Shown here: piece after piece, positions 1 through 64,000 of the stretch
Position numbering within the stretch: position 1 is the stretch's first letter
How the letters are laid out: every line of letters starts with the position of its first letter
Origin: Octopus sinensis
Taxonomy: Eukaryota
Length of the DNA: 64,000 bases
Direction: 5' to 3'
Assembly (NCBI RefSeq): GCF_006345805.1
Contig: NC_043021.1
Coordinates: 20,770,001-20,834,000, forward strand
The notes under the pieces: model-generated
The model's input: the letters and a program-made list of their open reading frames with translations, nothing else
Database searches by the model: none
Told to the model about the DNA's origin: nothing
Program-made: the position numbers and the translations under genes

Positions 1-130
1 TATTTTTTTAATATGCTGGCCATTGATAAAATTTCTTTTCGTAAAAAATTTCATCCTATATTAGATGTATATATATATATATTGTTAGCCACTACACACA
101 TTTTTTTCTCTCCTTGTTTTTTCTGTGTAC

Positions 131-166
131 CTTTCTGTAGAAGAGCGTAGGCTCGAAACGTAAAAG
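131..166 (+). ncRNA. Minimal type I hammerhead-like motif (Penelope-type, core variant); copies near 9347 and 18551 (+) and at 3740-3775 and ~12955-12990 (-)
   Basis: cttt-CUGUAGA-a-GAGC gtag GCTC-GAAAC-GU-A-aaag. Stems I and II pair, stem III is the palindrome ACGU, and the core has U in place of A6. Confidence 0.45.
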
Positions 167-2028
167 ACTTTTTCTATTTAACGGACTCTTCGTTTGCCGA
201 ACGACATGCACGAATGATTTGTTTATTGTTATCAAATGTTCGTGCCGCATATGAGCTCCCCCTCTTCAAATTGACTTTATCTGAACAGGCACACGGTGTG
301 CCACGCGTCAAGTGTTGAAGTGATCGTCGAACATCGCGAGATAAAAGTGATTCAAGGACCAAAATCGAAAATTCGAAATCTGAAGAACTTTCCATTATGA
401 ACTAATTACATAATCTCCGCTCTATTCTTCTGTTGGGTTGCTAACTCGAGTTTCCGTTGTCAACAAATATTCACATTCTCTGTGTAATATTTAATTTCTT
501 TAATAGGGCGAATGACGTCCTGTCCTGATTCCAACGCTATACCAATATCGAGGGGTCGCCAACCGTCCTCCCCGGCTGAAACTTAAAAAAAAAAATGGAG
601 CGGGTACGAAGAGGTTGAATAAAAGTTTGGGCGTAACTTCGGTATAGGTACCGGAAGTACCAGATACATTTCAAGAAGTGTTGTTTTTTTTTATAAATAT
701 GGGATGTTAGGAGAAAAGGGTTTCTGTTATCTCCAGAAATGTAAACAAAGCCACTTCCGGTACCTAAACCGAAGGATCGCCAAAGTTTGAAACTATCTTA
801 ACCATATCTGTTTTTTCTTTTTGTATTTTTGATAGACTGTAAAAAACGGGGAAAAAATGTAACTCAAAAACCCAAAATAATCTTGGGTAAATAAAAATTT
901 GAAAAGAAGAAAAAAAGGTGGCATTCTTTTGTTTTTGTTTTCTTTTCTATCGCAAAGTCTGTTGTGCTAAAAACGGGATTTGATATATATTATATATATA
1001 TATACACACATGTAAGAGCGAAGGTAAAGCGAATGTACACACTTTTTTTTTTTTTTCAAAATTTTTTTTTTTTAATATCTGTTTACGATATTGAAGAATA
1101 CGATTTTGTCCAAAAACCACGCTTTCAAAGTTTAATTTCTTAATTCTTCCACCCCAATTTCTCAATTATTAACTTTGTTTTCGAATTCTTTTTAATCCAT
1201 GTAGAAAAACAGAGATTACGAATCTGGGATTTAAAAAAAAAAAATTTAATCCCCCCTCCCCCACCCATCACCTCCCCGCTTTCAAAAAGCTCAAAATTCC
1301 CTTGATGTTTCACGCATTCAAAAATCTCAGACCATTACCAGAAAACCCGACATGCTAGAAACAGCAGCTAAACGACATTATTTCTGGAAAAACTTCCTCA
1401 CTTTCTAAAAAGTTAAAAGTGAAACATTGGGAGTTTTTAGCCTTTTGAAAGTGGGGAGCTGATGGATATTTGAAGTTGGACAAGGAATTTGAGTGTTTTT
1501 TCAAGAAAATTAAAAAAAAAATTCTCAAAGATTCGTAATCTCTCTATATGTCTACGTGGATTACAAGAAAGAGAAAAAAATCCAGCGATTAACTCCTCGA
1601 TTCTTTTGCGTGGGATCAGGTACCATGACCTCCTAATATGCTGCAAATCCCTTATTTTGGTTCGGAAGAAGAGGGGGACTCCCCGCTTCTCGGAATCATT
1701 GGAATTTTTTTTTTTGTTTCGTTGAATGAATTCCTGTGACCTAATATGCTACAAAACCCTTGTTGGGGTCCGAAAAACGGGGTGGGGTGAGGTGGAAGCC
1801 TCGGATATTTCAACCCCTACCCCCAATTGATCTTTTTACCCGCACGATTTTCACTAAGGAAAAAGAAAATAGTAATAAAAATCGGGCCAAACTAATTAAT
1901 TTTTGCGTGTGTGTGTGTTGAGAAAGATGAACGATTTAAAATAAATATATCTTAATTGTTGTGTGAGAAAGATATATTCTGATGATAAAATATTGTATCT
2001 TTCAAAAGCATCCTAAATTTATAGACTA

Positions 2029-2125
2029 CTAGCAGTATCTCCCGGCGTTGCTCGAGATTGTAGGGAAATAACTATAAAGAATTTTTAGAGAGTTATAGCC
2101 AAAAAATAGCAAAAAATGCATTAAA
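2029..2125 (-). mobile_element. Helitron 3'-end fragment (also at ~11237-11335)
   Basis: ctagcagtatctcccggcgttgctcgag...gcattaaa is the 3' hairpin/CTAG end of the same family. Confidence 0.7.
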
Positions 2126-2777
2126 TTCCCCTTCATCAGCTGCCCTGGTTCGACTCAATGCGTGTTTCGAAGGTAAAGGCAGGTATATATATATACATAT
2201 ATACGACGGGCTTCTTTTAGTTTCCGTCTACCAAATCCACTCACAAGGCTTTGATCAGCCCGAGGCTATAGTAGAAGACACTTGCCCAAGGTGCCACGCC
2301 GTGGACTGAACCCAGAACCATGTGGTTGGTAAGCAAGCTACTTACCACACAGCCATTCCTGATGCAAAAAAAATACACACATGACAACACTCACTCTCTC
2401 TCTCTCTCTCTCTCACCTCCAATTCATATACATCTTTCACTTTCTGCTCTCACTCCAAGGCAAATGCCGCTGTATATATCGTGCACCACAGACACAGGCC
2501 AAGCCATACGGACCAAGTCTAGATACACATACACAGGCTGACAAGTATTTACTTTCATTTTCGGTTGCTGCCGTTCGGTTTTTCCTTCTTACTCACCGCT
2601 TTACATTTACACAATGAATTTCATACACACACACACACACACACTCCCATTGACTTTTATGTCTATGAGTTAATAGTGAAACACACTGTATGTGTGTGTG
2701 TGGGTGTGTGTGAATACAAATATATTAAGTGGAAACACGCCGCACGTGTACCTGCTATCTTCCATGTATACGTACAT

Positions 2778-2980
2778 CAGTGGTTTTCAACCAGGGTTCC
2801 GCCAGTACAGTCCAGGGGTTGCGCAAGAAGTTACAAAAATGCTAAAATCGACAGTAATTTTTAATTCTCCTGTGCAGATATGTGTGCATATAAGACAATT
2901 AAATTGTTGCACAGGGGTTCCTCGAGCCAGTGGAACGTTTCCTTGTGGTTCCGCTCCAGCAAAAAGGTTGAAAAGCACTG
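2778..2980. mobile_element. hAT (Charlie-like) MITE (duplicate at 11990-12192)
   Basis: TIRs CAGTGGTTTTCAACC / GGTTGAAAAGCACTG. Same family as 41857-42075. Confidence 0.75.
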
Positions 2981-4278
2981 CTCTATACATACATAAATAC
3001 ATCGTGCGAGTGTTTCACTATTCATGAAAGTCAATGGGTCCATGTGTGTCTGTCTTTATGACTGTGTTTGTTTCAACCCGACCGCTTGACAACCCATTTT
3101 CTTTACTACCCCCACAAGGGGCTAAACACAGAGGAGACAAAGAAGGACAGGCGGATTAAGTCGATTATATCGACCCAGTGCGTGACCGTACTTACTTAAT
3201 TTATCGCTGGCAGAACCGTTAGCACGCCGGGCAAAATACTTAGCGTAATTTCGTCTGTCTACATGTTTTGAGTTCAAATTCTGCCGAGGTCGACTTTGCC
3301 TTTCATCCTTTCGGGGTCGATAAATTAGTACCAGTTACGCACTGGGGTCGATGTAATCGACTCGATCTTTTGGTCTGTCTTTGTTTGTTCCCTCTATGTT
3401 TAGCCCCTTGTGGGTAAATAAAGAAATAGGTACTTAATTTATCCACATCGAAAAGATGAAAGGGAAAGTCAACCTCGGCATCATCACCTCATTTTACATG
3501 TCTCTGTAAATTTTGGAGTCAATCCGACGGGATCTAGTGGCCTTTAACCCGTTCTCAATGCCAAAACCAGACGGAAAAACAAACAAACAAATCTTTCGCA
3601 TTTCAGTTATATAAATAGAGAAGATATTATATATATATATATTATATAGGGAGAGTTTACGAAAAAAAACAAAAGACGAAGACAGGTGGTGTACAAAACA
3701 AACAGATGTATTAGTATAACGCTCAGGAATAGGAAAAGTATTTTACGTTTCGAGCCTACGCTCTTCTACAGAAAGAGACACAGAAAAAAACAAGGAGAGA
3801 AAAAAATGTGTGTAGTGGCTAACGATCAATCATGGCGGAAACCACAAATTAACCAACACATCGATTGGACCACATTTATCGCTTATTTTTTAAAACAAAG
3901 CACGACATGAGAAAATAGGTGATGTAACATATCTTACGGCTGTTTCTGATCGGATTGCCTAAATGCTGTCTATAAATAAACGCGAGAATAAAGTTCATCT
4001 TCATAGCGAATTCGAATTAAGGCTGTGGTGTGTGCGAGAGATTCGAAATAAAGGAACCTACCTTCTCTTCGATCTGATGGAGACCCTTCAGTGGTAACAG
4101 ATCCTTTGACACAGCCCGACCCGAACGCTAGAGACAGCAGCTGCTTCGCCCAAACTTAGCAACGTGTTCACCCGTTTGTCAGCAAAAGCGGGATTAGGAC
4201 ATACGTTACAGCTCGGAATTGTATGTCTTTCTTCCAGTGACTGAGTTGCTCCATTACTCATGGTCCCCAGGAAATCCC

Positions 4279-6078
4279 TATCTGACACCAGTTGTCCGAT
4301 ATAGGTTATCAGTCCCCTTAGTTCCTCACAATGTACGAAGGCGTGCGTGACAGTTTCACTGACACGCCCGCACCTCGGGCATGTGGGTGGGGTACCAACG
4401 CCATGCCTTGACAACCTCCCTCGAACTGACAAGGCTGATCGGTAGCACAACTAGGCCAAGGATGTCTGGAAGTTGTCCAGATACCTCGGCCCGAATGTCC
4501 TTCCGAACAGGTTGACAAGCTGTTCCTCTTCGAAGCCTACTCTCCCCCAGGATGTCGTCGGACATATGCTCTACCAACCCGTAGTGGTAGCCCCGCTGCC
4601 GGTATTGCTTGTTCGGGAGAACAGAGCGAGTGCATGTCTGCACTCCCTCTTCCATTCGCTCATTTTTGTTCTCCGCGTGATCCATGCGCCCACGTCCCGA
4701 GGGAACGTCAATTGTGGAAGGAAGAACTTGACATGCGGTGACTACACCCGTTCACCATCCAGGTAGAGCCAGTTTTCTCAACCTCAGCGCATCATCAGCC
4801 AAGGCATCCCTAACCCACCCTTTAACGGTTTCTGGCAGCACATGAGGCGCCTCACAAGTGGTGGTTTCCCATTCCACAAAAAGCGGAAAAGGATCCATTC
4901 CAGCTGGTCAGCCACTCTCCAGGGCAAGGCACATCGGTTAGGCAGTTGGTTATAACCGATGCTATAAAACACACCTGTGCAACCTCGACCCTCCCTAGCA
5001 AGGATAGCAACCTCCCAGATCAAGTCTGGGTTATGGCCGTCACCTTGCCTGTGACCTCGCTCCAGTTTTTCTCCATCTGGAGATCTGGTCCAAACCAGAC
5101 TCCAAGCAATTTAACCGGGCCCTCCGTCCAACGTCCCACGAAGCTGTTTGGAGACATCGACTTGCCCCTACGGGTGCCGAGTTGCAAGCCGACTGATACT
5201 TCCTAGTTAATTTTTGCTCCTGCCACCTCTTCGTATCTTTTGATGGCCTCTTCTACACGAGGTAGCTGCCCTTCATCAGACACGATGATGGTGACATCAT
5301 CCGCATATGCCGTCACTCTCCTACCGTAACATAGATCACGCGGATTCCCCGCGTGGCCTCCAATTTCCGCAGCAGTGGCTCAAGTGCCAATACATACAGA
5401 AGCGGAGGCAGGCCTGGCGAATTGAACGTTCGATCACGAACGGCTTCGAGAAGGAACCGTTTACCCGGACGATTGAATCGATGTGCTATCATACATAGCA
5501 TCCATCTACGAACAGTCGAGTCCAGTCCAACCGCCCTGAGGACTGCTCCCAGATACCGATGGTCAACCCTATCGAATGCCTTAGACTGGTCTAAATTCAC
5601 CAGCGCCCTACATTTGCCAGAATTTTACCCACCCGCTCTATAGTGTCGTGTATGAGGTGAAGGTTGTCGTGTATTGTCCTGCCTGGGATGCACATGTCTG
5701 TGCTTCTCCCACCAGGTCGCCCACTACAAGTCTCAATCTCTTGGCTAACAATTGGCCAAAATCTTAACTCTGTGTTTAGCAGAATTATGGGCCTAAAGTT
5801 ATTAATGTCATTCCCCTTGCTCGGGTCCTTCCTGATCAGTGTCACTACTCCCCGGCTCACATATTTAGGGATTCTCCTGTTCTGCTACCAGTTCGCATAT
5901 ACACCGGCCAGTATGTTCCCGAACAAGTTTGGCATACTCTTATAAAATTCGTAAGGAAGACCATCCAGTCCGGGCGACTTGTCCCCGGGGCACTCAGAAA
6001 GCACCTCTATGACCTCCACAAATGTGATCGGCCTTTCATAGCGCTCCGCCTTACATGCCGAGAGACACGGGCCGCCGG
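4279..6078 (-). mobile_element. L1/Tx1-clade LINE ORF2 fragment (RT + C-terminal CCHC zinc knuckle), dead, copy 1
   Basis: Minus-strand translations: KSPGLDGLPYEFY, NFRPIILLNTEL, LDQSKAFDRVDH, YADDVT, GGLGMP, CPRCGRVSETVTHAFVHC. In-frame stops are shared by both copies. Bounded by the direct repeat ccaggaaatccc (4267-4278, 6079-6090). Confidence 0.9.
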
Positions 6079-7350
6079 CCAGGAAATCCCGATTGCATCT
6101 TTTCCAGTGGGTTTCTGGTGCTGGGATCGATAGCTTACGGTCTCGACATCTCCCTGTCAGCCGGTGATGTTGGTCTTGAGCTCTTGGAGAACCTATCGCA
6201 GTTTATAAACTTGTTCTCGTGCGAGTGTGTTCTTCCCTACATTCGTCCCCTGTTCTTTGGTGCCAAACTATTTGCTCTTACCAAGCCCAATGGTGACTTC
6301 CGCCCTATAGCAATTGGTGGTACTCTGCGACAGGTGTGTCTGTCTTCAATTTCTAAATGCCTGTCAGCCAAATTTTCTCCTACCCAGCTACGGGTGGTAC
6401 TAAGCTAGACTATGAGGCTGAAGCCCATGCCACTAGAGCTTTCACTAACTTGCCTTCTGAGTCCCCAAAGGTCATCCTTAAACTAGACTTCAAAAACGCC
6501 TTCAATTCCATCAGTTGGGATGTCATCTTCCGTGTAGTAAGGGAGACTGCTCAAAACCTCTATCACTTTGCTTGGCAAGCTTATCGGGAGCCCTCCAACC
6601 TCGCCTTTGGTGACCACCTCATTCCACCTGTCTTTGAAGTCCAACAGGATGACCCACTTGAACCATATTTATTATTATTGTCTTTTTTTATCATCAAACT
6701 AGCAGTATCGCCCGGCGTTGCTCGGGTTTGTAAGGGAAATAACTATATAAGCATTTTTAGAGAGTTATAACAAAAAAAATGCATTAAAATGGAAAAAATG
6801 ATGGTGAATTTTTTTTTAATCGTTGACTCATCGTAGACATTTTTAGAGAGTTATTTCCCTTATAATTTAGCGAAAAAATGCATTAAAATGGAAAAAATGA
6901 TGGTAAATTTTTTTTTAATCGTAGACTCATCGTAGACGCGCGCTAATACCCAGAAGGGCTCGATATGAATCACGACTATAAGATACCCGGTTTTGGTTAA
7001 ACTGCACCGCAAAATGTGGGAGTAGTTAGGAATATAAATCGTGGGAGACAGACACACAACCTCTCTTTTATATATAAAGATATTGATCTGTCAATGCTGG
7101 ATTAGTGAATACAGGGGTGGGTGGGCAAATGTAGACATACAGTGTTTGACCCTTCAGTATTCAGATTATTCTATCAAATGTAATATTTTCTTTTATTCAT
7201 GTCGTTTTGATGTTATCCTGAAATTAACAGGATGACCCACCCACTTGGACCTTCTCTATTTGCCCTGGCTATTGACGATGTTATCAAGATGGGAGCTGAC
7301 CTAGACTTGAATGTCTGGTATCTTGACAATGCCTGTTTGGGGGCTCCTGC
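6079..7350 (+). mobile_element. CRE/SLACS-like non-LTR RT fragment, degenerate and interrupted (6661-7225 is an insertion; a further piece lies left of 4278), copy 1
   Basis: SGAGIDSLRSRHL, FFGAKLFALTKPNGDFRPIAIGGTLR, LKLDFKNAFNSI and VQQDDPL, then after the insertion GPSLFALAIDD...LNVWYLDNACLG (RT motif YLDD changed to YLDN). Confidence 0.75.
6699..7080 (-). mobile_element. Non-autonomous Helitron, complete
   Basis: Minus strand starts TCTTTATATATAAAAG, ends with GC hairpin cccgagcaacgccggg plus CTAG, and sits between A and T without a TSD. Confidence 0.8.
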
Positions 7351-7890
7351 ATTGATATTTTTTTCTTTCTCCTTTTAGTTTTTGTAAAATACATTCCTTT
7401 TCATTGAATTATTTTAAATGATATCAGTTTATATAAGAAAATCAGAGACGGAAAATGGGATTTCACGAGAGTCTCTTCTCATATACATTTTTACGTATCT
7501 TTTTATAGTTTTTATAAACTTCTTTGAGAGGAAGTGTGTCTTTTCTATCAGTTCCTTAAGGGGACACTAGAATATTGCAACAACTAAGCAAAACGATGAC
7601 TAAAAAACGAGGTACTTATTCAAGAAGTCACCTAAGGGGACAGACACAATCTACACCTGTGATGTAAGACAATTGACTGTACAGTATCTCGCCTGCAAGG
7701 TACAGGGATATATATGTATATATATATGTGTGTATGTATATACATATACTACGTAATATATGTGTATGTATATATATACACACATAGGCACATAAGCATT
7801 ATTTATAGAAACATATTTCTGCATTGTTCTTTCGTCTCTTTTCATGGTACGGCTGCATTAACGAACTCCTATCTCACATGTCTGTTCCGT

Positions 7891-7943
7891 GAAAAGAAAG
7901 GAAAAACCGAAAACTATAAATAGAACGAATTTACTTTCACTTT
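7891..7943. promoter_or_regulatory. Cluster of IRF/ISRE-like GAAANNGAAA-type motifs upstream of the ParB-like ORF (repeated at ~17103-17155)
   Basis: gaaaagaaaggaaaaaccgaaaac at 7891-7914 and actttcacttt (reverse complement AAAGTGAAAGT) at 7933-7943. Motif match only, in AT-rich DNA. Confidence 0.25.
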
Positions 7944-8370
7944 AATTTCCACGAAAAGCATAATCGCGCGCGCACTTCTGTATTTTATACCCTGGCTATT
8001 TCAGATGACGCATTCGCTTCCTATCACCTCAAGTCGTCGCTTGCTAAACGCACTCGCAACTGAAATTATATACATTCACACATCTCAACAAGCCTTCACT
8101 TCTACAATATTATATTTCAATCAATCACTTCGGATACTATGGAATATTAATTAAGACTTCTACACACTACGTTAATCGAATTCTATGCATTAGTATCGGC
8201 AATTTTCCTTGATTACGAACGATCCTTTCGATGTCATTTCTCGACTGAATTTAGAAATCCTGGAAATATACATACTGTGAGTAAACTTTCCTCTCTTGAA
8301 TTATTTTCAATAGCATCTACGGTATTTCTTTCCACCTGGTACGAAGACTATATATACACTCACAAACACA

Positions 8371-8792
8371 ATGAGCCTTAGACTCAGTCCAAGCGACATC
8401 CGCTATACTCAAGATTCAATTGCCTGTAAGTTCCGTAACGGGACAACATTGACAAAAACCATTTCAGATTTAGTCAAAGGTACAATCACGCCTGACAGCA
8501 TTCCTGTAATTTCGGTTTACCTAAAGGATGGGAAATACTACAGCACTGACAATAGGAGGCTATACGTTTTCAAAGAGCTGCAAAGTCGGAGTCAACCAGA
8601 CTTGAAGATAAGGGTTTACGTTACTCGGCGGCACTATCACAATCGAAGTTCACGACGCTTAACGATGGCCAAAGTATAACAGTCCGAAGTGGATCAATAG
8701 CCTGGTTAAGCATGGATTTTGATGGCTTATACATGGATTTTGATGACTCAAGCACGGATTCTGATGACTTCTTTCTTCTTGTAGAATTATGA
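8371..8792 (+). CDS. Intronless ParB/sulfiredoxin-fold-like small protein, copy 1 (one 1-bp deletion near 8626 relative to copy 2)
   Basis: ATG in cacaATGA context. MSLRLSPSDIRYTQDSIACKFRNG...IPVISVYLKDGKYYSTDNRRLYVFKEL matches the IR(Y/F)(S/T)QxSI ... DNRRL(W/Y)VF pattern I recognise from uncharacterised ParB-like proteins. Restoring the G present in copy 2 extends the frame through SKFTTLNDGQSITVR to an acidic tail (~140 aa). Confidence 0.7.
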
Positions 8793-11700
8793 ATTTAAAA
8801 AAAATATTCCATTGCTAAAAGAAAGAAAAACCAACAAAATCCAAAAAGCACGTTGCCGAATTTTACTGTTCCGAAACAATCTATAAACTTCAAATTTACC
8901 CTCATGTCACCGACAGCATCTCTTCATTTAGAGAAGTGTCAAAAATCCAAAGTCTCTTGTATTTTATTTCAATAACCAACTCGCAAACCAAGTTATAATA
9001 ATTGCCATTATGCAAGGAACAAAACAAAACAAAACAAAAAACAATCTTTGCACGGAAAAAGTTAATTTGGGCGGTGTTTGGTTTCCGTAAGTAGTTTTAG
9101 TAAATCTTTACTCCCTACTTTTAAAAACTGTAAATCTAAAAATGGCCGAAAGCGAAAACGTTGCCGAACGAGTGTGGGACAAAAATAAATAAATTAAATA
9201 AAAATTTAACCTTTGAAGGTTTTTTTTAATATGCTGGCCATTGATAAAATTTCTTTTCGTAAAAAATTTCATCCTATATTAGATGTATATATATATATTG
9301 TTAGCCACTACACACATTTTTTTCTCTCCTTGTTTTTTCTGTGTACCTTTCTGTAGAAGAGCGTAGGCTCGAAACGTAAAAGACATTTTCTATTTAACGG
9401 ACTCTTCGTTTGCCGAACGACATGCACGAATGATTTGTTTATTGTTATCAAATGTTCGTGCCGCACATGAGCTCCCCCTCTTCAAATTGACTTTATCTGA
9501 ACAGGCACACGGTGTGCCACGCATCAAGTGTTGAAGTGATCGTCGAACATCGCGAGATAAAAGTGATTCAAGGACCAAAATCGAAAATTCGAAATCTGAA
9601 GAACTTTCCATTATGAACTAATTACATAATCTCTGCTCTATTCTTCTGTCGGGTTGCTAACTCGAGTTTCCGTTGTCAACAAATATTCACATTCTCTGTG
9701 TAATATTTAATTTCTTTAATAGGGCGAATGACGTCCTGTCCTGATTCCAACGCTATACCAATATCGAGGGGTCGCCAACCGTCCTCCCCGGCTGAAACTT
9801 TAAAAAAAAAAATGGAGCGGGTACGGAGAGGTTGAATAAAAGTTTGGGCGTAACTTCGGTATAGGTACCGGAAGTACCAGATACATTTCAAGAAAGTGTT
9901 CTTTTTTTTTATAAATATGGGATGTTAGGGTTAGGAGAAAAGGGTTTCTGTTATCTTCAGAAATGTAAACAAAGCCACTTCCGGTACCTATACCGAAGGA
10001 TCGCCAAAGTTTGAAACTATCTTAACCATATCTGTTTTTTCTTTTTGTATTTTTGATAGACTGTAAAAAACGGGGAAAAAATGTAACTCAAAAACCCAAA
10101 ATAATCTTGGGTAAATAAAAATTTGAAAAGAAGAAAAAAAGGTGGCATTCTTTTGTTTTTGTTTTCTTTTCTATCGCAAAGTCTGTTGTGCTAAAAACGG
10201 GATTTGAATATATATATATATATATATACACACATGTAGAGCGAAGGTAAGCGAATGTACACACTTTTTTTTTTTTTCAAAATTTTTTTTTTTTAATATC
10301 TGTTTACGATATTGAAGAATACGATTTTGTCCAAAAACCACGCTTTCAAAGTTTTAATTTCTTTCACCCCAATTTCTCAATTATTAACTTTGTTTTCGAA
10401 TTCTTTTTAATCCATGTAGAAAAACAGAGATTACGAATCTGGGATTTAAAAAAAAAATTTAATCCCCCCTCCCCCACCCATCACCTCCCGCTTTCAAAAA
10501 GCTCAAAATTCCCTTGATGTTTCACGCATTCAAAAATCTCAGACCATTACCAGAAAACCCGACATGCTAGAAACAGCAGCTAAACGACATTATTTCTGGA
10601 AAAACTTCCTCACTTTCTAAAAATTAAAAGTGAAACATTGGGAGTTTTTAGCCTTTTGAAAGTGGGGAGCTGATGGATATTGAAGTTGGACAAGGAATTT
10701 GAGTGTTTTTTTCAAGAAAATTAAAAAAAAAATTCTCAAAGATTCGTAATCTCTCTATATGTCTACGTGGATTACAAGAAAGAGAAAAAAATCCAGCGAT
10801 TAACTCCTCGATTCTTTTGCGTGGGATCAGGTACCATGACCTCCTAATGCTGCAAATCCCTTATTTTGGTTCGGAAGAAGAGGGGACTCCCCGCTTCTCG
10901 GAATCATTGGAATTTTTTTTTTTGTTTCGTTGAATGAATTCCTGTGACCTAATATGCTACAAAACCCTTGTTGGGGTCCGAAAAACGGGGTGGGGTGAGG
11001 TGGAAGCCTCGGATATTTCAACCCCTACCCCCAATTGATCTTTTTACCCGCACGATTTTCACTAAGGAAAAAGAAAATAGTAATAAAAATCGGGCCCAAA
11101 CTAATTTTTGCGTGTGTGTGTGTTGAGAAAGATGAACGATTTAAAATAAATATATCTTAATTGTTGTGTGAGAAAGTATATATATTCTGATGATAAAATA
11201 TTGTATCTTTCAAAAGCATCCTAAATTTATAGACTACTAGCAGTATCTCCCGGCGTTGCTCGAGATTGTAAGGGAAATAACTATAAAGAATTTTTAGAGA
11301 GTTATAGCCAAAAAATAGCAAAAAATGCATTAAATTCCCCTTCATCAGCTGCCCCTGGTTCGACTCAATGCGTGTTTCGAAGGTAAAGGCAGGTATATAT
11401 ATATACATATATACGACGGGCTTCTTTTAGTTTCCGTCTACCAAATCCACTCACAAGGCTTTGATCAGCCCGAGGCTATAGTAGAAGACACTTGCCCAAG
11501 GTGCCACGCCGTGGGACTGAACCCAGAACCATGTGGTTGGTAAGCAAGCTACTTACCACACAGCCATTCCTGATGCAAAAAAAAATACACACATGACAAC
11601 ACTCACTCTCTCTCTCTCTCTCTCTCACCTCCAATTCATATACATCTTTCACTTTCTGCTCTCACTCCAAGGCAAATGCCGCTGTATATATCGTGCACAC

Positions 11701-13494
11701 AGACACAGGCCAAGCCATACGGACCAAGTCTAGATACACATACACAGGCTGACAAGTATTTACTTTCATTTTCGGTTGCTGCCGTTCGGTTTTTCCTTCT
11801 TACTCACCGCTTTACATTTACACAATGAATTTCATACACACACACACACACACACTCCCATTGACTTTTATGTCTATGAGTTGAATAGTGAAACACACTG
11901 TATGTGTGTGTGTGTGTGTGTGTGAATACAAATATATTAAGTGGAACACGCTCGCACGTGTACCTGCTATCTTCCATGTATACGTACATCAGTGGTTTTC
12001 AACCAGGGTTCCGCCAGTACAGTCCAGGGGTTGCGCAAGAAGTTACAAAAATGCTAAAATCGACAGTAATTTTTAATTCTCCTGTGCAGATATGTGTGCA
12101 TATAAGACAATTAAATTGTTGCACAGGGGTTCCTCGAGCCAGTGGAACGTTTCCTTGTGGTTCCGCTCCAGCAAAAAGGTTGAAAAGCACTGCTCTATAC
12201 ATACATAAATACATCGTGCGAGTGTTTCACTATTCATGAAAGTCAATGGGTCCATGTGTGTCTGTCTTTATGACTGTGTTTGTTTCAACCCGACCGCTTG
12301 ACAACCCATTTTCTTTACTACCCCCACAAGGGAGGCTAAACACAGAGGAGACAAAGAAGGACAGGCGGATTAAGTCGATTATATCGACCCAGTGCGTGAC
12401 CGGTACTTAATTTATCGCTGGCAGAACCGTTAGCACGCCGGGCAAAATACTTAGCGTAATTTCGTCTGTCTACATGTTTTGAGTTCAAATTCTGCCGAGG
12501 TCGACTTTGCCTTTCATCCTTTCGGGGTCGATAATTAAGTACCAGTTACGCACTGGGGTCGATGTAATCGACTCGATCTGTTGGTCTGTCTTTGTTTGTT
12601 CCCTCTATGTTTAGCCCCTTGTGGGTAAATAAAGAAATAGGTACTTAATTTATCCACATCGAAAAGATGAAAGGGAAAGTCAACCTCGGCATCATCACCT
12701 CATTTTACATGTCTCTGTAAATTTTGGAGTCAATCCGACGGGATCTAGTGGCCTTTAACCCGTTCTCAATGCCAAAACCAGACGGAAAAACAAACAAACA
12801 AATCTTTCGCATTTCAGTTATATAAATAGAGAAGATATTTATATATATATATATATATATAGGGAGAGTTTACGAAAAAAAACAAAAGACGAAGACAGGT
12901 GGTGTACAAAACAAACAGATGTATTAGTATAACGCTCAGGAATAGGAAAAGTATTTTACGTTTCGAGCCTACGCTCTTCTACAGAAAGAGACACAGAAAA
13001 AAACAAGGAGAGAAAAAAATGTGTGTAGTGGCTAACGATCAATCATGGCGGAAACCACAAATTAACCAACACATCGATTGGACCACATTTATCGCTTATT
13101 TTTTAAAACAAAGCACGACATGAGAAAATAGGTGAATATCTTAACGTATCTTACGCTGTTTCTGATCGGATTGCCTAAATGCTGTCTATAAATAAACGCG
13201 AGAATAAAGTTCATCTTCATAGCGAATTCGAATTAAGGCTGTGGTGTGTGCGAGAGATTCGAAATAAAGGAACCTACCTTCTCTTCGATCTGATGGAGAC
13301 CCTTCAGTGGTAACAGATCCTTTGACACAGCCCGACCCGAACGCTAGAGACAGCAGCTGCTTCGCCCAAACTTAGCAACGTGTTCACCCGTTTGTCAGCA
13401 AAAGCGGGATTAGGACATACGTTACAGCTCGGAATTGTATGTCTTTCTTCCAGTGACTGAGTTGCTCCATTACTCATGGTCCCCAGGAAATCCC

Positions 13495-15295
13495 TATCTG
13501 ACACCAGTTGTCCGATATAGGTTATCAGTCCCCTTAGTTCCTCACAATGTACGAAGGCGTGCGTGACAGTTTCACTGACACGCCCGCACCTCGGGCATGT
13601 GGGTGGGGTACCACCGCCATGCCTTGACAACCTCCCTCGAACTGACAAGGCTGATCGGTAGCACAACTAGGCCAAGGATGTCTGGAAGTTGTCCAGATAC
13701 CTCGGCCCGAATGTCCTTCCGAACAGGTTGACAAGCTGTTCCTCTTCGAAGCCTACTCTCCCCCAGGATGTCGTCGGACATATGCTCTACCAACCCGTAG
13801 TGGTAGCCCCGCTGCCGGTATTGCTTGTTCGGGAGAACAGAGCGAGTGCATGTCTGCACTCCCTCTTCCATTCGCTCATTTTTGTTCTCCGCGTGATCCA
13901 TGCGCCCACGTCCCGAGGGAACGTCAATTGTGGAAGGAAGAACTTGACATGCGGTGACTACACCCGTTCACCATCCAGTAGAGCCAGTTTTCTCAACCTC
14001 AGCATCATCAGCCAAGGCATCCCTAACCCACCCTTTAACGGTTTCTGGCAGCACATGAGGCGCCTCACAAGTGGTGGTTTCCCATTCCACAAAAAGCGGA
14101 AAAGGATCCATTCCAGCTTGGTCAGCCACTCTCCAGGGCAAGGCACATCGGTTAGGCAGTTGGTTATAACCGATGCTATAAACACCTGTGCAACCTCGAC
14201 CCTCCCTAGCAAGGATAGCAACCTCCCAGATCAAGTCTGGGTTATGGCCGTCACCTTGCCTGTGACCTCGCTCCAGTTTTTCTCCATCTGGAGATCTGGT
14301 CCAAACCAGACTCCAAGCAATTTAACCGGGCCCTCCGTCCAACGTCCCACGAAGCTGTTTGGAGACATCGACTTGCCCCTACGGGTGCCGAGTTGCAAGC
14401 CGACTGATACTTCCTAGTTAATTTTTGCTCCTGCCACCTCTTCGTATCTTTTGATGGCCTCTTCTACACGAGGTAGCTGCCCTTCATCAGACACGATGAT
14501 GGTGACATCATCCGCATATGCCGTCACTCTCCTACCGTAACATAGATCACGCGGATCTCCCCGCGTGGCCTCCAATTTCCGCAGCAGTGGCTCAAGTGCC
14601 AATACATACAGAAGCGGAGGCAGGCCTGGCGAATTGAACGTTCGATCACGAACGGCTTCGAGAAGGAACCGTTTACCCGGACGATTGAATCGATGTCGCT
14701 ATACATAGCATTGAACCATCTACGAACAGTCGAGTCCAGTCCAACCGCCCTGAGGACTGCTCCCAGATACCGATGGTCAACCCTATCGAATGCCTTAGAC
14801 TGGTCTAAATTCACCAGCGCCCTACATTTGCCAGAAATTTTACCCACCCGCTCTATAGTGTCGTGTATGAGGTGAAGGTTGTCGTGTATTGTCCTGCCTG
14901 GGATGGCACATGTCTGTGCTTCTCCCACCAGGTCGCCCACTACAAGTCTCAATCTCTTGGCTAACAATTGGCCAAAATCTTTAACTCTGTGTTTAGCAGA
15001 ATTATGGGCCTAAAGTTATTAATGTCATTCCCCTTGCTCGGGTCCTTCCTGATCAGTGTCACTACTCCCCGGCTCACATATTTAGGGATTCTCCTGTTCT
15101 GCTACCAGTTCGCATATACACCGGCCAGTATGTTCCCGAACAAGTTTGGCATACTCTTATAAAATTCGTAAGGAAGACCATCCAGTCCGGGCGACTTGTC
15201 CCCGGGGCACTCAGAAAGCACCTCTATGACCTCCACAAATGTGATCGGCCTTTCATAGCGCTCCGCCTTACATGCCGAGAGACACGGGCCGCCGG
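13495..15295 (-). mobile_element. L1/Tx1-clade LINE ORF2 fragment, copy 2
   Basis: Tandem-unit duplicate of 4279-6078. ORFs 14524..14967, 14414..14602 and 13958..14221 carry the RT motifs. Confidence 0.9.
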
Positions 15296-16563
15296 CCAGG
15301 AAATCCCGATTGCATCTTTTCCAGTGGGTTTCTGGTGCTGGGATCGATAGCTTACGGTCTCGACATCTCCCTGTCAGCCGGTGATGTTGGTCTTGAGCTC
15401 TTGGAGAACCTATCGCAGTTTATAAACTTGTTCTCGTGCGAGTGTGTTCTTCCCTACATTCGTCCCCTGTTCTTTGGTGCCAACTATTTGCTCTTACCAA
15501 GCCCAATGGTGACTTCCGCCCTATAGCAATTGGTGGTACTCTGCGACAGTGTGTCTGTCTTCAATTTCTAAATGCCTGTCAGCCAAATTTTCTCCTACCC
15601 AGCTACGGGTGGGTACTAAGCTAGACTATGAGGCTGAAGCCCATGCCACTAGAGCTTTCACTAACTTGCCTTCTGAGTCCCCAAAGGTCATCCTTAAACT
15701 AGACTTCAAAAACGCCTTCAATTCCATCAGTTGGGATGTCATCTTCCGTGTAGTAAGGGAGACTGCTCAAAACCTCTATCACTTTGCTTGGCAAGCTTAT
15801 CGGGAGCCCTCCAACCTCGCCTTTGTGACCACCTCATTCCACCTGTCTTGAAGTCCAACAGGATGACCCACTTGAACCATATTTATTATTATTGTCTTTT
15901 TTTATCATCAAACTAGCAGTATCGCCCGGCGTTGCTCGGGTTGTAAGGGAAATAACTATATAAGCATTTTTAGAGAGTTATAACAAAAAAAATGCATTAA
16001 AAATGGAAAAAATGATGGTGAATTTTTTTTTAATCGTTGACTCATCGTAGACATTTTTAGAGAGTTATTTCCCTTATATATTAGCGAAAAAATGCATTAA
16101 AATGGAAAAAATGATGGTAAATTTTTTTTTAATCGTAGACTCATCGTAGACGCGCGCTAATACCCAGAAGGGCTCGATATGAATCACGACTATAAGATAC
16201 CCGGTTTTGGTTAAACTGCACCGCAAAATGTGGGAGTAGTTAGGAATATAAATCGTGGGAGACAGACACACAACCTCTCTTTTATATATAAAGATATTGA
16301 TCTGTCAATGCTGGATTAGTGAATACAGGGGTGGGTGGGCAAATGTAGACATACAGTTGTTTGACCCTTCAGTATTCAGATTATTCTATCAAATGTAATA
16401 TTTTCTTTTATTCATGTCGTTTTGATGTTATCCTGAAATTAACAGGATGACCCACCCACTTGGACCTTCTCTATTTGCCCTGGCTATTGACGATGTTATC
16501 AAGATGGGAGCTGACCTAGACTTGAATGTCTGGTATCTTGACAATGCCTGTTTGGGGGCTCCT
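15296..16563 (+). mobile_element. CRE/SLACS-like RT fragment, copy 2
   Basis: Duplicate of 6079-7350 (ORFs 15272..15526 and 15549..15851; continuation at 16441-16563). Confidence 0.75.
15913..16294 (-). mobile_element. Non-autonomous Helitron, complete (unit copy 2)
   Basis: Duplicate of 6699-7080. Confidence 0.8.
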
Positions 16564-17581
16564 GCATTGATATTTTTTTCTTTCTCCTTTTAGTTTTTGT
16601 AATACATTCCTTTTCATTGAATTATTTTAAATGATATCAGTTTATATAAGAAAATCAGAGACGGAAAATGGGATTTCACGAGAGTCTCTTCTCATATACA
16701 TTTTTACGTATCTTTTTATAGTTTTTATAAACTTCTTTGAGAGGAAGTGTGTCTTTTCTATCAGTTCCTTAAGGGGACACTAGAATATTGCAACAACTAA
16801 GCAAAACGATGACTAAAAAACGAGGTACTTATTCAAGAAGTCACCTAAGGGGACAGACACACATCTACACCTGTGATGTAAGACAATTGACTGTACAGTA
16901 TCTCGCCTGCAAGGTACAGGGATATATATGTATAATATATGTGTGTATGTATATACATATACTACGTAATATATGTGTATGTATATATATACACACATAG
17001 GCACATAAGCATTATTTATAGAAACATATTTCTGCATTGTTCTTTCGTCTCTTTTCATGGTACGGCTGCATTAACGAACTCCTATCTCACATGTCTGTTC
17101 CGTGAAAAGAAAGGAAAAACCGAAAACTATAAATAGAACGAATTTACTTTCACTTTAATTTCCACGAAAAGCATAATCGCGCGCGCACTTCTGTATTTAT
17201 TACCCTGGCTATTTCAGATGACGCATTCGCTTCCTACACCTCAAGTCGTCGCTTGCTAAACGCACTCGCAACTGAATTATTACATTCACACATCTCAACA
17301 AGCCTTCACTTCTACAATATTATATTTCAATCAATCACTTCGGATACTATGGAATATTAATTAAGACTTCTACACACTACGTTAATCGAATTCTATGCAT
17401 TAAGTATCGGCAATTTTCCTTGATTACGAACGATCCTTTCGATGTCATTTCTCGACTGAATTTAGAAATCCTGGAAATATACATACTGTGAGTAAACTTT
17501 CCTCTCTTGAATTATTTTCAATAGCATCTACGGTATTTCTTTCCACCTGGTACGAAGACTATATATACACTCACAAACACA

Positions 17582-17989
17582 ATGAGCCTTAGACTCAGTC
17601 CAAGCGACATCCGCTATACTCAATTCAATTGCCTGTAAGTTCCGTAACGGGACAACATTGACAAAAACCATTTCAGATTTAGTCAAAGGTACAATCACGC
17701 CTGACAGCATTCCTGTAATTTCGGTTTACCTAAAGGATGGGAATACTACAGCACTGACAATAGGAGGCTATACGTTTTCAAAGAGCTGCAAAGTCGGAGT
17801 CAACCAGACTTGAAGATAAGGGTTTACGTTACGTCGGCGGCACTATCACAATCGAAGTTCACGACGCTTAACGATGGCCAAAGTATAACAGTCCGAAGTG
17901 GATCAATAGCCTGGTTAAGCATGGATTTTGATGGCTTATACATGGATTTTGATGACTCAAGCACGGATTCTGATGACTTCTTCTTGTAG
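17582..17989 (+). CDS. ParB/sulfiredoxin-fold-like small protein, copy 2 (2-bp and 1-bp deletions relative to copy 1)
   Basis: Near-identical to 8371-8792. It lacks 2 nt at ~17620 and an a at ~17742 but is intact where copy 1 is broken. The consensus of the two copies is an open 136-aa frame ending DSSTDSDDFFL*. Confidence 0.65.
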
Positions 17990-19386
17990 AATTATGAATT
18001 TAAAAAAAATATTCCATTGCTAAAAGAAAGAAAAACCAACAAAATCCAAAAAGCACGTTGCCGAATTTTACTGTTCCGAAACAATCTATAAACTTCAAAT
18101 TTACCCTCATGTCACCGACAGCATCTCTTCATTTAGAGAAGTGTCAAAAATCCAAAGTCTCTTGTATTTTATTTCAATAACCAACTCGCAAACCAAGTTA
18201 TAATAATTGCCATTATGCAAGGAACAAAACAAAACAAAACAAAAAACAATCTTTGCACGGAAAAAGTTAATTTGGGCGGTGTTTGGTTTCCGTAAGTAGT
18301 TTTAGTAAATCTTTACTCCCTACTTTTAAAAACTGTAAATCTAAAAATGGCCGAAAGCGAAAACGTTGCCGAACGAGTGTGGGACAAAAATAAATAAATT
18401 AAATAAAAAATTTAACCTTTGAAGGTATTTTTTTAATATGCTGGCCATTGATAAAATTTCTTTTCGTAAAAAATTTCATCCTATATTAGATGTATATATA
18501 TATATTGTTAGCCACTACACACATTTTTTTCTCTCCTTGTTTTTTCTGTGTACCTTTCTGTAGAAGAGCGTAGGCTCGAAACGTAAAAGACATTTTCTAT
18601 TTAACGGACTCTTCGTTTGCCGAACGACATGCACGAATGATTTGTTTATTGTTATCAAATGTTCGTGCCGCATATGAGCTCCCCCTCTTCAAATTGACTT
18701 TATCTGAACAGGCACACGGTGTGCCACGCATCAAGTGTTGAAGTGATCGTCGAACATCGCGAGATAAAAGTGATTCAAGACCAAAATCGAAAATTCGAAA
18801 TCTGAAGAACTTTCCATTATGAACTAATTACATAATCTCTGCTCTATTCTTCTGTCGGGTTGCTAACTCGAGTTTCCGTTGTCAACAAATATTCACATTC
18901 TCTGTGTAATATTTAATTTCTTTAATAGGGCGAATGACGTCCTGTCCTGATTCCAACGCTATACCAATATCGAGGGGTCGCCAACCGTCCTCCCCGGCTG
19001 AAACTTAAAAAAAAAAATGGAGCGGGTACGGAGAGGTTGAATAAAAGTTTGGGCGTAACTTCGGTATAGGTACCGGAAGTACCAGATACATTTCAAGAAA
19101 GTGTTGTTTTTTTTTATAAATATGGGATGTTAGGAGAAAAGGGTTTCTGTTATCTCCAGAAATGTAAACAAAGCCACTTCCGGTACCTATACCGAAGGAT
19201 CGCCAAAGTTTGAAACTATCTTAACCATATCTGTTTTTTCTTTTTGTATTTTTGATAGATTGTAAAAAAAAACAGGAAAAAAAATGTTACTCAAAAACCC
19301 AAAGTAATCTTGGGTAAATAAAAATTTGAAAAGAAGAAAAAAAGGTGGCATTCTTTTGTTTTTGTTTTCTTTTCTATCGCAAAGTC

Positions 19387-19536
19387 AACAGACGCGCGCT
19401 AATACCCAGACGGTCTCGATATGAATCACGACTATAAGATACCCGGTTTTGGTTAAACTGCACCGCAAAATGTGGGAGTAGTTAGGAATCTAAATCGTAG
19501 GAGACAGACACACAACCTCACTTTTATATATAAAGA
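19387..19536 (-). mobile_element. Helitron 5'-end segment at the right boundary of the tandem array
   Basis: gacgcgcgctaatacccag...cacaacctcacttttatatataaaga matches the 5' 150 bp of the 6699-7080 and 27093-27490 family. Confidence 0.75.
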
Positions 19537-19702
19537 TTTCCTCTATTTACATAATATTGAGGTCTCTTTCTTTCTTTTGTTATCTTACTGTTTTTACCAA
19601 TATACATATATATATATATATATACAAATATATATATAGTTACAGAGATGTACTTGCATAGCAAGTGACTTGATCTGAGATCGTGTGCTGGAACGAAAAC
19701 AG

Positions 19703-19957
19703 TTGCAGCGTTGAAGGTGTTTATAAGCCATTTAAACACACAAAAACCGTTACATTCACTTCAACATTTAAATTTAATTTGTCAAAATATTTTCATCGCT
19801 TTGAGACCGCGACCTGTTAGCACGATATTTTTGTCAGTGAACAGGTCGCGGTCTGAAAGCGACGAAAATATTTTGGCAAATTAAATTTAAATGTTGAAGT
19901 GAATGTAACGGTTTTGTGTGTTTCTTAAATGGCTTACAAACACCTTCCACGCTGCAA
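19703..19957. repeat. Long near-perfect inverted repeat (~115-bp arms, 21-nt loop)
   Basis: ttgcagcgttgaaggtgtttataagccattt...gaccgcgacctgtt versus aacaggtcgcggtc...aaatggcttacaaacaccttccacgctgcaa. Confidence 0.9.
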
Positions 19958-20308
19958 TATATATATACACACATATATATATATGTATGTATGTATGTAT
20001 GTGTGTATATGTGTATGCATGTGTGTGTGTGCGTGTCTGTGCTTGTGATTGTCCTCCACCACTGCTTGACAACGAATGTTGGTTTGTTTACATCCCTGTC
20101 ACCTAGTGGTTTGACAAAGGAAACAGATAGAATAAGTACAATGCTTACAAAAATAAAAGTGGAGTTGATTCATTAAACTACAATTCTTCAAGGCATGCCC
20201 CAGCATGGCCACAGACCAATGGCTGAAAAAGCAGAAGAATAAAAGAATACATTCTCTGCTTTGGTCAAGGCATGAGAAAGCTTGAGTTTACATGAGAAGG
20301 CCTAACAG

Positions 20309-20680
20309 ACCTGGTAGAAACAGCAGCCAAATCTCCCTCAAATCACACCTTACTGTCTTATGTATGTATATATATATATGAGCCAATGAGGGGGACCTCT
20401 ACATGGTAGCTAGACCTGGTAGAAATAGCAGCCAAATTTCCCCCAAATCACACCTTACTGTCTTATCTATGTATATATGTATGTATGAGCCTATGAGGGA
20501 GACCCCTACATGGCAGCTAGACCTGGTAGAAATAGCAGCCAAATTTCCCCAAAATCACACCTTACTGTCTTATCTATGTATATATGTATGTATGAGCCTA
20601 TGAGGGAGACCCCTACATGGCAGCTAGACATGGTAGAAATAGCAGCCAAATCTCCCTCAAATCACACCTTCCTGTCTTAT
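20309..20680. repeat. Tandem repeat, ~107-bp unit, ~3.5 copies
   Basis: gacctggtagaaatagcagccaaat... recurs at ~20309, 20413, 20520 and 20627. Confidence 0.9.
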
Positions 20681-22116
20681 CTTTCTGCTACTTGGATATA
20701 GGTGTTATATTCGTCGTAAAAAACTTTCCTATCACACACTCACGCACACACACACGCGCACCCTCACACACACACACACACGCGCACACCACACACACCC
20801 ACTCACACACACGCACGTTAGCTTACAATTTTATTTATATATTTGCGTGTGTATGTGTGGAAACAGGAAGTGGGAAGCAGAGTGAAAGAATCACTCACTA
20901 CAGTAAGTCAATTACTTTCATTTTATTCGTTGCCCACTGTGTGTGTGCGTTTGCGTGTGCTGTAAACCAGACTAAGAAAAGCATTTGACACACACACCAG
21001 AATGTGAGTTTTCTGTAAATTTTGCTTAATTGGAGTTTAAATTTTAAAAACTGGACCTGGCATGACGCGATGCATTGTACTCTTAAAACTGCTAGGTAAA
21101 TTGTAATTGAAGAAATCCTATATTGTAGATTTGTATAACTCCCAAAGGGAGGCAGATAAAATCTGCCTTTTATAATAAGAGATATATAAATTAATATATA
21201 TTTTATATTTTATAATTTAGCGTACTTGGAATCATAACAAACTTACGATAAATCTAACAACCGTATGTTTACTTTGCAACAAACCGGTGTTATAAATTTT
21301 AAGTTACCCAATGAAATAATTATCTGACTTAGTAACATACTGATATTTAAAAATATATTTATATCTAAATTAAATATTTTATGAAATGCATGTGTGGTTC
21401 TTTTTCGTTTTTTGAGGCATAGTTATAATTTTGAAGGACTAAATTGTAGCATAGTTGCTTCCCTTTTTGTTTATCTATGTGCTAGTTGTTGCTTGTGATT
21501 ATGTATGTGTATAAGTGTATGTATATACATATAACTATGTGTGTATGTGCGATTGATCTGTAGATGCGTGTGTGAATATTGGCGTTCCTTGACTAACCAA
21601 CCGTATAATTTTCTTTTGTGATTTAAATTTCAAACCAATAGCCAATCGAATTAATCTAAATTATCATTACCTAGTGGTCAGCATTTCTAAACTCATAGTT
21701 ATTTCGATCTTGAAAGGATGGACTTGGTGCAAACATAACTGTATCTATTATTATTATTATTATTATTATTAATATTAATAGTAATTTTTATTAACTTTTA
21801 TAGCTTTAGAATTTTATGAACTAAACCATGGTTTTAATTATTATTTTTCATCTCCCTATGCGTTAGTTTTTTTTTTTTTTAAACTATTAGCCAAATATGT
21901 ATAATATCGGTGCTTATTAATATTAATATATACACTGATATATATTTTGTTTTATTTTGTTCTGTTTACCTTCCATTATTGTACCAATGAGTATTATATT
22001 ATATAAGTGTAGCATTATGATGTATAAGTTTTTATATTTTACATTTTTATATTTTTATATTTATATGTATATGGTTATATAATATTTTTCACAATTATAA
22101 CAAATTTAATTTAATT

Positions 22117-22224
22117 CTCTGAAGAGGCCGTGGGGCATCCTTGTTAATGCCTCATTTATACCTGCCTTTATGGCTTATAGGTTAAATGAGGTATGACTGC
22201 CCTCACTGCCGAAACAGCTGTCAG
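22117..22224 (+). ncRNA. Type I hammerhead ribozyme with extended stem II
   Basis: CUGAAGA (22119-22125), long base-paired stem II (22126-22210), GAAAC, palindromic stem III acagctgt, GUC cleavage triplet (22220-22222). Stem I is weak. Confidence 0.7.
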
Positions 22225-22409
22225 TTTTGATTTAATTACATATTATATTTGAAATTTTTTACTTATATCTCTTTGTCTTTTTACTTTTACTATTACTGTA
22301 TATTTTGAATGCCTTTACTCATATGTAATGGTGTATTAAAGTATTGATTGGGTATCATCGGATAGTTGATGTTTTATTGATTTAAGCATGTTTCTCCATT
22401 CTCTAATTT

Positions 22410-22444
<35 letters not shown>

Positions 22445-22456
<12 letters not shown>

Positions 22457-22980
22457 ATTTTTTTTTTAAATATCTGTTACGATATTGAAGAATACGATTT
22501 TGTCCCAAAACCACGCTTTCAAAGTTTTAATTTCTTCCACCCCAATTTCTTAATTATTAACTTTTTTTTTCGAATTCTTTTCAATCCATGTAGAAAAACA
22601 GAGATTACGAATCTGGGATTAAAAAAAAAAATTGAATCCCCACCCATCACCTCCCCGCTTTCAAAAAGCTCAAAATTCCCTTGATGTTTCACACATTCAA
22701 AAATATCAGACCATTACCAGAAAATCCGACATGCTAGAAACAGCAGCTAAACGACATTATTTCTGGAAAAACTTCCTCACTTTCTAAAAAGTTAAAAGTG
22801 AAACATTGGGAGTTTTTAGCCTTTTGAAAGTGGGGAGTTGATGGATATTTGAAGTTGGACAAGGAATTTGAGTGTTTCTTTCAAGAAAATTTTTAAAAAA
22901 ATTCTCAAAGATTCGTAATCTCTCTATATGTCTACGTGGATTACAAGAAAGAGAAAAAAATCCAGCGATTAACTCCTCGA
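22445..22980 (+). repeat. Diverged paralog of tandem-unit positions ~1045-1600
   Basis: Shared sequence from caaaattttttttttaaatatctg to gattaactcctcgatt; the ORF at 22872 resembles the ORF at 1489. Confidence 0.85.
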
Positions 22981-24264
22981 TTCGGGGTCGATTAAATAAG
23001 TACCAGTTACGCACTGGGGTCGATATAATCGACTTGATCCATTTGTCTGTCCTTGTTTGTCCTGTCTGTGTTTAGCCCCTTGTGGGTAGTAAAAAAATAG
23101 GTATCAGGGCGCGTATAAGTCTTGAAAAAGTTACAAAAATCGATTCCAGGTGAGAACGTGATCGATAAAACCGTTTTTGTCTTGCTTTTCTTCCGTCAAC
23201 CTGTACATAACTGCACCTTCCATTTTTTATTGTTTTTGTACTGCTTAAAGGAACGTTTCTTTCCGGCCAAGCTTACTGTTACTTACTGTTACTGGTACTT
23301 TAAACTCTTCGGTTGCATATTTGTGTGAATAAAATCGTTTTTCTTTGGAATAGAAAAAAGTCTATCTTTATTTCTTCTTTTGCTGGTGTCTCAAATGTAG
23401 GTTAAACCTTTTGTTACCCACCTGGCTGAAACCGCCTCTGGCTCTGCAGTACAAATGTCTTGTTTTCATAAGTTTTTAATTAAAATCCTCCACCAAACCT
23501 TAGTCACAATTTATGTTCCTGACACTAGCTGAATGATGACTAAGTTATGTTACTAAATTCTTTGTTATATTTAAAATAATTGAAAGAAACACAGAGCATC
23601 TCAACAGAAATACAGTAACGAAAGAGTTAAATAAATGTTTCTCAAAGGGAGGGGGGGGCTATGGGACGGTCGGACAAGTTGTTTTGAGAAAATTTGGTTT
23701 AAATGTTTGACAACTCAGCACCATCCATTGGATGGGGGGGGGGTTGCTTGTAAATACATATGTATACATCTTTTTTTGTATGAATGTTTGCGTCCTGTGT
23801 GTGTGTGTGTGAGACAGAGAGAGAGAGAAAGAGAGAATGAGTGAGTGAAGGTATGTGTTCTCATGGATGTCTAAGTGACACTCACTCTCTTTCACACATG
23901 GAAAAAAATGCATGCATATGTATTTATGTATGTGCACGTGTGTTTGTGTGCATGTGTGACTGACTACAAAAATACGGGGCTGAACACGGCGCGGCGCGCA
24001 GCAGGTAAGGTCGAACCCCACCCACTTACACAAATTCTTTTACTTGATTCAGTTGGTTGACTGCGGCCGTGCTGGAGCACCGCCTTTAGTCGAGCAAATC
24101 GACCCAAGGACTTTATTCTTTGTAAGCCTTAGTACTTATTCTATCGATCTCTCTTTTGCCGAAACCGCTAAGTTACGGGGGCGCAAAAACTCACCAGCAT
24201 CGGTTGTCAAGCGATGTTGGGGGACGGGGACAAACGGACACACACACACACACATATATATACA

Positions 24265-24795
24265 CATACATATATACGACGGGCTTCTTTTAGTTTCCAT
24301 CTACCAAATCCACTCACAAAGTCTTTGGTCAGCCCGAGGCTATAGTAGAAGACACTTGCCCAAGATGCCACGCAGTGGGACTGAACCCAGAACCATGTGG
24401 TTGGTAAGCAAGCTACTTACCACACAGCCATTCCTGATGCAAAAAAAAATACACACATGACAACACTCACTCTCTCTCTCTCTCACACCTCCAATTCATA
24501 TACATCTTTCACTTTCTGCTCTCACTCCAAGGCAAATGCCGCTGTATATATCGTGCACACAGACACAGGCCAAGCGATACGGACCAAGTCTAGATACACA
24601 TACACAGGCTGACAAGTATTTACTTTCATTTTCGGTTGCTGCCGTTTGGTTTTTCCTGCTTACTCACCGCTTTACATTTACACAATGAATTTCATACACA
24701 CACACACACACACTCCATTGACTTCTATGTCTATGAGTTGAATAGTGAAACACACTGTATGTGTGTGTGTGTGTGTGTGTGAATACAAATATATG
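24265..24795 (+). repeat. Diverged paralog of tandem-unit positions ~2200-2730
   Basis: Shared SINE-head junction plus unique-looking sequence gatgcaaaaaaaatacacacatgacaacactcac...gaatacaaatatat. Confidence 0.85.
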
Positions 24796-25842
24796 TTTCT
24801 TTATTACCCACAAGGAGCTAAACACAGAGGGGACAAACAAGGACAGACAAACGGAGTAAGTCGATTACATCGACCCCAGTGCGTAACTGGTACTTAATTT
24901 ATCGACCCCGAAAGGATGAAAGGCAAAGTCGACCTCGGCGGAATTTGAACTCAGAACACCACGGCAGACGAAATACGGCTACGCATTTCGCCCGGCGTGC
25001 TTACGTTTCTCTTTTCTTTATTTTGGAGCGAATCGGACGGGATGTAGTGGCATTGAAAGCGATCCAAGCGGTAAAAACGCATTTCAGTTTTATATAGAGA
25101 GATATAGGGATTTACAAGGTCCAAAAATCTGTTGTAGTGTACACTCGAGTGACCATCTAATCTGTTTACCAACGTAATGAAATTTTCGTTCTCTTTCTAC
25201 TCACACACACCCATGTGTGTGCACACCTCTATAGTTGTACACAACATACACGCAGAAAGCTTTTAACACTTAGTACGTTGATACACCTACTTAAAGAACA
25301 CAAGACTATATATATATTTCTTTATTGCCCACAAGGGGCTAAACATAGAGGGGACAAACAAGGATAGGCAAAGGGATTAAGTCGATTACATCGACCCCCC
25401 CAGAGAGTAACTGGTACTTTATTTATCGACCCCGAAAGGATGAAAGGCAAAGTCGACCTCGGCGGAATTTGAACTCAGAACGTAACGTCAGACGAAATAC
25501 GGTTACGTGCTAACGATTCTGCCAGCTCACCATATCGTATACACACACGCTGACAAATATTTACTTTCGTTTTCAGTTGCTGCAGTTCAGTTTTCCCCGA
25601 ATTTCAAAGACACATAAACCAGCCTAATTTATTTTAAATGTGCACGAGTTGAAATAGTGAAACCTGCGCTCACACAATGTAAGTACGTAAGTGTGCGTGT
25701 GTGCGTACATACGTGTATAGGAAAGATAATGGGTGTACGTGCGTGTGAGTTAATACATAAACCAGAACATACACAGCCGCACTAGCTAGTCATGACTAGT
25801 CGATCCTTACTTTGTGTTTTTGTGTGTTATTTACTTTGTTTA

Positions 25843-26216
25843 GTGGAGGCGCAATGGCCCAGTGGTTAGGGCAGCGGACTCGCGGTTTCGATTCCCAGAC
25901 TGGGCGTTGTGAGTGTTTATTGAGCGAAAATACCTAAAAGCTTCACGAGGCTCCGACAGGGATGGTGGTGATCCCTGCTGTACTCTTTCACCACAACTTT
26001 CTCTCACTCTTACTTCCTGTTTCTGTTTGTACCTGTATTTCAAGGGGCCGGCCTTGTCACTCTCTGTGTCACGCTGAATATCCCCGAGAACTACGTTAAG
26101 GGTGCACGTGTCTGTGGAGTGCTCAGCCACTTACACGTCAATTTCACGAGCAGACTGTTCCGTTGATTCGGATCAACCGGAACCCTCGTCGTCGTAACCG
26201 ACGGAGTGCTTCCACC
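25843..26216 (+). mobile_element. tRNA-derived SINE with 10-bp TSD (related copies at 27723-28035 and ~44075-44330)
   Basis: A box tggcccagtgg and B box gtttcgattcc; TSD actttgttta at 25833-25842 and 26217-26226. Confidence 0.8.
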
Positions 26217-27092
26217 ACTTTGTTTAAAAAATTATTTATTTTGTATTTTATTTACTTTGCTAGGTAGTCGTTGTAGGATCGACTAGTCACGACTAGCTAG
26301 CGAGGATGCGCGAGTCCGCGCACCGGGACCACTGTTCTCAAGTAGTACCATTTCGCTACACAGGGCCTAACATGGAGTGGACAAACAAGGACAGACAAAA
26401 TGGGGAAGAAAAAGAGAAAACAAATGAAAAAGATGGATTTGGAGAATGAAATGAACACCACACATTAAAATGCTTTTTTCCTCTTCTAAAACACCATCTC
26501 CACAGTCAAAATACCATAACAATTACAGTTCTACGTTGAATCCAATTATACGCCAGCATCTTTTTTTTTGTACACAATTACAAAACATTACTTATGCCAT
26601 TGAAACATTACCATGATAATTTTCCTAATTGAGTCAAAACTTTAAGGTCACAACCACCGTTCATTCCTATTTTCCCCCGGGTAAATTTCACTCAATCTTT
26701 TCTTAGGCTGTAACGAGTTCAGGTCGACGTTTCTTTACCTTATGACCAACAGACTTCGAACACTGGTAGAATGTGTCTGTCCTTGTTTATCCCCTCTGTG
26801 TTTAGCCCCTTGTGGGCAGTAAAGAAATATATTATTATTGTTATTATTATTATTATTCAGGGACCTTTTGAGCAGGTAGGGCTACTTGACCTGAAGAAAA
26901 CTCTAACTGGGCCCAACCTAAAGAGTCGTGCACTGTTTATCGTGATATGAAGTTACCATGTGGTGCCCATATGGTTGAGATGCAAGTACCCTAATCAGAC
27001 AGTGTAGCTATGAAGGGTATAATTGGGCTTTGTATACTTGTACCCCACTATCACTTTGATGGCAAGCATTGCTCTTTCACTCTCTAATGATA

Positions 27093-27490
27093 TCTTTATA
27101 TATAAAAGTGAGGTTGTGTGCTGTCTGTCTCCTATGATTTAGATTCCTAACTACTCCCACATTTTGCGGTGCAGTTTAACCAAAACCGGGTATCTTATAG
27201 TCGTGATTCATATCGAGCCCTTCTGGGTATTAGCTCGCGTGTACGATGAGTCTACGATTTAAAAAAAATTTACCATCAATTTTTCCCATTTTTAATGCAT
27301 TTTTGGCATATATAAAGGAAGTAACTCTCTAAAAATTTATTATTAAATCTCAGAACGTAAAAAGCTACAGTAACACCCCCCTCCCTTTGTGGTTAGCCAT
27401 ATTGAGATGGCTATTATACTTTACATCTCTAAAAATGCTTATATAATTATTTCCCTTACAAACCCGAGCAACGCCGGGCGATACTGCTAG
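27093..27490 (+). mobile_element. Non-autonomous Helitron, complete
   Basis: a|TCTTTATATATAAAAG ... cccgagcaacgccgggcgatactgCTAG|t. Confidence 0.8.
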
Positions 27491-28539
27491 TCATAATATA
27501 AAGAAGAATAAGAACAACAACAATGACAATAATAATAATAACAATAATATATTAAGAATTTCAAAGAAAATCATGTGGTTCAATTAGCTTTGTTTTGCTT
27601 TTCTCTGTAGGGAGCACATGTAGAGAGGGGGAGGGACTACATGTGATGAAAGTTATCAAAATGTGAGTGTATGTGTATATGTGTGTATGTGTATGTATAT
27701 ATGTGTGTGTATATATACATACGTGGAGGCGCAATGGCCTAGTGGTTAGGGCAGCAGACTCGCGGTCGTAGGATCGCGGTTTCGATTCCCAGACCGAGCG
27801 TTGTGAGTGTTTATTGAGCGAAAACACCTAAAGCTCCACGAGGCTCCTGTGGGGGATGGAGGCGATCCCTGCTGTACTCTTTCGCCACAACTTTCTCTCA
27901 CTCTTTCTACTGTTGGCCTGCTCGCTTAGCCAGTGGGGTGGCATCATTTGAAGGCTAAAACAATGCGAAGTGCATTGTGACCAGCGATGTGTAACAACAT
28001 TTGATAGCCTGGTAGGTCACGGTGATCATGGTGATATATACATACACACACACACACATACGTTCATATATAAATGAGGAGGTGCTGAAAAGAGTTCCTG
28101 GTTTTAAGGGTATTGCGAAGGCCTGGGTTGGAGGCCTAACTTTCTGAGTTCATTTGCAGGGCCTAAAAAAAAACCTGAAGAAATGCTGCGATAAGTGTGT
28201 GAACCTGAGAAAGGAATATTTCGAATAAAATCATAATTAACTGATCCGCCTCTACTTTCTTTTATCCAACACCAGGAACTTTTCAGGAACTCCCGCGTAT
28301 GTATTTACATATAGCTGTGTGTGTGTGTGTGTATATATATATATCATCATCATCATCATCATCATCATCATCGTTTAGCGTCCGTTTTCCATGCTAGCAT
28401 GGGTTGGACGGGTCAACTGGGGTCTGTGAAGCTGGAAGGCTTCGTCAGGCCCAGTCAGATCTGGCAGTGTTTCTACGGCTGGATGCCCTTTCTAACGCCA
28501 ACCACTCCGCGAGTGTAGTGGGTGTTTTTTACGTGCCAC

Positions 28540-29310
28540 CTGCACAGGTGCCAGACAGAGCTGGTGAACGGCCACGAACGGATGGTGCTTTTACGTGTCA
28601 CTGGCTCGGGGCCAGGCGATGCTGGCAACGGACACGAACGGATGGTGCTTTTACGTGCCACCGACACGGGGCCAGACAGAGCTGGCAACCGGCCACGAAC
28701 GGACGGTGCTTTTACGTGTCACCGGCACGGGGGCCAGCCGAGGTTGGCAACGGATGCGAACGGATGGTGCTTTTACGTGCCACCGACACGGTTGCCAGAC
28801 AGAGCTGGCAAACGGCCACGAGCAGACGGTGCTTTTACGTGTCACCGGCACGGGGGCCAGCCGAGGCTGGCAACGGACGCAAACAGATGGTGCTTTTACG
28901 TGCCACCGACACGGTTGCCAGACAGAGCTGGCAAACGGCCACGAGCGGACGGTGCTTTTACGTGTCACCGGCACGGGGCCCAGCCGAGGCTGGCAACGGA
29001 CACGGATGGATGGTGCTTTTACGTGCCACCGACACGGGGCCAGACAGAGCTGGCAAATGGCCACGAACGGATGGTGCTTTTACGTGCCACCGACACGGGG
29101 CCAGACAGAGCTGGCCAACGTCCACGAACGGACGGTGCTTTTACGTGTCACCGGCACGGGGCCAGGCGAGGCTGGCAACGAACACGAACGGATGGTGCTT
29201 TTACGTGCCACCGACACGGGGCCAGGCAGAGCTGGCAAACGGCCATGAGCGAATGGTGCTTTTGCGTATCACTGGCACGGGTGCCAGACGAGGCTGACAG
29301 CGGCCACGAA
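28540..29310. repeat. GC-rich minisatellite, ~61-bp unit with two alternating variants, ~12-13 copies
   Basis: ...acggatggtgcttttacgtg(c/t)cacc... recurs every ~61 bp. Confidence 0.9.
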
Positions 29311-29364
29311 CAGATGGGTCACTTAACCCCTGCTTTCTGATATATGATTTGATTTTGATTGTTC

Positions 29365-32300
29365 TCAATGGTCTTGCCGGGTCTTCTCACGCACAGCATA
29401 CTTCCATAGGTCTCGGTCTCTGGTCATTTCCTTGGTGAGACCTAGAGTTCGAAGGTCGTGCTTCACCACCTCGACCCAGGTTTTCCTGGGTCTACCTCTT
29501 CCACCGGTCCCCTCAACTGCCAGGGTGTGGCACTTTTTCACACACCTATCTTCATCCATTCTCACCACATGACCATACCAGCGCAATCGTCTCTCTTGCA
29601 CACAACATCTGATTCCTCTTAGGTCCAACTTTTCTCTCAAGATACTTACACTCTGTCGACTATGAACACTGACATTACACATCCAACGGAGCATACTAGC
29701 TTCATTTCTCGCGAGCTTACGCATGTCCTCAGCAGTCACGGCCATGTTTCACTGCCATGTAGCATGGCTGTTCGTACACATGCATCATACAGTCTGCCTT
29801 TTACTCTGAGCGAGAGGCCTTTAGTCACCAACAGAGGTAAGAGCTCCCTAAACTTTGCCCAGGCTATTCTTACTCTAGCCGTTACACTTTCAGCACACCC
29901 ACCCCCACTACTGACTTGGTCACCAAGATAACGGAAGCTATCAACCACTTCTAGTTTTTCCCCCTGGAAAGTAACGGAAGTTGTTTTCTGCAGATTTTCA
30001 GAGGTTAATGCTCCCGAGCATCTGCCACAAACAAAAACCATCTTCCTAGTTAGCCTTCCTATGACATTGCTGCACCTCTTATGTGTCCATAGCTTACACT
30101 TGGTGCATCTTATAGAGTTTCTACCTACACCTTTTCTACAGATCGAGCAGGGCCATCTACCTGAAGGCGTTTGTGATTTGTCTACCTTCCTACTTATTAC
30201 GACTTTGGTTTTAGCTAGGTTGACTCTAAGGCCCTTCGATTCTAAACCATGCTTCCACACCTGAAACTTCTTCTCCAGTTCTGATAATGACTCAGCAATT
30301 AGAGCAAGGTCATCAGCATAGAGGAGCTCCCAGGGGCATCCTGTCTTGAATTCCTCCGTTATTGCCTGGAGGACTATGATAAATAGGAGGGGGCTGAGGA
30401 CTGAGCCTTGGTGGACCCCTACCTCTACCCGGAATTCTTCACTGTACTCATTTCCAACCCTCACCTTACTAGCAGCGTCCCTGTACATGGCTTGCACAGC
30501 TCTCACTAACCATTCTTCTATTCCTAGTTTCCTCATTGACCACCATATGAGGGATCGGGGGACCCTGTCGAAGGCTTTCTCCATGTCAACAAAAGCCAGG
30601 TACATGGCCTTATCTTTGGCTAGGTATTTCTCCTGCAGCTGCCTTACCAGGAATATAGCATCAGTGGTACTTTTCCCTGGCACGAAACCAAACTGCATCT
30701 CATCTAAACTAACTCTCTCTCTAATTAGTTGGACCCTCTCTGTAACCTTCATCACCTGATCCAACATCTTGATACCTCTGTAATTATTTGTATCTAGGGC
30801 ATCACCTTTACCTTTGTAGCAGTTGACTATTATGCTGCTACACCAGTCATTGGGTATGACTCCTTCATGTATCACCTGATTAACTATACAGGTGACTAGG
30901 CTATAGCCGACACTACCAGATATTTTGAGCATCTCTGCAGTGATACCTGATGGGCCTGGGGCTTTCCCTGTCTTCATGCTTCTAATTGCCTTAGCTACTA
31001 AGGAACTATCAACCCTGATAGCTGGTCCCTCTGTTGGGTCAACGTTCGGCAGACTCTCTTTATCCCATTCATTTTCTTTATTCAGCAACCTTTCATAGTG
31101 GCATCTCCAAGCCTCTCTCTTTGCATCCTCGTTTAGCGCAAGTGAACCATCTTCCATGCGAACACACTTCTCTCCCACCACATCACAATTCTCTCTCACA
31201 CACTGTCTTGCAACGCGAAACACCTCCAGTCTTTGGTCCTCATGGCGCAGAACATTGGCAAATTTTTTCTTATCTGCTTCCCCTCTGGCTAGATAGACCT
31301 GTCTCCTAGCTTCCCTTTTAGCAGTCTGATACAATTCCCTGCTACCACCATTCTTCCAGTGCTTCCAAGTCTGTCTCTTTTCTCTAATAGCCCTGTCTAC
31401 GACACTGTTCCACCACCACATTACCTTGGGACGAGAGGGGACTTTGCACCAGCCACAGATCTGGTCAGTGGCTCTCAGCAGGTTGTCCCTTAGAAACGTC
31501 CAGTTGTCCTCTACCCCATGTGATACACTATCCCCTTCTACTTCGTCAAAGGCTTCAAGTAACATGTCTCTAAATCTCTGTCCATTCACAGGATCCTTAA
31601 GCTTCCAGATCCTTCTTCTCCATGTTGGTCGTCTTCTGGTTGTCCTCCTACTCCTGATCCTAAAGTCACTAACTACCAGTCTATGTTGTGGGGTGCATTC
31701 TTCGCCTGGGAAGGTTTTGGCATTTATAAGTAGCCATCTCTCCCTTTGCCTGGCAAGGATGTAGTCAATTTGGCTGGTATGTTGGCCCGATCGGTAGGTG
31801 ACTAGGTGGCTGGTAGGTTTCCTGAAGTTAGTGTTGCAAATCATAAGATTATTTGCATCGCAGAACTCCAGCAGCCTGGTTCCCTCCTCGTTGTGGGAAC
31901 CAGAGCCATAGCCTCTATGTACGCCGTAGAAGCCCCCAGCATGTCGTCCAACGTGACCATTGAAGTCACCAGCCACAAAGAGAAGGTCTCTGTCGTTCGT
32001 CAACGAGGTAGTCTGCAGTAGAGTGTCATAGAATCGGTCTTTCTGTCCATCAGGTAGCCCCGACTGAGGAGCATAGGCTGATATAATGGTTGCTAAACTA
32101 TGATGAAGCGCTAATCTAATCTTAAGTATTCTGTCGCATACTCTGATTACCTCAATTACTTTATCTACCCATTTCTCAGCGATAAGTATACCCACGCCTC
32201 CAACCCCGTCAGTGTTCCCTGCCCAGAAAATCTTGTACCTGTGTTCCTTGCCTGTGAGGAACCTAGCAGAACCTCCTCTCCACCTTACTTCTTGCATACA

Positions 32301-32486
32301 ACATATATCCACACGTCTCCGTTCAAGCATCTCAACTATCTCGCCAGACCTACCTTTCAGTGTGCCAACATTGAGGGTGCCAACCCTGAGGGTGTGGGAG
32401 GTATGGGCCCTAGAGACCCAGCGTCGGTGGACAGTAGCTTCATGTACCTGAAAAGAAAGCTCGCATTTGGCAGAATTCATGAGCAA
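29365..32486 (-). CDS. RTE LINE ORF2: APE endonuclease + reverse transcriptase + PHD-like finger (one frameshift at ~29745)
   Basis: 916-aa ORF with GTLNVGTL, QEVRW, GDFNGHVG, IDYIL, APGPSGI, DMEKAFDRVP, HQGSVLSPLLF and LYADDL. It continues in ORF 29365..29745 (LRWYGHVVRM). The break is a missing C in a ggccc run compared with the copy at 47.7 kb. Confidence 0.95.
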
Positions 32487-32712
32487 GTAATACAGTAGCC
32501 TTCAATTCAACCTGCATAACACGACCCATTCATATTTTGCACTGTATAATCATTACCTTACCTAGGTCGAAACTAGGGGTAGGGATGGTGAAAGAGCATT
32601 TGCAGTCTTCAAGGGAAGCAACCCAGGGATGAAAAGAATAGGAACTTCCGGCATGTGTGGAGGGGGTGGGTGGGCAGGTCAACCCCAAACTAGCAAGAGG
32701 ATTCTGTTAATT

Positions 32713-35700
32713 GTGATAGCAAGAAAGTAGGTTTGAAAGTATCAGAGAAGTCAATTTTTAGGGGAGACGATGAGTGGCTATGAAACGGGAGCAAATAGGG
32801 AGACGAGACAAGGCTAAACGAAAAACATTACATGAATGGTATGTTGAAAACTGAAAGAAAATATGAATAGAGGGTACTGAAAAATCGTGATAGCAAGAAA
32901 GTAGGTTTGAAAGTATCAGAGAAGTCAATTTTTAGGGGAGACGATGAGTGGCTATGAAACGGGAGCAAATAGGGAGACGAGACAAGGCTAAACGAAAAAC
33001 ATTACATGAATGGTATGTTGAAAACTGAAAGAAAATATGAATAGAGGGTACTGAAAAATCGTGATAGCAAGAAAGTAGGTTTGAAAGTATCAGAGAAGTC
33101 AATTTTTAGGGGAGACGATGAGTGGCTATGAAACGGGAGCAAATAGGAGACGAGACAAGGCTAAACGAAAAACATTACATGAATGGTATGTTGAAAACTG
33201 AAAGAAAATATGAATAGAGGTTACTGAAAAATCGTGATAGCAAGAAAGTAGGTTTGAAAGTATCAGAGAAGTCAATTTTTAGGGGAGACGATGAGTGGCT
33301 ATGAAACAGGAGCAAATAGGGAGACGAGACAAGGCTAAACGAAAAACATTACATGAATGGTATGTTGAAAACTGAAAGAAATAAAAGAAAATATGAATAG
33401 AGGGTACTGAAAAATCGTGATAGCAAGAAAGTAGGTTTGAAAGTATCAGAGAAGTCAATTTTTAGGGGAGACGATGAGTGGCTATGAAACAGGAGCAAAT
33501 AGGGAGACGAGACAAGCTAAACGAAAAACATTACATGAATGGTATGTTGAAAACTGAAAGAAAATATGAATAGAGGGTACTGAAAAATCGTGATAGCAAG
33601 AAAGTAGGTTTGAAAGTATCAGAGAAGTCAATTTTTAGGGGAGACGATGAGTGGCTATGAAACAGGAGCAAATAGGGAGACGAGACAAGGCTAAACGAAA
33701 AAAAACATTACATGAATGGTATGTTGAAAACTGAAAGAAAATATGAATAGAGGGTACTGAAAAATCGTGATAGCAAGAAAGTAGGTTTGAAAGTATCAGA
33801 GAAGTCATTTTTAGGGGAGACGATGAGTGGCTATGAAACACGGGAGCAAATAGGGAGACGAGACAAGGCTAAACGAAAAACATTACATGAATGGTATGTT
33901 GAAAACTGAAAGAAAATATGAATAGAGGTTACTGAAAAATCGTGATAGCAAGAAAGTAGGTTTGAAAGTATCAGAGAAGTCAATTTTTAGGGGAGACGAT
34001 GAGTGGCTATGAAACAGGAGCAAATAGGGAGACGAGACAAGGCTAAACGAAAAACATTACATGAATGGTATGTTGAAAACTGAAAGAAAATATGAATAGA
34101 GGGTACTGAAAAATCGTGATAGCAAGAAAGTAGGTTTGAAAGTATCAGAGAAGTCAATTTTTAGGGGAGACGATGAGTGGCTATGAAACGGGAGCAAATA
34201 GGGAGACGAGACAAGGCTAAACGAAAAACATTACATGAATGGTATGTTGAAAACTGAAAGAAAATATGAATAGAGGGTACTGAAAAATGTGATAGCAAGA
34301 AAGTAGGTTTGAAAGTATCAGAGAAGTCAATTTTTAGGGGAGACGATGAGTGGCTATGAAACAGAGCAAATAGGGAGACGAGACAAGGCTAAACGAAAAA
34401 CATTACATGAATGGTATGTTGAAAACTGAAAGAAAATATGAATAGAGGGTACTGAAAAATCGTGATAGCAAGAAAGTAGGTTTGAAAGTATCAGAGAAGT
34501 CAATTTTTAGGGGGGGAGACGATGAGTGGCTATGAAATGGGAGCAAATAGGGAGACGAGACAAGGCTAAACGAAAAACATTACATGAATGGTATGTTGAA
34601 AACTGAAAGAAAATATGAATAGAGGGTACTGAAAAATCGTGATAGCAAGAAAGTAGGTTTGAAAGTATCAGAGAAGTCAATTTTTAGGGGAGACGATGAG
34701 TGGCTATGAAACGGGAGCAAATAGGGAGACGAGACAAGGCTAAACGAAAAACATTACATGAATGGTAATGTTGAAAACTGAAAGAAAATATGAATAGAGG
34801 GTACTGAAAAATCGTGATAGCAAGAAAGTAGGTTTGAAAGTATCAGAGAAGTCAATTTTTAGGGGAGACGATGAGTGGCTATGAAACAGGAGCAAATAGG
34901 GAGACGAGACAAGGCTAAACGAAAAACATTACATGAATGGTATGTTGAAAACTGAAAGAAAATATGAATAGAGGGTACTGAAAAATCGTGATAGCAAGAA
35001 AGTAGGTTTGAAAGTATCAGAGAAGTCAATTTTTAGGGGAGACGATGAGTGGCTATGAACAGGAGCAAATAGGGAGACGAGACAAGGCTAAACGAAAAAC
35101 ATTACATGAATGGTATGTTGAAAACTGAAAGAAAATATCAATAGAGGTTACTGAAAAATCGTGTATAGCAAGAAAGTAGGTTTGAAAGTATCAGAGAAGT
35201 CAATTTTTAGGGGACGATGAGTGGCTATGAAACGGGAGCAAATAGGGAGACGAGACAAGGCTAAACGAAAAACATTACATGAATGGTATGTTGAAAACTG
35301 AAAGAAAATATGAATAGAGGTTACTGAAAAATCGTGATAGCAAGAAGTAGGTTTGAAAGTATCAGAGAAGTCAATTTTTAGGGGAGACGATGAGTGGCTA
35401 TGAAACGGGAGCAAATAGGGAGACGAGACAAGGCTAAACGAAAAACATTACATGAATGGTATGTTGAAAACTGAAAGAAAATATGAATAGAGGGTACTGA
35501 AAAATCGTGATAGCAAGAAAGTAGGTTTGAAAGTAGCAGAGAAGTCAATTTTTAGGGGAGACGATGAGTGGCTATGAACGGGAGCAAATAGGGAGATGAG
35601 ACAAGGCTAAACGAAAAACATTACATGAATGGTATGTTGAAAACTGAAAGAAAATATGAATAGAGGTACTGAAAAATCGTGATAGCAAGAAAGTAGGTTT

Positions 35701-37797
35701 GAAAGTATCAGAGAAGTCAATTTTTAGGGGAGACGATGAGTGGCTATGAAACGGGAGCAAATAGGGAGACGAGACAAGGCTAAACGAAAAACATTACATG
35801 AATGGTATGTTGAAAACTGAAAGAAAATATGAATAGAGGGTACTGAAAAATCGTGATAGCAAGAGTAGGTTTGAAAGTATCAGAGAAGTCAATTTTTAGG
35901 GGAGACGATGAGTGGCTATGAAACGGGAGCAAATAGGAGACGAGACAAGGCTAAACGAAAACACATTACATGAATGGTATGTTGAAAACTGAAAGAAAAT
36001 ATGAATAGAGGGTACTGAAAAATCGTGATAGCAAGAAAGTAGGTTTGAAAGTATCAGAGAAGTCAATTTTTAGGGGAGACGATGAGTGGCTATGAAACGG
36101 GAGCAAATAGGGAGACGAGACAGGCTAAACGAAAAACATTACATGAATGGTATGTTGAAAACTGAAAGAAAATATGAATAGAGGTTACTGAAAAATCGTG
36201 ATAGCAGAAGTAGGTTTGAAAGTATCAGAGAAGTCAATTTTTAGGGGAGACGATGAGTGGCTATGAAACAGGAGCAAATAGGGAGACGAGACAAGGCTAA
36301 ACAAAAACATTACATGAATGGTATGTTGAAAACTGAAAGAAAATATGAATAGAGGGTACTGAAAAATCGTGATAGCAAGAAAGTAGGTTTGAAAGTATCA
36401 GAGAAGTCAATTTTTAGGGGAGACGATGAGTGGCTATGAAACGGGAGCAAATAGGGAGACGAGACAAGGCTAAACGAAAAACATTACATGAATGGTATGT
36501 TGAAAACTGAAAGAAAATATGAATAGAGGTTACTGAAAAATCGTGATAGCAAGAAAGTAGGTTTGAAAGTATCAGAGAAGTCAATTTTTAGGGGAGACGA
36601 TGAGTGGCTATGAAACGGGAGCAAATAGGGAGACGAGACAAGGCTAAACGAAAAACATTACATGAATGGTATGTTGAAAACTGAAAGAAAATATGAATAG
36701 AGGGTACTGAAAAATCGTGATAGCAAGAAAGTAGGTTTGAAAGTATCAGAGAAGTCAATTTTATGGGAGACGATGAGTGGCTATGAAACAGGAGCAAATA
36801 GGGAGACGAGACAAGGCTAAACGAAAAACATTACATGAATGGTATGTTGAAAACTGAAAGAAAATATGAATAGAGGTTACTGAAAAATCGTGATAGCAAG
36901 AAAGTAGGTTTGAAAGTATCAGAGAAGTCAATTTTTAGGGGAGACGATGAGTGGCTATGAAACGGGAGCAAATAGGGAGACGAGACAGGCTAAACGAAAA
37001 ACATTACATGAATGGTATGTTGAAAACTGAAAGAAAATATGAATAGAGGTTACTGAAAAATCGTGATAGCAAGAAAGTAGTTTGAAAGTATCAGAGAAGT
37101 CAATTTTTAGGGGAGACGATGAGTGGCTATGAAACGGGAGCAAATAGGGAGACGAGACAAGGCTAAACGAAAAACATTACATGAATGGTATGTTGAAAAC
37201 TGAAAGAAAATATGAATAGAGGGTACTGAAAAATCGTGATAGCAAGAAAGTAGGTTTGAAAGTATCAGAGAAGTCAATTTTTAGGGGAGACGATGAGTGG
37301 CTATGAACGGGAGCAAATAGGGAGACGAGACAGGCTAAACGAAAAACATTACATGAATGGTATGTTGAAAACTGAAAGAAAATATGAATAGAGGTTACTG
37401 AAAAATCGTGATAGCAAGAAAGTAGGTTTGAAGTATCAGAGAAGTCAATTTTTAGGGGAGACGATGAGTGGCTATGAAACGGGAGCAAATAGGGAGACGA
37501 GACAAGGCTAAACGAAAAACATTACATGAATGGTATGTTGAAAACTGAAAGAAAATATGAATAGAGGGTACTGAAAAATCGTGATAGCAAGAAAGTAGGT
37601 TTGAAAGTATCAGAGAAGTCAATTTTTAGGGGAGACGATGATGGCTATGAAACGGGAGCAATAGGGAGACGAGACAAGGCTAAACGAAAAACATTACATG
37701 AATGGTATGTTGAAAACTGAAAGAAAATATGAATAGAGGGTACTGAAAAATCGTGATAGCAAGAAAGTAGGTTTGAAAGTATCAGAGAAGTCAATTT
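32713..37797. repeat. 174-bp tandem array, ~29 copies plus a 47-bp partial
   Basis: gtgatagcaagaaagtagg... at 32713, 32887, 33061 and onward to 37752; very homogeneous. Confidence 0.98.
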
Positions 37798-37978
37798 GAA
37801 GGAAAATATGAGAGAGAAATTGAAGGAAACTGGAGGAATAGTGATTATACGTGCAGAGGGTAGTAGGAGCGAGGTTGAAAGAAGAAATCTTAACATATAT
37901 ATAAAAGATTCAGGGTGAATACTTGATAACTGTAAGCACCTGTATATGCCAGTTAGTGGTGTAGGTGATAGGGTATAT

Positions 37979-38170
37979 TTATCAAAAGTAAAACAGGATG
38001 CAAAGGATTTAGCGGTACATATGTTTCTGGCTTTATTGGACAGTTTATACGCGGCTGAAGAAGGCTATTGACATACATGTTACATCAATTATGCATTGAT
38101 ATAAACTGTCCAATAAAGCCAGAAACATATGTACCGCTAAATCCTTTGCATCCTGTTTTTCTTTTGATAA
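37979..38170. repeat. Foldback: 71-bp inverted arms (1 mismatch), 50-nt loop
   Basis: ttatcaaaagtaaaacagg...cagtttata versus tataaactg...cttttgataa. Confidence 0.92.
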
Positions 38171-38620
38171 TATATGTTCTTTAAATCAAGATCGTGTCTG
38201 AACATGCAAATCTATGGCCAAAGACAGTCCAGCCATGAACATCCCACCTTTTCAGCAGTATCCTCAGCCTTTACAAGTATCCTATCTGACACATTCTTCC
38301 TGTTTTAACCATTACCATGACAACCGATGGTATTTCTTCCTTAAGTATAACTCTGAAAGCTGAGTCAATGGAGAGGAGTTCCGACTCTATGAAATCTCCA
38401 AGCAGTGTGGCCGTTTAGTATTTAAAGCGGCCATTTCCGGTCATAATATTCTACCAGTTTTATCTTCAAATCAACCAGATCTGGCCTCTTATACCTACCC
38501 TACAATGTCATTCCAAAAGCAAGCAATCACATCACTGAAATCTCAAAGCTGTGAAATAATGCATGATAAATTCAAAGCAATAAGAATACGGATAAAATTT
38601 GACAGAGTAATCTCAATGCT

Positions 38621-39857
38621 AAAAAGTTAAACACACAAGGCTCCGATATCCAAGTGGTTAAAAAGGGCCAGGAGAAGGGTACCCAGCTGTAATGACTTGG
38701 ATGTGGCCTGGCTCCTTTACAGTGTAAGAAGTTAGGGGCTGAAACTCTCGCCTGCACTAAAAAGCTAGACACACAAGGCTCCGATATCCAAGTGATTAAA
38801 AAGGGCCAGGAGAAGGGTACCCAGCTGTAATGACTTGGATGTGGCCTGGCTCCTTTACAGTGTAAGAAGTTAGGGGCTGAAACACTCGCCTGCACTAAAA
38901 AGTTAGACACACAAGGCTCCGATATCCAAGTGGTTAAAAAGGGCCAGGAGAAGGGTACCCAGCTGTAATGACTTGGATGTGGCCTGGCTCCTTTACAGTG
39001 TAAGAAGTTAGGGGCTGAAACTCTCGCCTGCACTAAAAAGTTAGACACACAAGGCTCCGATATCCAAGTGATTAAAAAGGCCAGGAGAAGGGTACCCAGC
39101 TGTAATGACTTGGATGTGGCCTGGCTCCTTTACAGTGTAAGAAGTTAGGGGCTGAAACTCTCGCCTGCACTAAAAAGTTAGACACACAAGGCTCCGATAT
39201 CCAAGTGGTTAAAAAGGGCCAGGAGAAGGGTACCCAGCTGTAATGACTTGGATGTGGCCTGGCTCCTTTACAGTGTAAGAAGTTAGGGGCTGAAACTCTC
39301 GCCTGCACTAAAAAGCTAGACACACAAGGCTCCGATATCCAAGTGATTAAAAAGGGCCAGGAGAAGGTACCCAGCTGTAATGACTTGGATGTGGCCTGGC
39401 TCCTTTACAGTGTAAGAAGTTAGGGGCTGAAACACTCGCCTGCACTAAAAAGTTAGACACACAAGGCTCCGATATCCAAGTGGTTAAAAAGGGCCAGGAG
39501 AAGGGTACCCAGCTGTAATGACTTGGATGTGGCCTGGCTCCTTTACAGTGTAAGAAGTTAGGGGCTGAAACTCTCGCCTGCGCTAAAAAGTTAGACACAC
39601 AAGGCTCCGATATCCAAGTGATTAAAAAGGGCCAGGAGAAGGGTACCCAGCTGTAATGACTTGGATGTGGCCTGGCTCCTTTACAGTGTAAGAAGTTAGG
39701 GGCTGAAACACTCGCCTGCACTAAAAAGTTAGACACACAAGGCTCCGATATCCAAGTGGTTAAAAAGGGCCAGGAGAAGGGTACCCAGCTGTAATGACTT
39801 GGATGTGGCCTGGCTCCTTTAGAGTGTAAGAAGTTAAGGGCTGAAACACTCGCCAGC
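38621..39857. repeat. 138-bp tandem array, 9 copies, dimeric higher-order structure
   Basis: acacacaagg at 38631, 38769 and onward; units alternate gtggtt / gtgatt. Confidence 0.97.
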
Positions 39858-40139
39858 GTGGGGTTTCTTCTCTGAAGACCTCCTGCAGTTCAGTTCTCTT
39901 GAGAGTTTCTTATCACCAGAACCTGACTGACACTCCCCTGGCTACGACGATGAAGGGTCCCAGTTGATCCCATCAACAGAAAAGCTTGCTTGTGAAGTTA
40001 ACGTGTAAGTAGCCGAGCACTCCAGAGACATGTGAACCCTTAATGTAGTTCTCGGGGGAGATTCAGCATGACACAATGCGACAAGGCTGGAACCCTTTGA
40101 ATTACAGGTTCTGTAATTGAGTCAAGTACATAAACATCG

Positions 40140-40662
40140 AGATAGATATCAAATGGAAATAGTAGTTGTGATATCTGTGCAGGTGGCACGTAAAAAGCAC
40201 CATCCGAATGTTGCTGATGCCAGCGCTGCCTTGACTGGCTTCTGTGCTGGTGGCACATGACCTGCTGTGCTTGAGGAGACCGCAAGTACATCAACATCAA
40301 AATAAATATCAAATAGAAATAGTAGTTGTGATACCTGTGCTGGTGAAACATAAAAAGCACCATCCGAACGTGGCTGATGCCAGCGCTGCCTTGACTGGCT
40401 TCTGTGCCGGCAGCGCGTAAAAAGCACCAACCGACCGTGGCCGCTGCCAGACTCCCCTGGCACATGTGCCGGTGGCATGTAAAAAGCACCCTCTACACTC
40501 ATGGAGTGGTTGGTGTTAGGAATGGCATCCAGCTGTAGAAACACTGCCAGATCAAGATTGGAGCCTGGTGCAGCCTCCTGGCTTCCCAGACCCCGGTCGA
40601 ACCGTCCAACCCGTGCTAGCACAGAAAACAGATTTTAAACGATTGATGATGATGATGATGAT
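40140..40662 (+). mobile_element. 5'-truncated 3'-terminal module of an RTE-type element ending in (GAT)n
   Basis: VNTR-like units followed by the ggtgttaggaatggcatccagctgtagaaac...gatgatgat module that also ends the LINEs at 28345 and 45050. Confidence 0.6.
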
Positions 40663-40844
40663 GTTCGTTTTTGCCAACTGAGCAGACTGGAGCAATGTGA
40701 AATAAAGCATCTTGCTCAAGGACACCACACACCACCAGGAATTGAACTCACAACCTTACAATTATGAGTCGAATAGTTACAGGGGATGTCAACAAACTCA
40801 CATCGGTTGTCAAATGATGGTGGGGGGTAACAAACACACTTACA

Positions 40845-40863
40845 CACACACACACACACACAC

Positions 40864-40905
<42 letters not shown>

Positions 40906-41084
40906 TACACATATATATATATACATATTATATATATATATATATATACATATATATATACATATATATATATACATATATATATACATATACATACATA
41001 TATATACATATATATATACACATATATATATATATATTATATATATACATATATATATACACACACACATATATATATACACAC

Positions 41085-41178
<94 letters not shown>

Positions 41179-41274
41179 TATATATACACACACACACACA
41201 TATATACACAACACACACACACACATATATATACACACACACACACATAATATATACACACACCACACACACAC

Positions 41275-41305
<31 letters not shown>

Positions 41306-41338
41306 TATTATATATACACACACACACACACACACACA

Positions 41339-41379
<41 letters not shown>

Positions 41380-41430
41380 CAACACACACACACATATATA
41401 TATACAACACACACACACACACACACATAG

Positions 41431-41481
<51 letters not shown>

Positions 41482-41499
41482 CACACACAACACACACAT

Positions 41500-41541
<42 letters not shown>

Positions 41542-41566
41542 TATATATATATATATAAATATATAT
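40845..41566. repeat. Compound (AT)n/(AC)n microsatellite
   Basis: Direct inspection; source of the YI/HT/CV pseudo-ORFs. Confidence 0.98.
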
Positions 41567-41856
41567 AGGCTTCTTTCAGTTTCCGTCTATCAACTCCACT
41601 TACAAGGTTTAGGTTGGAACGAGTCTATAGCAGCAGATACTTGCCCAAGATGCCACAGAGTGGGACCGATCCCAGAACCATGTGGCTGGGAAGAGAGTTT
41701 CTTACCATGGAGCAACACATGTAGTACACACATTTTATTGTCACAGTCCAATAGAAAGAGGTTGTGAGAAACTAATTTGCATGTTATTGGCATGTTACAT
41801 CAACAGCTTGTGAGGCAAAAATCTAAACCGTGCAGTTGGGAGTTAAGATTGTAGAT

Positions 41857-42075
41857 CAGTGCTTTTCAACCTTTTTGCTGGAGCGGAACCCCAAGAAAAC
41901 ATTTCACTGGCTCGAGGAACCCCTGTGCAATAATTTAATTGTCTTATGCACACATATCTGCACAGGAGAATTAAAAATTACTGTCGATTTTAGCATTTTT
42001 GTAACTTCTTGCCGAACCCCTGGACTGTACTGGCAGAACCCTAAGGTTCCGCGGAACCCTGGTTGAAAACCACTG
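41857..42075. mobile_element. hAT (Charlie-like) MITE with 8-bp TSD
   Basis: 15-bp TIRs; flanks ttgtagat / ttgtagag (7/8 match). Confidence 0.8.
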
Positions 42076-42509
42076 TTGTAGAGTGTGAGCTAAAGGAGAT
42101 TTCACTGCTATTTCAGGCAGGCTGAGCAGCCACGTGGAGGCTCCAATGGTCATTTCTGCATGCTTGTTTGAGTGAAAAGTGAATGCATGTGTGGTGTGTG
42201 TGTATATATGTTAAGCTGCCAAAGTGTATATTTGTCTGCTTATGCATGTGTGTGTGTGTGTGTGTGTGTGTTTTAGTCTGTGCATGGAATGATACAATTT
42301 GGCATGGATGACTGGACATTCAACCTGTTCTGGCGGCAGTGCTCTTTGGCACTGGAGGAAAAAGACAGGTACGTGCACACACACACACAAAGGTACAGAC
42401 AGAGAGAGTGTGAGAGGGAAGGAGGGTGAAGGGGAGGAAAAAGGAGAGAGAGAGAGAGAGATACAATTTATTAATTGAAAGCTACTGGCAAATATTTTAC
42501 CTCTCCTCA

Positions 42510-42850
42510 TTCACATAAAGAGAAGGGAGGAGAGAGAGAGGAAGGGATGGAGAGGGGGAGAAGGGAGGAGCAAGGGATGGAGAGAGAGAGAGGCAATGGA
42601 GAGGGAGAGAGAGGGAAGGAGCAAAAGAGAAAGAGAGAATGGGAGAGAGAGGGAAGGAGAGAAAGAAGGAACAAGAGAAAGAGAACGGAAGAGAGAGAGA
42701 GAAGGAAGGAGCAAGAGAGAGAGAGAGAAAAGGAAAGAGCAAGAGAGAGAGAATGGGAGAGAAGGAAGGAGCAAGAGAGAGGGGAGAGAGAGAGGGAAGG
42801 AACAAGAGATGGAGGGAGGGAGAGAGAGAGAGAGAGAGAACGAGAGATTA
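42510..42850. repeat. Purine-rich (GA)-type low-complexity tract
   Basis: Direct inspection. Confidence 0.95.
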
Positions 42851-42949
42851 GGAAAGAGAGATATTACAATTTATTGATAAAACATTATTGACATAAGCAT
42901 TTTCCCTCCCCTCAAATACATAATGGGAAATATGCTCAGACACATAAAC

Positions 42950-42980
<31 letters not shown>

Positions 42981-43094
42981 AAAAATATCATGTCAAATAA
43001 GTCAGCACTGAATCAGTGATGCAAAATCAGTGGCGGTGCCAGATTAGCAGGGTCAAAAGGTCTCATACCCATCTGTTCATGTGATCCCAAGTGG

Positions 43095-43311
43095 TCATGA
43101 GTTCATGTTGAACTCTCGATTCAGCAGTTCTAGATCAAATTTATCACAGGCATCGTGTAAATCCATTCGGTTCATTATAGTTAGTGTCATGCGTAGGGTC
43201 CCCCAGATGTTCATGGACATCACCTGTCTGGAGGTGTTCATAGAGGCAGGCATCAAATCCTCTGACTTCCGTTGCATGTTCAGTGCCACCAAGAAGTGTT
43301 CAATGGCTGAT
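43095..43311 (-). CDS. PEX5: PEX5 last coding exon
   Basis: ttttgcag acceptor; (Q)SAIEHFLVALNMQRKS...MSMNIWGTLRMTL...REFNMNS*. Matches the PEX5 C-terminus (EAVEHFLEALNMQRKS...NIWSTLR). Phase agrees with the upstream exon. Confidence 0.95.
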
Positions 43312-43580
43312 CTGCAAAACAAAAAAAGGTGGAGTGTGGGGGTGAAGTCACTAAATTAAGGCATTTCTCCAAAAATCAAATTAACCCTTTAGCAACCAGA
43401 TTAATCTATCAAATGTATCTATCACATTATCCATAAGTGAAAAATCTAAATAGTGTAAAGCCATCTGTGGAACATAAGCGATGTATTTGGCAAGCGTGAA
43501 CAAAATCGGATGAAAAATATTGATTTTATGTGAGATCAACGTAATGGTCAGTCACATATATACACACACATCTTCTATCT

Positions 43581-43611
<31 letters not shown>

Positions 43612-44507
43612 ACACACACACATGTATATATGCATATATGTAAATGTATGCATGTATGTATAAATATATTCACACAAATATACATACATACATAAAGACC
43701 CCTTTTGGATGTGAATGTCCCTTCCAAGGCACAAGTCCAGTTGTTTTTTATGAAAGACTAGCAGTCACCCATGCATACCAATCTCCCCTCTAAATGGTAC
43801 TGATGCTATCCAAGGGAAAGGCAAAGGGGCCGATACAGCTTGGCATCAATGACATCATAACTCATTTCTACAGCTGAGTGAACTGGAGTAACGTGAAGTA
43901 AAGTATCTTGCTCAAGAACACAGCACACAGCCTGGTCTGGGAACTGAACTCACTACCTCATGATTCTGAGCCCAATGCTCTAACCACTGACCCATGTGCC
44001 TCCACCTCATATACATATATGTACACACACACATATTATATATATGTGTATATGTGTGTGTGTGTGTGTGTGTTAGTGAAGGCCAATGGCTCAGTGGTTA
44101 GAGTGTTGAACTTACGATTGTGAGGTTGTGAGTTCGATTCTTAGACTGGGCTGTGTGTTGTGCTCTTGAGCAAGACACTTTATTTCACGTTGCTCCAGTT
44201 CACTCAGTTGTAGAAATGAGTTATGATGTCATTGATGCCAAGCTGTATCGGCCCCTTTGCCTTTCCCTTGGATAACATTGGTGGCGTGGAGAGGCTGGCA
44301 TGCATGGGTAATTACTGGTATTCCATGAGAACAACCCTAGGTTGTGCGTGTTTGCCAGTGAGGCGACTTTCTGCCCAGACTTGTACCCTGGAGGGGAACC
44401 TCTTAGGTGTATTCATGGTCATTTGTGACCGACATAGTCGAGTTTAGATATCTATGTATACATACATGTACATATATACAGAGAAGTAAACAAGTAAAAA
44501 AATAAAA

Positions 44508-45047
44508 TCTTTATATATAAAAGAGAAGTTGTGTGTCTGTCTCCTACGATTTAGATTCCTAACTACTCCCACATTTTGCGGTGCAGTTTAACCAAAACCG
44601 GGTATCTTATAGTCGTGATTCATATCGTTTTTTTCCATTTTAATGCATTTTTTCGCTATTATATAAGGGAAGTAACTCTCTAAAAATGTCTACGATGAGT
44701 CAACAATTTAAAAAAAAATTTACCATCATTTTTTCCCATTTTAATGCATTTTTTTCGCTATTATATAAGGGAAGTAACTCTCTAAAAATGTCTACGATGA
44801 GTCAACGATTAAAAAAAAAATTTACCATCATTTTTTCCCATTTTAATGCATTTTTTTCGCTATTATATAAGGGAAGTAACTCTCTAAAAATGTCTACGAT
44901 GAGTCAATGATTTAAAAAAAAATTTACCATAATTTTTTCCCCATTTTTAATGCATTTTTTTTGCTATTTTTTTGCTATAACTCTCTAAAAAATGCTTATA
45001 TAGTTATTTCCCTTACAAACCCGAGCAACACCGGGCGATACTGCTAG
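44508..45047 (+). mobile_element. Non-autonomous Helitron with an internal ~100-bp tandem expansion
   Basis: TC start and hairpin + CTAG end. Internal repeat ctctctaaaaatgtctacgatgagtcaa... occurs three times. Confidence 0.8.
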
Positions 45048-45049
45048 TC

Positions 45050-48000
45050 ATCATCATCATCATCATCATCATTTAACGTCCGCTTTCCATGCTAGCATGG
45101 GTTGGACGGTTCAACTGGGGTCTGGGGAGCCCGAAAGCTGCACCAGTCCAGTCAGATCTGGCAGTGTTTCTACAGCTGGATGCCCTTCCTAACGCCAACC
45201 ACTCCGAGAGTGTAGTGGGTGATTTTATGTGCCACCGATACAGGTGCCAGACGAGGCTGGCAAACGGCCACGCTCGGATGGTGTTTTTTATGTGCCACCG
45301 ACACAGGTGCCAGACGAGGCTGGCAGACGGCCACGCTCGGATGGTGTTTTTTATGTGCCACCGACACAGGTGCCAGACGAGGCTGGCAGACGGCCACGCT
45401 CGGATGGTGTTTTTATGTGCCACCGACACAGGTGCCAGACGGCCACGCTCGGATGGTGTTTTTATGTGCCACCGACACAGGTGCCAGATGAGGCTGGCAA
45501 ACGGCCATGATCGGATGGTGCTTGTTACGTGCCCACAGCACGGAGGCCAGTCGATTCGGTACTGGCTACGGCCACGTTCGGATGGTTTTCTTATGTGCCA
45601 CGTGCCACCGGCACTGGTACCACAAAGATACAAATTCCATTGATGTTCATCTATTTTGATTTGTTTTGATTTTCACTTGTCTCAATAGGTCTTCACAAGT
45701 GTCACAAGAAGGAAGGTATGCACAGGTGGACTGACTACGTCCCAGGTAGGGGCCATGGGTTATGGCCTGACTAGTCTTGCCGGGTCTTCGGATGGTGTTT
45801 TTATGTGCCACCGACACAGGTGCTAGATGAGGCTGGCGAACGGCCACGATCGGATGGTGTTTGTCATGTGCCCACCGCACTGACTACGGCACTGATGGAT
45901 TTCTTGTGTGCCACAAGATACAAATTCCATTGATGTTCATCTATTTTGTCTATTTTGATTTGATTTGATTTTCACTTGCCTCAACCGGTCTTCACAAGTG
46001 TCACAAGAAGGAAGGTATGCACAGGTGGACTGACTAGTCTTGCCGGGTCTTCGGAAGGTGTTTTTATGTGCCACCGACACAGGTGCCAGATGAGGCTGGC
46101 GAACGGCCATGATCGGATGGTGTTTGTTACGTGCCCACAGCACGGAGGCCGGTCGATGCGGAACTGGCTACGGCCACGTTCGGATGGTTCTCTTGTGTGC
46201 CACCAGCACTGGTACTACAAAGTGTGTGCCACCGGCACTGGTACCACAAGAAGGAAGGTATGCACAGGTGGACTGACTAGTCTTGCCGGGTCTTCGGAAG
46301 GTGTTTTTATGTGCCACCGACACAGGTGCCAGATGAGGCTGGCGAACGGCCATGATCGGATGGTGTTTGTTACGTGCCCACAGCACGGAGGCCAGTCGAT
46401 GCGGTACTGGCTACGGCCACTTTCGGATGGTTTTCTCTTGTATGCCACGGCACTGGTACCACAAAGATACAATTCCATTGATGTTCATCTATTTTGATTT
46501 GTTTTGATTTTGATTTGATTTTGATTTTCACTTGCCTCAACAGGCCTTCACAAGTATCACAAGGAGGAAGGTATGCACAGGTGGACTGACTACGTCCCAG
46601 GTAGGGGCCATGGTTTATGGCCTGACTAGTCTTGCCGGGTCTTCGGAAGGTGTTTTTATGTGCCACCGACACAGGTGCTAGATGAGGCTGGCGAACGGCC
46701 ACGACCGGATGGTGTTTGTTATGTGCCCACAGCACGATGGCCGTGATGCGGTACTGACTACGGCCATGTTCGGATGGATTCTTGTGTGCCACCGGCACTG
46801 GTACCACAAGCGGTACTGACTACGGCCACGTTCGGATGGATTCTTGTGTGCCACCGGCACTGGTACCACAAGGATACAAATTCCATTGATGTTCATCTAT
46901 TTTGATTTGTTTTGATTTGATTTTGATTTTCACTTGCCTCAGCAGGTCTTCACAAGTGTCACAAGAAGGAAGGTATGTACAGGTGGACTGACTACGTCCC
47001 AGGTAGGGCCCATGGGTTATGACCTGACTAGTCTTGCCGGGTCTTCGGATGGTGTTTTTATGTGCCACCATGTTCCCACAGCACGGAGGCCAGTCGATGC
47101 GGTACTGGCTACGGCCACGTTCGGATGGTTTTCTTGTGTGCCACAGGCACTGGTACCACAAAGATACAAATTCCATTGATGTTCATCTATTTTGATTGAT
47201 TTATTTTGATTGATTTTCACTTGCCTCAGCAGGTCTTCACAAGTGTCACAAGAAGGAAGGTATGCACAGGTGGATCGACTACGTCCCAGGTAGGGGCCAC
47301 GGGATATGGCCTGACTAGTCCTGCCGGGTCCTCTCATGCACAGCACACTTCCATAGGACTCGGTCTTCAGTCATTTCCTTGGTGAGACCTAAAGTTCGAA
47401 GGTCGTGCTTCACCACCTCGTCCCAGGTTTTCCTGGGTCTACCTCTTCCACAGGTTCCCTCAACTGCTAGGGTGTAGCACTTTTGCACACAACTATCTTC
47501 AGCCATTCTCGTCACATGACCATACCAGCGCAGCCGTCTCTCTTGCACACCACAACTGACACTTCTTAGGTTCAACTTTTCTCTCAAAGTACTTACACCT
47601 CTGACGATTATGAACACTGACATTACACATCCATCGGAGCATACTGGCTTCATTTCTTGCAAGCTTACGCATATCCTCAGCTGTAACGGCCCATGTTTCA
47701 CTACCATGTAGCATGGCTGTACGTACACACGCATCATATAGTCTGCCTTTTACTCTTAGCGAGAGGCCTTTTGTCACCAGCAGGGGTAAGAGCTCTCTAA
47801 ACTTTGCCCAGGCTATTCTTACTCTAGCAGTTACACTTTCAGCACACCCACCCCCGCTACTGACTTGGTCTCCTAGGTAGCGGAAGCTATCAACTACTTC
47901 TAGTTTGTCTCCCTGGAACGTGGTAGAAGTTGGTCTCTCTGCACATTTCCAGTGTTTATTTCTCCTGAGCATCTGCCACAGACAAAAACTATTTTCTTAG

Positions 48001-50052
48001 TTAGCCTTCCTTTGACATTGCTGCACCTCTTATGTGTCCATAGCTTACACTTGGTGCACCTTATAGAGTTTCTACCTACACCTTTTTTACAGATCGAGCA
48101 GGGCCATCTACCTGAAGTCGTTTGTGGTTGGTCCACCTTCCTACTTATTAGGACTTTGGTTTTGGCTAGGTTGATTCTAAGGCCCTTCGATTCTAATCCT
48201 TGTTTCCACACCTGAAACTTCTCCTCCAGTTCTGATAGTGACTCAGCAATTAGAGCAAGGTCATCAGCATATAGGAGCTCCCAGGGGCATCCTGTCTTAA
48301 TTCTTCCGTTATTGCCTGGAGGACTATGATAAATAGGAGGGGGCTGAGGACTGAACCTTGGTGGACCCCAACCTCTACCTGGAATTCTTCACTGTACTCG
48401 TTGCCAACCCTCACCTTACTAGCTGCGTCTCTGTACATGGCTCGCACAGCTCTAACTAACCATTCATCTATCCCTAGTTTCCTCATTGACCACCAGATAA
48501 GGGATTGGGGGACCCTGTCAAAGGCTTTCTCTAAGTCAACAAAAGCCAGGTACAAGGGCTTACCTTTGGCTAGGTATTTCTCCTGCAGCTGTCTTACCAG
48601 GAATATAGCATCAGTAGTACTTTTCCCTGGCACGAACCCAAACTGCATATCATCTAAGCTAACTCTCTCTCTAATTAACTGGGCTATAACCCTCTCCGTA
48701 ACCTTCATTACTTGATCCAACAGCTTGATGCCCCTGTAGTTATTTGTATCTAGGGCATCGCCTTTACCTTTGTAGCAGTTGACTATTATGCTGCTACACC
48801 ACGTCATTGGGTATGACTCCTTCGTGTATCACCTGGTTAACTATACGGGTGACTATGCTATAGCCGACACTACCAGATATTTTGAGCATCTCTGCAGTAA
48901 TTCCTGATGGGCCTGGGGCTTTCCCTGTCTTCATGCTTCTAATTGCCTTAGCTACCACGGAACTATCAACTCGGATAGCTGGTCCCTCTGTTGGGTCAAC
49001 ATTCGGCAGACTCTCTATATCCCATTCATTTTCCTCATTCAGCAACCTTTCATAGTGGCGTCTCCAAGCTTCTCTCTTTGCATCCTCATTTAGCGCAAGT
49101 GAACCATCCTCCATGCGAACACATTTCTCTCCTACCACATCTCGATTCTCTCTCACACACTGTCTTGCAACACGAAATACCTCAAGTCTTTCATCCTCAC
49201 GGCGCAGGACATTGGCAAATTTCTTCTTATCTGCTTCCCCTCTGGCTAGATAGACCTGTCTCCTAGCTTCCCTTCTGGCAGTCTGATACACTTCCCTGCT
49301 ACCACCGTTCTTCCAGGCCTTCCAAGCCTGTTTCTTTTGTCTAATAGCCCTATCAACAATATTGTTCCACCACCATGTTATTTTGGGTCTTAAGGGGACT
49401 TTGCACCAGCCACAGATCTGGTCAGCGGCTTTCAGCAGGTTGTCCCTCAGAAACGTCCAGTTGTCTTCTACCCCATGTGTAGCTATACCCCCTTCCACTT
49501 CGTCAAAGGCTTCAAGTAACATATCTCTAAATCTCTGTCCATTCGCAGGGTCTTTAAGCTTCCAGACCCTTCTCCTCCATGTTGGTCGTCTTCTAGTCGC
49601 CTCTTAGTCCTGATCCTAAAGTCACTAACTACCAGTCTATGTTGTGGGGTGCATTCTTCGCCTGGGAAGGTTTTGGCATTTATAAGCAGCCATCTTTCCC
49701 TTTTTCTGGCGAGGATGTAGTCGATTTGGCTAGTATGCCGGCCCGATCGGTAGGTGACCAGGTGGCTTGTTGGTTTCCTGAAGTTAGTGTTGCAGATCAT
49801 AAGACTATTCGCATCGCAGAACTCCAGCAGCCTGGTTCCCTCCTCGTTGCGGGAACCATAACCGTAGCCTCCATGCACGCCATGGAAGCCCCCAGCATGT
49901 TGTCCAACATGCCCATTGAAATCACCAGCCACAAAGAGAAGGTCCCTGTCGTTCGTCAATGAGGTGGTCTGCAGTAGGGTGTCATAGAAACTGTCTTTCT
50001 GTCCATCGGGTAGCCCTGGCTGAGGGGCATAGGCCAATATAATGGTTGCTAA
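45050..50052 (-). mobile_element. RTE-clade LINE, 5'-truncated, frameshifted, in the last PEX5 intron, with 8-bp TSD
   Basis: ORF pieces from 47315 to 50037 are highly similar to the 29.4-32.5 kb ORF2. The 3' UTR has a VNTR and a (GAT)n tail. TSD tgctagtc at 45042-45049 and 50057-50064. Confidence 0.92.
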
Positions 50053-50317
50053 TATTTGCTAGTCTATATATAAAAGAAAAAAGACTGTTTCATCATGTGT
50101 CTTATTTTCTGAAATACCAACAAAAATAAAAAAGAAAAAAGTGAAAAGACTGAAAGAGATACAAGACAAGGTAAATAGAATGAGAAGCAGGGGGGTCAGC
50201 GGGCACTTTCTGTCTTCTCCCATCCTTATCATCTTGTATCGTTATCATTCGCCTCATCAATGTCTTGTCCAGGCCACAAACCTACTCATCTTTGTACTGC
50301 CTCTGTCTAAGTAGAGA

Positions 50318-51037
50318 CTTCAAACTTGAAATCTTCAAAGCCACAGTCGAACCAATTCTACTATATGGCTCAGAAACCTGGACGTTATCAAAGAAGCTTT
50401 CGAGGTGGTTGGATGAAACCTACACTCGACTCCTTATGAGAGCTCAAAATCTCTCGTGGAAGCGCCATCCAACCAAAATGCAAATATATGGGAAACTACC
50501 ACCTGTGTCATCTCTTGTGAAAGGTAGGAGAGTCCAGTTTGCTGGACATTGTTGTAGAGCTGAAAAAGAGGTAATCTCTACTCTTCTCCTCTGGAAGCCA
50601 TCTACTCACAATACCAGAGGGCACACACTCTCCTACCCTGATGTAATCTCCAGAGATACAGGCATCCAGCAACAGGACCTCCGTAATGCCATGATGGACC
50701 GTGAAGTCTGGCGTAGCATGGTAAATTCCATTGTCTCGACCACGGTCGAAAAATGATGATGATGATATAATGCTGTAACCCTCTGTAAGGTGTGAAAGGT
50801 AGGAGAGTCCAGTTTGCTGGACATTGTTGTAGAGCTGAAAATGAGGCAATTTCTACTCTTCTCCTCTGGAAGCCATCTACTCACAATACCAGAGGGCGCA
50901 CACTCTCCTACCCTGATGTAATCTCCAGGGATACAGGCATCCAGCAACAGGACCTCCGTAATGCCATGATGGACCGTGAAGTCTGGCGTAGCATGGTAAA
51001 TTCCATTGTCTTGACCACAGTCGAACAATGATGATGA
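50318..51037 (+). mobile_element. 3' fragment of a second LINE family (RTE/RTEX-like C-terminus), 3' ~250 bp tandemly duplicated, (TGA)n tails
   Basis: IFKATVEPILLYGSETWTL...RRVQFAGHCCR...MMDREVWRSMV; repeated in ORF 50792..51031. Confidence 0.75.
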
Positions 51038-51111
51038 CTGCCTCTATGGCAAATGAAATGAATAAAAGTAGACAAAAGAACAGATATGTCGAATACACAA
51101 AACATACTTAC

Positions 51112-51269
51112 TGGTGCACACCAAGATTGATGCAGGCTATACCCAGGTTGTAACGGGAGCGGATGAAGCCAGGGGATAGCTGAAGTGCTTGATGGTAAGC
51201 CTCTACAGCCTGTTCGCTTTTGTTGCTGTTTGCAAGAGATGCTCCGAGTTTATTCCACAGCTGGGCATC
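51112..51269 (-). CDS. PEX5: PEX5 coding exon (TPR)
   Basis: cctag|[52 protein letters not shown]|gtaagt; 158 nt. Confidence 0.97.
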
Positions 51270-51719
51270 CTAGGAAAAAAAAAGGAAAATTTTCCATGTC
51301 TTCAACCCTTTTGATATCTATTTCTTTATTACCCACAAGGGGCTAAACAGAGAGAGGACAAACAAGGACAGACAAACGGATTAAGTCGATTACATCAACC
51401 CCAGTGAGTAACTGGTACTTAATTTATCGACCCCCGAAAGGATGAAAGGCAAAGTCGACCTCGGCGGAATTTGAACTCGGAACGTAACGGCAGACGAAAT
51501 ACGCCTACGCATTTCTGGTTCTATGATGTAGACTTTTGGTTTCAAAGTAATCTGAGCCAAAATCTTCCACCCAAATTTCAGGTTAGTTTATGTTTCTAAC
51601 AACAGTTCAATAATGGCAGTTATTTGAGTAAATTTTTCATTATTTTTACAATTAATTGAAACAAAGTTGGCGTATTTCAACAGAAATGTGGTAATGAAAG
51701 AGTTAGAAAACAATTAGCA

Positions 51720-51933
51720 CCATAATTATTATCACTACTATCATCACCACCACCATCATCATCATCACTATCATCATCACCATCGCCATCACTATCATTA
51801 TCACCATCACTACCATCATCACCATCACTACCATCATCATCACCATCACTACCATCATCATCACCATTACTATCATCATCATCATCATCACTACCAAATC
51901 ATCACCATCACCTCTACCACCACCACCACCACC
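51720..51933. repeat. (CAT/CAC)n trinucleotide tract
   Basis: Direct inspection. Confidence 0.95.
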
Positions 51934-52148
51934 AATGGGATCAAGGAGAAAGCTTTTAGAAATGAGTTATGATGTCCGATCTGTTGGGCGAGCAGTAGGC
52001 AACAATTTTGTATAAGCACAGGTGTGGGTTGTGTGGTAAGAAGTAAGAACTTTGCACTCCGACCACATGGTTCGAAGTTCAATCCTGTTGTAGGGCACCC
52101 TGGGCAGGTGCCTGCTAATATAGTTTCGGGTTGACCGAAGCCTTGTGA

Positions 52149-52993
52149 GTGGAAGATTTTAATTCAAAACTTATGAAAACAAGACATTTGTACTCGGAGC
52201 CAGAGGCAGTTTCAGCTGGGTTGGTATTGAAAGGGTTAAGAATTGTTTCTCTATTATATATTTTAACCCTTTTATTACCATATTTCTGTTGAGATGCTCT
52301 GTGTTTCTTTCAATTATTTAAATATATCAAAGAATTTAGTAAAATAACTTAGTTATCATTCAGCTGGTGTTAGGAACATAAATTGTGACTAAGGTTTGGT
52401 GGAAGATTTTAATTCAAAACTTATGAAAACAAGACATTTGTACTACAGAGCCAGAACCGGTTTCAGCCGGGTTGGTATCGAAAGGGTTAAGAATTGTTTC
52501 TCTATTATATATTTTAACCCTTTTGTTACCATATTTCTGTTGAGATGCACTGTGTTTCTTTCAATTACTTTAAATATATCAAAGAATTTAGTAAAATAAC
52601 TTAGTTATCATTCAGCTAGTGTTAGGAACATAAATTGTGACTAAGGTTTAGTGGAAGATTTTAATTCAAAACTTACGAAAACAAGACATTTGTACTACAG
52701 AGCCAGAGGCAGTTTTGGCCGGTTTGGTATCGAAAGGGTTAAGAATTGTTTCTCTATTATATATTTTAACCCTTTTGTTACCATATTTCTGTTGAGATGC
52801 TCTGTGTTTCTTTCAATTACTTTAAATATATCAAAGAATTTAGTAAAATAACTTAGTTATCATTCAGCTAGTGTTAGGAACATAAATTGTGACTAAGGTT
52901 TAGTGGAAGATTTTAATTCAAAACTTACGAAAACAAGACATTTGTACTACAGAACCAGAGGCGGTTTTGGCCGGTTTGGTAACGAAAGAGTTA
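52149..52993. mobile_element. Tandem of ~3.3 TTAA-flanked MITEs (piggyBac-like ends), period ~250-255 bp; single family members at ~23401-23630 and ~51530-51705
   Basis: Ends TTAACCCTTTTGTTACC ... GGTA(T/A)CGAAAG(G/A)GTTAA, separated by the same ~23-bp spacer gaattgtttctctattatatatt. Confidence 0.65.
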
Positions 52994-53368
52994 ATGAGTC
53001 TTCTCAATAATGTGAAAGCTAAAGAGTTAAACAATGATGATAACGAGCTCCAATCAAACCACAGGCTTCATTCAGTCTTCATAGCATTGTGTCACGTTCA
53101 ATAATGTACTCCAAGATACACAATACCAAAGAGGATAGAATAACTCTGCCTGGCATGGATTTCAGGTCTTTTACCCTTTGCTTGTTTCTGTCATTAAACT
53201 GGGGTCATGCTAGGGCATGACCCTGAAGAATTTGTAGTTGAAGGCATTGACCCCAGTACTTATATTTTTTATAGCTTGGTACTTATTCTATTAGTCTCTT
53301 TTGTCACACTGCTAAGTTATAGGGAACATAAATACACCAGCACTGGCTGTCAAGTGGTGGAGGTGGGA

Positions 53369-53437
<69 letters not shown>

Positions 53438-53452
53438 ATATATATGTGTATA

Positions 53453-53543
<91 letters not shown>

Positions 53544-53638
53544 ATATATATATGATGATCTTCTTTCAGCTTCCATCTACCAAATCAACTTACAAGGCTT
53601 TGGTTGGCCCTGGGGTATAGCCTAGTAATACACACTGC

Positions 53639-53677
<39 letters not shown>

Positions 53678-53824
53678 CATTAGGAAGGGCATCCAGCCAA
53701 AGAAACCATGCCAAATCAGACTGGTGTCTGGTACAGCCCCCCACTCCAGCTTGCCAGCCCTGGTTGAACCATCCTATCCATGCCAGCATGGACAATGGAT
53801 GTTAAATGATGATGATGATGATAT

Positions 53825-54230
53825 ATACTCTTTTACTTGTTTCAGCCATTTGGCTGTGGCCATGCTGGGGCGCCGCCTTTAGTTGATCAAATCGACCCCA
53901 GGACTTATTCTTTGTAAGCCTAGTACTTTTTTCTATCAGTCTCTTTTGCTGATCCGGTAGGTTACGGGGACGTAAACACACCAACACTGGTTGTCAAGCA
54001 ATGTTGGGGGGACAAATACAGACACACAAACATATGCACACACATACATATATATATACATATATACAACAGGCTTCTTTCAATTTCCGTCTACCAAATC
54101 CACTCACAAGGCTTTGGTTGGCCCGAGGTTATAGCAAAAGACACTTGCCCAAGGTGCCACGCTGTGGGACTGAACCCAGAACCATGTGGTTGGTAAGCAA
54201 GCTACTTACCACACAGCCACTCCTATGCCT
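53825..54230 (-). mobile_element. tRNA-derived SINE family A (other copies: 24040-24440 -, 55445-55845 -, 58715-59118 +; heads at 2204-2362, 11415-11570, 41565-41710, 62850-63000)
   Basis: Head ggagtggctgtgtggtaag...gggttcagtccca, body ccttgggcaagtgtcttctac, tail ...gactgaaacaagtaaaagag. Confidence 0.75.
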
Positions 54231-54247
54231 ATATATACACACACACA

Positions 54248-54460
54248 GCGAGCTGGCAGAAACGTTAGCATGCCAGGCGAAATGCGTAGCCCTATTTCGT
54301 CTGCCGTTACATTCTGGGTTCAAATTCCGCCAAGGTCGACTTTGCCGTTCATTCTTTCGGGGTTGATAAATTAAGTACCAGTTACGCACTGGGGTCGATG
54401 TAATCGACTCAATCCGTTTGTCCCCTCTGTGTTTAGCCTCTTGTGGGTAGTAAAGAAATA
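54248..54460 (+). mobile_element. SINE family B (other copies ~3205-3430, 24795-25010, 25315-25530, 51320-51515, 59945-60170, 63010-63150)
   Basis: gagctggcagaaacgttagc...gttcaaattccgccgaggtcgactttgcctttcatcctttcggggtcgataaattaagtacc. Confidence 0.75.
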
Positions 54461-54697
54461 TATATATACACACACACACATACATAATTATATTATGTAT
54501 TTTAATATGTACACACACATAGGAAGCTAGAAATAGCAGTAAGAGACGAGGTGAAAAGAGAGGAGCACTCACTTTCATTATCCATCCCCTCCTCTCCCAT
54601 TCTTTCTCTCTCTACCAAATTCTCTCTGTCCTCTCTCTTTCTCTCACTTTCCTTCCTGGTGTCTGCCTTCATTTGGTATTGAACTCGGACTACTTAC

Positions 54698-54784
54698 GTT
54701 TGGACGGGCTTGAAGTGCTGCGTTGAAACAGTCGACTGCCTTGCTGAGGTCTCCACTTAGGTTGAAGAGGACTCCTAGACCACA
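54698..54784 (-). CDS. PEX5: PEX5 coding exon (TPR)
   Basis: ttgcag|[29 protein letters not shown]|gtaagt; 87 nt, phase 0/0. Confidence 0.97.
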
Positions 54785-56929
54785 CTGCAAGAAGTGGTGG
54801 TGGTGGTGGTGGTGTTTGAAGGAGGAAAGTAAAAAAAATGAAAAAGAAAAGAGAGACAAATAACATAAAAATCAGAAAAACAACCAACAGAAAATATAAT
54901 TTATCATCATCATCATTGAGTGAATGAGGGAATAACTGTATGATAATAGAGTCTGCTAGAAATAGCAGCCAAACTTCTCCCTCTCTCTCTCAGATCACAT
55001 CTTGTCATCTTAGGTACACAATGGTATGGTTATGGTCAGAAAACGTCCAGTTATAGGGTCTTGGGGATCAGGACTGACCTGGGGCTAAACAACAACATTT
55101 CTATCGGGGTCATTGCAAATCAACACAAAATATTCTTGCTGTCATGATCATCATTTTCAACCTGGTCAGCATCATCATCATCATCGTCATCACTACTGTT
55201 ATTAAGGGGGCAAGCTGGCAGAATTGTTAGCACACTTGCCAAAATGCTTAGTGGTATTTTGTCTGCCTTTACGTTCTGAGTTCAGATTCTGCTGAGGTCC
55301 ACTTTGCCTTTTCATCTTTTGGGGGTCAATAAATAAATTAAGTACCAGTAAAACACTGGGGGGCAATATAACCAACTAGTCCCCTCCCAAAAATTTCAGG
55401 CCTTGTACCTTCAGTAGAAAGGATTATTACTCTTTTACTCTCTCTTTTCTCTTTTACTTGTTTCAGTCATTTGACTGCGGCCATGCTGGATCACCGCCTT
55501 TAGTCGAGCAAATCGACCCCGGGACTTATTCTTTGTAAGCCCAGTACTTATTCTATTGGTCTCTTTTGCCGAACCGCTAAGTGACGGGGACGTAAACACA
55601 CCAGCATCGGTTGTCAAGCAATGCTAGGGGGACAAACACAGACACACAAACGTATACACACATATATATATATACATATATACGACAGGCTTCTTTCAGT
55701 TTCCGTCTACCAAATCCACTCACAAGGCATTGGTCGACCCGGGGCTATAGCAGAAGACATTTGCCCAAGATGCCATGCAGTGGGACTGAAACCGGAACCA
55801 TGTGGTTGGTAAGCAAGCTACTTACCACACAGCCACTCCTGCACCTATATTATTATTATTATTATTATTACTATTTTCATGTCCACTTAGGTTCGATAGA
55901 GATTATTTAGGCAGATTTTCTGTTCCCTGATGCCTTTCCTGTTGCCCACCCACACCTGTTTCCAAATATAGTAATATTTTCCTAAGGCAACACGTTTTTG
56001 CAGGATACTGAAAATAAACGACACTGATTGTACGACAGTGACACTCATTTACAACTATCAGGCGATGTTAAGACAAGGCATCACAAAAATACACACACAC
56101 ACACACATATGTGAGGAGGCGGTGAAAAGTTCCTGGCTTTGGGTAAAAAGAAAAAAACAAACGGATCAGTTAATTATGGTTTATTCAACATATCCTCCTC
56201 TCAAATTCACACACTTATCGCCGCTGTCCTTCAGTTTTACTAAACCCTGTGAAAGAACTTGGAAAGTTGGGCCTCCAGCCAAGTCATTTGTGGTACCCTT
56301 AAAGCAAGAAGCTTTTCAGCACCTCTTCATAATATATACATGCGCAAACACACACACACACAATGGGTTTTTTTTCCAGCTCCCATCTACCACCAAATCC
56401 ACTCACAAGGCTTTGGTCAACCTGGAGCTATAGTAAAAACACTTGCCCAGTGGTACCATGCAGTGGGATTGAACTCAAAGCCATGTGATTGGGAAGCAAA
56501 ACTCCTAAGCACCCACTACACTCTCGGAGTGGTTGGCGTTAGGAAGGGCATCCAGCTGTAGAAACACTGCCAGATCAGACTGGGCCTGGCACAGCCTTCT
56601 GGCTTCCCAGACCCCAGTTGAACCGTCCAACCCATGCTAGCCTGGAAAACGGATGTTAAACGATGATGATGATGATGATGATGACAACCATGTCTGCACC
56701 TATCATTACAACCACAATTATCAATCAAACGTTAATCCTTTTGATTCCAATCCGCCTGAGACCACCGCTGGTTAAGTGATACAATCTTTCATTACACGCT
56801 GAGCCTGCCTAGGAATTATATTAACCCTTTTATTTCTAAACCAGCTATACCCGGTCCAAATGTTTGACCTGCACAAGCCAAGTGAAATCGTAGTTGTGGC
56901 TGATCCTGGTGTCATATAACTGGCATGTG

Positions 56930-57450
56930 AAAAGCCCCCTTTCAAATGTTGGGCCTCATGGAGGCAAAGTGGCCGATGCTGGTGGCATGTGAAAAGCCCC
57001 TTTCAAGTGTTGGGCCTCATGGAGGTAAAGTGGCCAATTTGGTGGGATGTGAAAAGCCCCTTTCAAGTGTTGGGCCTCATGGAGGTAAAGTGGCCAATTT
57101 GGTGGGATGTGAAAAGCCCCTTTCAAGTGTTGGGCTTCATGGAGGCAAAGTGGCCAATGCTGGTGGCATGTGAAAAGCCCCCTTTCAAGTGTTGGGCCTC
57201 ATGGAGGCAAAGTGGCCAATGCTGGTGGCATGTGAAAAGCCCCCTTTCAAGTCTTGGGCCTCATGGAGGCAAAGTGGCCAATGCTGGTGGCATGTGAAAA
57301 GCCCCCTTTCAAATGTTGGGCCTCATGGAGGCAAAGTGGCCAATGCTGGTGGCATGTGAAAAGCCCCCTTTCAAGTGTTGGGCCTCATGGAGGCAAAGTG
57401 GCCAATGCTGGTGGCATGTGAAAAGCCCCCTTTCAAGTTTTGGGCCTCAT
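56930..57450. repeat. ~62-bp minisatellite, ~8 copies, followed by an RTE-type 3' module ending in (GAT)n at ~57760
   Basis: ggcatgtgaaaagccccctttcaagtgttgggcctcatggaggcaaagtggccaatgctggt repeated. Confidence 0.9.
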
Positions 57451-57807
57451 GGGGGCAATGATGAATGACCGAGACCTTTGGCATTATGTTGTGCTTGAGA
57501 AGAAGACCCATCAAGCCAAGTAAAATTGCAATCGTGGCAGATACTGGTGTCACACCAATGGCACCTGTGCTGGTGGCACATAAAAGCACCCATTACACAC
57601 TTGGAGTGACTGGTGTTAGGAAGGGCATCCAGCCATAGAAAACCATGCCAAGTCAGACTGGAGTCTGGTGCAGCCTTCCAGCTAGCCAGCCCTGGTCAAA
57701 CTGTCCGACCCATATCAGCATGGACAACAGACATATGATGATGATGATGATGATGATGATGACAATAGATGCAAATACAAAATATGCAAATACACACACA
57801 CACCTAC

Positions 57808-57886
57808 CTGGACATCTGGATCGATTTTGTTTGGAGAGAGGCGGGCAGCTTCGATGTATAAGTCTCGTATCTCCATCATTTGATTT
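57808..57886 (-). CDS. PEX5: PEX5 coding exon
   Basis: aaacag|(K)NQMMEIRDLYIEAARLSPNKIDPDVQ|gtaggt; 79 nt, phases fit both neighbours. Confidence 0.93.
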
Positions 57887-57954
57887 CTGTTTGGAAAACA
57901 GAAGGAAGTGGATTTATGGGTAATTGTGAGTATGATAAGAAGAGTGGTGAGAGA

Positions 57955-58127
57955 AAGAGAGCAAGAGATAGATATATAGAGAGATAGACAGACGGACAGG
58001 GAGATAGACAGACGGATAGGAAGCTAGACGGATAGGGAGCTAGCCGGACAGGGAGCTAGCCGGACAGGGAGCTAGCCGGACAGGGAGATAGACGGACAGG
58101 GAGATAGACGGATAGGGAGATAGACGG

Positions 58128-58166
<39 letters not shown>

Positions 58167-58529
58167 GGAGAAAGATAGACAGACGGACAGGGAGATAGAC
58201 AGACGGATAGGAAGCTAGACGGGTAGGGAGCTAGACGGACAGGGAGATAGATGGACAGGGAGATAGATGGACAGGGAGCTAGATGGATAGGGAGACAGAC
58301 GGACAGGGAGATAGATGGATAGGGAGATAGATAGATAGATAGATAGATGGGTAGATATAGATAGATAAATAGACAGACAGACTGGTAGATATGTAGATAT
58401 AAACAGATAAATAGATGGAAAGATAGAGATAAATAGATGGATAAATAGATAGACAGATAGATAGGCATGTATAGATAGATAGATAGACAGACCGATAGAA
58501 TTGTAGATATAAATAGATATATAGATAGA
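57955..58529. repeat. Complex GATA/GACG/GGGA tetranucleotide-based minisatellite
   Basis: Direct inspection. Confidence 0.9.
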
Positions 58530-59160
58530 TGGAAGCCATTGAAGAAGCAGTGCTTGCACCAGCAGAAGACATTTGCCCAAGGTACCATGCAGAGGGACTG
58601 AATTCAGAACCATGTGATAAGGAAGAAAACCGCTTCCACACAGCCACGTCTGCACCTATTACATACACAAAAAAAATTCTTTAAAATAAAAAAAAAAAAA
58701 AAGAAAAAGCCTTATAGGCGCAGGAGTGGCTGTGTGGTAAGTAGCTTGCTAACCAACCACATGGTTTCGGGTTCAGTCCCACTGTGTGGCACCTTGGGCA
58801 AGTGTCTTCTACTGTAGCCTCGGGCTGACCAAAGCCTTGTGAGTGGATTTGGTAGACGGAAACTGAAAGAAGCCCGTCGTATATATGTATATATATATGT
58901 GTGTTTGTATGTTTGTGTGTCTGTGTTTGTCCCCCTAGCATTGCTTGACAACCGATGCTGGTGTGTTTACGTCCCTGTTACTTAGCGGTTCGGCAAAAGA
59001 GACTGATAGAATAAGTACTGGGCTTACAAAGAATAAGTCCCGGGGTCGAGTTGCTCGATTAAAGGCGGTGCTCCAGCGTGGCCGCAGTCAAATGACTGAA
59101 ACAAGTAAAAGAGTAAAGAGTATACTGAGTTAAATGTGTTCTCAAAGAAATTCTACTCAC

Positions 59161-59355
59161 TTGGAAGCCATTGAAGAAGCAGTGCTTGCACTGCCAGGTT
59201 TAATTTCAGAAATAGGTGCCAAATGAGAATACTGAGGGTTATGGGCCAACCAAGACTTCAGGGCCGAGCAAGCTTGCAACTGTTGGTATTCGTTGGTGTA
59301 ACTCACTGCAATGGCCATCCAAGCAGTGAGGTTGTCTGGCTGCAATTCCAAGCAT
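59161..59355 (-). CDS. PEX5: PEX5 coding exon (TPR)
   Basis: catag|(K)[36 protein letters not shown]...SSMAS|gtgagt; 195 nt. Confidence 0.96.
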
Positions 59356-60751
59356 CTATGAAAAATAAAACAAGCGGTATTTAAAAAATAATTTATCTCT
59401 ATGATCCTAATATTGTGGGCTGTTTTCTTTTCTCCTGCACAGAATCATCAGCATTTCATCATTTTAATGTCCCCTTTTCCATGTGTGCATAGGTCAGACA
59501 GAATTTGTTGGGGCAGATTTTCTATAACTGAATGTGAATTCCTGTTGTCAACCCTCAACTGCTTTTATGTAAGGTAATATTCCCCCATGGTTAAGCATGT
59601 CTCTGTAGAATATTAGAAATGAACAACACTGCTTGTATGACAGTGACATTCATTTACAATTGTCACATGGTATCAAGACACAAACATACAATGAATTTCT
59701 TTCAGTTTCTGTCTACCAAATCCACTCATAAAGCTCTGTTTGGCCCGTGGCTGTAGTAGAAGACACTTATCCAAGGTGCCATGCTGTGGGATGGAACCCA
59801 AATACCATGTGTTTGGGAAGCAAACTTCTTAACCATAGTTTAGTCAGAAGCATCAGAGTGCCTGTGATGCTTTTGAAAGGACTATTAGACTAGCACAAGG
59901 AAAAGGAAGAAGCAACTTTGTTCACAATCATCAAAGTATCAAGGCGAGCTGGCAGAAACGTTAGCACACCGAGTGGAATGCTTAGCAGTATTTCGTCTGC
60001 CGTTACGTTCTGAGTTCAAATTCCGCCGAGGTCGACTTTGCCATTCATCCTTTCGAAGTCGATAAATTAAGTACCAGTTACGCATTGAGGTCGAATGTAA
60101 TCAACTTAATCCGTTTGTCTGTCCTTGTTTGTCCTCTCTGTGTTTAGCCCATTTGTGGGTAGAGAAATAGATATTTCGTCTGTCTTTAAGTCCTGAGTTC
60201 AAATTCCGCTGAGGACAGTTTTACCTTTCATCCTTTCGAGGTCAATAAATTAAGTACCAGTTACGTACTGGTGACGAGCTAATCGACTGGTCTCCCAACC
60301 AAAAAAAAAAAATATTGTGGGCCTTATTCCTTGAGTAGAAAAAAAAAATTTTATCCTTTTGGGGTCGATAAATTAAGTACCAGTTACGCACTTGGGTTGA
60401 TCTAATTGACTTAATCCCTTTGTTTGTCCCCTCTATGTTTGGCCCCTTGTGGGCAATAAAGAAATAACAATCATCATGGTATCAAGTCCCTCTCAAGTAG
60501 GAAACTTGTAAAAAACCTGTTCTGAATACCTGCGATAGGTGGGTTCTGATAAAAACACCCAAGGACAGTTGGTGGTATTAAACTCACTGCAGGATGAAGC
60601 CTACAACTCAGGAGAAGATACAGTCTATCCCAAGGGATTTCTGCATAGTTTCTGCTTCCTGAACTTTATTCATAACGACAAAGATCACAGAAGTTCTTCT
60701 AAAAAATCTTTTCTTCAACATAGCTATCAATGTTTCATGTACAATACTTAC

Positions 60752-60822
60752 TTCTTGAGAGCAGCAATGGCTGCTGGTTCCCTTTCATTTTCAGCCTGTG
60801 TTGTGCCCAGATACTGCCAAGC
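60752..60822 (-). CDS. PEX5: PEX5 coding exon (TPR)
   Basis: ttttag|AWQYLGTTQAENEREPAAIAALK|gtaagt; 71 nt. Confidence 0.96.
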
Positions 60823-61800
60823 CTAAAAGAAGACAATAAATAAATAGCAACAACAACAATAATATAATGATAATATAATAATAATAATAATAAATGCCCT
60901 GATGCAGTACAGGCAGTGGCTCTCATGGCTTCTGATCTTAACTGATTGGAAGTGTTATCATGTACATTGTTTGTCTTGGTAATAAAAGATGGACTTCACA
61001 GCAAATATTCTGCTCAATACCACAGATTTGCTTTCAGTTGTTTGACCTTAACCAGTTGAGCAGTCCCTTAGTGGCTGACGATATTGTGCATCTCTGATCA
61101 CGAGCAGAAGTAGTGGGGAGCATCGGCCATGTGTTGAGAGGGATTCTTTGGAGTTTGAATGGTTCACCTCTGAAACATAGGTGTTTCGTTCAACATCCTA
61201 AAGCAACCCTTATTCAAGGACCTTTTGAGCAAGGATGGGCTACTCAACTGAAGAAAATTCTAACTGGGTCCCACCTGCAAGGTCATGTGCTGTTTATCTT
61301 GATATGAGATCACCATGTCACACATATGATTGTGATGCATGTGCCTGGTGTACCCTTATCAGACAGGTAGTCATGATGGGTATACGGGCTTCGTATATTT
61401 TACCCCCTGTCACTTTGATGGCATGAACTGCTCTCTCACTCAATAATAATAATAAGAAGAAGAATTTTATCTACTCTGGGCACAAGGCCCAAAATTTTTA
61501 GGGAGGGGACCAGTTGATTAGATCGACTCCAGTACACAACTGGTACTTAATTTATCGACCCTGAAAGGATGAAAGGCAAAGTTGACCTCAGTGGAATTTG
61601 AACTCAGACCATAAAGACAGACAAAATACTGTTAAGCATTTCACCCGGCATTTCTGCCAGCTCACTGCCTTAATAATAATGACAATGATGATGATGCTGA
61701 TAATAATAATAATAATATTGCATGGTGAGAGGGGTGAAATGGTACAGCACATTGTTAGCAGATGCCTGCAATTGGCACAACGTGAATACAAAAGATGCCA

Positions 61801-62365
61801 TGAAGGTCTCACCGAGGAAATGACCACAGACCGAGACCTTTGGAAGTGTGCTGTGTGTGGGAAGACCCGGTAGGACAAGTGAGACCATAACCCGTGGCCT
61901 CTACCTGGGACGTAGCCAGCCCACTTATGTATACCTTTCCTTCTTGTGACACAAACCCTACTTGTGAAGACCTGTTGAGGCAAGTGAAAATGAAAAATCA
62001 AAATCAAAATCAATCAACATCAATGGAAATTGTAGCTGTGATACCAGTGCCGAGGGCACGTAAGAGAACCATCCGAACGTGGCCGTTGCCAGCGCCGCCC
62101 CGACTGGCCTCCGTGCCAGTGGCACGTAAAATGCACCATCCGATTGTGGTCGTTGCCAGCCTCGTCTGGCACCTATGCAGGTGGCACGTAAAAAGCACCC
62201 ACTACACTCACGGAGTGGTTGGCGTTAGGAAGGGCATCCAGCTGTAGAAACACTGCCAGATCAGACTGGAGCCTGGTGCAGCCTCCTGGCTTCCCAGACT
62301 CCGGTCGAACCGTCCAACCCATGCTAGCATGGAAAGCGGACGCTAAACGAAGATGATGATGATGT
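61801..62365 (+). mobile_element. 5'-truncated RTE copy (ORF2 end + 3' UTR + terminal module + (GAT)n)
   Basis: GLTEEMTTDRDLWKCAV matches the C-terminus of both long RTE copies and is followed by the same 3' UTR, VNTR units and terminal module. Confidence 0.8.
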
Positions 62366-62480
62366 CTAGGACTCCTATAGCGGCCCCTGCACCCCAAGGC
62401 ACCTGTGATTCCTTCAGCCATCTTACACACCCCTGTGTGTCACCCTTATAGCTCCCTACACATCTATATCTGATACTTAC

Positions 62481-62624
62481 TTCGGCATGAGATGCATCTT
62501 TCTGTACTGCTGCTTCGAACAAAAGGACGGCGTTAGGAATGTCTCCTTTCTTTAGTTTCTCCAGTCCGGCATTGAAAGGATCTTTCTGTTGTAATAACGG
62601 GTTTTCACTAGCAAACTTGTAGTC
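62481..62624 (-). CDS. PEX5: PEX5 coding exon (start of the TPR domain)
   Basis: ttatag|DYKFASENPLLQQKDPFNAGLEKLKKGDIPNAVLLFEAAVQKDASHAE|gtaagt; 144 nt. The seven exons total 951 nt in one open frame. Upstream exons lie beyond the window. Confidence 0.96.
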
Positions 62625-63795
62625 CTATAAAGAAGAAATCATATATATTAGAAACAACAACAAGAACAACCACATCATCATCATCCCTTAATGTCCGTTT
62701 TCCATGCTGGTATGGGTTGAATGGTTTCACCGGCACTAACTAGCTGAAGAACTGCCTGAGTTCCATGTCTACTTTGGTATGGCTTCTATGGCTGTGTACC
62801 CTTTCTAATGCCAACCAGTTCACAGTGTACTCTCTCTCTCTTTTACTCTTTTGTAAAAGTTTCTCTCTACCAAATCCACTCACAAGGCTTTGGTCGGTCC
62901 GAGGGTATAATAGAAGACACTTGCCCAAGGTGCCACGCAGTGGGACTGAACCCAGAACCATGTGGTTGGTAAGCAAGCTACTTATCACACAGCCACTAAC
63001 CCCAGTGTTTCATTAATACTTAATTTATCAACCCCGAAAGGATGAAAGGCAAAGTCAACCTCGGCAGAATTTGATCTCAGAACATGGCAGCAGACAGAAT
63101 ACCACTAAGCATCTCACCTAGTGTGCTAACAGTTCTATCAGATTGCTGCTGCTGCAGCAACAACAACAACAATAACAACAGCAACAACCATCATCATCGA
63201 CATTAGCGCCCGCTTTCCATGCTAGCATGGGTTGGACGGTGCAACTGGGGTCTGGGAAGTCTGATCTGGCAATGTTTCTACGGCTGGATGCCCTTCCTAA
63301 CGCCAATCACTCCATGAGTGTAGTGGGTGCTTTTTATGTGCCACCGGCACAGGTGCCAGACGAGGCTGGCAAACGGCCACTATCGGATGGCGCTTTTTAC
63401 GTGCCACCGGCACGGGGGCCAGTCGAATAATACAGGTGAGTTCATAGAGGGATAGTAAACTCTTCTGCTATATAGATTTTCATATTTGAGAAGTGCACTA
63501 TAACACATTTTGTAAGGGCATCTGGGTTATAGAAAATTCTGTCTGACCCATGCAAGTATGGAAAACCGGATGCTGAATGAGGATGATGAGAGAGAAAGTA
63601 AGAGACAAAAAGAGGAGAGAATGATAGAGATAGAGAGAGAGAGAGGTTGAAGAATGCAGTAACTAACTTGGTAGAGTTCACTGTCAGTATATTCTGTCAA
63701 CCAGGGATGGCCGTCAGTCACATTTCTGTAACACATGAAAAAAAAAAAATTCATTTAGACTTCAATGCCTCACATGAAATTGGACAGGCACTTAC

Positions 63796-63822
63796 AAACC
63801 CATTTTGAACCAGATTTCCCAG
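63796..63822 (-). CDS. PEX5: Candidate 27-nt PEX5 microexon (LGNLVQNGF)
   Basis: ttttgttttttatttacag acceptor and gtaagtg donor; frame-preserving and stop-free in phase 0. No homology support. Confidence 0.35.
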
Positions 63823-64000
63823 CTGTAAATAAAAAACAAAACTGTAAAAATTCTTAGAAAAAGTGAAAAGAGCAGGTTGCAGTTATGCCTTTCAGGAAGA
63901 ATTCAACAATTAGCTCTGTTGCAAGCATTCCGTGTAGACCCCAAGTCCTGGGTTACTTCTTTCTTCTCATCCTCCCTACAAAATACAAGTCACATGAGCT

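What the first reader, a model, noticed from the sequence alone, without database searches (positions are those of the whole stretch)
8371..8792. Tandemly amplified intronless gene for a small ParB/sulfiredoxin-fold protein
Seen: the only non-TE coding sequence in the 9.2-kb unit, present twice (8371, 17582). Each copy has different small indels and their consensus is an open 136-140 aa frame. Knowledge: IRYTQDSI ... STDNRRL sits where the ParB/Srx family has its nucleotide-binding GxxR-type motif. From memory it resembles uncharacterised ParB-like proteins of invertebrates and ParB-like C-terminal domains of bacterial RHS toxins. It lacks the sulfiredoxin FGGCHR cysteine motif. Inference: a copy-number-amplified standalone nucleotide-acting effector, possibly immune or conflict related, carried in a mobile cassette. 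This is my best candidate for an undescribed system here.
Basis: partly seen in the sequence, partly recalled or inferred. Interest (0 to 1): 0.8.

Follow-up and report, generated by a model that had tools for sequence, protein, structure and literature searches.

The report
Octopus copies of a bacterial toxin domain
The two small reading frames are real copies of an octopus gene family whose ~105-residue domain is the same one that many bacteria carry as the killing tip of RHS-type toxins; it has the ParB/sulfiredoxin nucleotide-binding fold, was predicted in silico in 2012 (Tox-ParBL1), has never been tested at the bench, and evolves fast in octopus.

Summary
ORFs at 8371-8792 and 17582-17997 are copies D and E of a five-copy tandem array of about 41.5 kb on an Octopus sinensis chromosome. 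Both window copies are frame-broken, but sister copies A and C just upstream are intact (129 and 136 aa). The D and E units differ by 70 indels against 23 substitutions, and the breaks recur at the same sequence contexts, so assembly error is the likelier cause.

The domain has no Pfam or NCBIfam model. An AlphaFold model (pLDDT 90) hits only ParB/Noc/sulfiredoxin/serine-kinase folds. About 1,900 cluster representatives match it. In bacteria it is the C-terminal tip of RHS and PT-HINT polymorphic toxins, and a DUF7660-like gene follows in 58 of 69 loci. In molluscs and tunicates it is the N-terminal domain of small uncharacterised proteins. Q14, S16, D60-N-R-R-L64 and the KFTT.NDG block are conserved in both groups. 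This matches Tox-ParBL1 of Zhang et al. 2012, which already listed metazoan members.

Octopus has at least 15 loci. Young paralogues change amino acids 2.5-20 times faster than their flanks change bases.

Verdict: a new member of a known but untested family. The fold and toxin-tip reading is supported. "Mobile cassette" and "undescribed" are not.

The parts
8371..8624 (+). Copy D, first frame piece: residues 1-84 and the first two bases of codon 85 of the ParBL1-like domain. It includes Q14-D15-S16 (8410-8418) and D60-N61-R62-R63-L64 (8548-8562).
   Evidence: Translation; alignment to intact copies A and C; motif conservation.
8625..8792 (+). Copy D, second frame piece: the rest of the domain (KFTTLNDGQSITVR) and the acidic/aromatic tail MDFD...DSDDFF (about 8712-8789), with the stop at 8790-8792. 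The frame differs from the first piece because copy D is one base shorter than copies A, C and E at 8624/8625.
17582..17997 (+). Copy E of the same gene. It has two frame breaks (17622/3 and the A-run at 17742/3). The tail and stop match intact copy A.
1..9216 (+). Tandem unit holding copy D. It is the fourth of five units in an array that starts upstream of the window at about C25:20,747,860.
   Evidence: the repeat finder; blastn of the unit against 60 kb of the locus.
9221..18422 (+). Tandem unit holding copy E. It is 98.7% identical to the previous unit, with 23 mismatches against 70 gap openings.
18426..19386 (+). Truncated start of a further unit, marking the end of the array.
4088..4450 (-). 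Reverse-transcriptase zinc-binding fragment (zf-RVT). This is TE debris inside the unit, repeated at 13304-13666.
   Evidence: PF13966, E = 1.2e-6.
14524..15009 (-). RVT_1 reverse-transcriptase fragment in the second unit. A weaker RVT_1 piece lies on the + strand at 6357-6770.
   Evidence: PF00078, E = 1.6e-9 and 2.9e-3.

Best explanation
The two ORFs are copies D and E of a five-copy tandem array of a single-coding-exon octopus gene. The protein is a basic domain of about 105 residues followed by a short acidic tail that ends in aromatic residues.

The domain belongs to the family that Zhang et al. (2012) called Tox-ParBL1, a divergent branch of the ParB/sulfiredoxin nucleotide-binding fold. 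In bacteria it is the C-terminal warhead of RHS, HINT and haemagglutinin-type polymorphic toxins, and an adjacent immunity-type gene accompanies it. Animals, at least molluscs and tunicates, hold a separate clade of standalone cytosolic versions. These have no signal peptide, and their C-terminus is either an acidic tail or a CaaX prenylation box.

Inferred mechanism: the protein binds a nucleoside triphosphate. The phosphates sit on the invariant N-R-R at the N-terminus of helix 2, the position of ParB GERR, ToxB GNHR and Srx GCHR. The Q14/S16 loop is on the other side, at the position of the ParB Box I region. The protein then hydrolyses the nucleotide or transfers from it onto a target. Because the whole toxin motif set is kept in the octopus proteins, they most likely keep the toxin's chemistry.

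Its use in the animal is inferred to be intracellular defence or conflict. The frame breaks in the two window copies are most likely long-read consensus errors.

Shown: the anatomy, the family, the fold and the bacterial context. Inferred: NTP chemistry, biological role, and the artefact status of the frameshifts.
For: Anatomy.

Array of five copies, with A and C intact.

Indel-dominated differences between units (70 gap openings against 23 mismatches), and lesions in copies B and E at the same two sequence contexts although they belong to different subtypes.

Orthologue or annotated gene in O. sinensis and O. bimaculoides, and named homologues in Argonauta, Ciona, Clavelina, many bivalves and a chiton.

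Bacterial toxin context:
- PT-HINT plus the domain.
- RHS repeats, RHS core and the domain.
- RHS plus PT-HINT.
- 69 loci across many phyla.
- A DUF7660-like ORF abutting the domain's end in 58 of 69 loci.

Fold: AF2 pLDDT 90.2. Foldseek against the PDB gives Noc, ParB-CDP/CTPgS, Atu1540, sulfiredoxin, SbnI and serine kinase as the 21 best hits. The named hits among the 50 best BFVD matches listed are ParB/Srx proteins. The hhalign register puts DNRR on GERR.

Conservation in both 35 animal and 71 bacterial rows: Q14, D60, N61, R62, R63, L64 and G100 at >= 90%; S16, K93, F94, T96 and R106 at >= 80%.

Animal rows separate from bacterial rows on a single branch, SH-aLRT 99.

Precedent that a ParB-fold toxin tip is an NTPase whose P-motif arginine is essential: ToxB preprint 10.64898/2026.05.05.722872.

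Fast amino-acid change in young paralogues.

The domain is basic and the tail acidic, and this recurs in oysters and others.
Against: No sequence profile links the domain to ParB at significance here. Pfam PF02195 gives no hit, hmmsearch against the PDB finds nothing, and hhalign against 17 ParB_N sequences gives only E = 0.058.

Foldseek E-values are modest (3e-3 at best) and TM-scores are 0.43-0.50.

The P-motif glycine is replaced by Asp.

No Tox-ParBL1 protein has been assayed, so NTP binding is by analogy only. Zhang et al. favoured a nuclease activity.

The downstream partners I found (DUF7660, or unnamed ~125-132-aa proteins in Bacillota) are not the Imm-SUKH or Imm44 families listed for Tox-ParBL1. 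I also did not compare with the type protein, so identity with that named family is inferred from its published description.

No expression data were available. Both window copies are broken as assembled.

Accelerated dN could partly reflect gene-conversion or compensated-frameshift patches.
Confidence: 0.7

Rival explanations
1. The array is a decaying set of pseudogenes. The frameshifts in copies B, D and E are real, and the near-neutral or faster amino-acid change reflects loss of constraint, so nothing functional is encoded in the window.
For: Three of five copies are frame-broken as assembled. dN is at least as high as dS among array copies. TE debris fills the units.
Against: The copies differ almost only by indels: 0 substitutions against 4 indels in the ORF region, and 23 against 70 over the unit. 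That is the reverse of real decay. Copies B and E carry lesions at the same two contexts although they belong to different subtypes. Copies A and C are intact, the O. bimaculoides orthologue is intact, and every motif residue is kept.
Confidence: 0.15
2. The fold and family are the same, but the chemistry is a nuclease (DNase or RNase) and not NTP binding, hydrolysis or transfer. This is what Zhang et al. proposed for ParB-type toxin tips.
For: Most polymorphic-toxin tips are nucleases, and the 2012 paper argues that ParB-type tips could hydrolyse phosphodiesters. The domain is basic, with a median net charge of +5.5.
Against: Every structurally characterised relative hit by Foldseek uses this site for a nucleotide: CTP in ParB and Noc, ATP in Srx, SerK and SbnI. 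The one ParB-fold toxin tested, ToxB, is an ATPase with no DNA damage. No acidic metal-binding triad typical of nucleases is conserved.
Confidence: 0.2
3. The ORF is cargo or a fragment of a transposable element, a 'mobile cassette', and was amplified by transposition.
For: It sits in a repeat unit with RT fragments on both strands. The domain lies in a single exon at every locus.
Against: There are only about 15 loci in a 2.7-Gb genome, and the paralogues are 41-54% identical in protein, so they are not TE-like copies. No TE domain lies in or is fused to the ORF. Homologues in other animals are ordinary annotated genes. The array has constant head-to-tail spacing, as expected from unequal crossing-over.
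Confidence: 0.05
4. It is bacterial contamination or a very recent bacterial insertion in the assembly.
For: There is 45% identity to a metagenomic PT-HINT toxin tip.
Against: The gene is embedded in a 28.9-Mb scaffold among octopus LINE debris and satellites at 35-40% GC. Orthologues or paralogues occur in O. bimaculoides and Argonauta. Animal sequences form their own side of a long, well-supported branch.
Confidence: 0.02

Closest known systems
Tox-ParBL1 domain of polymorphic toxin systems (Zhang, de Souza, Anantharaman, Iyer, Aravind 2012; PMC3482391)
   Same: Both have a predicted ParB-like alpha+beta fold, a conserved N-terminal Ser and an [NT][RT][RT] motif (here S16 and N61-R62-R63). 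Both occur at the C-terminus of RHS, HINT and filamentous-haemagglutinin toxins. Both have standalone eukaryotic versions, including metazoan ones.
   Different: The family exists only as an in-silico description, with no Pfam or NCBIfam model and no assay. The immunity partners I found (DUF7660-like in 58 of 69 loci) are not the Imm-SUKH or Imm44 families listed in 2012. The animal features seen here were not described: acidic/aromatic tail or CaaX end, tandem arrays, and fast amino-acid change. I made no direct comparison with the type protein (NGK_2271).
ToxB, the ParB-fold ATPase tip of CdiA toxins (bioRxiv 10.64898/2026.05.05.722872)
   Same: Both are monomeric ParB-fold domains of about 100 aa used as a toxin warhead, with a P-motif of the form xN.R (ToxB G-N-H-R, here D-N-R-R). 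Both lack an HTH or dimerisation domain, and in both a small protein encoded directly downstream is present, shown to neutralise ToxB and presumed to do so here.
   Different: ToxB is detectable with PF02195 and belongs to the classical Tox-ParB branch, whereas this family is not detectable that way. ToxB is rare (52 species) and bacterial only. Its ATPase activity is measured, whereas here nothing is measured.
Sulfiredoxin (Srx)
   Same: Both are small standalone eukaryotic ParB-fold proteins. Srx structures are among the fold hits (6ky4, 1xw3).
   Different: Srx has the FGGCHR catalytic cysteine and repairs peroxiredoxin. This protein has DNRR and no cysteine at that position, and it forms a separate family with bacterial toxin relatives.
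Canonical ParB/Noc CTPase N-terminal domain (PF02195)
   Same: The order of strands and helices is the same. The arginine pair sits at the start of the helix that follows the beta-hairpin, and the Gln-containing N-terminal loop sits where Box I lies.
   Different: There is no PF02195 hit, no HTH DNA-binding domain, no dimerisation domain and no ParA-binding motif. There is an extra conserved C-terminal KFTT.NDG.S..VR element.

Membership tests
Tox-ParBL1 (Zhang et al. 2012) | Predicted ParB-like alpha+beta fold | tested here: met
   AF2 pLDDT 90.2. The best 21 PDB hits are ParB/Srx superfamily, and so are the named hits among the 50 best BFVD matches listed.
Tox-ParBL1 (Zhang et al. 2012) | Conserved N-terminal Ser/Thr and an [NT][RT][RT] motif, mostly N-R-R | tested here: met
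   S16 is present in 28 of 35 animal and 57 of 71 bacterial rows. N61-R62-R63 is invariant or nearly so in both sets.
Tox-ParBL1 (Zhang et al. 2012) | C-terminal module of polymorphic toxins with RHS, FilH or HINT upstream | tested here: met
   This holds for the bacterial homologues: PT-HINT, RHS_repeat plus RHS core, RHS plus PT-HINT, and one protein that a source names 'filamentous hemagglutinin'. The octopus protein itself is standalone, as the paper describes for eukaryotes.
Tox-ParBL1 (Zhang et al. 2012) | Immunity genes of the Imm-SUKH or Imm44 families downstream | tested here: inconclusive
   A tightly abutting downstream gene is the rule, but it is DUF7660-like (PF24693) in 58 of 69 loci, and in Bacillota it is an unnamed ~125-132-aa protein with no Pfam hit.
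Tox-ParBL1 (Zhang et al. 2012) | Sequence relationship to the type protein (Neisseria gonorrhoeae NGK_2271) | not tested
The paper's alignment file is not held as text.
ParB_N / ParB-CTPase fold (PF02195) | Significant match to the PF02195 profile | tested here: not met
   No Pfam hit at E <= 10 for four octopus proteins or their pieces. hhalign against 17 ParB_N sequences gives E = 0.058.
ParB_N / ParB-CTPase fold (PF02195) | GxxR phosphate-binding motif at the helix N-terminus after the beta-hairpin | tested here: inconclusive
   D-N-R-R occupies that position in the model's secondary structure (E47-52, E55-58, H61-73) and in the hhalign register. The final Arg is kept but the Gly is Asp. 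I could not superpose coordinates.
ParB_N / ParB-CTPase fold (PF02195) | Nucleotide binding and hydrolysis | not testable with these tools
   This needs purified protein.
Canonical ParB (TIGR00180-type) | HTH DNA-binding domain, C-terminal dimerisation domain and ParA-binding motif | tested here: not met
   The protein is 129-136 aa. After the ~105-aa domain there is only an acidic tail with low model confidence.
Sulfiredoxin | FGGCHR motif with the catalytic cysteine | tested here: not met
   The equivalent position reads S-T-D-N-R-R-L, and no Cys is conserved in the family.
Transposable-element protein | TE-type domains, high copy number and element termini | tested here: not met
   There is no TE domain in the ORF. 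DNA and protein searches of the 2.7-Gb genome find about 15 loci. The RT fragments in the unit are separate, degenerate ORFs.

The most novel reading that the evidence does not exclude
Molluscs and tunicates have domesticated a bacterial polymorphic-toxin warhead (ParBL1, ParB/Srx fold) as an intracellular, nucleotide-dependent immune or conflict effector. Without a separate immunity protein, the basic toxin domain would be restrained in cis by an acidic, aromatic-ended tail, or be parked on membranes by a CaaX prenyl anchor. Tandem arrays such as this one would diversify under arms-race selection.
Probability: 0.2. Interest if true: 0.8.

Novelty: new member of a known kind. Interest (0 to 1): 0.5.

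Why it matters
The ParB fold has recently been recognised as a general NTP-binding module (CTP, ATP, GTP), and in 2026 as an ATPase toxin (ToxB). The large 2025 survey used PF02195 at its gathering threshold and concluded that eukaryotes mainly have sulfiredoxin. That search cannot see this family, which gives no PF02195 hit at all.

The octopus array shows a second ParB-fold lineage in animals. It derives from, or is shared with, bacterial toxin tips. It keeps the full toxin motif set, has expanded to at least 15 loci, and changes amino acids much faster than its flanks change bases.

That makes two things directly testable. The first is what a Tox-ParBL1 domain does chemically, which nobody has assayed. 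The second is how an animal cell lives with, and perhaps uses, an unneutralised toxin domain.

For the genome scan itself, the finding is an ordinary member of a family already described in silico, not a new kind of system.

Tried and rejected
- Pfam scans of the frame pieces, four intact octopus paralogues and three database homologues found no domain hit for this family.
- NCBIfam found nothing.
- phmmer and profile hmmsearch against PDB sequences gave only chance hits such as levansucrase.
- hhalign of the family profile against 17 ParB_N sequences taken from genomes that carry the toxin gave the right register but was not significant, E = 0.058.
- The first try of the search for related loci with the 53-row alignment failed because no conserved stretch was found. 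It worked with a 7-row bacterial alignment.
- I looked for a homologue of the bacterial DUF7660 partner in the octopus genome and found none. The tool warns that this negative is weak.
- I looked for PF02195 in the octopus genome and found no match. Whether the exon-by-exon six-frame search can detect the octopus sulfiredoxin gene was not checked.
- The look-up of encoding contigs for the NCBI model P0003 found nothing on record.
- The supplement of the 2012 paper does not hold the alignment as text.
- Literature searches for DUF7660, Tox-ParB and 'ParB-like toxin' returned only the 2012 paper.
- I considered a 5'-UTR intron (GTGAGT at 8277, AG at 8312-8313) and rejected it. It would be 37 nt, too short for a metazoan intron, so the match is probably chance.
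- I considered the TATATATAC at 8350-8358 as a TATA box and rejected it, because it lies too close to the ATG to serve a transcript that includes this start codon.
- I considered that the acidic tail is an FFAT-like or ribosomal-stalk-like docking motif. I did not test this and do not claim it.
Full report
**1. What is in the sequence**

The window is G000:C25:20,770,001-20,834,000 of a 2.7-Gb genome. A source names the best protein match as Octopus sinensis LOC118767871, on a contig of the same length as C25.

At 8371 an ATG opens the frame MSLRLSPSDIRYTQDSIACKFRNG...KDGKYYSTDNRRLYVFKELQSRSQPDLKIRVYVT. At 8624/8625 the copy is one base shorter than its sisters. The reading continues in another frame (..KFTTLNDGQSITVRSGSIAWLSMDFDGLYMDFDDSSTDSDDFFLLVEL) to the stop at 8790-8792.

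The second copy, at 17582-17997, differs from the first by four indels and not a single substitution over about 530 aligned bases. Two of its indels break the frame (17622/3 and the A-run at 17742/3).

The genome holds intact sister copies, and I used those for every search and for the fold.

**2. The array**

A DNA search of the whole genome finds five copies on C25, at 20,752,983 (A), 20,759,617 (B), 20,769,171 (C), 20,778,371 (D, window 8371) and 20,787,582 (E, window 17582). It also finds two distant paralogues.

- Copies A and C are open from ATG to stop, at 129 and 136 aa.
- blastn of one unit against 60 kb shows head-to-tail units from about 20,747,860 to window position 19,386, about 41.5 kb in all. 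Older units are 94-97% identical and units D and E are 98.7% identical.
- Between D and E there are 23 mismatches but 70 gap openings covering 100 gap bases.
- Copy B is C-subtype and copy E is A/D-subtype, yet their lesions lie at the same two sequence contexts, CTCAAGATT and GGGAAATACTAC.

Indels outnumbering substitutions three to one, and recurring at the same contexts, are what uncorrected long-read consensus produces. Independent decay would not look like this. I therefore regard the frame breaks as probable assembly artefacts. This is an inference and needs accurate reads.

The remaining long ORFs of the unit are zf-RVT and RVT_1 fragments on both strands.

**3. The family**

No Pfam-A or NCBIfam model matches the octopus proteins, their pieces, or the bacterial domain.

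An exhaustive phmmer search of 1.84 billion cluster representatives gives 1,904 proteins at E <= 1e-3 and 340 at E <= 1e-10. They fall into two architectures.

- **(a) Domain at the extreme C-terminus of long proteins.** These carry RHS repeats, the RHS core, PT-HINT or PT-TG, and one is named 'filamentous hemagglutinin' by its source.
- **(b) Domain at the extreme N-terminus of short proteins or proteins with low-complexity extensions.** All named members are animal: Octopus, Argonauta, Ciona, Clavelina, oysters, mussels, scallop, clams, unionids and a chiton. All are annotated 'uncharacterized'.

A scan of one genome per bacterial and archaeal species returned 69 loci. They span Actinomycetota, Bacillota, Pseudomonadota, Bacteroidota, Planctomycetota, Verrucomicrobiota, Acidobacteriota and others.

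In 58 of the 69 loci an ORF similar to DUF7660 (PF24693; E = 9e-30 and 2e-26 for two examples) overlaps or abuts the end of the domain. Bacillota loci carry a different gene of ~125-132 aa there. This is the classic toxin-immunity layout.

**4. The fold**

I predicted the structure of intact copy A with AlphaFold2 and a 53-sequence alignment. Mean pLDDT is 90.2, and 92-98 over residues 1-100. The tail scores 55-66.

The order of elements is b(2-5), b(16-18), a(27-36), b(47-52), b(55-58), a(61-73), b(80-85), b(104-106). The first seven follow the order of the ParB N-terminal domain. The invariant N61-R62-R63 sits at the start of the helix that follows the hairpin, which is where ParB has GERR.

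Foldseek results:
- Against the PDB, the 21 best hits are Noc, ParB with CDP or CTPgS, the ParB-like Atu1540, plant and human sulfiredoxin, SbnI, free serine kinase and Pfu-392566. Probabilities run from 0.63 to 1.0 (0.87 or more for all but four of the 21), E is 3e-3 at best, and TM (query-normalised) is 0.38-0.46 over about 90 columns.
- Against BFVD, the named hits among the 50 best matches listed are again ParB/sulfiredoxin proteins, with best E = 8e-4.

The sequence-profile evidence is weak. hmmsearch of the family profile against PDB sequences finds nothing. hhalign against 17 ParB_N sequences gives only E = 0.058, although it pairs D-N-R-R with G-E-R-R.

I conclude that the ParB/Srx fold is supported by structure prediction and motif position. 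Sequence statistics in my hands do not support it on their own. Zhang et al. report HHpred probability 93% to Thermus ParB for their family.

**5. Which known family**

Zhang et al. 2012 (PMC3482391) define Tox-ParBL1 as follows:
- a predicted ParB fold;
- a conserved N-terminal Ser and an [NT][RT][RT] motif, mostly N-R-R;
- a position at the end of RHS, FilH and HINT toxins;
- 'independent acquisition by eukaryotes', including metazoans.

All of these features are met here. Two points are not settled. The immunity families they list (Imm-SUKH, Imm44) are not the ones I see. I also did not compare with the type protein. I file the octopus gene under Tox-ParBL1 with about 0.8 confidence.

Within the searchable library, no later paper mentions the family. 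The 2025 survey of the ParB-CTPase fold searched with PF02195 at its gathering threshold. That search cannot detect this family.

**6. Conservation and likely chemistry**

Across 35 animal and 71 bacterial domain sequences, Q14, D60, N61, R62, R63, L64 and G100 are conserved at >= 90% in both sets, and S16, K93, F94, T96 and R106 at >= 80%. The animal proteins therefore keep the complete motif set of the toxins.

The one ParB-fold toxin that has been studied is ToxB, from the classical PF02195-detectable branch. It binds ATP on G-N-H-R. It loses binding and toxicity when the Arg is mutated, hydrolyses about 300 ATP per hour, and is blocked by its immunity protein. It acts by a still unknown route that is not ATP depletion or DNA damage.

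By analogy I propose that the octopus protein binds an NTP on N-R-R, with the Q14/S16 loop opposite, and hydrolyses it or transfers from it. This step is inferred. A nuclease activity, as suggested in 2012, remains a live rival.

**7. The animal side**

The octopus genome has at least 15 loci:
- the 5-copy array;
- four on C5 (117.44-118.00 Mb);
- one at C25:11.08 Mb;
- two on C7;
- two on C26;
- one on C27.

In every case the domain matches in one uninterrupted piece.

In a maximum-likelihood tree, the 35 animal rows and the 71 bacterial rows fall on the two sides of one branch (SH-aLRT 99). The octopus paralogues fall into at least five old lineages, one shared with Argonauta and one nested among bivalves. 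This is compatible with one old acquisition or shared ancestry. Non-animal eukaryotes were not sampled.

There is no signal peptide, because the domain starts at residue 4.

C-termini recur in two forms:
- **Acidic tails that end in aromatic residues.** Examples are octopus ...DSDDFFL and oysters ...DEDESDEDYFF and ...DFDDFWY. Of 83 proteins with tails of 8-60 aa, 28 have net charge <= -3 and 8 have net charge >= +3. These tails sit on a basic domain with median charge +5.5.
- **CaaX ends.** These include CVIL, CTIL and CIIL. 22 of 244 proteins have Cys at the fourth-last position, most of them ending in such a box, among them octopus C5 paralogues, Mytilus and Sinanodonta.

I found no DUF7660 homologue in the octopus genome (weak negative).

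**8. Rate of change**

NG86 counts on the domain codons of three young paralogue pairs:

| Pair | dN | dS |
|---|---|---|
| A/C | 0.035 | 0.007 |
| C5b/C5c | 0.057 | 0.015 |
| C26a/C26b | 0.148 | 0.067 |

Pooled, these give 55 nonsynonymous and 6 synonymous differences, a synonymous deficit against neutral site proportions with binomial P = 0.0098. An older pair (C5a/C5b) has dN/dS of 0.43.

Per-site nonsynonymous difference exceeds the mismatch rate of the flanking non-coding DNA in all three young pairs:

| Pair | Ratio to flank | Fisher P (one-sided) |
|---|---|---|
| A/C | 2.5-fold | 0.034 |
| C5b/C5c | 20-fold | 2e-8 |
| C26a/C26b | 5-fold | 6e-10 |

The motif residues never change.

Caveats:
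- Changes cluster at C5 residues 86-93 and array residues 107-112. Gene conversion or compensated frameshifts could have produced these patches.
- The counts are small for the array pair.
- The assembly is error-prone.

With those caveats, the pattern fits diversifying selection on a conserved catalytic core. That is the usual signature of conflict genes.

**9. Verdict**

- 'Mobile cassette' is not supported.
- The system is not undescribed. It is an animal member of the in-silico family Tox-ParBL1, which has never been characterised experimentally and has no curated profile.
- New here are the octopus array, the size and age of the octopus family, the recurrent acidic or prenylated C-termini, the fast amino-acid change, and the DUF7660 partner on the bacterial side.
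- Interest is moderate. The finding is not a new kind of system, but it is a clean, testable entry into an unassayed branch of a fold that is currently of high interest.

Noticed in passing
L027-L095 (bacterial loci), e.g. L057:4307-4558, L039:4309-4563: In 58 of 69 bacterial loci a DUF7660-like ORF (PF24693) of about 85 aa overlaps or abuts the stop of the ParBL1-type toxin tip. DUF7660 is a 'family of unknown function', and this layout suggests it is the cognate immunity protein. Bacillota loci instead carry an unrelated ~125-132-aa gene with no Pfam hit.
   Followed up: partly
G000:C5:117,441,549; 117,986,070; 117,989,598; 118,002,303 (L013-L016); proteins P0009, P0010, P0013: The octopus paralogues on C5 extend beyond the domain exon into proline/threonine-rich tandem repeats and end in CCVIL, a geranylgeranyl-type CaaX box. 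22 of 244 collected family members have Cys at the fourth-last position, most ending in CaaX-like boxes such as CVIL, CTIL or CIIL, including Mytilus and Sinanodonta proteins.
   Followed up: partly
window 8712-8789 and 17920-17994; tails of P0185, P0164, P0192, P0011, P0159: Acidic tails that end in aromatic residues (DSDDFFL, DEDYFF, DFDDFWY, ...) recur after the basic domain in octopus, oysters and unnamed relatives. The MDFDD repeat number differs between array copies. The function is unknown; cis-inhibition or a docking motif are guesses.
   Followed up: partly
window 1-18422, and C25:20,759,617 (copy B): The units differ by 70 gap openings against 23 mismatches, and two copies of different subtype carry lesions at the same two sequence contexts. 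This flags systematic indel errors in this assembly region, so other ORFs nearby may be falsely broken.
   Followed up: partly
window 32709-37797: A 173-bp satellite with 29 copies at 97% identity. It has very strong strand asymmetry (GC skew about +0.5, AT skew about +0.35).
   Followed up: no
window 38619-39854: A tandem repeat with a 138-bp period (also scored at 275 and 413 bp), 9 copies, 97% identity.
   Followed up: no
window 28527-29317, 45223-45533, 46002-46466, 46748-47330: A GC-rich minisatellite of about 61-63 bp (TTTTACGTGCCACCGGCACGG...GGCCACGAACGGATGGTGC) recurs at several places. It is probably the internal repeat of a dispersed element.
   Followed up: no
L117 (ENA ERZ25067590 ctg30305, 1.33 Mb, GC 38%): 1670-2104 and 10001-10381: An unidentified eukaryote-like contig from a metagenome assembly carries two family members 8.3 kb apart. 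Several unnamed proteins share contig lengths of 0.3-1.4 Mb, so local duplication of this gene seems common outside octopus.
   Followed up: partly
whole genome G000: The six-frame search with PF02195 (ParB_N) found nothing in the octopus genome, so it did not pick up a sulfiredoxin gene either. Whether an exon-split gene is detectable this way was not checked.
   Followed up: no
protein P0003 (NCBI LOC118767871): The annotated 151-aa model is identical to array copy C over the domain (the two rows are identical in the tree), but it has a tail (..DSDDFFWKDDGLYMDFDDSSTDSDDFFL) that no single genomic copy encodes. It may join pieces of two array copies.
   Followed up: no
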